From: Eledone cirrhosa
Taxonomy: Eukaryota
Assembly: GCA_964016885.1 (NCBI GenBank)
Contig: OZ024759.1
Location: 26,784,001 to 26,848,000, forward strand
DNA length: 64,000 nucleotides
Direction of reading: 5' to 3'
Both the position numbers and the translations under genes were made by a program. The notes under the pieces are model-generated. The model searched no databases. It was given only the letters and a program-made list of their open reading frames with translations, and had not been told where the DNA came from. Shown here piece by piece: positions 1 to 64,000 of this stretch (the stretch's first letter is position 1; the number at the start of each line of letters is the position of its first letter).

Positions 1-2050
1 TATCTTCCTTGGTCTTCCTCCCACTGGGATTACTTGGCACTTCTTCACCCTGCGGTGATCCTGCATACGCATCGCATGGCCATACCAACGCAGTCTTCTC
101 TCTCGCACACTACAGTTTATCCTTCTTATAGAGTTTCACTCTCAACTCATCCATGCTTGGTCTTTCATGCACATTGACATTGCACATCCAATGGAGCATG
201 CTTGCTTCATTTCTCTCCAGCCTTCGCATATCCTCTGCAGTTGCTGCCCATGTCTCACTAACATGCAACATTGTGCATCTCACACAGGCATCAAACAACC
301 AACCTTTTGTACGCAGGGAGAAACCCTTTGTCACCAGAGGAAGCAGCTCCCTAAACTTCTTCCAGCCCGTCCTTATTCTAGATACTATGGCCTCGGAACA
401 ACCCCCCCCCCCTCCCATACTAATCTGATCACCTAGGTACTGAAGCTATCAACCACTTTTATAGAACCTATCTGCATTTGAAAAATGGGTCTATCAATGC
501 GACTTCTACTGTCAAATTTCCCTGTACATCTACTGCATACGTAGTTTTCCCTACCTGTTAGTTTGCCTGCTATCCCACTACATCTCGTGTGTACCCAAGA
601 TCTGCATTGTGTACATTTTATAGAATGTATGCCAGTTCCTTTTCTGCATATTGAACATGACCATCAGAGTTTTGTCCTCTTTTCTACTTATCAACACTTT
701 TGTCTTAGCTAGGTTCACTCTCAGTCCTCTTAATTCCAACTGCTGTTTCCATAGCCAGAATTTATTCTCTATCTCCTCTACTGATTCTGCTATAAGAACC
801 AGATTGTCAGTATAGAGAAGTTCCCATGGGCAGCTAGTTTTAAACTCCTCTGTTATGGCTTGGAGGACTATAATGAAGAAGAGCGGGCTGAGGACCAAAC
901 TCTGATGGACTCCTCCTTGTATCTGGAATTCCTCACTAAACTCCCTCACTTTACAGACAGCACCTCTGTACAAAGCTTGCACTGTCCTCACAAGCCATTC
1001 CTCAACACCTAGTTTCCTTATAGATCACCGGATGACAGATTGGGGTACACTATCAAAGGCTTTCTCTAGGTCAACAAAAGCTAAGTATAATGGCTTATTC
1101 TTCTCTAAGAACCTCTCTTGTAGTTGTCTCACTAAGAAGAGGGCATCGGTTGTACTTTTCCCAGGCACAAAACCAAACTGCATCTCATCTAGTTTGACTC
1201 TTTCTCTAATTAGTTGCTCTAATATCCTTTCTGCCACTTTCATAACCTGATCCATCAGTTTTCTGCCTCTATAATTGATCCTCTCCAGAGCATCCCCTTT
1301 ACCTTTGTAGCAATTTATGAGAATACTGCTGCACCAGTCTTTGGGTATGACTCCGCCATATATAGCTTGATTGATTATGCTTGCAACCAGTTTAGTACCT
1401 ACTTCTCCTCATGCCTTCAGCATCTCAGCAACTATCCCTGATAGTCCAGCTGCCTTACCATTTTTCCTTTCTTTAATTGCCTCTTTGACCCTATAGTCAA
1501 CAATCTCAATAGCTGGTCCCTCTGTTCGGTCAAATGTGGGTAGTTTCTCTCTCTCCCATTCATTCTCTACATTCATCAGCCTCTCATAATGGCATTTCCA
1601 GGCCTCCTTTTTCTGATCATTATTGACACTGAGTACACCAGCATCATTCCGGACACATTTATCTCCAACAACATCCCGATTTACACTGACACACTGGCTT
1701 GCAATGCGGAACACCGCACGTCTTTGATCTTCCCGTCACAGAACATTGGCAACCCTCCTATTCTCAGCCTCCCTGCGTGCTAAGTACACCTGACGTCTAG
1801 CTTCTTTCTTAGCGGCTGTGCATCGGTCTCTACTCCCACCATTTATCGAAGTGTTCCATGCTAGTCTTTTGTCTCTAATGGCCTTATCTACCGTGTTGTC
1901 CCACCACCAGGTCACTCTCTGTCTGGTCGGAGCTCTGCTCCAGCCACAAGTGTCTTCAGCAGCCTGCAGTAAGTTGTCACATAAGAAATTCCAGTTATTA
2001 TCTATGTCATACGATTCTAAAACGGCTTCTTTCTCGTCATACACATCTTG
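1..2050 (-). mobile_element. Decayed RTE-clade non-LTR retrotransposon (LINE) reverse transcriptase region, 5'-truncated, with frameshifts and stops
   Basis: Collinear minus-strand ORF pieces: VTWWWDNTV, NGKAAGLSGIVAEMLKA, QFGFVPGKSTTDALF, YLAFVDLEKAFDSVP, GVHQ..LSPLFF, LLYTDNLVL (degenerate YADD), GLRVNLAKTKVL, RIRTGWKKFRELLP. It continues off the left edge. Confidence 0.92.
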
Positions 2051-2056
2051 AAGGGC

Positions 2057-2272
2057 TTAACCCCTTAGCATTAAAACCAGCTGTAACCGGCCAGAATTCT
2101 CTCACCTCTTTCTGTTCAAACCAGCCCTAATTAACCACTCATACTGATGTTAAAGTATTGTTCTGAAAATAAATAATATCGAAATCTCATAGATTCGATA
2201 TTATGTGAGATAAAGCCGTTACTGTGAAAATACAATAGTATATATAGAGTAATGTGAATGCTAAAGGGGTAA
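2057..2272. mobile_element. piggyBac-like MITE (~210 bp)
   Basis: TTAA|CCCCTTAGCATT at 2057-2072 and AATGCTAAAGGG|GTAA at 2257-2272 form near-perfect terminal inverted repeats with TTAA-like flanks. The interior is non-coding. It abuts the truncated LINE. Confidence 0.65.
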
Positions 2273-2699
2273 GAGATTTAATATTCTTAAGATTTAGATG
2301 TTTAAACTAATTTTAGTAAATTAAATTTGTTGCTTGTTTAGTTTTTCTTGTATTCACTTCTTTAAAAACCACAGTGTTGCTACCACGGTTGTTATGGCTA
2401 CCTCCCACCACTCCTCTCTCTATCAATGGAAGCAGACGACCAGGAAAAATATATTAAAATATTATAAATAAATCGCTGATTTTATTTTATCTGTCTTTGT
2501 CTTGTTTATCTCATTCTGTTCTTTATAAACCCATTTATAACATTTTATAAGGTTTTCTCAACGTAAACATCGGCGATTTCCCCCTCTCTATATATCTTAT
2601 ACTCTCTCTCTCTCTCTCATATGATTAGAAAATGTTAAAAATAACAGCCAAATCTATCAACCTCTTATTTCTCACCTTCTCTTTACATCTATCACTCTG

Positions 2700-2925
2700 T
2701 CAGAAGTAAAGAGAGATGAGAAATAAGAGATAGATAGAGGGTGAGAAATACAAAGAAGAAAGAATAAAAGAAGTAAAGATAGGGTGAGAAATATGAGGTA
2801 GATAGAGTAATAGAAATAAAGAGAGGGTGAGAAATACAAGGAAGAAAGTGTAATAGAAGAAAAGAGAGGGTGAGAAAGTAGAGGTAGATAGAGTAATAAA
2901 AGTAAAGAGAGGGTGAGAGAATTGA
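2700..2925. repeat. Purine-rich degenerate minisatellite
   Basis: GAGGGTGAGAAA(T)A-type motif recurs about 5 times at ~40-50 bp spacing in A/G-rich sequence. Confidence 0.6.
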
Positions 2926-3081
2926 GTGTGTGACACATTCGTCTTTCTATCTCTCTCTATTTCTCCTCCTTCCATGTATTATTGTCTCTTACTACTCATC
3001 GTAAAAGATGATCCCCGCGCCATCTTTCGAGTAAGCAATGAAACTCTAAAGAACCATGGGTGATAACTCTATTTGAAAAAT

Positions 3082-3302
3082 TGAGGCGCCGGAAGGGTTC
3101 GAACCCATGTAACGTCATGATGCTAATGTTTGTAAGCCGAATCGCTAACCACCCATCTACATAAGTAACTGTTCGTAGCGCCCTCTTTCACTAAACAGTG
3201 AAACTATATAAAAAGACTAGGAGATAACTCGTGTGGCACTATAGAGAAGAGTGTAAGATTCGAACCATGTAACGTTACAGCCCTAAGGTTAGTAAGCGGA
3301 GC
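3082..3302 (-). mobile_element. Two degenerate tRNA-derived (SINE-head-like) remnants
   Basis: The reverse complement reads TGGTTAGCG...GGTTCGAACCC (Pol III A/B-box-like). A second partial copy sharing TTCGAACC(C)ATGTAACGT lies at 3259-3276. No complete cloverleaf is visible. Confidence 0.45.
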
Positions 3303-3734
3303 TACGGATTTAAAAGGAAAATCGCGTTTAAAATAAGCTTTATAAAGATAAACCAAATTTTATGTGACTCCATTTTGTTTGTTATTGTTTCTTTTACTGT
3401 TTTACTTATTTCTTATTTCTTATTAAATTACACTTAATTAATTCCATTAAATATTTATTCTTGCTCATATTAAATTACTGTATATTTATTCATGTCATTG
3501 TTGCAACTTTCATTTCTACATCTTTCATTTATACCGACTGTTACACCGGTCGTATAATTACTTTTATAACACCGCTATATTACCTACATGAAAGAGGTAA
3601 ATATTTATTTCTCTTGTCTTCTTAACATAGCTAGGACCGTTTATTATTTACTAGTCTCTACTCCTAGGACTTTGCTGGTCTCATGTCCCCTCCATCAACA
3701 CACAATCGGTAGAAAGCTGGTCGTCGGAGGTAAA

Positions 3735-3876
3735 GTGGCCCTGATTACAGGTCTAGTATTGAAGCCTTTCGGCTTGAGCCTTGCTGATGCCGACAGAGTT
3801 CCTGTGGTAGTTTTGGTAGCACAGGTGACATTTTATTGTGTTTAGGTACCGGCTAGTGCGGACACAGAGAGCACGA
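3735..3876 (-). pseudogene. Decayed PHD-finger coding fragment (unit copy 1)
   Basis: Hand translation: CSLC/(frameshift)RTSRYLNTIKCHLCYQNYHRNSVGISKAQAERLQY*TCNQG, matching C4HC3 spacing. Confidence 0.6.
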
Positions 3877-4047
3877 CCAAGTGTAGAGGGCCAGCTTTGA
3901 AATTCGAGCGAAGGAGTGAACTAGTAAAAGAGGCAGGGTAAGCAGCATTGGTTCTAACGGTGGGACTAGAACGGAGGTTGGGTGGTGCTGGGGGTGGTCT
4001 AACAGCTAACAGTTGTAGGAATGGTGGGGGTTTGGTAGGATTAATTT

Positions 4048-6345
4048 TTACACCTGTCTGTGAACTCTTGAAAAAGCAACATACAATTGTCCAGGGTTAA
4101 ATACTTGCTCAGGGAGGAACAGACCCACTTTATCATGTATTTGACCATGGTTCTTGTTGATTGTCATGGCATATGACAGTCTTAATGGAAACTGGGGTCT
4201 TTCCAAAGTAAAAGGGATGTTGCCACCACTGGGAACTAACTTCAGTCTTCGGATCAAAACATACCTGCCCATCAAAGGACCATAGATATGAGAAGCTTCG
4301 ATAAAATGTTTATGCAGTTCCACTACTTCTAATCTTGTGCCAATAAAATAATCTGTTCTGGATTGAAATATTCCATAGAAGCATTATTATTGATCCTGCT
4401 TTTAATTGGAGTTTGTGAGGCGGCATCCCAGAAGGTGTAAGCATTGCCTCTTTGAAAGTAAACTCTGTTTGTTCTCCAGGTGTGTGGCTAGGCTGTATAC
4501 TGTATGTGATGTACCATGAAGCTTAAATTCTGAGAGACACAACACTGCTTCTGGCTGAGACACATACCTGCAACAAAGATAGGTTTTTATTTCATCATGG
4601 TTGTGTTGGTTCTGAGCCTCATTAGGTAATGCATTATTCGTTACTTCTATAGATGTACAATCATGCCCCATGTAACATATTTAAAGAGGTACTTGACACT
4701 TTTTACAGAAGCGCAAACTTCAACATTAATATGTGCACAATATTTCTTAAGCAAAAAGGCATTAAATGGCACAACATTCCTGTTATCTACTGAATGTCAT
4801 CCAATTTACACTGCAGTTCCTGTCTTGCACCTCCTGTACTCTGGGTATCCATTTAGGTTCAATAATGTTTCCCTTCTGTAGGTTTTTGGATAGTTCTTTT
4901 GGAAAAATCCATTTTGTATAAATGGGGGAAAAGGGTTTCCAGAACCACATGGCCTGTGGATAATAAACTTTTAAACCTGCTCATGTAGTACTGGATCATC
5001 TTCCAATGCAGGTATTTCTGCTGACACGATTCTGTCAATGTCTTCTCTGTTTCATATCTTGTCTTCATTTTTTAAGGCTCAGTGTTATCATCTGTTTAGA
5101 TAATTCATTAAACCATTATACTCATCCACTCACAATTGGGCTTGATTGTTCCTCAAATATTGAAGCCTGCATCCCTCTACTTTCATATAGGCTTCCACTA
5201 AATACTGCTAAAATAATTTACCTGCCCTATATATCGCACTAAATCCTCCTCTATCTGCTATACAGTATATGTAATACTCCTGCATTGTCAGTCTATTGCA
5301 AACACAGGTCCTGCATTCCTCTCCATGTCACTATGCCACCAAAATTCACCATTATCGGTCGGTCATGAGGTCCAAGTGGCATGAATTATGTGGTATTTTC
5401 TGAGGAGGATGGTCTTTAGGAAAGATGATAATATCTCTTTGTACAGGTGGTGTGCCCTCAATCCCCCACAAAACAACAGCTATCATTACTAGTTGGTAAA
5501 TTATAGCAGCTCATATCTGATCCTCTTCTAAATCTTAATTCACAGTTCTGTACAGGACAATTTTCTCTTCTAGAACTTTGCTGTTTGATGCCATGCATTG
5601 TATTGTACACTTCGACATATGGATAACATTCATGCAACACCTCTCTTATCGTAGCCATTTTTTGTGGTGAGCAGTCATTATTTGTTGGTACTAGGGCGGT
5701 GGATTGGCAGTATCGGTAGAGCGTCAGACACCATGCTTTGCAGCATAGGGTTATGGCCCTTTACGTTCTGGGTTCAAATCCCTCCAAGGTTGACTTTGTT
5801 TTCATCCTTATGAGGTCGATAGAATAAAGTACCAGTAATTGCTGGCCTTGTGCCAGAAACAATTATTTGGTTGTACTTCCAATCTGTGCTACACACTTTC
5901 ATTCCCATCAATAATATATAACTGGCCATATTGTGGTGTATTTTCTGCAGGTTACAGAGATGGGGGTGTATTGATATGTTTGACCCTGAATATGAAAGCT
6001 ATACGGGCCTCTGCCGGGTGGTAACACCAAATGAAGTGAAATAAATGTAGTTTTAATTGCAGATGTTTCTGTGAAATCAACTGCTTCCTGGCCTCTTTCA
6101 AAGAGATTTCTCAGTCTCTCAGGGTATATTTGCAATGGTGGCAACACAACCTTTCCTTTATTACAACAGTTACAATTTTCATTTCTAAATTTCAAAGCTC
6201 CACAGTGATCACACGAAACATTCATATCACTAATATGAAATTCTTCTACATTTCCATTAATATTAATTGTTGGCCAATTTCTCTTACGACGCTCATTATC
6301 CATTCTTCTCTGTCTGAATGTTTTCCATTCTAAGTCTATTTGCAT
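4048..6345 (-). mobile_element. Helitron Rep/Pif1-helicase pseudogene, internally deleted (unit copy 1)
   Basis: N-terminal MNVSCDHCGALKF..CCNKGKVVLP, GPYSFHIQGQTY and YNLPT; QYLVEAYMKVE; Rep-region HGPCG, GYPEYRR, NVEVCASVKSVKYLFKY, DEIKTYLCCRYVS; Pif1 C-terminus QFPLRLSYAMTINK..GQ and GQLYVAFSRV. Many stops and frameshifts. Confidence 0.93.
5694..5862 (+). mobile_element. tRNA-derived SINE inserted in the Helitron ORF (also at ~17836, 27377, 43563, 61125)
   Basis: A-box-like TGGCAGTATCGG, B-box GGTTCAAATCC and body TTTCATCCTT..GGTCGATA.AATAAAGTACCAGT. Flanked by a degenerate ~16-bp direct repeat (ATTATTTGTTGGTACT / ATTATTTGGTTGTACT). It interrupts collinear Helitron coding sequence. Confidence 0.85.
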
Positions 6346-6619
6346 GGAATAATTATATTCTGTTGTTTATTATGTAATTAAATAGCTCTGTACAATACAT
6401 AGAGCATTCTTCTTTTCTTTACCTTTTCTATGGAAATACAAGAACAAACATATATATATATATATATATATGTGTGTGTATATACATAAACAAGACTGTT
6501 ATTGCTCCAACCAGTCTATTTACCTTTGATAACTATCCTAAATATAAATACACCTATACCATACATACATATATCATATATGTTTTTGATGCCGTGGTAT
6601 AGCAGAGATAAGCAAGAAG

Positions 6620-6925
6620 AGAAAAGAAAATGAAAAGGAGAAAAAAAAGAAGTAAGAAGTCGGGGGAGGGACAGACACTTCACCCCAATCTAAGTGGTCC
6701 CTCAGCCGCAACCTGTGGAAGAAACGTAAAAGCGTTACCTCGGAGCAAGGCCAGAGACACCTGCTACAATAGTCGCCCCTCCTCATGAGGCTCCTGTCGT
6801 CTTTCCTCCCGACTTTATGGAGGAAATCAGCAGTACAGGGACCAAGTATGGCAGAGGTCTCAATGGAGTGGAAGAGGTGAGTCAGGCCTTGGTACTATCT
6901 TACTATCCTCTGCATTGCGGGGTGT
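6620..6925 (-). mobile_element. 3' end of CRE-like (restriction-like endonuclease) non-LTR element with pyrimidine-rich tail; repeated at ~18.8, 44.5, 47.6, 50.1, 52.6 kb
   Basis: Hand translation gives YQGLTHLFHSIETSAILGPCTADFLHKVGRK...QVSLALLRGNAF, resembling the KY..L..F..ET.G..G...SLA..RGNA C-terminus of CRE-clade ORFs. Confidence 0.65.
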
Positions 6926-7039
6926 GGAGCCTAGGTTTGTGGCTGTAGCTATATTTGAACTTTTATATGAAATTTCAGTTTTATATTTTTCACATCATAA
7001 AACTTAATCTTAGTCTTTTGCAGCTCATCTTGTTTCATC

Positions 7040-7073
7040 TCGCAGCATACGATTTGGGAACCACTGCTCTAGA
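7040..7073. mobile_element. hAT/Charlie-like terminus remnant
   Basis: TTTGGGAACCACTG followed by CTCTAGAG. This is the reverse of a CAGTGGTTCCCAAA TIR plus an NTCTAGAN-type target site. No matching second end was identified. Confidence 0.45.
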
Positions 7074-7704
7074 GATAGAAAAAGTATATATTATGCAGGG
7101 CTTCCCTGAGACATAAAAATTATTTCAAGAGATCGACATGGGTAGAAAGGTTGAGAAATGCTGCACAATGTTCTTTGGTTTTTGTTCACCTTTAAATAAT
7201 CATGTATAAAATATCGGGTGTGCAAGATTTCATGAAAAGGTATAACATTATTTATGCTGATCTTGCAGGGACTAGCTCCAATTGAGAGTTGTACCAATTC
7301 CCACTAAACTCGAAACTCCTGGACAATATATACATATCTTTATAAGTTCCTGTGTATTGTGTCGCTGTATAATGAAACATAAATATATACCATGCATGTC
7401 AGTCAGATTTGAACTCACTATATTTGGCGTTTTATAGATATAATTTGTTTGTTAAAACAATTGATTAAATAATAACTAAATAAAATTAATTCTACAATGC
7501 TGGATAGGGAATGAACTTATAACTTCATAATAGAAGCCATCTATTCGAGCAGTATTGCCATCTAAGCCACCAGGTTACTTATAGAACTTCATTCAAATAT
7601 AAAATATATGCCAGACATAGTGAGTTCGAATCTGACTGATTAGTTGGTCATTGTCCCAGCCAACCAGTAGGTGACATCGACTAGGTTGGGAAAACTTGGT
7701 TAAG

Positions 7705-7842
7705 TAGCTCCAGTTATTGCTACGTTAGACATATTCAAGACTTATCGACACCGAATGGAAGAAAGGTAAAGTTGAACTCAGAGTAAAGAACTGGAAAAAT
7801 ACTGCAAAGAATTCTATCTGATGTTCTAACAATTCTACCAAA
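7705..7842 (-). mobile_element. Degenerate SINE, same family as 5694, reverse orientation
   Basis: TTATCGACACCGAATGGAAGAAAGGTAAAGTTGA is the diverged reverse complement of the SINE body. Confidence 0.55.
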
Positions 7843-8494
7843 TTACCTTATGTATATATATTTATATCTAGAGATAAGAAGAAAACTGAAAGAAAGAAAA
7901 AAAAAAAAAATGATACCTTATATGTAACACATGACCAGGATTGAAACCGAAACCAGGACTACCACCATCTCTGGTATCACCCACCAGACCACCATGAAAG
8001 ATACAAAAATCTGCTTTTTTAATATTTATAAGCCTACTTTCAATATTAAAGTAATTAACATGTGGTGTTGTTCATGCCTTTCTCTATGTTATTGGTAAAA
8101 AATAAAGTATTTAAACCTCAAATTTTGTTATTCAAATATGCTTGCTTATGTAATTATAAATGTCGCAGAATACACACACATATATAGATGTGAAAATATT
8201 CAGGACCCCAACGGCTGTGCTACTGCCGTTTCGACATCTATATATATATCTTTTAGTCCTAGGCTCTTTCAGCGCAGAAAGAATTCTCCAATGATCACAA
8301 CCAGCTAATGGTGCCCAGTGGAAGCACTTTAGTCTAATTATAACCCCAACGATCACGATTAGCGGCGGCTTTTTCGAGTCTGAGGTTGACTGCCACACAT
8401 ATATATATATCTATATATATATATATATATTTTTATACTTTGCTAGAATCCCGGAGAACAACAGAAAGATGCTGAGTTCAGAGTTTAAAAAACA

Positions 8495-9075
8495 TGTCCC
8501 CCTTTAATATAAAAACAATCCGAGTCTTGTAAAAGTGTTATTACTGTAATATAGAGTAGAAACCCTTTATTTAAACAAAGCTGCGATGCAGCGATCATCA
8601 AAGCAAACCCCAAAATGTAAACAAACTTCTCGCAGGTGCTGCCAGATACACGATAACATGTGTATACGAAGTGTAACAGGGAGTTGGGTCGTATTATATG
8701 ACTTTCAAATTGACCCCTATTATATTCAAATTATCCCCTGTGGGGCGTGCACCCCACGTTGAGAATCCCTCATAAATAAATATATGTGAGTGTGTTGCTA
8801 TGACTGCTATTTCTAGCAGGTTTACTGCAGTCCTGTAGACGCACAACAAAAACCGGAAGTGGCAGCCATTAAAAAACTTTGGCTTAAAATCAGGCAAAAG
8901 TTTTTTAACAATTTGCCAAGAAAGATAACTCTTGTCTTACTTAATCGCAAAAATCGAGGCAAAAATTTTGCGGGTGTGCAGTTTGTTTGGTGTATTTGAC
9001 TGCTATTTCTAGCATATATGGACACTTTAGAAATAGCAGCGAAACACGGGAAACATAAGAAAGAAGGACACACAC

Positions 9076-9118
<43 letters not shown>

Positions 9119-9770
9119 GATATATACATTTAAATATATATATTTATATATACATACACGCGCGCGCACACACCTATACGTAGATATGGGTGTGTGTATA
9201 GCTGGTATATATATATATGTATGGGTGAGTGTATAGCTGGTATATATATATATATATATATAGGTGTGTGTCCTTCTTTCTGCTGTTTTCCGTTTTTCGC
9301 TGCTATTTCTAAAGTGTCCATACATGCTAGAAATAGCAGTCAAATACACCAAACAAACTGCACACCCGCAAAATTTTTGCCTCGATTTTTGCGATTAAGT
9401 AAGTCAAGAGTTATCTTTCTTGGCAAATTGTTAAAAAACTTTTGCCTGATTTTAAGCCAAAGTTTTTTAATGGCTGCCACTTCCGGTTTTTGTTGTGCGT
9501 CTACAGGACTGCAGTAAACCTGCTAGAAATAGCAGTCATAGCAACACACTCACATATATTTATTTATGAGGGATTCTCAACGTGGGGTGCACGCCCCACA
9601 GGGGATAATTTGAATATAATAGGGGTCAATTTGAAAGTCATATAATACGACCAAGCTTCCAGATACACTTCGTATACACATGTTATTTGAAGTTTGTTTT
9701 GATCATCGCTGCATCGCAGCTTTGTTTAAATAAAGGGTTTCTACTTTATATTACAGTAATAAAAGTTTTA
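8495..9770. repeat. Long inverted-repeat (fold-back/MITE-like) element with ~330-450 bp arms around a (TA)n/(CA)n-rich spacer
   Basis: 8690-9015 is the reverse complement of 9324-9650; identical spurious ORFs appear at 8694-8897(-) and 9442-9645(+). Outer arms 8540-8605 pair with 9695-9760. Confidence 0.85.
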
Positions 9771-10023
9771 CTTCGTCTACACATGTTATCGTGTATCCGG
9801 CTGCACCTATGGGCTGTTTGTTTATACTTTGGTGTTTATTTTGATCATCGCCTCATCGCAGCTTTGTTTAATTAAAGGTTGCGAGGGGGATCACTGATAT
9901 AAATATATATATATATAGATAGAGAGAGAGAGAGAGAGAACGAAAAGACACACACATATATATACATACACGCAGACATACACCTGTGTGTATGTGTATG
10001 TGCGTGTGTGCGTGTCTTTGGCT

Positions 10024-10025
<2 letters not shown>

Positions 10026-10074
<49 letters not shown>

Positions 10075-10075
10075 G
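10026..10075. repeat. (CT)n microsatellite
   Basis: Direct reading of the sequence. Confidence 0.9.
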
Positions 10076-10194
10076 TGTATATATATACAGACACACACTG
10101 TTGTTTCTTGATTTTTAGCTGCTGTTTCTAAAGTGTCTATTAATATATGCTAGAAATAGCAGTCAAGGGAACATTTACGTATATATATGTAAGG

Positions 10195-10600
10195 ACAGTG
10201 ACACCTGCTGCAACAGGCATCCAACCTCGTGGGACTCCATCCTCAGACGGGCCACAGACACTGCGATGTTGCGGAGGAGCTCGGCTGTAATGGGTCCAAG
10301 TTGGCCCGGGGTCTCGACGGCGGCTGGTGCTTAGAAGAGGCTCCAGGACAAACACCGGAATTTGTTTATTTTATGTTCATCTGCGAGACGGGCAGCGATG
10401 CTGGGGTTTGTGGATCTACCTCCTTCGAATGGGAAGAGGGTGATTCCCTCGGGGTGCTTGCCATCTCCGCGGCCTAGGCCTGCTGGCTCCAGTTGAGATG
10501 GAAATTCAGCTGCGTCCAGGCTTCTTCTCACTATGTCGTTGAGAGCATTTATGTGGCTCACACACGCGGAGGCCAAGGCGTTGGGCTACTCCGATGCGAG
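10195..10600 (-). mobile_element. CRE-like non-LTR retrotransposon endonuclease-domain fragment
   Basis: HINALNDIVRRSLDAAEFPSQLEPAGLGRGDGKHPEGITLFPFEGGR matches the RH..LND..RR.L......LEP.GL.R.DGKRPDG.T..P motif of RLE domains. Confidence 0.75.
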
Positions 10601-11979
10601 TTCAATCATCATCAAGAATTTATTTGAATTGAAAGGTCACTAAACTAATATAGGAGTGTCATTTAAAAATAAGGTAAACAGAAATAGTTACACCGGTAAC
10701 ATAATTACTGTTACACCGGTAGTTCACTAACAATTCATTTCACGTTCCTCTCTAACAGGTAATGTTTTAATTTGCTCTCCATGTTGGGGAGTAACTGTAG
10801 TTTGGCTTGCTAGGGGTCATACATCTTCATACATACACACACATACTATATATATATATACAAAGGAAAGGAAGATTAACAAATATCAGAGGATTTGACC
10901 GGCTTCTTCCTCTTGGCACCTGTAGCCACCATGACGTATAAGTATAAATATATATATATACATATCTATCTATCTATATATATATCATCATTTTCATTTT
11001 ACGTCTGCTTTTCCCTGTTTGCAAGGGTGGGGCATATATATATATATATCATCATCATTATACATCCACTTTTCCCCGCTTGGCAGCACCTACGAGAAGT
11101 TTGTTTTGATCATCGCTGCATCGTAGCTTTGTTTAAATAAAGGGTTTCTACTTTATATTACAGTAATAATACTTTCAGAATACTCGGATTGTTTTTATAT
11201 TAAAGGGGAACATAAACATATTTTAGAGGAGGGGTGTGGAACAGAAAAGTTTGGGGACCACTGATACACACACACATTTATTTACTATATATATGTCTGT
11301 GTGTGTATACTATATATATATATATGTACAGGGAGGTCGAAGCATTTCAGAATTTTTCTAGGCGGCGGGGGGGGGGGTGCAAATCCCCCTCTTTATATCA
11401 ATTAGCACACACTCTCTCCCTCTCTATATCTACTACACGGCACTCTCTTCCAATACCCCTCTCTATATGAAGTAACACCAAACTCTCCCCCTCTCTATAT
11501 ATTAAGCACTAAGTCAGGAATTTTTTTCTTCTTTCGTGCAGAGAGAGTAAAGTTGATTAAATCTACTGCAGTGAATTACTGGTATTTTATTTAATAAAAA
11601 TTAAAATTTACTATTTGTCTTCGTTTAATTTTCGTTTTTCTTTACATAGTTTCGTTTCGTTAAATGTCTCCAGAATTTGTTTTTACTTTTACCGGATATT
11701 GAAGGTGTAAACTTGGTGTTGTCTAGAAACGTGTTAGAAATATTTTTCTTTTAATTGTGAAGAATTTAACCGCAAAGTAAGTTTTTTTTACTGTTTATTT
11801 GTGGCTGGGACAACGTATGGTATGTGTTAATGTAAATGGTGAAGGTTTAAAGATTCTTTTTACAACTGAAAATCAGTTTGTTGTTGCTGCTAATTACTTA
11901 ACGCATGGAATAGATTAAAAAAATACAGGATTGTTTCTCGGAAGAGAGAAAGAAGAAACAACAAATCACAGAAGCGGGT

Positions 11980-12160
11980 AGCACACACATTTGGGACCAC
12001 ATACAACACAAAAACAGGTAATCCACACATCTGGGACCACATACAACACACCAGCAGGTAATACATACATCTAGGACCACATAAGCAGGTAATACACACA
12101 TCTAGGACCACATACAACACACAAGCAGGTAATACACACATCTAGGACGACATACAACCA
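11980..12160. repeat. ~40-bp tandem repeat (4-5 copies) 3' of a CRE-like ORF end; also 23780-23960 and 57585-57765
   Basis: Recurrent CACATCTAGGACCACATACAACAC..AGCAGGTAAT. Confidence 0.8.
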
Positions 12161-12241
12161 AAGGCAGGCGAAAGGGGTGGACAAACGAGCTGCTACTAGA
12201 TCAAAAGATAACAGTATCGCGAGGAGCACTGGGAAACCTCT

Positions 12242-12455
12242 CTAATGATTTTTTAGGCAAGCCAGCACGTCTGCAGCGTTACCTCGGGCGATGGCGAGGC
12301 TGAGGAGCTGGAACAACCAAGTGCCCTCACGAGCTTCACCAGTCACCTTCGTCAGGCTAGCCGCCAGTGAAGATAGGTATCTCGCAGTCAGTATCCCGAC
12401 TCCCCCAAACGCCACAGGCTGGAAAATGTAGTTGGCCGACAGATCACAGTATTAC
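12242..12455 (-). mobile_element. C-terminus of CRE-like non-LTR ORF (also 24043-24256, 57846-58060)
   Basis: Hand translation: YCDLSANYIFQPVAFGGVGILTARYLSSLAASLTKVTGEAREGTWLFQLLSLAIARGNAADVLACLKNH*. Confidence 0.75.
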
Positions 12456-12475
12456 TTAACAGTGATAGATATTCT

Positions 12476-12552
12476 GTCTAAAGGAGGGGCGTGCAACAGG
12501 CGGCCCGCGGGCCACAATCGAGCCCACCTGACCAGTCAGAGTGGCCCGCAAT
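12476..12552 (+). mobile_element. hAT-like MITE terminus preceding the 55-bp VNTR
   Basis: GTCTAAAG|GAGGGGCGTGCAAC..GCGGCCCGCGGGCCACA...GTGGCCCGC resembles CAGGGG..CGGCCCGCGGGCC hAT ends. Confidence 0.45.
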
Positions 12553-12604
12553 GACTGTTGTAGGCTTATTTAGAATTTTTTCCATACCCGTAATACTTCT
12601 GTTA

Positions 12605-12971
12605 GTTGACCTATACTAAAGGACTTCACTGATAGGGTTATATGTGTTATAATTTCCCAGTTGACCTATACTAAAGGACTTCACTGATAGGGTTATATGT
12701 GTTATAGTTTCCCAGTTGACCTATACTAAAGGGCTTCACTGATAGAGTTATATGTGTTATAGTTTCCCAGAGGGCTTCACTGATAGGGTTATATGTGTTA
12801 TAATTTCCCAGTTGACCTATACTAAAGGACTTCACTGATAGGGTTATATGTGTTATAGTTTCCCAGTTGACCTATACTAAAGGACTTCACTGATAGGGTT
12901 ATATGTGTTATCGTTTCCCAGTTGACCTATACTAAAGGGCTTCACTGATAGAGTTATATGTGTTATAGTTT
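12605..12971. repeat. 55-bp minisatellite, 6 full + 1 truncated units
   Basis: Unit GTTGACCTATACTAAAGGACTTCACTGATAGGGTTATATGTGTTATAGTTTCCCA. Confidence 0.95.
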
Positions 12972-13214
12972 GAAACAAACTACCTGCATCAGTTATTATA
13001 CTTTTATAACACCGCTATATTACCTACATGAAAGAGGTAAATATTTATTTCTCTTGTCTTCTTAAATGTATAGAACATTTTTCTTATATATATTCTTAAC
13101 ATAGCTAGGACCGTTTATTATTTACTAGTCTCTACTCCTAGGACTTTGCTGGTCTCATGTCCCCTCCATCAACACACACTCGGTAGAAAGCTGGTCGTCG
13201 GATGTAAAGTGGCC

Positions 13215-13350
13215 CTGATTACAGGTCTAGTATTGAAGCCTTTCGGCTTGAGCCTTGCTGATGCCGACACAGTTCCTGTGGTAGTTTTGGTAGCACAGGT
13301 GACATTTTATTGTATTTAGGTACCTGCTAGTGCGGACACAGAGAGCACAA
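13215..13350 (-). pseudogene. Decayed PHD-finger fragment (copy 2; further copies at ~25335-25480 and ~59085-59230)
   Basis: This copy retains HRNC: IKCHLCYQNYHRNCVGISKAQAERLQY*TCNQG. Confidence 0.62.
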
Positions 13351-15142
13351 CCAGGTGGTGAGCTGGCAACGACCAAGTGTAGAGGGCCAGCTTTGAAATT
13401 CGAGCGACGGAGTGAACTAGTAAAAGAGGCAGGGTAAGCAGCATTGGTTCTAACGGTGGGACTAGAACGGAGGTTGGGTGGTGCTGGGGGTGGGCTAACA
13501 GCTAACAGTTGTAGGAGTGGTGGGGGTTTGCTAGGATTAATTTTTACATCTGTCTGTGAACTCTTGAAAAAGCAACATACAATTGTCCAGGGTTAAATAC
13601 TTGCTCAGGGAGGAACAGACCCACTTTATCATGTATTTGACCATGGTTCTTGTTGATTGTCATGGCATATGACAGTCTTAATGGAAACTGGGGTCTTTCC
13701 AAAGTAAAAGGGATGTTGGCACCACTGGGGGATAACTTCAGTCTTGGGATCAAAACACACCTGCCCATGAAAGGACCATAGATATGAGAAGCTTTGATAA
13801 AATGTTTATGCAGTTCTACTACTTCTAATCTTGTGCCATTACATAATCTGTTCTGGATTGAAATATTCCATAGAAGCATTATTATTGATCCTGCTTATAA
13901 TTGGAGTTTGTGAGGCGGCATCCCAGAAGGTGTAAGCAAGTTCATTTAGCTTGAACCAGGCAGCAAGGGTCCCTGCATTTCTACCACAACCTGAGCATTG
14001 CCTCTTTGAAAGTAAACTCTGTTTGTTCTCCAGGTGTGTGGCTAGGCTGTATACTGTATGTGATGTACCATGAAGCTTAAATTCCGAGAGACACGACACT
14101 GCTTCTGACTGAGACACATACCTGCAACAAAGATAGGTTCTTATTTCATCATGGTTGTGTTGGTTCTGAGCCTCATTAGGTAATGCATTATTCGTTACTT
14201 CTATAGATGTACAATCATGCCCCATGTAACATATTTAAAGAGGTACTTGACACTTTTTACAGAAGCGCAAACTTCAACATTAATATGTGCACAATATTTC
14301 TTAAGCAAAAAGGCATTAAATGGCATAACATTCCTGTTATCTACTGAATGTCATCCAATTTACACTGCAGTTCCTGTCTTGCACCTCCTGTACTCTGGGT
14401 ATCCATTTAGGTTCAATAATGTTTCCCTTCTGTAGGTTTTTGGATAGTTCTTTTTGAAAAATCCATTTTGTATAAATGGGGGAAAAGGGTTTCCAGAACC
14501 ACATGGCCTGTGGATCATAAACTTTTAAACCTGCTCATGTAGTACTGAATCATCTTCCAATGCAGGTATTTCTGCTGACACGATTCTGTCAATGTCTTCT
14601 CTGTTTCTTATCTTGTCTTCATTTTTTAAGGCTCAGTGTTATCATCTGTTTAGATAATTCATTAAACCATTATACTCATCCACTCACAATTGGGCTTGAT
14701 TGTTCCTCAAATATTGAAGCCTGCATCCCTCTACTTTCATATAGGCATCCACTAAATACTGCTAAAATAATTTACCTGCCCTATATATCGCACTAAATCC
14801 TCCTCTATATGCTATACAGTATATGTAATACTCCTGCATTGTCAGTCTATTGCAAACACAGGTCCTACATTCCTCTCCATGGCACTATGCCACCAAAATT
14901 CACCATTATGGGTCGGTCATGAGGTCCAAGTGGCATGAATTATGTGGTATTTTCTGAGGAGGATGGTCTTTAGGAAAGATGATAATATCTCTTTGTACAG
15001 GTGGTGTGCCCTCAATCCCCCACAAAACAGCAGCTATCATTACTAGTTGGTAAATTAGAGCAGCTCATATCTGATCCTCTTCTAAATCTTAATTCACAGT
15101 TCTGTACACGACAATTTTCTCTTCTTGCACTTTGCTGTTTGA

Positions 15143-16174
15143 GATGAAACAAGATAGCAATGTCCATAACATTACATGTCAGAATTATTAGCCACAGGGG
15201 CAGAGATGTCCATAACATTACATGTCAGAATTATTAGCCACCGGGGCAGAGATGTCCATAACATTACATGTCAGAATTATTAGCCACAGGGGCAGAGATG
15301 TCCATAACATTACATGACAGAATTATTAGCCACAGGGGCAGAGATGACCATAACATTACATGACAGATTTATTAGCCACAGGTGCAGAGATGACCATAAC
15401 ATTACATGACAGAATTATTAACCACAGGGGCAGAGATGACCATAACATTACATGACAATTATTAGCCCCAGGGGCAGATATGTCCATAACATTACATGAC
15501 AGAGTTTCATCTCGCGCTCTCTCTCTCTCGTTTCATCTCGCTCTCTCTCTCTCTCGTTTCATCTCTGTCTTCCTCTCTCTCATTTCATCTCTGTCTTCCT
15601 CTCTGTCGTTCCATCTCTCTCTTCCTCTCTCTCGTTCCATCTCTCTCTTCCTCTCTCTCGTTTCATCACTCTCTCTCGTTTCATCCCTATTTCTCTCTCT
15701 CGTTTCATCTGTCTCTCTCTCTGTCGTTTCATCTCCCTCTATCTCTCTCTCGCTCTCTCATTTCATCTCTCTCTCCCTCTCGTTTCATCTCGCTCTCTCT
15801 CTCCTGTTTCATCTCGCTCTCTCTCTCCTGTTTCATCTCGCTCTCTCTCTCCTGTTTCATCTCGCTCTCTAGTCTCGTTTCCTCTCTCTCTCATTTCATC
15901 TCGCTCTCTCTCTCTCATTTCATCTCGCTCTCACTCTCTCTCATTTCATATCGCTCTCTCTCTCTCATTTCATCTCGCTCTCACTCTCTCATTTCATCTC
16001 GCTCTCACTCTCTCTCATTTCATCTCGCTCTCTCTCTCTCTCTCGTTTCATCTCGCTCTCTCTCTCTCATTTCCTGTCGCTCTCACTCTCTCTCATTTCA
16101 TCTCGCACTCACTCTCTCATTTCATCTCGCTCTCTCTCTCTCTCGTTTCATCTCGCTCTCTCTGTCTCATTTCA

Positions 16175-16206
<32 letters not shown>

Positions 16207-17728
16207 GTTTCATCTCGCTCTCTCTCTCTCATTTCATCTCACTCTCTCTCTCTCTCTCGTTTCATCTCGCTCTCTCTCTCTCGTTCCATCTTGCTCTCTC
16301 TCTCTCTTCCTCTGTCTCTTGTTTCAACACTCTAATCCCTCACTTGTTTCATCTCTCTCTAATCCCTCACTTGTTTCATCTCTCTCTTGTTTCAATTCGT
16401 TCTCTCTCTCTCTCTCTCTTTCTCTCCCCTCTCTCTCTTGTTTCATCCCTCACCCTCTTGTTTCATCCCCCCTCTCCCTTTTCCTCTCTCTCTCTTCCTC
16501 TCTCTTTCTCTTTCTCTCTCTCTCTTCCTCTCTCTCTCTCTTCCTCTCTCTCTCTCTCTTCCTCTCTCTCTCTCTTTCACACTCTATCTCCGACTCGTTT
16601 CATCACTCTCTCCCCTCTCTCCCCTCACCCTCTTGTTTCAACTCTTTCTTCGTTTCAACTATCTCTCCTCTCGTTTCAACTCTCTCTCTCTCTCTCCTCT
16701 CGTTACAACTCTCTCTCTCTCTCCTCTCGTTTCAACTCTCTCTCTCTTTTCTCGTTTCAACTCTCTCCTCTCTTGTTTCAACTCTCTCACCTCTCGTTTC
16801 AACTCTTTCTCTCTGTGTCTCCAATGTGTAATAAACCGTGACTCATATATATATACCGAAGTATGTACATAAACACATACATACACGCATGTGTATATAT
16901 ATATACATACATGTGTCTCTCTCTCTCCCTATATATATGTATATATGTATAAATATGTACATACATATTAGTGTATATATATTGCTATCTATATGCATAT
17001 TTGTATAATTATACTGTATGGTGAATTGGCAGTATCGGTAGAGGGTCTGACGCCATGCTTTCCAGCATAGTTACGTCCCTTTACGATCCGAGGTTAACTT
17101 TGCCTTTCATCCTTACGGGGTCGATAAAATAAAGTACCAGTAATGTACTGGTTAATTGCTGGCCGTGTGCCTAAAGTAGAAACAATTATTAGTTCAAAGT
17201 GAAACCACCATCCTACCTGAAATATTATGTTATCATATTAAATATTTCTTATACTGTCATGTTTTTTCTTTAAAACGATTGCATCTCAATAAAGTGAAGA
17301 AAACTATTATATACTGTTGTTATATCATTATACTTTAGTTTTAACATTTCTATGTGTATAAATATAATGTATGTAAGTGTGTTTGAAAATATATAATAAT
17401 AATATGCATGTTTGAAGCAGGGTTCAACTGAAATATCTATACCAGTAACTTAATTAGTGTTACACCTTAGGCATAAACTATTTGGCATTCTTTGAAGGAG
17501 GTACTAGGTTTTTTGCTGTCTTAAATGGAGTATACACGCGCACACGATGCATATATATAAATTGTTTTTCTCTGTACAAAGAGATTGACATCATTTCTTA
17601 AATCATTATTTAGGGTTTTACAACAAAACATATTGTATGTGTAATTATACAAATTGAATTTAAGTATTTATTTTAAAATTTTACATACACTTTAGTAGTA
17701 TATATATATATATATATATATTCATTTG
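15143..17728. repeat. Composite insertion: 46-bp minisatellite (~7 units), GTTTCATC-punctuated (CT)n block, (TA)n, SINE and AT-rich segment
   Basis: Absent from copies 1, 3 and the 59-62 kb copy. TGA is present at both junctions (15140-15142 and 17729-17731). Confidence 0.88.
17019..17190 (+). mobile_element. tRNA-derived SINE (second subcopy; also 42709-42880)
   Basis: GGTGAATTGGCAGTATCGGTAGAG...TTTGCCTTTCATCCTTACGGGGTCGATAAAATAAAGTACCAGT. Confidence 0.8.
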
Positions 17729-18594
17729 TGATGCCATGCATTGTATTGTACACTTCGACATATGGATTATATTCATGCAACACCTCTCATATCATAGCCA
17801 TTTTTTGTGGTGAGCAGTCATTATTTGTTGGGACTAGGGCAGTGGATTGGCAGTATCGGTAGAGCGTCAGACACCATGCTTTGCAGCATAGGGTTATGGC
17901 CCTTTACGTTCTGGGTTCAAATCCCTCTAAGGTTGACTTTGTTTTCATCCTTATGAGGTCGATAGAATAAAGTACCAGTAATTGCTGGCCTTGTGCCAGA
18001 AACAATTATTTGGTTGTACTTCCAATCTGTGCTACACACCTTCGTTCCCATCAATAATATATAACTGGCCATATTGTGGTGTATTTTCTGCAGGTTACAG
18101 AGATGGGTGTGTATTGATATGTTTGACCCTGAATATGAAATCTATACGGGCCTCTGCCGGGTGGTAACACCAAATGAAGTGAAATAAATGTAGTTTTAAT
18201 TGCAGATGTTTCTGTGAAATCAACTGCTTCCTGGCCTCTTTCAAAGAGATTTCTCAGTCTCTCAGGGTATATTTGCAATGGTGGCAACACTACCTTTCCT
18301 TTATTACAACAGTTACAATTTTCATTTCTAAATTTCAAAGCTCCACAGTGATCACACGAAACATTCATATCACTAATATGAAATTCTTCTACATTTCCAT
18401 TAATATTAATTGTTGGCCAATTTCTCTTACGACGCTCATTATCCATTCTTCTCTGTCTGAATGTTTTCCATTCTAAGTCTATTTGCATGGAATAATTATA
18501 TTCTGTTGTTTATTATGTAATTAAATAGCTCTGTACAATACATAGAGCATTCTTCTTTTCTTTACCTTTTCTATGGAAATACAAGAACAAACAG

Positions 18595-18628
<34 letters not shown>

Positions 18629-20554
18629 ATATACATAAACAAGACTGTTATTGCTCCAACCAGTCTATTTACCTTTGATAACTATCCTAAATATAAATAC
18701 ACCTATACCATACATACACATATCATATATGTTTTTGATGCCGTGGTATAGCAGAGATAAGCAAGAAGAGAAAAGAAAATGAAAATGAGAAAAAAAAAGA
18801 AGTAAGAAGTCGGGGGAGGGACAGACACTTCACTCCTGTCGTCTTTCCTCCCGACTTTATGGAGGAAATCAGCAGTACAGGGACCAAGTATGGCAGAGGT
18901 CTCAATGGAGTGGAAGAGGTGAGTCAGGCCTTGGTACTATCTTACTATCCTTTGCATTGCGGGGTGTGGAGCCTAGGTTTGTGGCTGTAACTATATTTGA
19001 ACTTTTATATGAAATTTCAGTTTTATATTTTTCACATCTTAAAACTTAATCTTAGTCTTTTGCAGCTCATCTTGTTTCATCTCGCAGCACACGATTTGGG
19101 AACCACTGCTCTAGAGTTAGAAAAAGTATATTTTATGCAGGGCTTCCCTGAGACATAAAAACTATTTCAAGAGATCGACATGGGTAGAAAGGTTGAGAAA
19201 TGCTGCACAATGTTCTTTGGTTTTTGTTCACCTTTAAATAATCATGTATAAAATATCGGGTGTGCAAGATTTCATGAAAAGGTATAACATTATTTATGCT
19301 GATCTTGCAGGAACTAGCTCCAATTGAGAGTTGTACCAATTCCCACTAAACTCGAAACTCCTGGACAATATATACATATCTTTATAAGTTCCTGTGTATT
19401 GTGTCGTTGTATAATGAAACATAAATATATACCATGCATGTCAGTCAGATTTGAACTCACTATATTTGGCGTTTTATAGATATAATTTGTTTGTTAAAAC
19501 AATTGATTAAATAATAACTAAATAAAATTAATTCTACAATCCTGGATAGGGAATGAACTTATAACTTCATAATAGAAGCCATCTATTCGAGCAGTATTGC
19601 CATCTAAGCCACCAGGTTACTTACAGAACTTCATTCAAATATAAAATATAAAATATATGCCAGACATAGTGAGTTCGAATCTGACTGATTAGTTGGTCAT
19701 TGTCCCAGCCAACAGTTTAAATCGCCAACCAGTAGGTGACATCGACTAGGTTGGGAAAACTTGGTTAAGTAGCTCCAATTATTGCTACATTAGACATATT
19801 CAAGACTTATCGACACCGAATGGAAGAAAGGTAAAGTTGAACTCAGAGTAAAGAACTGGAAAAATACTGCAAAGAATTCTATCTGATGTTCTAACAATTC
19901 TACCAAATTACCTTATGTATATATATTTATATCTAGAGATAAGAAGAAAACTGAAAGAAAGAAAAAAAAAAAATGAGACCTTATATGTAACCCATGACCG
20001 GGATTGAAACCGAAACCAGGACTACCACCATCTCTGGTATCACCCACCAGACCACCATGAAAGATACAAAAATCTGCTTTTTTAATATTTATAAGCCTAC
20101 TTTCAATATTAAAGTAATTAACATGTGGTGTTGTTCATGCCTTTCTCTATGTTATTGGTAAAAAATAAAGTATTTAAACCTCAAATTTTGTTATTCAAAT
20201 ATGCTTGCTTATGTAATTATAAATGTCACAGAATACACACACATATATAGATGTGAAAATATTCAGGACCCCAACGGCTGTGCTACTGCCGTTTCGACAT
20301 CTATATATATATCTTCTAGTCCTAGGCTCTTTCAGCGCAGAAAGAATTCTCCAATGATCACAATCAGCTAATGGTGCCCAGTGGAAGCACTTTAGTCTAA
20401 TTATAACCCCAACGATCACGATTAGCGGCGGCTTTTTCGAGTCTGAGGTTGACTGCCAGATATATATATATATCTATATATATATATATATTTTTATACT
20501 TTGCTAGAATCCCGGAGAACAACAGAAAGATGCTGAGTTCAGAGTTTAAAAAAC

Positions 20555-21215
20555 ATGTCCCCTTTAATATAAAAACAATCCGTGTCTTGTAAAAGTGTTA
20601 TTACTGTAATATAAAGTAGAAACCCTTTATTTAAACAAAGCTGCGATGCAGCGATCATCAAAGCAAACCCCAAAATGTAAACAAACTTCTCGCAGGTGCT
20701 GCCAGATACACGATAACATGTGTATACGAAGTGTAACAGGGAGTTGGGTCGTATTATATGACTTTCAAATTGACCCCTATTATATTCAAATTATCCCCTG
20801 TGGGGCGTGCACCCCACGTTGAGAATCCCTCATAAATAAATATATGTGAGTGTGTTGCTATGACTGCTATTTCTAGCAGGTTTACTGCAGTCCTGTAGAC
20901 GCACAACAAAAACCGGAAGTGGCAGCCATTAAAAAACTTTGGCTTAAAATCAGCCAAAAGATTTTCAATAATAGTAAAATTTTATTTTTGACAAGGACGA
21001 TAACTTTTGTCTTACTTAATCGCAAAAATCGAGGCAAAAATTTTGAGGGTGTGCAGTTTACACGCTAAAAATAAACCTGCTAGAAATAGCAGTCATAGCA
21101 ACTCACTTACATATATTTATATATCATATATATATATATATGATATATATATGGACACTTTAGAAATAGCAGCGAATAACAGAAAGGACACACACACACA
21201 CACATATATATATAT

Positions 21216-21266
<51 letters not shown>

Positions 21267-21666
21267 TATATATATATGCCCCAGCATACACACACACACA
21301 CACATATATATACATATATATATGCCCCAGCATGGTCTTGGACGATCGTCTAACTAAGGCCAATAATAAAATACTTCAAAATAAATTAATCACTACTAAA
21401 TCCGGGGTTACAACTTGGATTACTTAAAAGTCAGTAAAGCTGTAAAGATTCTATATTGTAAATAGGTGGTCGCATGTTCGAATCCGGGCAAATCCCGAGA
21501 AAAATAACAAAAAGAAGGACAATGTAAAAATAGCAGCCATAGACGAGAGGAGGACACACACACATGTATATATATATATATGTGTGTCTGTGTATGTGTT
21601 TGGCTGCTATATATATATATAGCGGTCAACACACACACACGTACATATATAAGTGTGTGTGTTTGG

Positions 21667-21702
<36 letters not shown>

Positions 21703-22264
21703 ATATAAATATATGTGAGTTGCTATGACTGCTATTTCTAGCAGGTTTATTTTAGCGTGTAAACTGCACACCCGCAAAATTTTTGCCTCGATTTTTGCGA
21801 TTAAGTAAGACAAAAGTTATCGTCCTTGTCAAAAATAAAATTTTACTATTATTGAAAATCTTTTTGCTGATTTTAAGCCAAAGTATTTTAATGGCTGCCA
21901 CTTCCGGTTTTTGTTGTGCGTCTACAGGACAGCCATAAACCTACTAGAAATAGCAGTCATAACAACACACTTATGTATATTTATATATCAGGGATTCTCA
22001 ACGAAGGGTACACGCCCCACAGGGGGCAATTTGAATTTAATAGGGGCCAATTAGAAAGTGATATAATACGACCAAACTTCCAGTTACACTTTGTTCACAT
22101 GTTATCCTGTATCTGGCAGCAGCTACGAGAAGTTTGTTTATATTTTGAAGTTTGTTTTGATCATCGCGGCATCGTAGCTTTGTTTAATTAAAGCATTTCT
22201 ACTTTATATTACAGTAGTAACACTTTTACAAGACTCGGTTTATTTCTATATTAAAGGGGAACAT
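20555..22264. repeat. 1.7-kb inverted-repeat element with ~550-bp arms (duplicated at 54369-56084)
   Basis: The left end ATGTCCCCTTTAATATAAAAACAATCCG pairs with the right end CGGTTTATTTCTATATTAAAGGGGAACAT. Mirrored spurious ORFs at 21007(+) and 21813(-). Confidence 0.85.
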
Positions 22265-24405
22265 AAACCTAATTTTTAAACGTTGAGGTGGGGCGTGGAG
22301 CAAAAAAGGTTTGGAACTACTGAAGACAACGAATCATCGTTTTTATTAATGTAAACAAACTTCTCGCAGGTGCTGCCAGATACACGATAACATGTGTATA
22401 CGAAGTGTAACAGGGAGTTGGGTCGTATTATATGACTTTCAAATTGACCCCTATTATATTCAAATTATCCCCTGTGGGGCGTGCACCCCACGTTGAGAAT
22501 CCCTCATAAATAAATATATGTGAGTGTGTTGCTATGACTGCTATTTCTAGCAGGTTTACTGCAGTCCTGTAGACGCACAACAAAAACCGGAAGTGGCAGC
22601 CATTAAAAAACTTTGGCTTAAAATCAGGCAAAAGTTTTTTAACAATTTGCCAAGAAAGATAACTCTTGTCTTACTTAATCGCAAAAATCGAGGCAAAAAT
22701 TTTGCGGGTGTGCAGTTTGTTTGGTGTATTTGACTGCTATTTCTAGCATATATGGACACTTTAGAAATAGCAGCGAAACACGGGAAACATAAGAAAGAAG
22801 GTCACACACGTATATATATATATATATAATTATGTATCTGTATATATATATATATATATACATATATACATATATATATGCACAGATATATACATTTAAA
22901 TATATATATTTATATATACATACACGCGCGCACACACACCTATACGTAGATATTGGTGTGTGTATAGCTGGTATATATATATATCTATGGGTGAGTGTAT
23001 AGCTGGTATATATATATATATATATATAGGTGTGTGTCCTTCTTTCTGCTGTTTTCCGTTTTTCGATGCTATTTCTAAAGTGTCCATACATGCTAGAAAT
23101 AGCAGTCATAGAAACACACTCACATATATTTATTTATGAGGGATTCTCAACGTGGGGTGCACGCCCCACAGGGCATAATTTGAATATCCCCCTCTTTATA
23201 TCAATTAGCACTAACTCTCTCCCTCTCTATATCTACTACACGGCACTCTCTTCCAATACCCCTCTCTATATGAAGTAACACCAAACTCTCCCCCTCTCTA
23301 TATATTAAGCACTAAGTCAGGAATTTTTTTCTTCTTTCGTGCAGAGAGAGTAAAGTTGATTAAATCTACTGCAGTGAATTACTGGTATTTTATTTAATAA
23401 AAATTAAAATTTACTATTTGTCTTCGTTTAATTTTCGTTTTTCTTTACATAGTTTCGTTTCGTTAAATGTCTCCAGAATTTGTTTTTACTTTTACCGGAT
23501 ATTGAAGGTGTAAACTTGGTGTTGTCTAGAAACGTGTTAGAAATATTTTTCTTTTAATTGTGAAGAATTTAACCGCAAAGTAAGTTTTTTTTACTGTTTA
23601 TTTGTGGCTGGGACAACGTATGGTATGTGTTAATGTAAATGGTGAAGGTTTAAAGATTCTTTTTACAACTGAAAATCGGTTTGTTGTTGCTGCTAATTAC
23701 TTAACGCATGGAATAGATTAAAAAAATACAGGATTGTTTCTCGGAAGAGAGGAAGAAGAAACAAATCACAGAAGCGGGTAGCACACACATTTGGGACCAC
23801 ATACAACACAAAAACAGGTAATCCATACAATCTGGGACCACATACAACACACCAGCAGGTAATACATACATCTAGGACCACATAAGCAGGTAATAGACAC
23901 ATCTAGGACCACATACAACACACAAGCAGGTAATACCCACATCTAGGACGACATACAACCAAAGGCAGGCGAAAGGGGTGGACAAACGAGCTGCTACTAG
24001 ATCAAAAGATAACAGTATCGCGAGGAGCACTGGGAAACCTCTCTAATGATTTTTTAGGCAAGCCAGCACGTCTGCAGCGTTACCTCGGGCGATGGCGAGG
24101 CTGAGGAGCTGGAACAACCAAGTGCCCTCACGAGCTTCACCAGTCACCTTCGTCAGGCTAGCCGCCAGTGAAGATAGGAATCTCGCAGTCAGTATCCCGA
24201 CTCCCCCAAACGCCACAGGCTGGAAAATGTAGTTGGCCGACAGATCACAGTATTACTTAACAGTGATAGATATTCTGTCTAAAGGAGGGGCGTACAACAG
24301 GCGGCCCGCGGGCCACAATCGAGCCCACCTGACCAGTCAGAGTGGCCCGCAATGACTCTTGTAGGCTTATTTAGAATTTTTTCCATACCCGTAATACTTC
24401 TGTTA

Positions 24406-25102
24406 GTTGACCTATACTAAAGGACTTCACTGATAGGGTTATATGTGTTATAATTTCCCAGTTGACCTATACTAAAGGACTTCACTGATAGGGTTATATG
24501 TGTTATAGTTTCCCAGTTGACCTATACTAAAGGACTTCACTGATAGGGTTATATGTGTTATAGTTTCCCAGTTGACCTATACTAAAGGACTTCACTGATA
24601 GGGTTATATGTGTTATAATTTCCCAGTTGACCTATACTAAAGGACTTCACTGATAGGGTTATATGTGTTATAGTTTCCCAGTTGACCTATACTAAAGGAC
24701 TTCACTGATAGGGTTATATGTGTTATAGTTTCCCAGTTGACCTATACTAAAGGGCTTCACTGATAGAGTTATATGTGTTATAGTTTCCCAGAGGGCTTCA
24801 CTGATAGGGTTATATGTGTTATAGTTTCCCAGTTGACCTATACTAAAGGACTTCACTGATAGGGTTATATGTGTTATAGTTTCCCAGTTGACCTATACTA
24901 AAGGACTTCACTGATAGGGTTATATGTGTTATAGTTTCCCAGTTGACCTATACTAAAGGACTTCACTGATAGGGTTATATGTGTTATAGTTTCCCTGTTG
25001 ACCTATACTAAAGGACTTCACTGATGGGGTTATATGTGTTATAGTTTCCCAGTTGACCTATACTAAAGGGCTTCACTGATAGAGTTATATGTGTTATAGT
25101 TT
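24406..25102. repeat. 55-bp minisatellite, 12 full + 1 truncated units
   Basis: Same unit as at 12605. Confidence 0.95.
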
Positions 25103-25674
25103 GAAACAAACTACCCGCATCAGTTATTATACTTTTATAACACCGCTATATTACCTACATGAAAGAGGTAAATATTTATTTCTCTTGTCTTCTTAAATGT
25201 ATAGAACATTTTTCTTATATATATTCTTAACATAGCTAGGACCGTTTATTATTTACTAGTCTCTACTCCTAGGACTTTGCTGGTCTCATGTCCCCTCCAT
25301 CAACACACACTCGGTAGAAAGCTGGTCGTCGGAGGTAAAGTGGCCCTGATTACAGGTCTAGTATTGAAGCCTTTCGGCTTGAGCCTTGCTGATGCCGACA
25401 GAGTTCCTGTGGTAGTTTTGGTAGCACAGCTGACATTTTATTGTGTTTAGGTACCGGCTAGTGCGGACACAGAGAGCACAACCAGGTGGTGAGCTGGCAA
25501 CGACCAAGTGTAGAGGGCCAGCTTTGAAATTCGAGCGACGGAGTGAACTAGTAAAAGAGGCAGGGTAAGCAGCATTGGTTCTAACGGTGGGACTAGAACG
25601 GAGGTTGGGTGGTGCTGGGGGTGGGCTAACAGCTAACAGTTGTAGGAGTGGTGGGGGTTTGCTAGGATTAATTT

Positions 25675-28029
25675 TTACATCTGTCTGTGAACTCTTGAAA
25701 AAGCAACATACAATTGTCCAGGGTTAAATACTTGCTCAGGGAGGAACAGACCCACTTTATCATGTATTTGACCATGGTTCTTGTTGATTGTCATGGCATA
25801 TGACAGTCTTAATGGAAACTGGGGTCTTTCCAAAGTAAAAAGGATGTTGGCACCACTGGGGGCTAACTTCAGTCTTGGGATCAAAACACACCTGCCCATC
25901 AAAGGACCATAGATATGAGAAGCTTTGATAAAATGTTTATGCAGTTCTACTACTTCTAATCTTGTGCCATTACATAATCTGTTCTGGATTGAAATATTCC
26001 ATAGAAGCATTAGTATTGATCCTGCTTTTAATTGGAGTTTGTGAGGCGGCATCCCAGAAGGTGTAAGCAAGTTCATTTAGCTTGAACCAGGCAGCAAGGG
26101 TCCCTGCATTTCTACCACAACCTGAGCATTGCCTCTTTGAAAGTAAACTGTGTTTGTTCTCCAGGTGTGTGGCTAGGCTGTATAATGTATGTGATGTACC
26201 ATGAAGCTTAAATTCGGAGAGACACGACACTGCTTCTGGCTGAGACACATACCTGCAACAAAGATAGGTTCTTATTTCATCATGGTTGTGTTGGTTCTGA
26301 GCCTCATTAGGTAATGCATTATTCGTTACTTCTATAGATGTACAATCATGCCCCATGTAACATATTTAAAGAGGTACTTGACACTTTTTACAGAAGCGCA
26401 AACTTCAACATTAATATGTGCACAATATTTCTTAAGCAAAAAGGCATTAAATGGCACAACATTCCTGTTATCTACTGAATGTCATCCAATTTACACTGTA
26501 GTTCCTGTCTTGCACCTCCTGTACTCTGGGTATCCATTTAGGTTCAATAATGTTTCCCTTCTGTAGGTTTTTGGATAGTTCTTTTGGAAAAATCCATTTT
26601 GTATAAATGGGGGAAAAGGGTTTCCAGAACCACATGGCCCGTGGATCATAAACTTTTAAACCTGCTCATGTAGTACTTGATCATCTTCCAATGCAGGTAT
26701 TTCTGCTGACACGATTCTGTCAATGTCTTCTCTGTTTCTTATCTTGTCTTCATTTCTTAAGGCTCAGTGTTATCATCTGTTTAGATAATTCATTAAACCA
26801 TTATACTCATCCACTCACAATTGGGCTTGATTGTTCCTCAAATATTGAAGCCTGCATCCCTCTACTTTCATATAGGCTTCCACTAAATACTGCTAAAATA
26901 ATTTACCTGCCCTATATATCGCACTAAATCCTCCTCTATATGCTATACTGTATATGTAATACTCCTGCATTGTCAGTCTATTGCAAACACAGGTCCTGCA
27001 TTCCTCTCCATGTCACTATGCCACCAAAATTCACCATTATGGGTCGGTCATGAGGTCCAAGTGGCATGAATTATGTGATATTTTCTGAGGAGGATGGTCT
27101 TTAGGAAAGATGATAATATCTCTTTGTACAGGTGGTCTGCCCTCAATCCCCCACAAAACAACAGCTATCATTACTAGTTGGTAAATTATAGCAGCTCATA
27201 TCTGATCCTCTTCTAAATCTTAATTCACAGTTCTGTACACGACAATGTTCTCTTCTTGCACTTTGCTGTTTGATGCCATGCATTGTATTGTACAATTCAC
27301 ATATGGATTACATTCATGCAACACCTCTCTTATCATAGCCATTTTTTGTGGTGAGCACTCATTATTTGTTGGTACTAGGGCGGTGGATTGGCAGTATCGG
27401 TAGAGCGTCAGACACCATGCTTTGCAGCATAGGGTTATGGCCCTTTACGTTCTGGGTTCAAATCCCTCCAAGGTTGACTTTGTTTTCATCCTTATGAGGT
27501 CGATAGAATAAAGTACCAGTAATTGCTGGCCTTGTGCCAGAAACAATTATTTGGTCGTACTTCCAATCTGTGCTACACACCTTCGTTCCCATCAATAATA
27601 TATAACTGGCCATATTGTGGTGTATTTTCTGCAGGTTACAGAGGTGGGGGTGTAGTGATATGTTTGACCCTGAATATGAAAGCTATACGGGCCTCTGCCG
27701 GGTGGTAACACCAAATGAAGTGAAATAAATGTAGTTTTAATTGCAGACGTTTCTGTGAAATCAACTGCTTCCTGGCCTCTTTCAAAGAGATTTCTCAGTC
27801 TCTCGGGGTATATTTGCAATGGAGGCAACACAACCTTTCCTTTATTACAACAGTTAGAATTTTCATTTCTAAATTTCAAAGCTTCACAGTGATCACACGA
27901 AACATTCATATCACTAATATGAAATTCTTCTAGATTTCCATTAATATTAATTGTTGGCCATTTTCTCTTATGACGCTCATTATCCATTCTTCTCTGTCTG
28001 AATGTTTTCCATTCTAAGTCTATTTGCAT
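25675..28029 (-). mobile_element. Helitron pseudogene copy 3
   Basis: MNLLTPSGMPPHKLQLKAGSILMLL.N...LCNGTRL...QFPLRLSYAMTINK; MIHGPCG; N-terminal Cys cluster. Confidence 0.93.
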
Positions 28030-28130
28030 GGAATAATTATATTCTGTTGTTTATTATGTAATTAAATAGCTCTGTACAATACATAGAGCATTCTTCTTTT
28101 CTTTACCTTTTCTATAGAAATACAAGAACA

Positions 28131-28169
<39 letters not shown>

Positions 28170-28210
28170 GTGTGTATATACATAAACAAGACTGTTATTA
28201 CTCCAACCAG

Positions 28211-31200
28211 ATGAAACTCTGTCATGTAATGTTATGGACATATCTGCCCTTGGGGCTAATAATTGTCATGTAATGTTATGGACATCTCTGCCCCTGTGGC
28301 TAATAATTCTGTCATGTAATGTTATGGACATCTCTGCCCCTGTGGCTAATAATTCTGTCATGTAATGTTATGGACATCTCTGCCCCTGTGGTTAATAATT
28401 CTGACATGTAATGTTATGGACATCTCTGCCCTGTGGCTAATAATTCTGAGAGAGATGAACCACGTGGGGGATTAGAGAGAGATAAAACAAGTGAGGGATT
28501 AGAGTGTTGAAACAAGAGAGAGAGAGGAAACGAGAGAGAGAGGAAACGAGAGTGAGGAAACGAGAGTAGAGAGCGAGATGAAACAGGAGAGAGAGAGCGA
28601 GATGAAACGAGAGGGAGAGAGAGATGAAACGAGGGAGATAGAGATGAAACGAGAGAGAGGAAGAGAGAGATGGAACGAGAGAGAGGAAGACAGAGATGAA
28701 ATGAGAGAGAGAGAGAGATGAAACGAGAGAGAGAGAGCGCGAGATGAAACGAGAGAGAGAGAGCGCGAGATGAAACGACAGAGAGAGAGAGAGATGAAAG
28801 GAGGGAGATAGAGATGAAACGAGAGAGAGGAAGAGAGAGATGGAACGAGCGAGAGGAAGAGAGAGATGGAACGAGAGAGAGGAAGACAGAGATGAAACGA
28901 GAGAGAGCGAGATGAAACGAGAGAGAGGAAGAGAGAGAGCGCCAGATGAAACTCTGTCATGTAATGTTATGGACATATCTGCCCTTGGGGCTAATAATTG
29001 TCATGTAATGTTATGGACATCTCTGCCCCTGTGGCTAATAATTCTGTCATGTAATGTTATGGACATCTCTGCCCCTGTGGCTAATAATTCTTTCATGTAA
29101 TGTTATGGACATCTCGGCCCCTGTGGCTAATAATTCTGACGTGTAATGTTATGGACATCTCTGCCCCTGTGGCTAATAATTCTGACATGTAATGTTATGG
29201 ACATCTCTGCCCTGTGTCTAATAATTCTGACATGTAATGTTATGGACATCTCTGCCCCTGTGGCTAATAATTCTGTCATGTAATGTTATGGACATCTCTG
29301 CCCCTGTGGCTAATAATTCTGCCATGTAATGTTATGGACATCTCTGCCCCTGTGGCTAATAATTCTGCCATGTAATGTTATGGACATCTCTGCCCCTGTG
29401 GCTAATAATTCTGACATGTAATGTTATGGACATCTCTGCCCTGTGGCTAATAATTCTGACATGTAATGTTATGGACATCTCTGCCCCTGTGGCTAATAAT
29501 TATGAGAGAGATGAAACAAGTGAGGGATTAGAGAGAGATAAAACACGTGAGGGATTAGAGTGTTGAAACAAGAGAGAGAGAGGAAGAGAGAGAGAGAGCG
29601 AGATGAAATGAGACAGGGAGAGCGAGATGAAACACGAGAGTGAGAGAAGCGAGATGAAACGAGAGAGTGAGAGCGAGATGAAACGAGAGAGAGAGAGAGC
29701 GAGATGAAACGAGACAGAGAGAGCGAGATGTAATGAGAGAGAGAGAGAGCGGGATGGAACGAGACAGAGAGGAAACGAGAGAGAGGAAACGAGAGTAGAG
29801 AGCGAGATGAAACGAGAGGGAGAGAGAGATGAAACGAGAGAGCGAGAGAGAGATGAAACGAGGGAGATAGAGATGAAACGAGAGAGAGAAAGAGAGAGAT
29901 GGAACGAGAGAGAGGAAGAAAGAGATGAAACGAGAGAGAGAGAGAGCGAGATGAAACGAGAGAGAGAGCGCGAGATGAAACGAGAGAGAGAGAGCGCGAG
30001 ATGAAACGAGAGAGAGAGAGCGCGAGATGAAACGACAGAGAGAGAGACAGATGAAAGGAGGGAGATAGAGATGAAACGAGAGAGAGGAAGATAGAGATGG
30101 AATGAGAGAGAGCAAGAGAGAGATGGAACGAGAGAGAGGAAGACAGAGATGAAACGAGAGAGAGAGAGAGCGAGATGAAACTCTGTCATGTAATGTTATG
30201 GACATATCTGCCCTTGGGGCTAATAATTGTCATGTAATGTTCTGGACATCTCTGCCCCTGTGGCTAATAATTCTGTCATGTAATGTTATGGACATCTCTG
30301 CCCCTGTGGCTAATAATTCTGTCATGTAATGTTATGGACAATTCTGCCCCTGTGGCTAATAATTCTGACATGTAATGTTATGGACATCTCTGCCCTGTGG
30401 CTAATAATTCTGACATGTAATGTTATGGACATCTCTGCCCCTGTGGCTAATAATTCTAAGAGAGATGAAACAAGTGAGGGATTAGAGAGAGATAAAAAAG
30501 TGAGGGATTAGAGTGTTGAAACAAGAGAGAGAGAGGAAGAGAGAGAGAGAGAGCGAGATGAAATGAGACAGGGAGAGCGAGATGAAACGAGACAGAGAGG
30601 AAACGAGAGAGAGGAGACGAGAGTAGAGAGCGAGATGAAACAGAAGAGAGAGAGCGAGATGAAACGAGAGGGAGAGAGAGATGAAACGAGTGAGCGAGAG
30701 AGAGATGAAACGAGGGAGATAGAGATGAAACGAGAGAGAGGAAGAGAGAGATGGAACGAGAGAGAGGAAGAGAGAGAGGAAGACAGAGATGAAACGAGAG
30801 AGAGAGAGCGAGATGAAATGAGAGAGAGCGAGATGAAACAGGAGAGAGAGAGCGAGATGAAACGAGAGGGAGAGAGAGATGAAACGAGAGAGCGAGAGAG
30901 AGATGAAACAAGGGAGATAGAGATGAAACGAGAGAGAGGAAGAGAGAGATGGAACGAGAGAGAGGAAGAGAGAGATGGAACGAGAGAGAGGAAGACAGAG
31001 ATGAAACGAGAGAGCGAGATGAAACGAGAGAGAGAGAGAGAGCGAGAAGAAACGAGAGAGAGGAAGAGAGAGAGCGCCAGATGAAACTCTGTCATGTAAT
31101 GTTATGGACATATCTGCCCTTGGGGCTAATAATTGTCATGTAATGTTATGGACATCTCTGCCCCTGTGGCTAATAACTCTGACATGTAATGTTATGGACA

Positions 31201-34200
31201 TCTCTGCCCCTGTGGCTAATAATTCTGAGAGAGATGAAACAAGTGAGGGATTAGAGAGAGATAAAACAAGTGAGGGATTAGAGTGTTGAAACAAGAGAGA
31301 GAGAGAGCGAGATGAAATGAGACAGGGAGAGCGAGATGAAACGCAATAGTGAGAGAAGCGAGATGAAACGAGAGAGTGAGAGCGAGATGAAACGAGAGAG
31401 AGAGACAGCGAGATGAAACGAGACAGAGAGAGCGAGATGTAATGAGAGAGAGAGCGAGCGGGATGGAACGAGACAGAGAGGAAACGAGAGTAGAGAGCGA
31501 GATGAAACGAGAGGGAGAGAGAGATGAAACGAGAGAGCGAGAGAGAGATGAAACGAGGGAGATAGAGATGAAATGAGAGAGGGGAAGAGAGAGATGGAAC
31601 GAGAGAGAGGAAGACAGAGATAAAACGAGAGAGAGAGAGAGAGAGAGCGAGATGAAATGAGACAGAGAGAGCGCGAGTTGAAACGAGAGAGAGAGAGCAC
31701 GAGATGAAACGACAGAGAGAGAGACAGATGAAAGGAGGGAGATAGAGATAAAACGAGAGAGAGGATGAGAGAGATGGAACGAGAGAGAGGGAGAGAGAGA
31801 TGGAACGAGAGAGAGGAAGACAGAGATGAAACGAGAGAGAGAGAGAGCAAGATGAAACGAGAGAGAGAGAGACAGATGAAAGGAGGGAGATAGAGATGAA
31901 ACGAGAGAGAGGTTGAGAGAGATGGAACGAGAGAGAGGAAGAGAGAGATGGAACGAGAGAGAGGAAGACAGAGATGAAACGAGAGAGAGAGCAAGATGAA
32001 ATGAGAGAGAGAGAGCGCAAGATGAAACGAGAGAGAGAGAGCGCGAGATGAAACTCTGTCATGTAATGTTCTTGACATATCTGCCCCTGTGGCTAATAAT
32101 TGTCATGTAATGTTATGGTCATCTCTGCCCCTGTGGCTAATAATTCTGTCATGTAATGTTATGGACATCTCTGCCCTTGTGGCTAATAATTCTGACATGT
32201 AATGTTATGGTCATCTCTGCCCCTGTGGCTAATAATTCTGAGAGATATTAAACAAGTGAGGGATTAGAGTGTTGAAACAAGAGAGAGGGAGCGAGAAGAA
32301 ATGAGAGAGTGAGAGCGGGATGAAACGAGAGAGGGAGAGCGAGATGAAACGAGAGAGAGAGAGCGAGATGAAATGAGAGAGAGAGAGTGAGATGACACGG
32401 GAGGGAGAGAGAGATGAAACGAGAGAGAGAGGAAACGAGAGAGAGAGGAAACGAGAGAGAGAGGAAACGAGAGTAGAGAGCGAGATGAAACAAGAGAGAG
32501 AGAGAGCGAGATGAAACAGGAGAGAGAGAACGAGATGAAATGAGAGGGAGAGAGAGATGAAACGAGAGAGCGAGAGAGAGATGAAACGAGAGAGAGGAAG
32601 AGAGAGATGGAACGAGAGAGAGGAAGACAGAGATGGAACGAGAGAGAGGAAGACAGAGATGAAACGAGAGAGAGAGAGAGCGAGATGAAACAGGAGAGAG
32701 AGAGCGAGATGAAACGAGAGGGAGAGAGAGATGAAACGAGAGAGCGAGAGAGAGATGAAACAAGGGAGATAGAGATGAAACGAGAGAGAGGAAGAGAGAG
32801 ATGGAACGAGAGAGAGGAAGAGAGAGATGGCACGAGAGAGAGGAAGACAGAGATGAAACGAGAGAGAGAGAGCGAGATGAAACGACAGAGAGCGAGACAG
32901 ATGAAAGAAGGGAGATAGAGATGAAACGAGAGAGAGGAAGAGAGAGATGGAACGAGAGAGAGGAAGAGAGAGATGGAACGAGAGAGAGGAAGACAGAGAT
33001 GAAACGAGAGAGAAAGAGAGCGAGATGAAACGAGAGAGAGAGAGCGCAAGATGAAACGAGAGAGAGAGCGCGCGAGATGAAACGACAGAGAGAGAGACAG
33101 ATGAAAGGAGGGAGATAGAGATGAAACGAGAGAGGGGATGAGAGAGATGGAACGAGAGAGAGGAAGAGAGAGATGGAACGAGAGAGAGGAAGACAGAGAT
33201 GAAACGAGAGAGAGAGAGAGCAAGATGAAACGAGAGAGAGAGAGCGCGCAAGATGAAACGAGAGAGAGAGAGCGCGAGATGAAACGACAGAGAGAGAGAC
33301 AGATGAAAGAAGGGAGATAGAGATGAAACGAGAGAGAGGAAGAAAGAGATGGAACGAGAGAGAGGAAGAGAGAGATAGAACGAGAGAGAGGAAGACAGAG
33401 ATGAAGACAGAGATGAAACGAGAGAGAGAGAGCGAGATGAAATGAGAGAAAGAGAGCGCGAGATGAAACGAGAGAGAGAGAGAGCGCGAGATGAAACGAC
33501 AGAGAGAGAGACAGATGAAAGGAGGGAGATAAAGATGAAACGAGAGAGAGGAAGAGAGAGATGGAACGAGAGAGAGGAAGAGAGAGATGGAACGAGAGAG
33601 AGGAAGACAGAGATGAAACGAGAGAAAGAGAGAGCGAGAGGAAACGAGAGAGAGAGAGCGCAAGATGAAACGAGAGAGAGAGAGCGCGAGATGAAACTCT
33701 GTCATGTAATGTTATTGACATATCTGCCCATGTGGCTAATAATTGTCATGTAATGTTATGGTCATCTCTGCCCCTGTGGCTAATAATTCTGTCATGTAAT
33801 GTTATGGACATCTCTGCCCCTGTGGTTAATAATTCTGACATGTAATGTTATGGTCATCTCTGCCCCTGTGGCTAATAATTCTGAGAGAGATGAAACAAGT
33901 GAGGGATTAGAGTGTTGAAACAAGAGAGAGAGAGCGAGATGAAATGAGAGAGTGTGAGCGAGATGAAACGAGACAGGGAGAGCGAGATGAAACGAGAGAG
34001 TGAGAGCAAGATGAAACGAGAGAGTGAGAGCGAGATGAAACGAGAGAGAGAGAGCGAGATGAAATGAGAGAGAGAGAGCGAGATGAAATGAGAGAGAGAG
34101 AGCGAGATGAAACGAGACAGAGAGAGAACGAGATGAAACGAGAGAGTGAGAGCGAGATGAAACGAGAGAGAGAGAGCGAGATGAAACGGGAGGGAGAGAG

Positions 34201-37200
34201 AGATGAAACGAGAGAGAGTGGAAACGAGAGTAGAGAGCGAGATGAAACAGGAGAGAGAGAGAGCGAGATGAAACGAGAGGGAGAGAGAGATGAAACGAGT
34301 GAGCGAGAGAGAGATGAAACGAGGGAGATAGAGATGAAACGAGAGAGAGGAAGAGAGAGATGGAACGAGAGAGAGGAAGACAGAGATGGAACGAGAGAGA
34401 GGAAGACAGAGATGAAACGAGAGAGAGAGAGAGCGAGATGAAACAGGAGAGAGAGAGCGAGATGAAACGAGAGGGAGAGAGAGATGAAAGGAGAGAGCGA
34501 GAGAGAGATGAAACAAGGGAGATAGAGATGAAACGAGAGAGAGGAAGAGAGAGATGGAACGAGAGAGAGGAAGAGAGAGATGGAACGAGAGAGAGGAAGA
34601 CAGAGATGAAACGAGAGAGCGAGATGAAACGAGAGAGAGAGAGAGCGAGAAGAAACGAGAGAGAGGAAGAGAGAGAGCGCCAGATGAAACTCTGTCATGT
34701 AATGTTATGGACATATCTGCCCTTGGGGCTAATAATTGTCATGTAATGTTATGGACATCTCTGCCCCTGTGGCTAATAACTCTGACATGTAATGTTATGG
34801 ACATCTCTGCCCCTGTGGCTAATAATTCTGAGAGAGATGAAACAAGTGAGGGATTAGAGAGAGATAAAACAAGTGAGGGATTAGAGTGTTGAAACAAGAG
34901 AGAGAGAGAGCGAGATGAAATGAGACAGGGAGAGCGAGATGAAACGCAATAGTGAGAGAAGCGAGATGAAACGAGAGAGTGAGAGCGAGATGAAACGAGA
35001 GAGAGAGAGAGCGAGATGAAACGAGACAGAGAGAGCGAGATGTAATGAGAGAGAGAGAGAGCGGGATGGAACGAGAAAGAGAGGAAACGAGAGTAGAGAG
35101 CGAGATGAAACGAGAGGGAGAGAGAGATGAAACGAGAGAGCGAGAGAGAGATGAAACGAGGGAGATAGAGATGAAATGAGAGAGAGGAAGAGAGAGAGGA
35201 AGAGAGAGATGGAACGAGAGAGAGTAAGACAGAGATAAAACGAGAGAGAGAGAGAGAGCGAGATGAAACGAGACAGAGAGAGCGCGAGATGAAACGAGAG
35301 AGAGAGAGCACGAGATGAAACGACAGAGAGAGAGACAGATGAAAGGAGGGAGATAGAGATAAAACGAGAGAGAGGATGAGAGAGATGGAACGAGAGAGAG
35401 GGAGAGAGAGATGGAACGAGAGAGAGGAAGACAGAGATGAAACGAGAGAGAGAGAGAGACAGATGAAAGGACGGAGATAGAGATGAAACGAGAGAGAGGA
35501 TGAGAGAGATGGAACGAGAGAGAGGAAGAGAGAGATGGAACGAGAGAGAGGAAGACAGAGATGAAACGAGAGAGAGAGCAAGATGAAACGAGAGAGAGAG
35601 AGCGCAAGATGAAACGAGAGAGAGAGAGCGCGAGATGAAACTCTGTCATGTAATGTTATTGACATATCTGCCCCTGTGGCTAATAATTGTCATGTAATGT
35701 TATGGTCATCTCTGCCCCTGTGGCTAATAATTCTGTCATGTAATGTTATGGACATCTCTGCCCTTGTGGCTAATAATTCTGACATGTAATGTTATGGTCA
35801 TCTCTGCCCCTGTGGCTAATAATTCTGAGAGATATTAAACAAGTGAGGGATTAGAGTGTTGAAACAAGAGAGAGAGAGCGAGAAGAAATGAGAGAGTGAG
35901 AGCGGGATGAAACGAGAGAGGGAGAGCGAGATGAAACGAGAGAGAGAGAGCGAGATGAAATGAGAGAGAGAGAGCGAGATGACACGGGAGGGAGAGAGAG
36001 ATGAAACGAGAGAGAGAGGAAACGAGAGAGAGAGGAAACGAGAGTAGAGAGCGAGATGAAACAAGAGAGAGAGAGAGCGAGATGAAACAGGAGAGAGAGA
36101 ACGAGATGAAATGAGAGGGAGAGAGAGATGAAACGAGAGAGCAGGAGAGAGATGAAACGAGAGAGAGGAAGAGAGAGATGGAACGAGAGAGAGGAAGACA
36201 GAGATGGAACGAGAGAGAGGAAGACAGAGATGAAACGAGAGAGAGAGAGTGAGATTAAACAGGAGAGAGAGAGCGAGATGAAACGAGAGGGAGAGAGAGA
36301 GATGAAACGAGAGAGCGAGAGAGAGATGAAACAAGGGAGATAGAGATGAAACGAGAGAGAGGAAGAGAGAGAGAGGAAGAGAGAGATGGCACGAGAGAGA
36401 GGAAGACAGAGATGAAACGAGAGAGAGAGAGCGAGATGAAACGAGAGAGAGAGAGCGCGACATGAAACGAGAGAGAGAGAGCGCGAGATGAAACGACAGA
36501 GAGCGAGACAGAGGAAAGAAGGGAGATAGAGATGAAACGAGAGAGAGGAAGAGAGAGATGGAACGAGAGAGAGGAAGAGAGAGATGGAACGAGAGAGAGG
36601 AAGACAGAGATGAAACGAGAGAGAAAGAGAGCGAGATGAAACGAGAGAGAGAGAGCGCAAGATGAAACGAGAGAGAGAGCGCGCGAGATTAAACGACAGA
36701 GAGAGAGACAGATGAAAGGAGGGAGATAGAGATGAAACGAGAGAGGGGATGAGAGAGATGGAACGAGAGAGAGGAAGAGAGAGATGGAACGAGAGAGAGG
36801 AAGACAGAGATGAAACGAGAGAGAGAGCAAGATGAAACGAGAGAGAGAGAGAGCGCAAGATGAAACGAGAGAGAGAGAGCGCAAGATGAAACGACAGAGA
36901 GAGAGACAGATGAAAGAAGGGAGATAGAGATGAAACGAGAGAGAGGAAGAAAGAGATGGAACGAGAGAGAGGAAGAGAGAGATGGAACGAGAGAGAGGAA
37001 GACAGAGATGAAACGAGAGAGAGAGCGAGATGAAACGAGAGAGAGGAAGACAGAGATGAAACGAGAGAGAGGGAGAGCGAGATGAAACGAGAGAGAGAGA
37101 GCGCAAGATGAAACTCTGTCATGTAATGTTATTGACATATCTGCCCCTGTGGCTAATAATTGTCATGTAATGTTATGGTCATCTCTGCCCCTGTGGCTAA

Positions 37201-37296
37201 TAATTCTGTCATGTAATGTTATGGAAATCTCTGCCCCTGTGGCTAATAATTCTGTCATGTAATGTTATGGACATCTCTGCCCCTGTGGCTAATAAA
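28211..37296. repeat. Left arm of modular satellite block: 8 GA-rich blocks alternating with 46-bp arrays
   Basis: 46-bp unit CATGTAATGTTATGGACATCTCTGCCCCTGTGGCTAATAATTCTGT. GA blocks at ~28449, 29503, 30458, 31227, 32240, 33883, 34830 and 35827 each begin ..GTGAGGGATTAGAGTGTTGAAACAAG and end GATGAAACTCTGTCATG. Confidence 0.93.
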
Positions 37297-40200
37297 TCAG
37301 AATTATTAGCCACAGGGGCAGAGATGTCCATAACATTACATGTCAGAATTATTAGCCACAGGGGCAGAGATGTCCATAACATTACATGTCAGAATTATTA
37401 GCCACAGGGGCAGAGATGTCCATAACATTACATGACAGATTTATTAGCCACAGGGGCAGAGATGTCCATAACATTACATGTCAGAATTATTAGCCATAGG
37501 GGCAGAGATGTCCATAACATTACATGACAGATTTATTAGCCACAGGGGCAGAGATGTCCATAACATTACATGTCAGATTTATTAGCCACAGGGGCAGAGA
37601 TGTCCATAACATTACATGTCAGAATTATTAGCCACAGGGGCAGAGATGTCCATAACATTACATGACAGATTTATTAGCCACAGGGGCAGAGATGTCCATA
37701 ACATTACATGACAGAATTATTAGCCACAGGGGCAGCGATGTCCATAACATTACATGACAGAATTATTAGCCACAGGGGCAGGGATTTCCATAACATTACA
37801 TGACAATTATTAGCCCCAGGGGCAGATATGTCCATAACATTACATGACAGACTTTCATCTCGCGCTCTCTCTCTCTCGTTTCATCTCGCGCTCTCTCTCT
37901 TCCTCTCTCTCGTTTCATCTTGCTCTCTCTCTCGTTTCATCTCGCGTTCTCTCTCTTCCTCTCTCTCGTTTCATCTCGCTCTCTCTCTCGTTTCATCTCT
38001 GTCTTCCTCTCTCTCGTTCCATCTCTCTCTTCCTCTCTCTCGTTCCATCTCTCTCTTCCTCTCTCTCGTTTTATCTCTCTCTCTCGTTTCATCTCTATCT
38101 CCCTCGTTTCATCTGTCTCTCTCTCTGTCGTTTCATCTCCCTCTATCTCTCTCTCGCTCTCTCGTTTCATCTCTCTCTCCCTCTCGTTTCATCTCGCTCT
38201 CTCTCTCCTGTTTCATCTCGCTCTCTCTCTCCTGTTTCATCTCGCTCTCTACTCTCGTTTCCTCTCTCTCGTATCCTCTCTCTCGTTTCCTCTCTCTCTC
38301 GTTTCCTCTCTCTCTCTCGTTTCCTCTAGCTCTCACTCTCTCGTTTCATCTCGCTCTCTCTCTCTCATTTCATCTCGCTCTCTCTCTCTCGTTTCATCTC
38401 GCTCTAATCTGTCTCGTTTCATTTCGCTCTCTCTCTCTCTCGTTTCATTTCGCTCTCTCTGTCTCGTTTCATCTCGCTCTCTCTCTCTCTCATTTCAACT
38501 CGCTCTCTCTCTCTCATTTCATCTCGCTCTCTCTCTCTCGTTTCATCTCGCTCTCACTCTCTCTTCCTCTCTCTCTCTTGTTTCAACACTCTAATCCCTC
38601 ACTTGTTTCATCTCTCTCTTATCCCTCACTTGTTTCATCTCTCTCAGAATTATTAGCCACAGGGGCAGAGATATCCATAACATTACATGTCAGAATTATT
38701 AGCCACAGGGGCAGAGATGTCCATAACATTACATGACAGATTTATTAGCCACAGGTGCAGAGATGTCCATAACATTACATGACGAATTTATTAGCCACAG
38801 GGGCAGAGATGTCCATAACATTACATGACAGAATTATTAGCCACAGGGGGCAGAGATGTCCATAACATTACATGACATAATTATTAGCCACAGGGGCAGA
38901 GATGTCCATAACATTACATGACAGAATTATTTGCCACAGGGGCAGAGATGTACATAACATTACATGACAATTATTAGCCCCAAGGGCAGATATGTCCATA
39001 ACATTACATGACAATTATTAGCCCCAAGGGCAGATATGTCCATAACATTACATGACAGACTTTCATCTCGCGCTCTCTCTCTTCCTCTCTCTCGTTTCAT
39101 CTCGCTCTCTCTCTCTCGTTTCATCTCGCGCTCTCTCTCTTCCTCTCTCTCGTTTCATCTCGCTCTCTCTCTCTCTCGTTTCATATCTGTCTTCCTCTCT
39201 CTCGGTCCATCTCTCTATTCCTCTCTCTCTCGTTTCATCTAGCTATCACTCTCTCGTTTCATCTCCCTCTATCTCTCTCTCGCTCTCTCGTTTCATCTCT
39301 CCCTCCCTCTCATTTCATCTCGCTCTCTCTCTCCGGTTTCATCTCGCTCTCTCTCTCTCCTGTTTCATCTTGCTCTCTACCCTCGTTTCCTCTCTCTCGT
39401 TTCCTCTCTCTCGTTTCCTCTCTCTCGTTTCCTCTCTCTCTCGTTTCCTCTCTCTCTCGTTTCATCTAGCTCTCACTCTCTCGTTTCATCTCGCTCTCTC
39501 TGACTCGTTCCATCTCGCTCTCACTCTCTCGTTTCATCTCGCTCTCTCTCTCTCATTTCATCTCGCTCTCTCTCTCTCATTTCATCTCGATCTCTCTGTC
39601 TCGTTTCATCCCGCTCTCTCTGTCTCGTTTCATCTCGCTCTCTCTCTCTCATTTCATCTCGCTCTCTCTCTCTCATTTCATCTCGCTCTCTCTCTCTCTC
39701 TCGTTTCATCTCACTCTCAATCTCTCATTTCATCTCGCTCTCTCTCATTTCATCTCGCGCTCTCTCTCTTCCTCTCTCTCGTTTCATCTCGCGCTCTCTC
39801 TCTTCCTCTCTCTCGTGTCATCTCGCTCTCGCTCTCTCTCTCGTTTCATCTTGCGCTCTCTCTCTTCCTCTCTCTCGTTTCATCTCGATCTCTCTCTGTC
39901 TCGTTTCATCTCTGTCTTCCTCTCGCTCGTTCCATCTCTCTCTTCCTCTCTCTCGTTCCAACTCTCTCTTCCTCTCTCTCGTTTCATCTCTCTCTCTCGT
40001 TTCATCTCTGTCTTCCTCTCTCTCGTTCCATCTCTCTCTTCCTCTCTCTCGTTCCATCTCTCTCTTCCTCTCTCTCGTTTCATCTCTCTCTCTCGTTTCA
40101 TCTCTATCTCCCGCGTTTCATCTGTCTCTCTCTCTGTCGTTTCATCTCCCTCTATCTCTCTCTCGCTCTCTCGTTTCATCTCTCTCTCCCTCTCGTTTCA

Positions 40201-42146
40201 TCTCGCTCTCTCTCTCCTGTTTCATCTCGCTCTCTCTCTCCTGTTTCATCTCGCTCTCTACTCTCGTTTCCTCTCTCTCGTTTCGTCTCTCTCGTTTCCT
40301 CTCTCTCTCGTTTCATCTAGCTCTCCCACTCTTGTTTCATCTCGCTCTCTCTGTCTCGTTTCATCTCGCTCTCACTCTCTCGTTTCATCTCGCTCTCTCT
40401 CTCTCATTTCATCTCGCTCTCTCTCTCTCATTTCATCTCGCTCTCTCTCTCTCTCGTTTCATCTCGCTCTCTCTGTCTCGTTTCATCTCGCTCTCGCTCT
40501 CTCTGTCTCGTTTCATCCCGCTCTCTCTGTCTCGTTTCATCTCGCTCTCTCTCTCTCATTTCATCTCGCTCTCTCTCTCTCATTTCATCTCGCTCTCTCT
40601 CTCTCTCTCGTTTCATCTCGCTCTCACTCTCTCATTTCATCTCGCTCTCTCTCGTTTGATTTCGCTCTCACTCTCTCTTCCTCTCTCTCTCTTGTTTCAA
40701 CACTCTAATCCCTCACTTGTTTCATCTCTCTCTAATCCCTCACTTGTTTCATCTCTCTCAGAATTATTAGCCACAGGGGCAGAGATGTCCATAACATTAC
40801 ATGTCAGAATTATTAGCCACAGGGGCAGAGATGTCCATAACATTACATGACAGATTTATTAGCCACAGGGGCAGAGATGTCCATAACATTACATGACGAA
40901 TTTATTAGCCACAGGGGCAGAGATGTCCATAACATTACATGTCAGAATTATTAGCTACAGGGGCAGAGATGTCCATAACATTACATGTCAGAATTATTAG
41001 CCACAGGGGCAGAGATGTCCATAACATTACATGACAGATTTATTAGCCACAGGGGCAGAGATGTCCGTAACATTAAATGACAGATTTATTAGCCACAGGG
41101 GCAGAGATTCCATAACATTACATGTCAGAATTATTAGCCACAGGGGCAGAGATTTCCATAACATTACTTGACAGAATTATTAGCCACAGGGGCAGAGATG
41201 TCCATAACATTACATGACAGAATTATTAGCCACAGGGGCAGAGATGTCCATAACATTACATGACAATTATTAGCCCCAGGGGCAGATATGTCCATGACAG
41301 AGTTTCATCTCTCGCTCTCTCTCTTCCTCTCTCTCGTTTCATCTCGCTCTCTCTCTCGTTTCATCTCGCTCTCTCTCTCTCTCGTTTCACCTCTGTCTTC
41401 TTCTCTCTCGTTTCATCTCTCTCTTCCTCTCTCTCGTTCTATCTCTCTCTTCCTCTCTCTCGTTTCATCTCTCTCTCTCGTTTCAACTCTATATCCCTCG
41501 TTTCATCTGTCTCTCTCTCTGTCGTTTCATTTCCCTCTATCTCTCTCTCGCTCTCTCGTTTCATCTCTCTCTCCCTCTCGTTTCATCTCGCTCTCTCTCT
41601 CCTGTTTCATCTCGCTCTCTCTCTCCTGTTTCATCTCGCTCTCTACTCACGTCTCCTCTCTCTCGTTTCCCCTCTTTCTCGTTTCATCTCTCTCTCGTTT
41701 CATCTCTCTATGTCTCATTTCATCTCGCTCTCTCTCTCTCTCATTTCATCTCGTTCTCTCTCTCTCTCATTTCATCTCGCTCTCACTCTCTCGTTTCATC
41801 TCGCTCTCTCACTCTCGTTTCATCTCGCACTCTCTCTCTCGTTTCATCTCTCTCTCTCTCTCATTTCATCTCGCTCTGTGTCTCGTGTCATCTCGCTCTC
41901 TCTGTCTCTCGTTTCATCTCGCTCTCACTCTCTCGTTTCATCTCACTCTAACTCTCTCATTTCATCTCGCTCTCCCTGTCTCGTTTCATCTCGCTCCCAC
42001 TCTCTCATTTCATCTCACTCTCTTTCTCTCATTTCATCTCGCTCTCTCGCTCTTGTTTCAACACTCTAATCCCTCACTTGTTTCATCTCTCTCTAATCCC
42101 TCACTTGTTTCATCTCTCTCTTGTTTCAATTCTTTCTCTCTCTCTC

Positions 42147-42199
<53 letters not shown>

Positions 42200-42520
42200 A
42201 TCCCCTCTCTCTTTCTCTCCCCTCTCTCTGTTGTTTCATCCCTCACCCTCTTGTTTCATCCCCTTCTCTCCCTCTCTCTCTCTTCCCCTCTATCTCTATT
42301 CCTCTCTCTCATCCCCTCTCTCTCTCTTCCTCTCTCTCTCTCTCTTCCTCTCTCCCCTCACCCTCTTGTTTCAACTCTCTCCTCGTTTCAACTCTCTCCT
42401 CGTTTCAACTCTCTCTCTCTCCTCTCGTTTCAACTCTCTCTCTCTCCTCGTGTTTCAACCATCTCCTCTCTTGTTTCAACTCTCTCACCTCTCGTTTCAA
42501 CTCTCTCTCTCTCTGTCTCC
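37297..42520. repeat. Right arm of modular satellite block, inverted: 3 CT-rich blocks alternating with reverse-complement 46-bp arrays
   Basis: CAGAATTATTAGCCACAGGGGCAGAGATGTCCATAACATTACATG units, with CT blocks at ~37851, 39059 and 41301. Confidence 0.93.
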
Positions 42521-43409
42521 AATGTGTATACCGATATATATACCGAAGAATGTACATAAACACACATGCATACACGCATGTGTATATATATATACATACA
42601 TGTGTCTCTCTCTCTCCCTATATATATGTACATATGTGTAAATATGTACATACATATTAGTGTATATATATTGCTATCTATATGCATATTTGTATTAATT
42701 ATACTGTATGGTGAATTGGCAGTATCGGTAGAGGGTCTGACGCCATGCTTTCCAGCATAGTTACGTCCCTTTACGATCCGAGGTCAACTTTGCCTTTCAT
42801 CCTTACGGGGTCGATAAAATAAAGTACCAGTAATGTACTGGTTAATTACTGACCTTGTGCCTAAAATAGAAACAATTATTAGTTCAAAGAGAAACCACCA
42901 TCATAGAGAAACCACCATCCTACCTGAAATATTATGTTATCATATTAAATATTTCTTATACTGTCATGTTTTTTCTTTAAAACGATTGCATTTCAATAAA
43001 GTGAAGAAAACTATTATATACTGTTGTTATATCATTATACTTTAGTTTTAACTTATTATTTCTATGTGTATAAATATAATGTATGTAAGTGTGTTTGAAA
43101 ATATATAATAATAATATGCATGTTTGAAGCAGGGTTCAACTGAAATATCTACACCGGTAACTTAATTAGTGTTACACCTTAGGCATAAACTATTTGGCAT
43201 TCTTTGAAGGAGGTACTAGGTTTTTCACTGTCTTAAATGGAGTATACACGCGCACACGATGCATATATATAAATTGTTTTTCTCTGTACAAAGAGATTGA
43301 CATCATTTCTTAAATCATTATTTAGGGTTTTACAACAAAACATATTGTATGTGTAATTATACAAATTGAATTTAAGTATTTATTTTAAAATTTTACATAC
43401 ACTTTAGTA

Positions 43410-43450
<41 letters not shown>

Positions 43451-43455
43451 TTTGT

Positions 43456-44200
43456 GATGCCATGCATTGTATTGTACACTTCGACATATGAATTACGTTC
43501 ATGCAACACTTCTCTTATCATAGCCATTTTTTGTGGTGAGCAGTCATTATTTGTTGGTACTAGGGCAGTGGATTGGCAGTATCGGTAGAGCGCCAGACAC
43601 CATGCTTTACAGCATAGGGTTATGGCCATTTACGTTCTGGGTTCAAATCCCTCCAAGGTTGATTTGTTTTCATCCTTATGAGGTCGATAGAATAAAGTAC
43701 CAGTAATTGCTGGCCTTGTGCCAGAAACAATTATTTGGTTGTACTTCCAATCTGTGCTACATACCTTCGTTCCCATCAATAATATATAACTGGCCATATT
43801 GTGGTGTATTTTCTGCAGGTTACAGAGATGGGGGTGTAGTGATATGTTTGACCCTGAATATGAAAGCTATACGGGCCTCTGCCGGGTGGTAACACCAAAT
43901 GAAGTGAAATAAATGTAGTTTTAATTGCAGATGTTTCTGTGAAATCAACTGCTTCCTGGCCTCTTTCAAAGAGATTTCTCAGTCTCTCAGGGTATATTTG
44001 CAATGGTGGCAACACAACCTTTCCTTTATTACAACAGTTACAATTTTCATTTCTAAATTTCAAAGCTCCACAGTGATCACACGAAACATTCATATCACTA
44101 ATATGAAATTCTTCTACATTTCCATTAATATTAATTGTTGGCCAATTTCTCTTACAACGCTCATTATCCATTCTTCTCTGTCTGAATGTTTTCCATTCTG
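43456..44200 (-). mobile_element. Helitron N-terminal fragment (copy 4, with SINE)
   Basis: ORF 43776-44171 CDHCGALKF...GPYSFHIQGQTYH. It resumes at the same TGATGCCATG junction as copy 2. Confidence 0.88.
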
Positions 44201-45788
44201 TTGTTTATTATGTAATTAAATAGCTCTGTACAATACATAGAGCACTCTTCTTTTCTTTACCTTTTCTATGGAAATACAAGAACAAACATGTAAATATATA
44301 TATGTGTGTGTATATATATAAACAAGACTGTTATTGCTCCAACCAGTCTATTTACCTTTGATAACTATCCTAAATATAAATACACCTATACCATACATAC
44401 ATATATCATATATGTTTTTGATGCCGTGGTATAGCAGAGATAAGCAAGAAGAGAAAAGAAAATGAAAAGGAGAAAAAAAAAGAAGTAAGAAGTCGGGGGA
44501 GGGACAGACACTTCACCCCAGTCTAAGTGGTCCCTCAGCCGCAACCTGTGGAAGAAACGTAAAAGCGTTACCTCGGAGCAAGGCCAGAGACACCTGCTAC
44601 AATAGTCGCCCCTCCTCATGAGGCTCCTGTCATCTTTCCTCCCGACTTTATGGAGGAAATCAGCAGTACACGGACCAAGTATGGCAGAGGTCTCAATGGA
44701 GTGGAAGAGGTGAGTCAGGCCTTGGTACTATCTTACTATCCTCTGCATTGCGGGGTGTGGAGCCTAGGTTTGTGGCTGTAGCTATATTTGAACTTTTATA
44801 TGAAATTTCAGTTTTATATTATTCACATCATAAAACTTAATCTTAGTCTTTTGCAGCTCATCTTGTTTCATCTCGCAGCACACGATTTGGGAACCACTGC
44901 TCTAGAGATAGAAAAAGTATATTTTATGCAGGGCTTCCCTGAGACATAAAAACTATTTCAAGAGATCGACATGGGTAGAAAGGTTGAGAAATGCTGCACA
45001 ATGTTCTTTGGTTTTTGTTCACCTTTAAATAATCATGTATAAAATATCGGGTGTGCAAGATTTCATGAAAAGGTATAACATTATTTATGCTGGTCTTGCA
45101 GGGACTAGCTCCAATTGAGAGTTGTACCAATTCCCACTAAACTCGAAACTCCTGGACAATATATACATATCTTTATAAGTTCCTGTGTATTGTGTCGCTG
45201 TATAATGAAACATAAATATATACCATGCATGTCAGTCAGATTTGAACTCACTATATTTGGCGTTTTATAGATATAATTTGTTTGTTAAAACAATTGATTA
45301 AATAATAACTAAATAAAATTAATTCTACAATCCTGGATAGGGAATGAACTTATAACTTCATAATAGAAGCCATCTATTCGAGCAGTATTGCCATCTAAGC
45401 CACCAGGTTACTTACAGAACTTCATTCAAATATAAAATATAAAATATATGCCAGACATAGTGAGTTCGAATCTGACTGATTAGTTGGTCATTGTCCCAGC
45501 CAACAGTTTAAATCGCCAACCAGTAGGTGACATCGACTAGGTTGGGAAAACTTGGTTAAGTAGCTCCAGTTATTGCTACGTTAGACATATTCAAGACTTA
45601 TCGACACCGAATGGAAGAAAGGTAAAGTTGAACTCAGAGTAAAGAACTGGAAAAATACTGCAAAGAATTCTATCTGATGTTCTAACAATTCTACCAAATT
45701 ACCTTATGTATATATATTTATATCTAGAGATAAGAAGAAAACTGAAAGAAAGAAAAGAAAAAAAATGAGACCTTATATGTAACCCATG

Positions 45789-47030
45789 TTACAACTCAAT
45801 ATATATATATTTGGGTTGTAACATATTCCCGCCGGTGAAGTAAAAATTTTAATAGAAAAACGGCGGGAATATATGTTACAACCCAATCTATATATATTTG
45901 AGTTGTAACATATATTCCCGCCGTTGAAATAAAAATGTTAATAGAAAAACGGCGGGAATATATGTTACAATCCAATCTACATATATTTGGGTTGTAACAT
46001 ATATTCCCGCCGTTGAAATAAAAATTTTAATAGAAAAACGGCGGGAATATATGTTACAACCCAATCTATATATATTTGGGTTGTAACATATATTCCCGCC
46101 GTTTTTCTATTAAAATGTTTATTTCAACGGCGGGAATATATGTTACAACCCAAATATATGTAGATTGGGTTGTAACATATATTCCCGCCGTTTTTCTATT
46201 AAAATTTTTATTTCAACGGCGGGAATATATGTTACAACCCAAATATATATAGTTTCGTTGTAACATATATTCCCGCCGTTTTTCTATTAAAATTTTTATT
46301 TCAACGGCGGGAATATATGTTACAACCCAAATATATATAGATTGGGTTGTAACATATATTCCCGCCGTTTTTCTATTAAAATTTTTATTTCAACGGCGGG
46401 AATATATGTTACAACCCAAATATATGTAGTTTGGGTTGTAACATATATTCCCGCCGTTTTTCTATTAAAATTTTTATTTCAACGGTGGGAATATATGTTA
46501 CAACTCAAATATATATAGATAGGGTTGTAACATATATTCCCGCCGTTTTTCTATTAACATTTTTATTTCAACGGCGGGAATATATGTTACAACCCAAATA
46601 TATGTAGTTTGAGTTGTAACATATATTCCCGCCGTTTTTCTATTAAAATTTTTATTTCAACGGCGGGAATATATGTTACAACTCAAATATATATAGATAG
46701 GGTTGTAACATATATTCCCGCCGTTTTTCTATTAACATTTTTATTTCAACGGCGGGAATATATGTTACAACCCAAATATATATAGATTGGGTTGTAACAT
46801 ATATTCCCGCTGTTTTTCTATTAACATTTTTATTTCAACGGCGGGAAAGTATGTTACAACTCAAATATATATAGATTGGGTTGTAACATATATTCCCGCC
46901 GTTTTTCTATTAAAATATTTATTTCAACGGCGGGAATATATGTTACAACCCAAAAATATGTAGATTAGGTTGTAACATATATTCCCGCCGTTTTTCTATT
47001 AAAATTTTTATTTCAACGGCGGGAATATAT
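45789..47030. repeat. Array of ~14 x 89-bp palindromic (hairpin) units
   Basis: 28-bp arm AACGGCGGGAATATATGTTACAACCCAA, 11-nt loop, reverse-complement arm, 22-bp A/T spacer. Period checked at 45861 to 45950. Confidence 0.95.
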
Positions 47031-47050
47031 ACCCTGAGAGACTGAGAAAT

Positions 47051-47407
47051 CTCTTTCAAAGAGATTTCTCAGTCTCTCAGGGTATATTTGCAATGGTGGC
47101 AACACAACCTTTCCTTTATTACAACAGTTACAATTTTCATTTCTAAATTTCAAAGCTCCACAGTGATCACACGAAACATTCATATCACTAATATGAAATT
47201 CTTCTACATTTCCATTAATATTAATTGTTGGCCAATTTCTCTTACGACGCTCATTATCCATTCTTCTCAGTCTGAATGTTTTCCATTCTAAGTCTATTTG
47301 CATGGAATAATTATATTCTGTTGTTTATTATGTAATTAAATAGCTCTGTACAATACATAGAGCATTCTTCTTTTCTTTACCTTTTCTATGGAAATACAAG
47401 AACAAAC

Positions 47408-47441
<34 letters not shown>

Positions 47442-48917
47442 ATATACATAAACAAGGCTGTTATTGCTCCAACCAGTCTATTTACCTTTGATAACTATCC
47501 TAAATATAAATACACCTATACCATACATACATATATCATATATGTTTTTGATGCCGTGGTATAGCAGAGATAAGCAAGAAGAGAAAAGAAAATGAAAAGG
47601 AGAAAAAAAAGAAGTAAGAAGTCGGGGGAGGGACAGACACTTCACCCCAGTTTAAGTGGTCCCTCAGCCGCAACCTGTGGAAGAAACGTAAAAGCGTTAC
47701 CTCGGAGCAAGGCCAGAGACACCTGCTACAATAGTCGCCCCTCCTCATGAGGCTCCTGTCGTCTTTCCTCCCGACTTTATGGAGGAAATCAGCAGTACAG
47801 GGACCAAGTATGGCAGAGGTCTCAATGGAGTGGACGAGGTGAGTCAGGCCTTGGTACTATCTTACTATCCTCTGCATTGCGGGGTGTGGAGCCTAGGTTT
47901 GTGGCTGTAGCTATATTTGAACTTTTATATGAAATTTCAGTTTTATATTTTTCACATCATAAAACTTAATCTTAGTCTTTTGCAGCTCATCTTGTTTCAT
48001 CTCGCAGCACACGATTTGGGAACCACTGCTCTAGAGATAGAAAAAGTATATTTTATGCAGGGCTTCCCTGAGACATAAAAACTATTTCAAGAGATCGACA
48101 TGGGTAGAAAGGTTGAGAAATGCTGCACAATGTTCTTTGGTTTTTGTTCACCTTTAAATAATCATGTATAAAATATCGGGTGTGTAAGATTTCATGAAAA
48201 GGTATAACATTATTTATGCTGGTCTTGCAGGGACTAGCTCCAATTGAGAGTTGTACCAATTCCCACTAAACTCGAAACTCCTGGACAATATATACATATC
48301 TTTATAAGTTCCTGTGTATTGTGTCGCTGTATAATGAAACATAAATATATACCATGCATGTCAGTCAGATTTGAACTCACTATATTTGGCGTTTTATAGA
48401 CATAATTTGTTTGTTAAAACAATTGATTAAATAATAACTAAATAAAATTAATTCTACAATCCTGGATAGGGAATGAACTTATAACTTCATAATAGAAGCC
48501 ATCTATTCGAGCAGTATTGCCATCTAAGCCACCAGGTTACTTACAGAACTTCATTCAAATATAAAATATAAAATATATGCCAGACATAGTGAGTTCGAAT
48601 CTGACTGATTAGTTGGTCATTGTCCCAGCCAACAGTTTAAATCGCCAACCAGTAGGTGACATCGACTAGGTTGGGAAAACTTGGTTAAGTAGCTCCAGTT
48701 ATTGCTACGTTAGACATATTCAAGACTTATCGACACCGAATGGAAGAAAGGTAAAGTTGAACTCAGAGTAAAGAACTGGAAAGATACTGCAAAGAATTCT
48801 ATCTGATGTTCTAACAATTCTACCAAATTACCTTATGTATATATATTTATATCTAGAGATAAGAAGAAAACTGAAAGAAAGAAAAGAAAAAAAATGAGAC
48901 CTTATATGTAACCCATG
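47051..48917 (-). mobile_element. Truncated Helitron-unit fragment in 2.5-kb tandem repeat (also 49557-51435 and from 52075)
   Basis: Near-identical to 6093-7935. ORFs at 47013, 49519 and 52327 end recur with ~2506-2518 bp period. Confidence 0.9.
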
Positions 48918-49536
48918 TTACAACTCAATATATATATATTTGGGTTGTAACATATTCGCGCCGGTGAAGTAAAAATTTTAATAGAAAAACGGCGGGAATA
49001 TATGTTACAACCCAATCTATATATATTTGAGTTGTAACATATATTCCCGCCGTTGAAATAAAAATTTTAATAGAAAAACGGCGGGAATATATGTTACAAT
49101 CCAATCTACATATATTTGGGTTGTAACATATATTCCCGCCGTTGAAATAAAAATTTTAATAGAAAAACGGCGGGAATATATGTTACAACCCAATCTATAT
49201 ATATTTGGGTTGTAACATATATTCCCGCCGTTTTTCTATTAAAATGTTTATTTCAACGGCGGGAATATATGTTACAACCCAAATATATGTAGATTGGGTT
49301 GTAACATATATTCCCGCCGTTTTTCTATTAAAATTTTTATTTCAACGGCGGGAATATATGTTACAACCCAAATATATATAGTTTCGTTGTAACATATATT
49401 CCCGCCGTTTTTCTATTAAAATTTTTATTTCAACGGCAGGAATATATGTTACAACCCAAATATATATAGATTGGGTTGTAACATATATTCCCGCCGTTTT
49501 TCTATTAAAATTTTTATTTCAACGGCGGGAATATAT
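48918..49536. repeat. 89-bp palindromic array, ~7 units
   Basis: Same unit and junctions as 45789-47030. Confidence 0.95.
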
Positions 49537-49910
49537 ACCCTGAGAGACTGAGAAATCTCTTTCAAAGAGATTTCTCAGTCTCTCAGGGTATATTTGCAAT
49601 GGTGGCAACACAACCTTTCCTTTAGTACAACAGTTACAATTTTCATTTCTAAATTTCAAAGCTCCACAGTGATCACACGAAACATTCATATCACTAATAT
49701 GAAATTCTTCTACATTTCCATTAATATTAATTGTTGGCCAATTTCTCTTACGACGCTCATTATCCATTCTTCTCAGTCTGAATGTTTTCCATTCTAAGTC
49801 TATTTGCATGGAATAATTATATTCTGTTGTTTATTATGTAATTAAATAGCTCTGTACAATACATAGAGCATTCTTCTTTTCTTTACCTTTTCTATGGAAA
49901 TACAAGAACA

Positions 49911-49957
<47 letters not shown>

Positions 49958-51435
49958 ATATACATAAACAAGACTGTTATTGCTCCAACCAGTCTATTTA
50001 CCTTTCATAACTATCCTAAATATAAATACACCTATACCATACATACATATATCATATATGTTTTTGATGCCGTGGTATAGCAGAGATAAGCAAGAAGAGA
50101 AAAGAAAATGAAAAGGAGAAAAAAAAAAGAAGTAAGAAGTCGGGGGAGGGACAGACACTTCACCCCAGTCTAAGTGGTCCCTCAGCCGCAACCTGTGGAA
50201 GAAACGTAAAAGCGTTACCTCGGAGCAAGGCCAGAGACACCTGCTACAATAGTCGCCCCTCCTCATGAGGCTCCTGTCGTCTTTCCTCCCGACTTTATGG
50301 AGGAAATCAGCAGTACAGGGACCAAGTATGGCAGAGGTCTCAATGGAGTGGAAGAGGTGAGTCAGGCCTTGGTACTATCTTACTATCCTCTGCATTGCGG
50401 GGTGTGGAGCCTAGGTTTGTGGCTGTAGCTATATTTGAACTTTTATATGAAATTTCAGTTTTATTTTTTTCACATCATAAAACTTAATCTTAGTCTTTTG
50501 CAGCTCATCTTGTTTCATCTCGCAGCACACGATTTGGGAACCACTGCTCTAGAGATAGAAAAAGTATATTTTATGCAGGGCTTCCCTGAGACATAAAAAC
50601 TATTTCAAGAGATCGACATGGGTAGAAAGGTTGAGAAATGCTGCACAATGTTCTTTGGTTTTTGTTCACCTTTAAATAATCATGTATAAAATATCGGGTG
50701 TGCAAGATTTCATGAAAAGGTATAACATTATTTATGTTGATCTTGCAGGGACTAGCTCCAATTGAGAGTTGTACCAATTCCCACTAAACTCGAAACTCCT
50801 GGACAATATATACATATCTTTATAAGTTCCTGTGTATTGTGTCGTTGTATAATGAAACATAAATATATACCATGCATGTCAGTCAGATTTGAACTCACTA
50901 TATTTGGCGTTTTATAGATATAATTTGTTTGTTAAAACAATTGATTAAATAATAACTAAATAAAATTAATTCTACAATCCTGGATAGGGACTGAACTTAT
51001 AACTTCATAATAGAAGCCATCTATTCGAGCAGTATTGCCATCTAAGCCACCAGGTTACTTACGGAACTTCATTCAAATATAAAATATAAAATATATGCCA
51101 GACATAGTGAGTTCGAATCTGACTGATTAGTTGGTCATTGTTCCAGCCAACAGTTTAAATCGCCAACCAGTAGGTGACATCGACTAGGTTGGGAAAACTT
51201 GGTTAAGTAGCTCCAGTTATTGCTACGTTAGACATATTCAAGACTTATCGACACCGAATGGAAGAAAGGTAAAGTTGAACTCAGAGTAAAGAACTGGAAA
51301 AATACTGCAAAGAATTCTATCTGATGTTCTAACAATTCTACCAAATTACCTTATGTATATATATTTATATCTAGAGATAAGAAGAAAACTGAAAGAAAGA
51401 AAAGAAAAAAAATGAGTCCTTATATGTAACCCATG

Positions 51436-52054
51436 TTACAACTCAATATATATATATTTGGGTTGTAACATATTCCCGCCGGTGAAGTAAAAATTTTAAT
51501 AGAAAAACGGCGGGAATATATGTTACAACCCAATCTATATATATTTGAGTTGTAACATATATTCCCGCCGTTGAAATAAAAATGTTAATAGAAAAACGGC
51601 GGGAATATATGTTACAATCCAATCTACATATATTTGGGTTGTAACATATATTCCCGCCGTTGAAATAAAAATTTTAATAGAAAAACGGCGGGAATATATG
51701 TTACAACCCAATCTATATATATTTGGGTTGTAACATATATTCCCGCCGTTTTTCTATTAAAATGTTTATTTCAACGGCGGGAATATATGTTACAACCCAA
51801 ATATATGTAGATTGGGTTGTAACATATATTCCCGCCGTTTTTCTATTAAAATTTTTATTTCAACGGCGGGAATATATGTTACAACCCAAATATATATAGT
51901 TTCGTTGTAACATATATTCCCGCCGTTTTTCTATTAAAATTTTTATTTCAACGGCGGGAATATATGTTACAACCCAAATATATATAGATTGGGTTGTAAC
52001 ATATATTCCCGCCGTTTTTCTATTAAAATTTTTATTACAACGGCGGGAATATAT
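51436..52054. repeat. 89-bp palindromic array, ~7 units
   Basis: Same unit and junctions as 45789-47030. Confidence 0.95.
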
Positions 52055-52428
52055 ACCCTGAGAGACTGAGAAATCTCTTTCAAAGAGATTTCTCAGTCTC
52101 TCAGGGTATATTTGCAATGGTGGCAACACAACCTTTCCTTTAGTACAACAGTTACAATTTTCATTTCTAAATTTCAAAGCTCCACAGTGATCACACGAAA
52201 CATTCATATCACTAATATGAAATTCTTCTACATTTCCATTAATATTAATTGTTGGCCAATTTCTCTTACGACGCTCATTATCCATTCTTCTCAGTCTGAA
52301 TGTTTTCCATTCTAAGTCTATTTGCATGGAATAATTATATTCTGTTGTTTATTATGTAATTAAATAGCTCTGTACAATACATAGAGCATTCTTCTTTTCT
52401 TTACCTTTTCTATGGAAATACAAGAACA

Positions 52429-52481
<53 letters not shown>

Positions 52482-55029
52482 ATATACATAAACAAGACTG
52501 TTATTGCTCCAACCAGTCTATTTACCTTTGATAACTATCCTAAATATAAATACACCTATACCATACATACATATATCATATATGTTTTTGATGCCGTGGT
52601 ATAGCAGAGATAAGCAAGAAGAGAAAAGATAATGAAAATGAGAAAAAAAAAGAAGTAAGAAGTCGGGGGAGGGACAGACACTTCACTCCTGTCGTCTTTC
52701 CTGCCGACTTTATGGAGGAAATCAGCAGTACAGGGACCAAGTATGGCAGAGGTCTCAATGGAGTGGAAGAGGTGAGTCAGGCCTTGGTACTATCTTACTA
52801 TCCTTTGCATTGCGGGGTGTGGAGCCTAGGTTTGTGGCTGTAGCTATATTTGAATTTTTATATGAAATTTCAGTTTTATATTTTTCACATCTTAAAACTT
52901 AATCTTAGTCTTTTGCAGCTCATCTTGTTTCATCTCGCAGCACACGATTTGGGAACCACTGCTCTAGAGTTAGAAAAAGTATATTTTATGCAGGGCTTCC
53001 CTGAGACATAAAAACTATTTCAAGAGATCGACATGGGTAGAAAGGTTGAGAAATGCTGCACAATGTTCTTTGGTTTTTGTTCACCTTTAAATAATCATGT
53101 ATAAAATATCGGGTGTGCAAGATTTCATGAAAAGGTATAACATTATTTATGCTGATCTTGCAGGAACTAGCTCCAATTGAGAGTTGTACCAATTCCCACT
53201 AAACTCGAAACTCCTGGACAATATATACATATCTTTATAAGTTCCTGTGTATTGTGTCGTTGTATAATGAAACATAAATATATACCATGCATGTCAGTCA
53301 GATTTGAACTCACTATATTTGGCGTTTTATAGATATAATTTGTTTGTTAAAACAATTGATTAAATAATAACTAAATAAAATTAATTCTACAATCCTGGAT
53401 AGGGAATGAACTTATAACTTCATAATAGAAGCCATCTATTCGAGCAGTATTGCCATCTAAGCCACCAGGTTACTTACAGAACTTCATTCAAATATAAAAT
53501 ATAAAATATATGCCAGACATAGTGAGTTCGAATCTGACTGATTAGTTGGTCATTGTCCCAGCCAACAGTTTAAATCGCCAACCAGTAGGTGACATCGACT
53601 AGGTTGGGAAAACTTGGTTAAGTAGCTCCAATTATTGCTACGTTAGACATATTCAAGACTTATCGACACCGAATGGAAGAAAGGTAAAGTTGAACTCAGA
53701 GTAAAGAACTGGAAAAATACTGCAAAGAATTCTATCTGATGTTCTAACAATTCTACCAAATTACCTTATGTATATATATTTATATCTAGAGATAAGAAGA
53801 AAATGAGACCTTATATGTAACCCATGACCGGGATTGAAACCGAAACCAGGACTACCACCATCTCTGGTATCACCCACCAGACCACCATGAAAGATACAAA
53901 AATCTGCTTTTTTAATATTTATAAGCCTACTTTCAATATTAAAGTAATTAACATGTGGTGTTGTTCATGCCTTTCTCTATGTTATTGATAAAAAATAAAG
54001 TATTTAAACCTCAAATTTTGTTATTCAAATATGCTTGCTTATGTAATTATAAATGTCGCAGAATACACACACATATATAGATGTGAAAATATTCAGGACC
54101 CCAACGGCTGTGCTACTGCCGTTTCGACATCTATATATATATCTTTTAGTCCTAGGCTCTTTCAGCGCAGAAAGAATTCTCCAATGATCACAATCAGCTA
54201 ATGGTGCCCAGTGGAAGCACTTTAGTCTAATTATAACCCCAACGATCACGATTAGCGGCGGCTTTTTCGAGTCTGAGGTTGACTGCCAGATATATATATA
54301 TATATTTTTATACTTTGCTAGAATCCCGGAGAACAACAGAAAGATGCTGAGTTCAGAGTTTAAAAAACATGTCCCCTTTAATATAAAAACAATCCGAGTC
54401 TTGTAAAAGTGTTATTACTGTAATATAAAGTAGAAACCCTTTATTTAAACAAAGCTGCGATGCAGCGATCATCAAAGCAAACCCCAAAATGTAAACAAAC
54501 TTCTCGCAGGTGCTGCCAGATACACGATAACATGTGTATACGAAGTGTAACAGGGAGTTGGGTCGTATTATATGACTTTCAAATTGACCCCTATTATATT
54601 CAAATTATCCCCTGTGGGGCGTGCACCCCACGTTGAGAATCCCTCATAAATAAATATATGTGAGTGTGTTGCTATGACTGCTATTTCTAGCAGGTTTACT
54701 GCAGTCCTGTAGACGCACAACAAAAACCGGAAGTGGCAGCCATTAAAAAACTTTGGCTTAAAATCAGCCAAAAGATTTTCAATAATAGTAAAATTTTATT
54801 TTTGACAAGGACGATAACTTTTGTCTTACTTAATCGCAAAAATCGAGGCAAAAATTTTGAGGGTGTGCAGTTTACACGCTAAAAATAAACCTGCTAGAAA
54901 TAGCAGTCATAGCAACTCACTTACATATATTTATATATCATATATATATATATATGATATATATATGGACACTTTAGAAATAGCAGCGAATAACAGAAAG
55001 GACACACACACACACACATATATATATAT

Positions 55030-55076
<47 letters not shown>

Positions 55077-55488
55077 TATATATATATGCCCCAGCATACA
55101 CACACACACACACATATATATACATATATATATGCCCCAGCATGGTCTTGGACGATCGTCTAACTAAGGCCAATAATAAAATACTTCAAAATAAATTAAA
55201 CACTACTAAATCCGGGGTTACAACTTGGATTACTTAAAAGTCAGTAAAGCTGTAAAGATTCTATATTGTAAATAGGTGGTCGCATGTTCGAATCCGGGCA
55301 AATCCCGAGAAAAATAACAAAAAGAAGGACAATGTAAAAATAGCAGCCATAGACGAGAGGAGGACACACACACAAACACACACACATGTATATATATATA
55401 TATGTGTGTCTGTGTATGTGTTTGGCTGCTATATATATATATAGCGGTCAACACACACACACGTACATATATAAGTGTGTGTGTTTGG

Positions 55489-55522
<34 letters not shown>

Positions 55523-56658
55523 ATATAAATATATGTGAGTTGCTATGACTGCTATTTCTAGCAGGTTTATTTTAGCGTGTAAACTGCACACCCGCAAAAT
55601 TTTTGCCTCGATTTTTGCGATTAAGTAAGACAAAAGTTATCGTCCTTGTCAAAAATAAAATTTTACTATTATTGAAAATCTTTTGGCTGATTTTAAGCCA
55701 AAGTTTTTTAATGGCTGCCACTTCCGGTTTTTGTTGTGCGTCTACAGGACAGCCATAAACCTACTAGAAATAGCAGTCATAACAACACACTTATGTATAT
55801 TTATATATCAGGGATTCTCAACGAAGGGTACACGCCCCACAGGGGGCAATTTGAATTTAATAGGGGCCAATTAGAAAGTGATATAATACGATCAAACTTC
55901 CAGTTACACTTTGTTCACATGTTATCCTGTATCTGGCAGCAGCTACGAGAAGTTTGTTTATATTTTGAAGTTTGTTTTGATCATCGCGGCATCGTAGCTT
56001 TGTTTAATTAAAGCATTTCTACTTTATATTACAGTAGTAACACTTTTACAAGACTCGGTTTATTTCTATATTAAAAGGGAACATAAACCTAATTTTTAAA
56101 CGTTGAGGTGGGGCATGGAGCAAAAAAGGTTTGGAACTACTGAAGACAACGAATCATCGTTTTTATTAATGTAAACAAACTTCTCGCAGGTGCTGCCAGA
56201 TACACGATAACATGTGTATACGAAGTGTAACAGGGAGTTGGGTCGTATTATATGACTTTCAAATTGACCCCTATTATATTCAAATTATCCCCTGTGGGGC
56301 GTGCACCCCACGTTGAGAATCCCTCATAAATAAATATATGTGAGTGTGTTGCTATGACTGCTATTTCTAGCAGGTTTACTGCAGTCCTGTAGGCGCACAA
56401 CAAAAACCGGAAGTGGCAGCCATTAAAAAACTTTGGCTTAAAATCAGGCAAAAGTTTTTTAACAATTTGCCAAGAAAGATAACTCTTGTCTTACTTAATC
56501 GCAAAAATCGAGGCAAAAATTTTGCGGGTGTGCAGTTTGTTTGGTGTATTTGACTGCTATTTCTAGCATATATGGACACTTTAGAAATAGCAGCGAAACA
56601 CGGGAAACATAAGAAAGAAGGTCACACACGTATATATATATATATATAATTATGTATC

Positions 56659-56689
<31 letters not shown>

Positions 56690-58208
56690 GCACAGATATA
56701 TACATTTAAATATATATATTTATATATACATACACGCGCGCACACACACCTATACGTAGATATTGGTGTGTGTATAGCTGGTATATATATATATGTATGG
56801 GTGAGTGTATAGCTGGTATATATATATATATAGGTGTGTGTCCTTCTTTCTGCTGTTTTCCGTTTTTCGCTGCTATTTCTAAAGTGTCCATACATGCTAG
56901 AAATAGCAGTCATAGAAACACACTCACATATATTTATTTATGAGGGATTCTCAACGTGGGGTGCACGCCCCACAGGGGATAATTTGAATATCCCCCTCTT
57001 TATATCAATTAGCACTAACTCTCTCCCTCTCTATATCTATTACACGGCACTCTCTTCCAATACCCCTCTCTATATGAAGTAACACCAAACTCTCCCCCTC
57101 TCTATATATTAAGCACTAAGTCAGGAATTTTTTTCTTCTTTCGTGCAGAGAGAGTAAAGTTGATTAAATCTACTGCAGTGAATTACTGGTATTTTATTTA
57201 ATAAAAATTAAAATTTACTATTTGTCTTCGTTTAATTTTCGTTTTTCTTTACATAGTTTCGTTTCGTTAAATGTCTCCAGAATTTGTTTTTACTTTTACC
57301 GGATATTGAAGGTGTAAACTTGGTGTTGTCTAGAAACGTGTTAGAAATATTTTTCTTTTAATTGTGAAGAATTTAACCGCAAAGTAAGTTTTTTTTACTG
57401 TTTATTTGTGGCTGGGACAACGTATGGTATGTGTTAATGTAAATGGTGAAGGTTTAAAGATTCTTTTTACAACTGAAAATCGGTTTGTTGTTGCTGCTAA
57501 TTACTTAACGCATGGAATAGATTAAAAAAATACAGGATTGTTTCTCGGAAGAGAGGAAGAAGAAACAAATCACAGAAGCGGGTAGCACACACATTTGGGA
57601 CCACATACAACACAAAAACAGGTAATCCACACATCTGGGACCACATACAACACACCAGCAGGTAATACATACATCTAGGACCACATAAGCAGGTAATACA
57701 CACATCTAGGACCACATACAACACACAAGCAGGTAATACCCACATCTAGGACGACATACAACCAAAGGCAGGCGAAAGGGGTGGACAAACGAGCTGCTAC
57801 TAGATCAAAAGATAACAGTATCGCGAGGAGCACTGGGAAACCTCTCTAATGATTTTTTAGGCAAGCCAGCACGTCTGCAGCGTTACCTCGGGCGATGGCG
57901 AGGCTGAGGAGCTGGAACAACCAAGTGCCCTCACGAGCTTCACCAGTCACCTTCGTCAGGCTAGCCGCCAGTGAAGATAGGAATCTCGCAGTCAGTATCC
58001 CGACTCCCCCAAACGCCACAGGCTGGAAAATGTAGTTGGCCGACAGATCACAGTATTACTTAACAGTGATAGATATTCTGTCTAAAGGAGGGGCGTACAA
58101 CAGGCGGCCCGCGGGCCACAATCGAGCCCACCTGACCAGTCAGAGTGGCCCGCAATGACTCTTGTAGGCTTATTTAGAATTTTTTCCATACCCGTAATAC
58201 TTCTGTTA

Positions 58209-58850
58209 GTTGACCTATACTAAAGGACTTCACTGATAGGGTTATATGTGTTATAATTTCCCAGTTGACCTATACTAAAGGACTTCACTGATAGGGTTAT
58301 ATGTGTTATAGTTTCCCAGTTGACCTATACTAAAGGACTTCACTGATAGGGTTATATGTGTTATAGTTTCCCAGTTGACCTATACTAAAGGACTTCACTG
58401 ATAGGGTTATATGTGTTATAATTTCCCAGTTGACCTATACTAAAGGACTTCACTGATAGGGTTATATGTGTTATAGTTTCCCAGTTGACCTATACTAAAG
58501 GGCTTCACTGATAGAGTTATATGTGTTATAGTTTCCCAGAGGGCTTCACTGATAGGGTTATATGTGTTATAGTTTCCCAGTTGACCTATACTAAATGACT
58601 TCACTGATAGGGTTATATGTGTTATAGTTTCCCAGTTGACCTATACTAAAGGACTTCACTGATAGGGTTATATGTGTTATAGTTTCCCAGTTGACCTATA
58701 CTAAAGGACTTCACTGATAGGGTTATATGTGTTATAGTTTCCCAGTTGACCTATACTAAAGGACTTCACTGATAGGGTTATATGTGTTATAGTTTCCCAG
58801 TTGACCTATACTAAAGGGCTTCACTGATAGAGTTATATGTGTTATAGTTT
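58209..58850. repeat. 55-bp minisatellite, 11 full + 1 truncated units
   Basis: Same unit as at 12605. Confidence 0.95.
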
Positions 58851-59422
58851 GAAACAAACTACCCGCATCAGTTATTATACTTTTATAACACCGCTATATT
58901 ACCTACATGAAAGAGGTAAATATTTATTTCTCTTGTCTTCTTAAATGTATAGAACATTTTTCTTATATATATTCTTAACATAGCTAGGACCGTTTATTAT
59001 TTACTAGTCTCTACTCCTAGGACTTTGCTGGTCTCATGTCCCCTCCATCAACACACACTCGGTAGAAAGCTGGTCGTCGGAGGTAAAGTGGCCCTGATTA
59101 CAGGTCTAGTATTGAAGCCTTTCGGCTTGAGCCTTGCTGATGCCGACAGAGTTCCTGTGGTAGTTTTGGTAGCACAGCTGACATTTTATTGTGTTTAGGT
59201 ACCGGCTAGTGCGGACACAGAGAGCACAACCAGGTGGTGAGCTGGCAACGACCAAGTGTAGAGGGCCAGCTTTGAAATTCGAGCGACGGAGTGAACTAGT
59301 AAAAGAGGCAGGGTAAGCAGCATTGGTTCTAACGGTGGGACTAGAACGGATGTTGGGTGGTGCTGGGGGTGGGCTAACAGCTAAAAGTTGTAGGAGTGGT
59401 GGGGGTTTGCTAGGATTAATTT

Positions 59423-61774
59423 TTACATCTGTCTGTGAACTCTTGAAAAAGCAACATACAATTGTCCAGGGTTAAATACTTGCTCAGGGAGGAACAGACC
59501 CACTTTATCATGTATTTGACCATGGTTCTTGTTGATTGTCATGGCATATGACAGTCTTAATGGAAACTGGGGTCTTTCCAAAGTAAAAAGGATGTTGGCA
59601 CCACTGGGGGCTAACTTCAGTCTTGGGATCAAAACACACCTGCCCATCAAAGGACCATAGATATGAGAAGCTTTGATAAAATGTTTATGCAGTTCTACTA
59701 CTTCTAATCTTGTGCCATTACATAATCTGTTCTGGATTGAAATATTCCATAGAAGCATTAGTATTGATCCTGCTTTTAATTGGAGTTTGTGAGGCGGCAT
59801 CCCAGAAGGTGTAAGCAAGTTCATTTAGCTTGAACCAGGCAGCAAGGGTCCCTGCATTTCTACCACAACCTGAGCATTGCCTCTTTGAAAGTAAACTCTG
59901 TTTGTTCTCCAGGTGTGTGGCTAGGCTGTATAATGTATGTGATGTACCATGAAGCTTAAATTCGGAGAGACACGACACTGCTTCTGGCTGAGACACATAC
60001 CTGCAACAAAGATAGGTTCTTATTTCATCATGGTTGTGTTGGTTCTGAGCCTCATTAGGTAATGCATTATTCGTTACTTCTATAGATGTACAATCATGCC
60101 CCATGTAACATATTTAAAGAGGTACTTGACACTTTTTACAGAAGCGCAAACTTCAACATTAATATGTGCACAATATTTCTTAAGCAAAAAGGCATTAAAT
60201 GGCACAACATTCCTGTTATCTACTGAATGTCATCCAATTTACACTGCAGTTCCTGTCTTGCACCTCCTGTACTCTGGGTATCCATTTAGGTTCAATAATG
60301 TTTCCCTTCTGTAGGTTTTTGGATAGTTCTTTTGGAAAAATCCATTTTGTATAAATGGGGGAAAAGGGTTTCCAGAACCACATGGCCCGTGGATCATAAA
60401 CTTTTAAACCTGCTCATATAGTACTTGATCATCTTCCAATGCAGGTATTTCTGCTGACACGATTCTGTCAATGTCTTCTCTGTTTCTTATCTTGTCTTCA
60501 TTTCTTAAGGCTCAGTGTTATCATCTGTTTAGATAATTCATTAAACCATTATACTCATCCACTCACAATTGGGCTTGATTGTTCCTCAAATATTGAAGCC
60601 TGCATCCCTCTACTTTCATATATGCTTCCACTAAATACTGCTAAAATAATTTACCTGCCCTATATATCGCACTAAATCCTCCTCTATATGCTATACTGTA
60701 TATGTAATACTCCTGCATTGTCAGTCTATTGCAAACACAGGTCCTGCATTCCTCTCCATGTCACTATGCCACCAAAATTCACCATTATGGGTCGGTCATG
60801 AGGTCCAAGTGGCATGAATTATGTGATATTTTCTGAGGAGGATGGTCTTTAGGAAAGATGATAATATCTCTTTGTACAGGTGGTCTGCCCTCAATCCCCC
60901 ACAAAACAACAGCTATCATTACTAGTTGGTAAATTATAGCAGCTCATATCTGATCCTCTTCTAAATCTTAATTCACAGTTCTGTACACGACAATGTTCTC
61001 TTCTTGCACTTTGCTGTTTGATGCCATGCATTGTATTGTACAATTCACATATGGATTACATTCATGCAACACCTCTCTTATCATAGCCATTTTTTGTGGT
61101 GAGCACTCATTATTTGTTGGTACTAGGGCGGTGGATTGGCAGTATCGGTAGAGCGTCAGACACCATGCTTTGCAGCATAGGGTTATGGCCCTTTACGTTC
61201 TGGGTTCAAATCCCTCCAAGGTTGACTTTGTTTTCATCCTTATGAGGTCGATAGAATAAAGTACCAGTAATTGCTGGCCTTGTGCCAGAAACAATTATTT
61301 GGTCGTACTTCCAATCTGTGCTACACACCTTCGTACCCATCAATAATATATAACTGGCCATATTGTGGTGTATTTTCTGCAGGTTACAGAGGTGGGGGTG
61401 TAGTGATATGTTTGACCCTGAAAATGAAAGCTATACGGGCCTCTGCCGGGTGGTAACACCAAATGAAGTGAAATAAATGTAGTTTTAATTGCAGACGTTT
61501 CTGTGAAATCAACTGCTTCCTGGCCTCTTTCAAAGAGATTTCTCAGTCTCTCGGGGTATATTTGCAATGGTGGCAACACAGCCTTTCCTTTATTACAACA
61601 GTTATTTTCATTTCTAAATTTCAAAGCTTCACAGTGATCACACGAAACATTCATATCACTAATATGAAATTCTTCTAGATTTCCATTAATATTAATTGTT
61701 GGCCAATTTCTCTTATGACGCTCATTATCCATTCTTCTCTGTCTGAATGTTTTCCATTCTAAGTCTATTTGCAT
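59423..61774 (-). mobile_element. Helitron pseudogene copy (duplicate of copy 3)
   Basis: ORF 59423-59824 is identical in translation to 25675-26076. Confidence 0.93.
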
Positions 61775-61875
61775 GGAATAATTATATTCTGTTGTTTATT
61801 ATGTAATTAAATAGCTCTGTACAATACATAGAGCATTCTTCTTTTCTTTACCTTTTCTATAGAAATACAAGAACA

Positions 61876-61944
<69 letters not shown>

Positions 61945-61984
61945 GTGTGTATATACATAAACAAGACTGTTATTACTCCAACCA

Positions 61985-64000
61985 GATGAAACTCTGTCAT
62001 GTAATGTTATCGACATATCTGCCCTTGGGACTAATAATTGTCATGTAATGTTATGGACATCTCTGCCCCTGTGGCTAATAATTCTGTCATGTAATGTTAT
62101 GGACATCTCTGCCCCTGTGGCTAATAATTCTGTCATGTAATGTTATGGACATCTCTGCCCCTGTGGTTAATAATTCTGAGAGAGATAAAACAAGTGAGGG
62201 ATTAGAGTGTTGAAACAAGAGAGAGAGAGGAAGAGAGAGAGAGAGCGAGATGAAATGAGACAGGGTGAGCGAGATGAAACGCGACAGTGAGAGAAGCGAT
62301 ATGAAACGAGAGAGTGAGAGCGAGATGAAACGAGAGAGAGAGCGAGATGAAACGAGACAGAGAGAGCGAGATGTAATGAGAGAGAGAGAGAGAGAGCGGG
62401 ATGGAACGAGACAGAGAGGAAACGAGAGAGAGAGGAAACGAGAGTGAGGAAACGAGAGTAGAGAGCGAGATGAAACAGGAGAGAGAGAGCGAGATGAAAC
62501 GAGAGGGAGAGAGAGATGAAACGAGGGAGATAGAGATGAAACGAGAGAGAGGAAGAGAGAGATGGAACGAGAGAGAGGAAGACAGAGATGAAACGAGAGA
62601 GAGAGAGAGATGAAACGAGAGAGAGAGAGCGCGAGATGAAACGAGAGAAAGAGAGCGCGAGATGAAACGACAGAGAGAGAGAGAGATGAAAGGAGGGAGA
62701 TAGAGATGAAACGAGAGAGAGGAAGAGAGAGATGGAACGAGCGAGAGGAAGAGAGAGATGGAACGAGAGAGAGGAAGACAGAGATGAAACGAGAGAGAGC
62801 GAGATGAAACGAGAGAGAGAGAGAGAGCGAGATGAAACGAGAGAGAGGAAGAGAGAGAGCGCCAGATGAAACTCTGTCATGTAATGTTATGGACATATCT
62901 GCCCTTGGGGCTAATAATTGTCATGTAATGTTATGGACATCTCTGCCCCTGTGGCTAATAATTCTGTCATGTAATGTTATGGACATCTCTGCCCCTGTGG
63001 CTAATAATTCTTTCATGTAATGTTATGGACATCTCGGCCCCTGTGGCTAATAATTCTGACATGTAATGTTATGGACATCTCTGCCCCTGTGGCTAATAAT
63101 TCTGACATGTAATGTTATGGACATCTCTGCCCCTGTGGCTAATAATTCTGTCATGTAATGTTATGGACATCTCTGCCCCTGTGGCTAATAATTCTGCCAT
63201 GTAATGTTATGGACATCTCTGCCCCTGTGGCTAATAATTCTGCCATGTAATGTTATGGACATCTCTGCCCCTGTGGCTAATAATTCTGACATGTAATGTT
63301 ATGGACATCTCTGCCCCTGTGGCTAATAATTCTGAGAGAGATGAAACAAGTGAGGGATTAGAGAGAGATAAAACAAGTGAGGGATTAGAGTGTTGAAACA
63401 AGAGAGAGAGAGGAAGAGAGATAGAGAGCGAGATGAAATGAGACAGGGAGAGCGAGATGAAACACGACAGTGAGAGAAGCGAGATGAAACGAGAGAGTGA
63501 GAGCGAGATGAAACGAGAGAGAGAGAGAGCGAGATGAAACGAGACAGAGAGAGCGAGATGTAATGAGAGAGAGAGAGAGCGGGATGGAACGAGACAGAGA
63601 GGAAACGAGAGAGAGGAAACGAGAGTAGAGAGCGAGATGAAACGAGAGGGAGAGAGAGATGAAACGAGAGAGCGAGAGAGAGATGAAACGAGGGAGATAG
63701 AGATGAAACGAGAGAGAGAAAGAGAGAGATGGAACGAGAGAGAGGAAGAAAGAGATGAAACGAGAGAGAGAGAGAGCGAGATGAAACGAGAGAGAGAGAG
63801 CGCGAGATGAAACGAGAGAGAGAGAGCGCGAGATGAAACGAGAGAGAGAGAGCGCGAGATGAAACGATAGAGAGAGAGACAGATAAAAGGAGGGAGATAG
63901 AGATGAAACGAGAGAGAGGAAGATAGAGATGGAACGAGAGAGAGCAAGAGAGAGATGGAACGAGAGAGAGGAAGACAGAGATGAAACGAGAGAGAGAGAG
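61985..64000. repeat. Start of a second 46-bp/GA modular satellite block (runs off window)
   Basis: Same junction CTCCAACCAG|ATGAAACTCTG as at 28210, followed by the same modules. Confidence 0.92.

What the first reader, a model, noticed from the sequence alone, without database searches (positions are those of the whole stretch)
45789..52054. 89-bp hairpin satellite that is itself folded into a larger palindrome, amplified three times with a Helitron fragment
Seen: each unit has 28-bp inverted arms, an 11-nt loop and a 22-bp A/T spacer. In all three arrays the spacer reads GAAATAAAAATTTTAATAGAAA for the first three units and then switches to its reverse complement (centre ~46070, ~49200, ~51715). 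This gives a ~0.55-kb palindrome made of palindromes. Copy number is ~14, 7 and 7, with the variation right of the flip. The unit occurs nowhere else in the window. Inference: cruciform-forming repeats like this resemble iterated rolling-circle/rolling-hairpin origins or fold-back transposon termini, and may have driven the local 2.5-kb amplification. I do not recognise the family.
Basis: partly seen in the sequence, partly recalled or inferred. Interest (0 to 1): 0.72.

Follow-up and report, generated by a model that had tools for sequence, protein, structure and literature searches.

The report
Satellite built from folded-back mariner MITE
The hairpin repeat is a chain of copies of one tiny dead jumping gene (a 78-base mariner remnant found scattered across this animal genome), likely stitched together by DNA-copying slips at a single rearrangement and then likely copied passively to its 88 sites inside a much larger repeat.

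Summary
Each unit is a whole 78-bp mariner MITE (28-bp terminal repeat, 22-bp interior, 28-bp terminal repeat) plus an 11-nt remnant of its TA target. The MITE is dispersed (213 exact terminal-repeat hits; 44 solo copies examined), and 1.3-kb-class mariner elements with the same ends exist here. The array occurs 88 times on three chromosomes, inside a 10-15-kb Helitron-fragment macrosatellite. All 88 share the same two junctions and exactly one flip, so they descend from one event; no donor array exists elsewhere in the assembly. A rolling hairpin predicts alternating units, which never occur. Two unrelated solo MITEs show an arm copied back across the TA tract with shared private changes. This supports fold-back copying, then slippage, a second strand switch, and unequal exchange between 1.85-kb direct repeats. 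Whole-MITE tandem arrays are already described in corals. Verdict: a new variant of a known kind, useful as a fossil series of satellite birth.

The parts
45786..47030 (.). MITE array 1: 14 units of 89 bp, 3 left-oriented then 11 right-oriented
48915..49536 (.). MITE array 2: 7 units, 3 left then 4 right
51433..52054 (.). MITE array 3: 7 units, 3 left then 4 right
45987..46064 (+). One complete 78-bp mariner MITE: 28-bp terminal repeat, 22-bp interior, 28-bp terminal repeat; the two arms are identical
   Evidence: aligns to both ends of full-length mariners L111, L112, L114, L151; solo copies
46065..46075 (.).
   Evidence: TA on both sides of 34 of 44 solo copies
45786..46355 (.). 0.57-kb palindrome of array 1 (same structure at 48915-49484 and 51433-52002)
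   Evidence: 94.8% over 574 columns; perfect for 41 bp each side of the centre linker
45778..45793 (.). Left founding junction: 3-nt microhomology to the outer half of a terminal repeat, inside a 6-bp mini-hairpin; also at 48915 and 51433
   Evidence: comparison with intact copies at 7933 and 19996; fold; 88 genome copies
47027..47087 (.). Right founding junction: 30-bp-arm fold-back grown from a pre-existing 6-bp inverted repeat in the Helitron fragment, joined to the array by a 4-nt microhomology; also 49533-49593 and 52051-52111
   Evidence: 86 exact-pattern genome copies; raw-read depth
47051..48917 (.). Segment B, a 1.85-kb direct repeat flanking every array (other copies about 43961-45788, 49557-51435, 52075-53820; array-free copy 6093-7933)
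   Evidence: 0.6-1.1% substitutions between five copies
47051..47324 (-). Truncated piece of a decayed Helitron-like reading frame inside B (longer form at 5908-6366)
   Evidence: ORF list; the same macro-unit carries a Pif1 2B domain at 25675-26076, E 4e-13; atlas lead to Helitron_like_N at score 0.89, a lead only

Best explanation
The 89-bp unit is a whole 78-bp mariner-derived MITE plus 11 bases of its TA target, and all 88 arrays share the same two junctions and one flip; the array likely arose by replication or repair strand-switching and was likely multiplied passively afterwards. Shown: MITE identity, related full-length mariner, shared junctions, single flip, no donor array in the assembly. 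Inferred steps: (1) a new strand that had copied a solo MITE folded back in the self-complementary (TA)n flank and re-copied the arm, making arm-linker-arm with identical arms; (2) slippage between the now directly repeated arms built a short tandem; (3) a second switch at an inverted arm mirrored it, giving the single flip; (4) this tract was joined by microhomology and a 30-bp snap-back at the junction of a 1.85-kb tandem duplication in a Helitron-fragment macrosatellite; (5) unequal exchange between the 1.85-kb repeats, between units and between macro-units gave the present copy numbers. No function is implied.
For: Dispersed solo elements of 72-81 bp, TA on both sides in 34 of 44. 213 exact terminal-repeat 17-mers, control 0. 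Same 28-bp ends on elements of 1,272-2,813 bp, with HTH_48 E 1.9e-12 and Transposase_1 over cut-off, a Mos1 match at E 2.1e-21 and D34D spacing in L151. 87 of 87 parsed arrays have both junctions and one flip; the 88th also has one flip. All 746 genome-wide spacer matches fall in the 88 arrays. Both tail-to-head junctions listed outside the arrays (L143, L144) are perfect inverted copies of the adjacent arm, 31 and 18 bp long, each sharing 2 private changes; L071 carries a 45-bp perfect inverted copy of its right end. Array arms share a derived base that 0 of 44 solo copies carry on both arms. The right junction extends a pre-existing 6-bp inverted repeat.
Against: The founding solo MITE was not found: the nearest solo interior differs by 5 edits and a donor pattern gave 0 hits. 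The mirror-variant test is weak: 5 arm variants are shared between halves in mirror register against 4 in direct register, so inversion and inverted duplication are not cleanly separated. Arm mismatch across the linker (mean 1.07) and across the interior (1.38, inflated by 7 mis-parsed ends) does not discriminate. The fold-back intermediates are 2-3 loci from one assembly, not checked in reads. Nine of the solo loci were picked for carrying the derived base on one arm. The order of steps 1-4 is inferred; the 88 arrays are one event, not 88 tests.
Confidence: 0.66

Rival explanations
1. Double insertion: two MITEs transposed into the same TA tract, and the dimer expanded by unequal exchange, with a later inversion between inverted arms.
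For: An established route to transposon tandems (PMC5932611, abstract and section 5 read). 28 of 44 solo copies abut at least three TA repeats, so repeated targeting is plausible.
Against: Independent insertions should differ in arms and interiors, yet the array has one interior type and identical consensus arms. Neither tail-to-head junction listed outside the arrays is two whole elements; both are mirror copies of one arm.
Confidence: 0.14
2. Rolling-circle copying of an excised MITE circle, or of a truncated Helitron circle, made the tandem and the 2.5-kb repeats.
For: Arrays are near-integer numbers of units that start and end at about the same point in the arm. Circle routes are proposed for Bari1 and Helitron arrays (PMC9659126 passages; PMC12628747 section).
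Against: A circle gives no flip and would keep two unlike arms. The left junction does not regenerate a 5'-TC start on the Helitron strand (sequence; the TC rule is recalled). Most runs hold one array (48 of 64).
Confidence: 0.1
3. One reading: the hairpins act as rolling-hairpin or cruciform origins that drive the local 2.5-kb amplification.
For: Either register is predicted to fold at about -32 kcal/mol as single-stranded DNA, and array 2 at -306. Both junctions are fold-backs, and every array lies in amplified DNA.
Against: No alternating orientation in 88 of 88 arrays. Junctions are the same in all arrays, so no new array-made breakpoints were seen. Array-free macro-units are amplified too (C25 14.67-14.73 Mb, no terminal repeat found). 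Other fold-backs in the window lack the MITE.
Confidence: 0.07
4. The arrays or the flip are an assembly or library artefact.
For: Palindromes can yield fold-back reads, and many of the raw reads laid are chimeric at restriction sites.
Against: Arrays carry lineage-specific variants on three chromosomes. Units with matching linker variants and the junction appear in raw reads of three other samples.
Confidence: 0.03

Closest known systems
Made1, the human Hsmar1-derived MITE (PMC1784062, passages read)
   Same: About 80 bp, almost all terminal repeat, derived from a ~1.3-kb mariner, a near-perfect palindrome
   Different: 28-bp repeats with a 22-24-bp interior rather than 37 and 6 bp; a different family; here one copy became a tandem array; no evidence here for microRNA production
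CMITE tandem arrays of Acropora corals (PMC2872659, passages read)
   Same: Tandem arrays of full-size MITEs with similar linkers, attributed to slippage rather than transposition
   Different: CMITEs are piggyBac/TTAA elements; the passages read do not mention an internal flip, arm homogenisation or capture in a macrosatellite
Angel MITE fold-back model of Izsvak et al. 1999 (seen only as summarised in review PMC12628747)
   Same: The new strand folds back after the element and re-copies it, giving a two-copy stem-loop that inserts by local homology
   Different: Here the turn is in the (TA)n flank, partial intermediates are visible in the genome, and the product went on to a tandem array
Xstir and miDNA4 MITE-derived satellites of Xenopus (via reviews)
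   Same: Satellite born from a MITE; miDNA4 is Tc1/mariner
   Different: Their monomers are internal parts of the MITE; here the monomer is the whole element plus target remnant
ODIRA and MMBIR-type template-switch junctions (PMC10766186, passages read)
   Same: An inverted junction at a pre-existing 5-6-bp inverted repeat, with microhomology joins
   Different: Here the 6-bp repeats are 1 base apart, not 40-80; the inverted piece is about 30 bp; no origin was tested; the product is a direct duplication with an insert, not an inverted triplication

Membership tests
MITE (non-autonomous class II element) | Short, non-coding, with terminal inverted repeats | tested here: met
   44 distinct elements of 72-81 bp with 28-bp ends, from 50 partly overlapping loci scanned
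MITE (non-autonomous class II element) | Dispersed, many copies of uniform size | tested here: met
   213 exact 17-mer hits, control 0; 114 exact 24-mer hits, the 100 listed spread over many contigs; 30 of 44 are 79-80 bp
Tc1/mariner MITE | TA flanking both ends | tested here: met
   34 of 44 solo copies; array linkers are TA-rich but lack a clean TA beside the arms except on one side of the first linker
Tc1/mariner MITE | Target duplication proven by an empty orthologous site | not testable with these tools
   No related genome is held
Tc1/mariner MITE | Shares ends with a transposase-coding element of the same genome | tested here: met
   L111, L112, L114 and L151 carry the same 28-bp ends, and the MITE interior aligns to their subterminal bases
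mariner (DD34D) transposon, for the parent | WVPHEL and YSPDL motifs, D34D spacing, Mos1-type HTH | tested here: met
   Motifs in L111, L112, L151; 34 residues between the second and third aspartate in L151, the 1 of 3 copies in which the pattern matched; HTH_48; Mos1 E 2.1e-21
mariner (DD34D) transposon, for the parent | An intact, active transposase copy | tested here: inconclusive
   L111 is in several broken frames; five long copies are 86-93% alike, which suggests an old family; the other copies were not checked for an open frame
Named Dfam or Repbase family; mariner subfamily | Match to a curated consensus | not testable with these tools
   No such library is on hand
Rolling-hairpin replication product | Alternating head-to-head and tail-to-tail units | tested here: not met
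   One flip in 88 of 88 arrays
Helitron, for the host macro-unit | Pif1-type helicase and Rep-region remnants | tested here: inconclusive
   Pif1_2B_dom E 4.4e-13; atlas lead to Helitron_like_N at 0.89, 35% of members; no Pfam Rep hit among the 6 Helitron-like pieces scanned
Helitron, for the host macro-unit | 5'-TC and 3'-CTRR ends with a subterminal hairpin | tested here: inconclusive
   CTAG motifs near 3620-3660 on the minus strand without a clear hairpin; 5' end not located
Known RNA family | Reaches an Rfam gathering score | tested here: not met
   Best hit in the arrays 54.6 bits against a gathering score of 80

The most novel reading that the evidence does not exclude
This MITE family, sitting in self-complementary (TA)n tracts, repeatedly triggers snap-back copying without any transposase, so one genome preserves the whole series from solo element to fold-back dimer to tandem to mirrored array; and the two halves of the 0.57-kb palindrome still correct each other, as hinted by variants on both sides at matching distances (48T>C at 1/1 in 5 C20 arrays).
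Probability: 0.3. Interest if true: 0.6.

Novelty: new variant of a known kind. Interest (0 to 1): 0.36.

Why it matters
How a dispersed transposon turns into a satellite is usually argued from end products. Here the related full-length mariner, solo MITEs, likely fold-back intermediates with shared private changes and the finished array with its founding junctions all lie in one assembly. That makes the Angel fold-back model countable against double insertion. The 88 descendants of one event also mark the history of a macrosatellite spread over three chromosomes. It is not a new replication system, and nothing here points to a host function.

Tried and rejected
Rfam scan: only sub-threshold microRNA hits to hairpins; no tRNA. 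Search for the unit elsewhere in the window: only TA-run or <=15-bp matches. The 30 best HTH_48 loci were mostly other mariners: 1 of 30 carried this terminal repeat. L064/L113, first taken for a 1.46-kb element, is two solo MITEs. Donor search with the first-linker pattern: 0 hits. No solo MITE in 110 kb of array-free or edge macro-units on C25. Mirror-versus-direct variant control and linker-versus-interior arm symmetry were inconclusive. No RNA holder listed. A run under a second organism label holds the tandem unit, but its contigs showed only the intact Helitron side of the junction, which proves nothing. Earlier-findings look-ups by place and by sequence returned nothing. Paper searches listed no description of this family, but none used an organism name, and Dfam and Repbase were unavailable.
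Full report
Observation. The larger palindrome aligns at 94.8% over 574 columns. The region has 275 close 20-mer inverted pairs against 0 in 20 of 20 shuffles, and the unit is absent from the rest of the window. Raw reads from three samples of one other study show direct-unit joints with the same linker variants (143, 234 and 36 reads), opposite-strand joints at the arm start (30, 43 and 4) that I read as the flip centre, and depth across the right junction. Library fold-back could add to the opposite-strand count.

What the unit is. A 21-base arm pattern hit 1,012 places in the 3.0-Gb genome; nine of the 100 listed lay outside arrays. All nine are solo elements of the form arm, interior, arm, mostly set in TA or (TA)n. 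Among 44 distinct short elements from 50 partly overlapping loci, lengths are 72-81 bp, 34 have TA on both sides and 28 abut at least three TA repeats. An exact 17-mer of the family end occurs 213 times, control 0.

The parent. The same 28-bp ends bound elements of 1,272, 1,483, 1,572 and 2,813 bp. L111 encodes broken frames with HTH_48 at E 1.9e-12 and Transposase_1 over its cut-off, matching Mos1 transposase at E 2.1e-21. L151 shows 34 residues between the second and third catalytic aspartates (the pattern matched 1 of 3 copies tried). Five long copies are 86-93% alike, which suggests an old family. The MITE aligns to the two ends of the parent, as expected of an internal deletion; the architecture recalls human Made1 (PMC1784062, passages) and deletion-born MITEs of the mosquito (PMC3814204, abstract).

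The setting. The window is part of a macrosatellite of roughly 10-15-kb units with decayed Helitron-like frames. Locally the order is B-array-B-array-B-array-B, where B is a 1.85-kb segment whose copies differ by 0.6-1.1% and which also occurs without an array at 6093-7933. The left join uses a 3-base microhomology inside a 6-bp mini-hairpin. The right join is a 30-bp-arm fold-back grown from a pre-existing 6-bp inverted repeat and attached by a 4-base microhomology. Inverted junctions at short inverted repeats are the signature of template-switch models (PMC10766186, passages), though the spacing here is 1 base rather than 40-80.

Census. The left junction occurs 88 times, on C18, C20 and C25 only. 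I fetched all 88. Eighty-seven of 87 parsed together have both junctions and exactly one flip, with 2-5 left and 2-12 right units, 755 units in all; the 88th reads five left, three right with a one-base variant of the right junction. All 746 genome-wide matches to the array interior at up to two mismatches fall in these arrays (739 + 7), so the assembly holds no donor array. The 86 right junctions listed form 64 runs: 48 single, 11 pairs, 4 triples and 1 of four. The arrays are descendants of one event.

Mechanism. A rolling hairpin would alternate orientation, which never occurs. Double insertion (PMC5932611, abstract and section 5) would give unlike arms and interiors. The array instead has identical consensus arms that share a derived base carried on both arms by 0 of 44 solo copies (nine loci were picked for having it on one arm). 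A tail-to-head search gave 211 junctions; 204 lie in the 87 arrays, and the two listed outside arrays are on C2 and C7 (the listing stops at C20, so a few on later contigs were not seen). Both are perfect mirror copies of the adjacent arm across a pure TA tract, 31 and 18 bp long, each sharing two private changes, and L071 has a 45-bp perfect inverted copy of its end. This fits a new strand folding back in self-complementary (TA)n, as in the Angel model (seen through review PMC12628747, part 1 of 2 of its mechanisms section). After such a fold-back the first and third arms are direct repeats 89 bp apart, and slippage gives a tandem with identical arms (inference). Because linkers right of the flip are reverse complements of those on the left, a second switch must have inverted or mirrored an existing tandem. 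Some variants sit on both sides at similar distances, but the control is weak, 5 mirror against 4 direct, so inversion and inverted duplication remain unresolved. Later growth needs only unequal exchange between B copies and between units (established knowledge).

Did the hairpins drive amplification? They are not needed. Array-free macro-units are tandem on C25, and the window has other fold-backs without the MITE: a 446-bp inverted repeat at 8653-9686 and a satellite block that reverses at about 37296. The hairpins are predicted to be stable as single strands, so a contribution to local fragility is not excluded.

Comparison and verdict. Tandem arrays of full-size MITEs are described for coral CMITEs (PMC2872659, passages), and MITE-derived satellites for Xenopus, rye, ants and bivalves (PMC9659126, passages). 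What differs here is a whole mariner MITE as monomer, homogenised arms, one conserved flip, capture at a template-switch junction and visible fold-back intermediates. I read no supplements; they are unlikely to bear on the main claim. Identity as a mariner MITE array: about 0.95. The mechanism as stated: 0.66. New variant of a known kind, interest 0.36.

Noticed in passing
window 28200-42500, centre about 37296: A block of 46-bp repeats alternating with AG-rich tracts reverses orientation at about 37296, a roughly 14-kb fold-back without any MITE.
   Followed up: partly
window 8653-9686; related at 20555-23108 and 54369-56912: A 446-bp inverted repeat, 97% complementary, around a 142-nt TA-rich centre; related inverted copies recur in other macro-units.
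   Followed up: partly
G000 C25 26.46-29.09 Mb: The macrosatellite itself switches strand between 28.01 and 28.63 Mb and ends within 0.3 Mb of the contig end, a megabase-scale inverted arrangement.
   Followed up: no
G000 C25 14.67-14.73 Mb (L213-L219): A separate run of macro-units about 13 kb apart with no MITE end at all, a candidate pre-insertion state.
   Followed up: partly
L115 1712-1906 (C12): A direct tandem duplication of a solo MITE with 35 bp of flank, an independent seed for a tandem array.
   Followed up: no
L036 3943-4045 (C3): A solo MITE whose right end is followed by an extra partial arm carrying the left-arm base, suggesting a switch between arms.
   Followed up: partly
L111, about 2216-2435: A roughly 200-bp insert in this mariner copy is itself a high-copy dispersed repeat with many 95-100% matches.
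   Followed up: no
window 59-2056: Broken non-LTR retrotransposon reverse-transcriptase frames just left of the macrosatellite edge (RVT_1 hits).
   Followed up: partly
window 13227-13592 (also 25358, 59106): A partial PHD-finger-like piece next to the helicase remnant in the macro-unit, below the Pfam cut-off.
   Followed up: no
window 12604-12971, 24405-25102, 58208-58850: A 55-bp tandem repeat of variable copy number (about 7, 13, 12) in each macro-unit.
   Followed up: no
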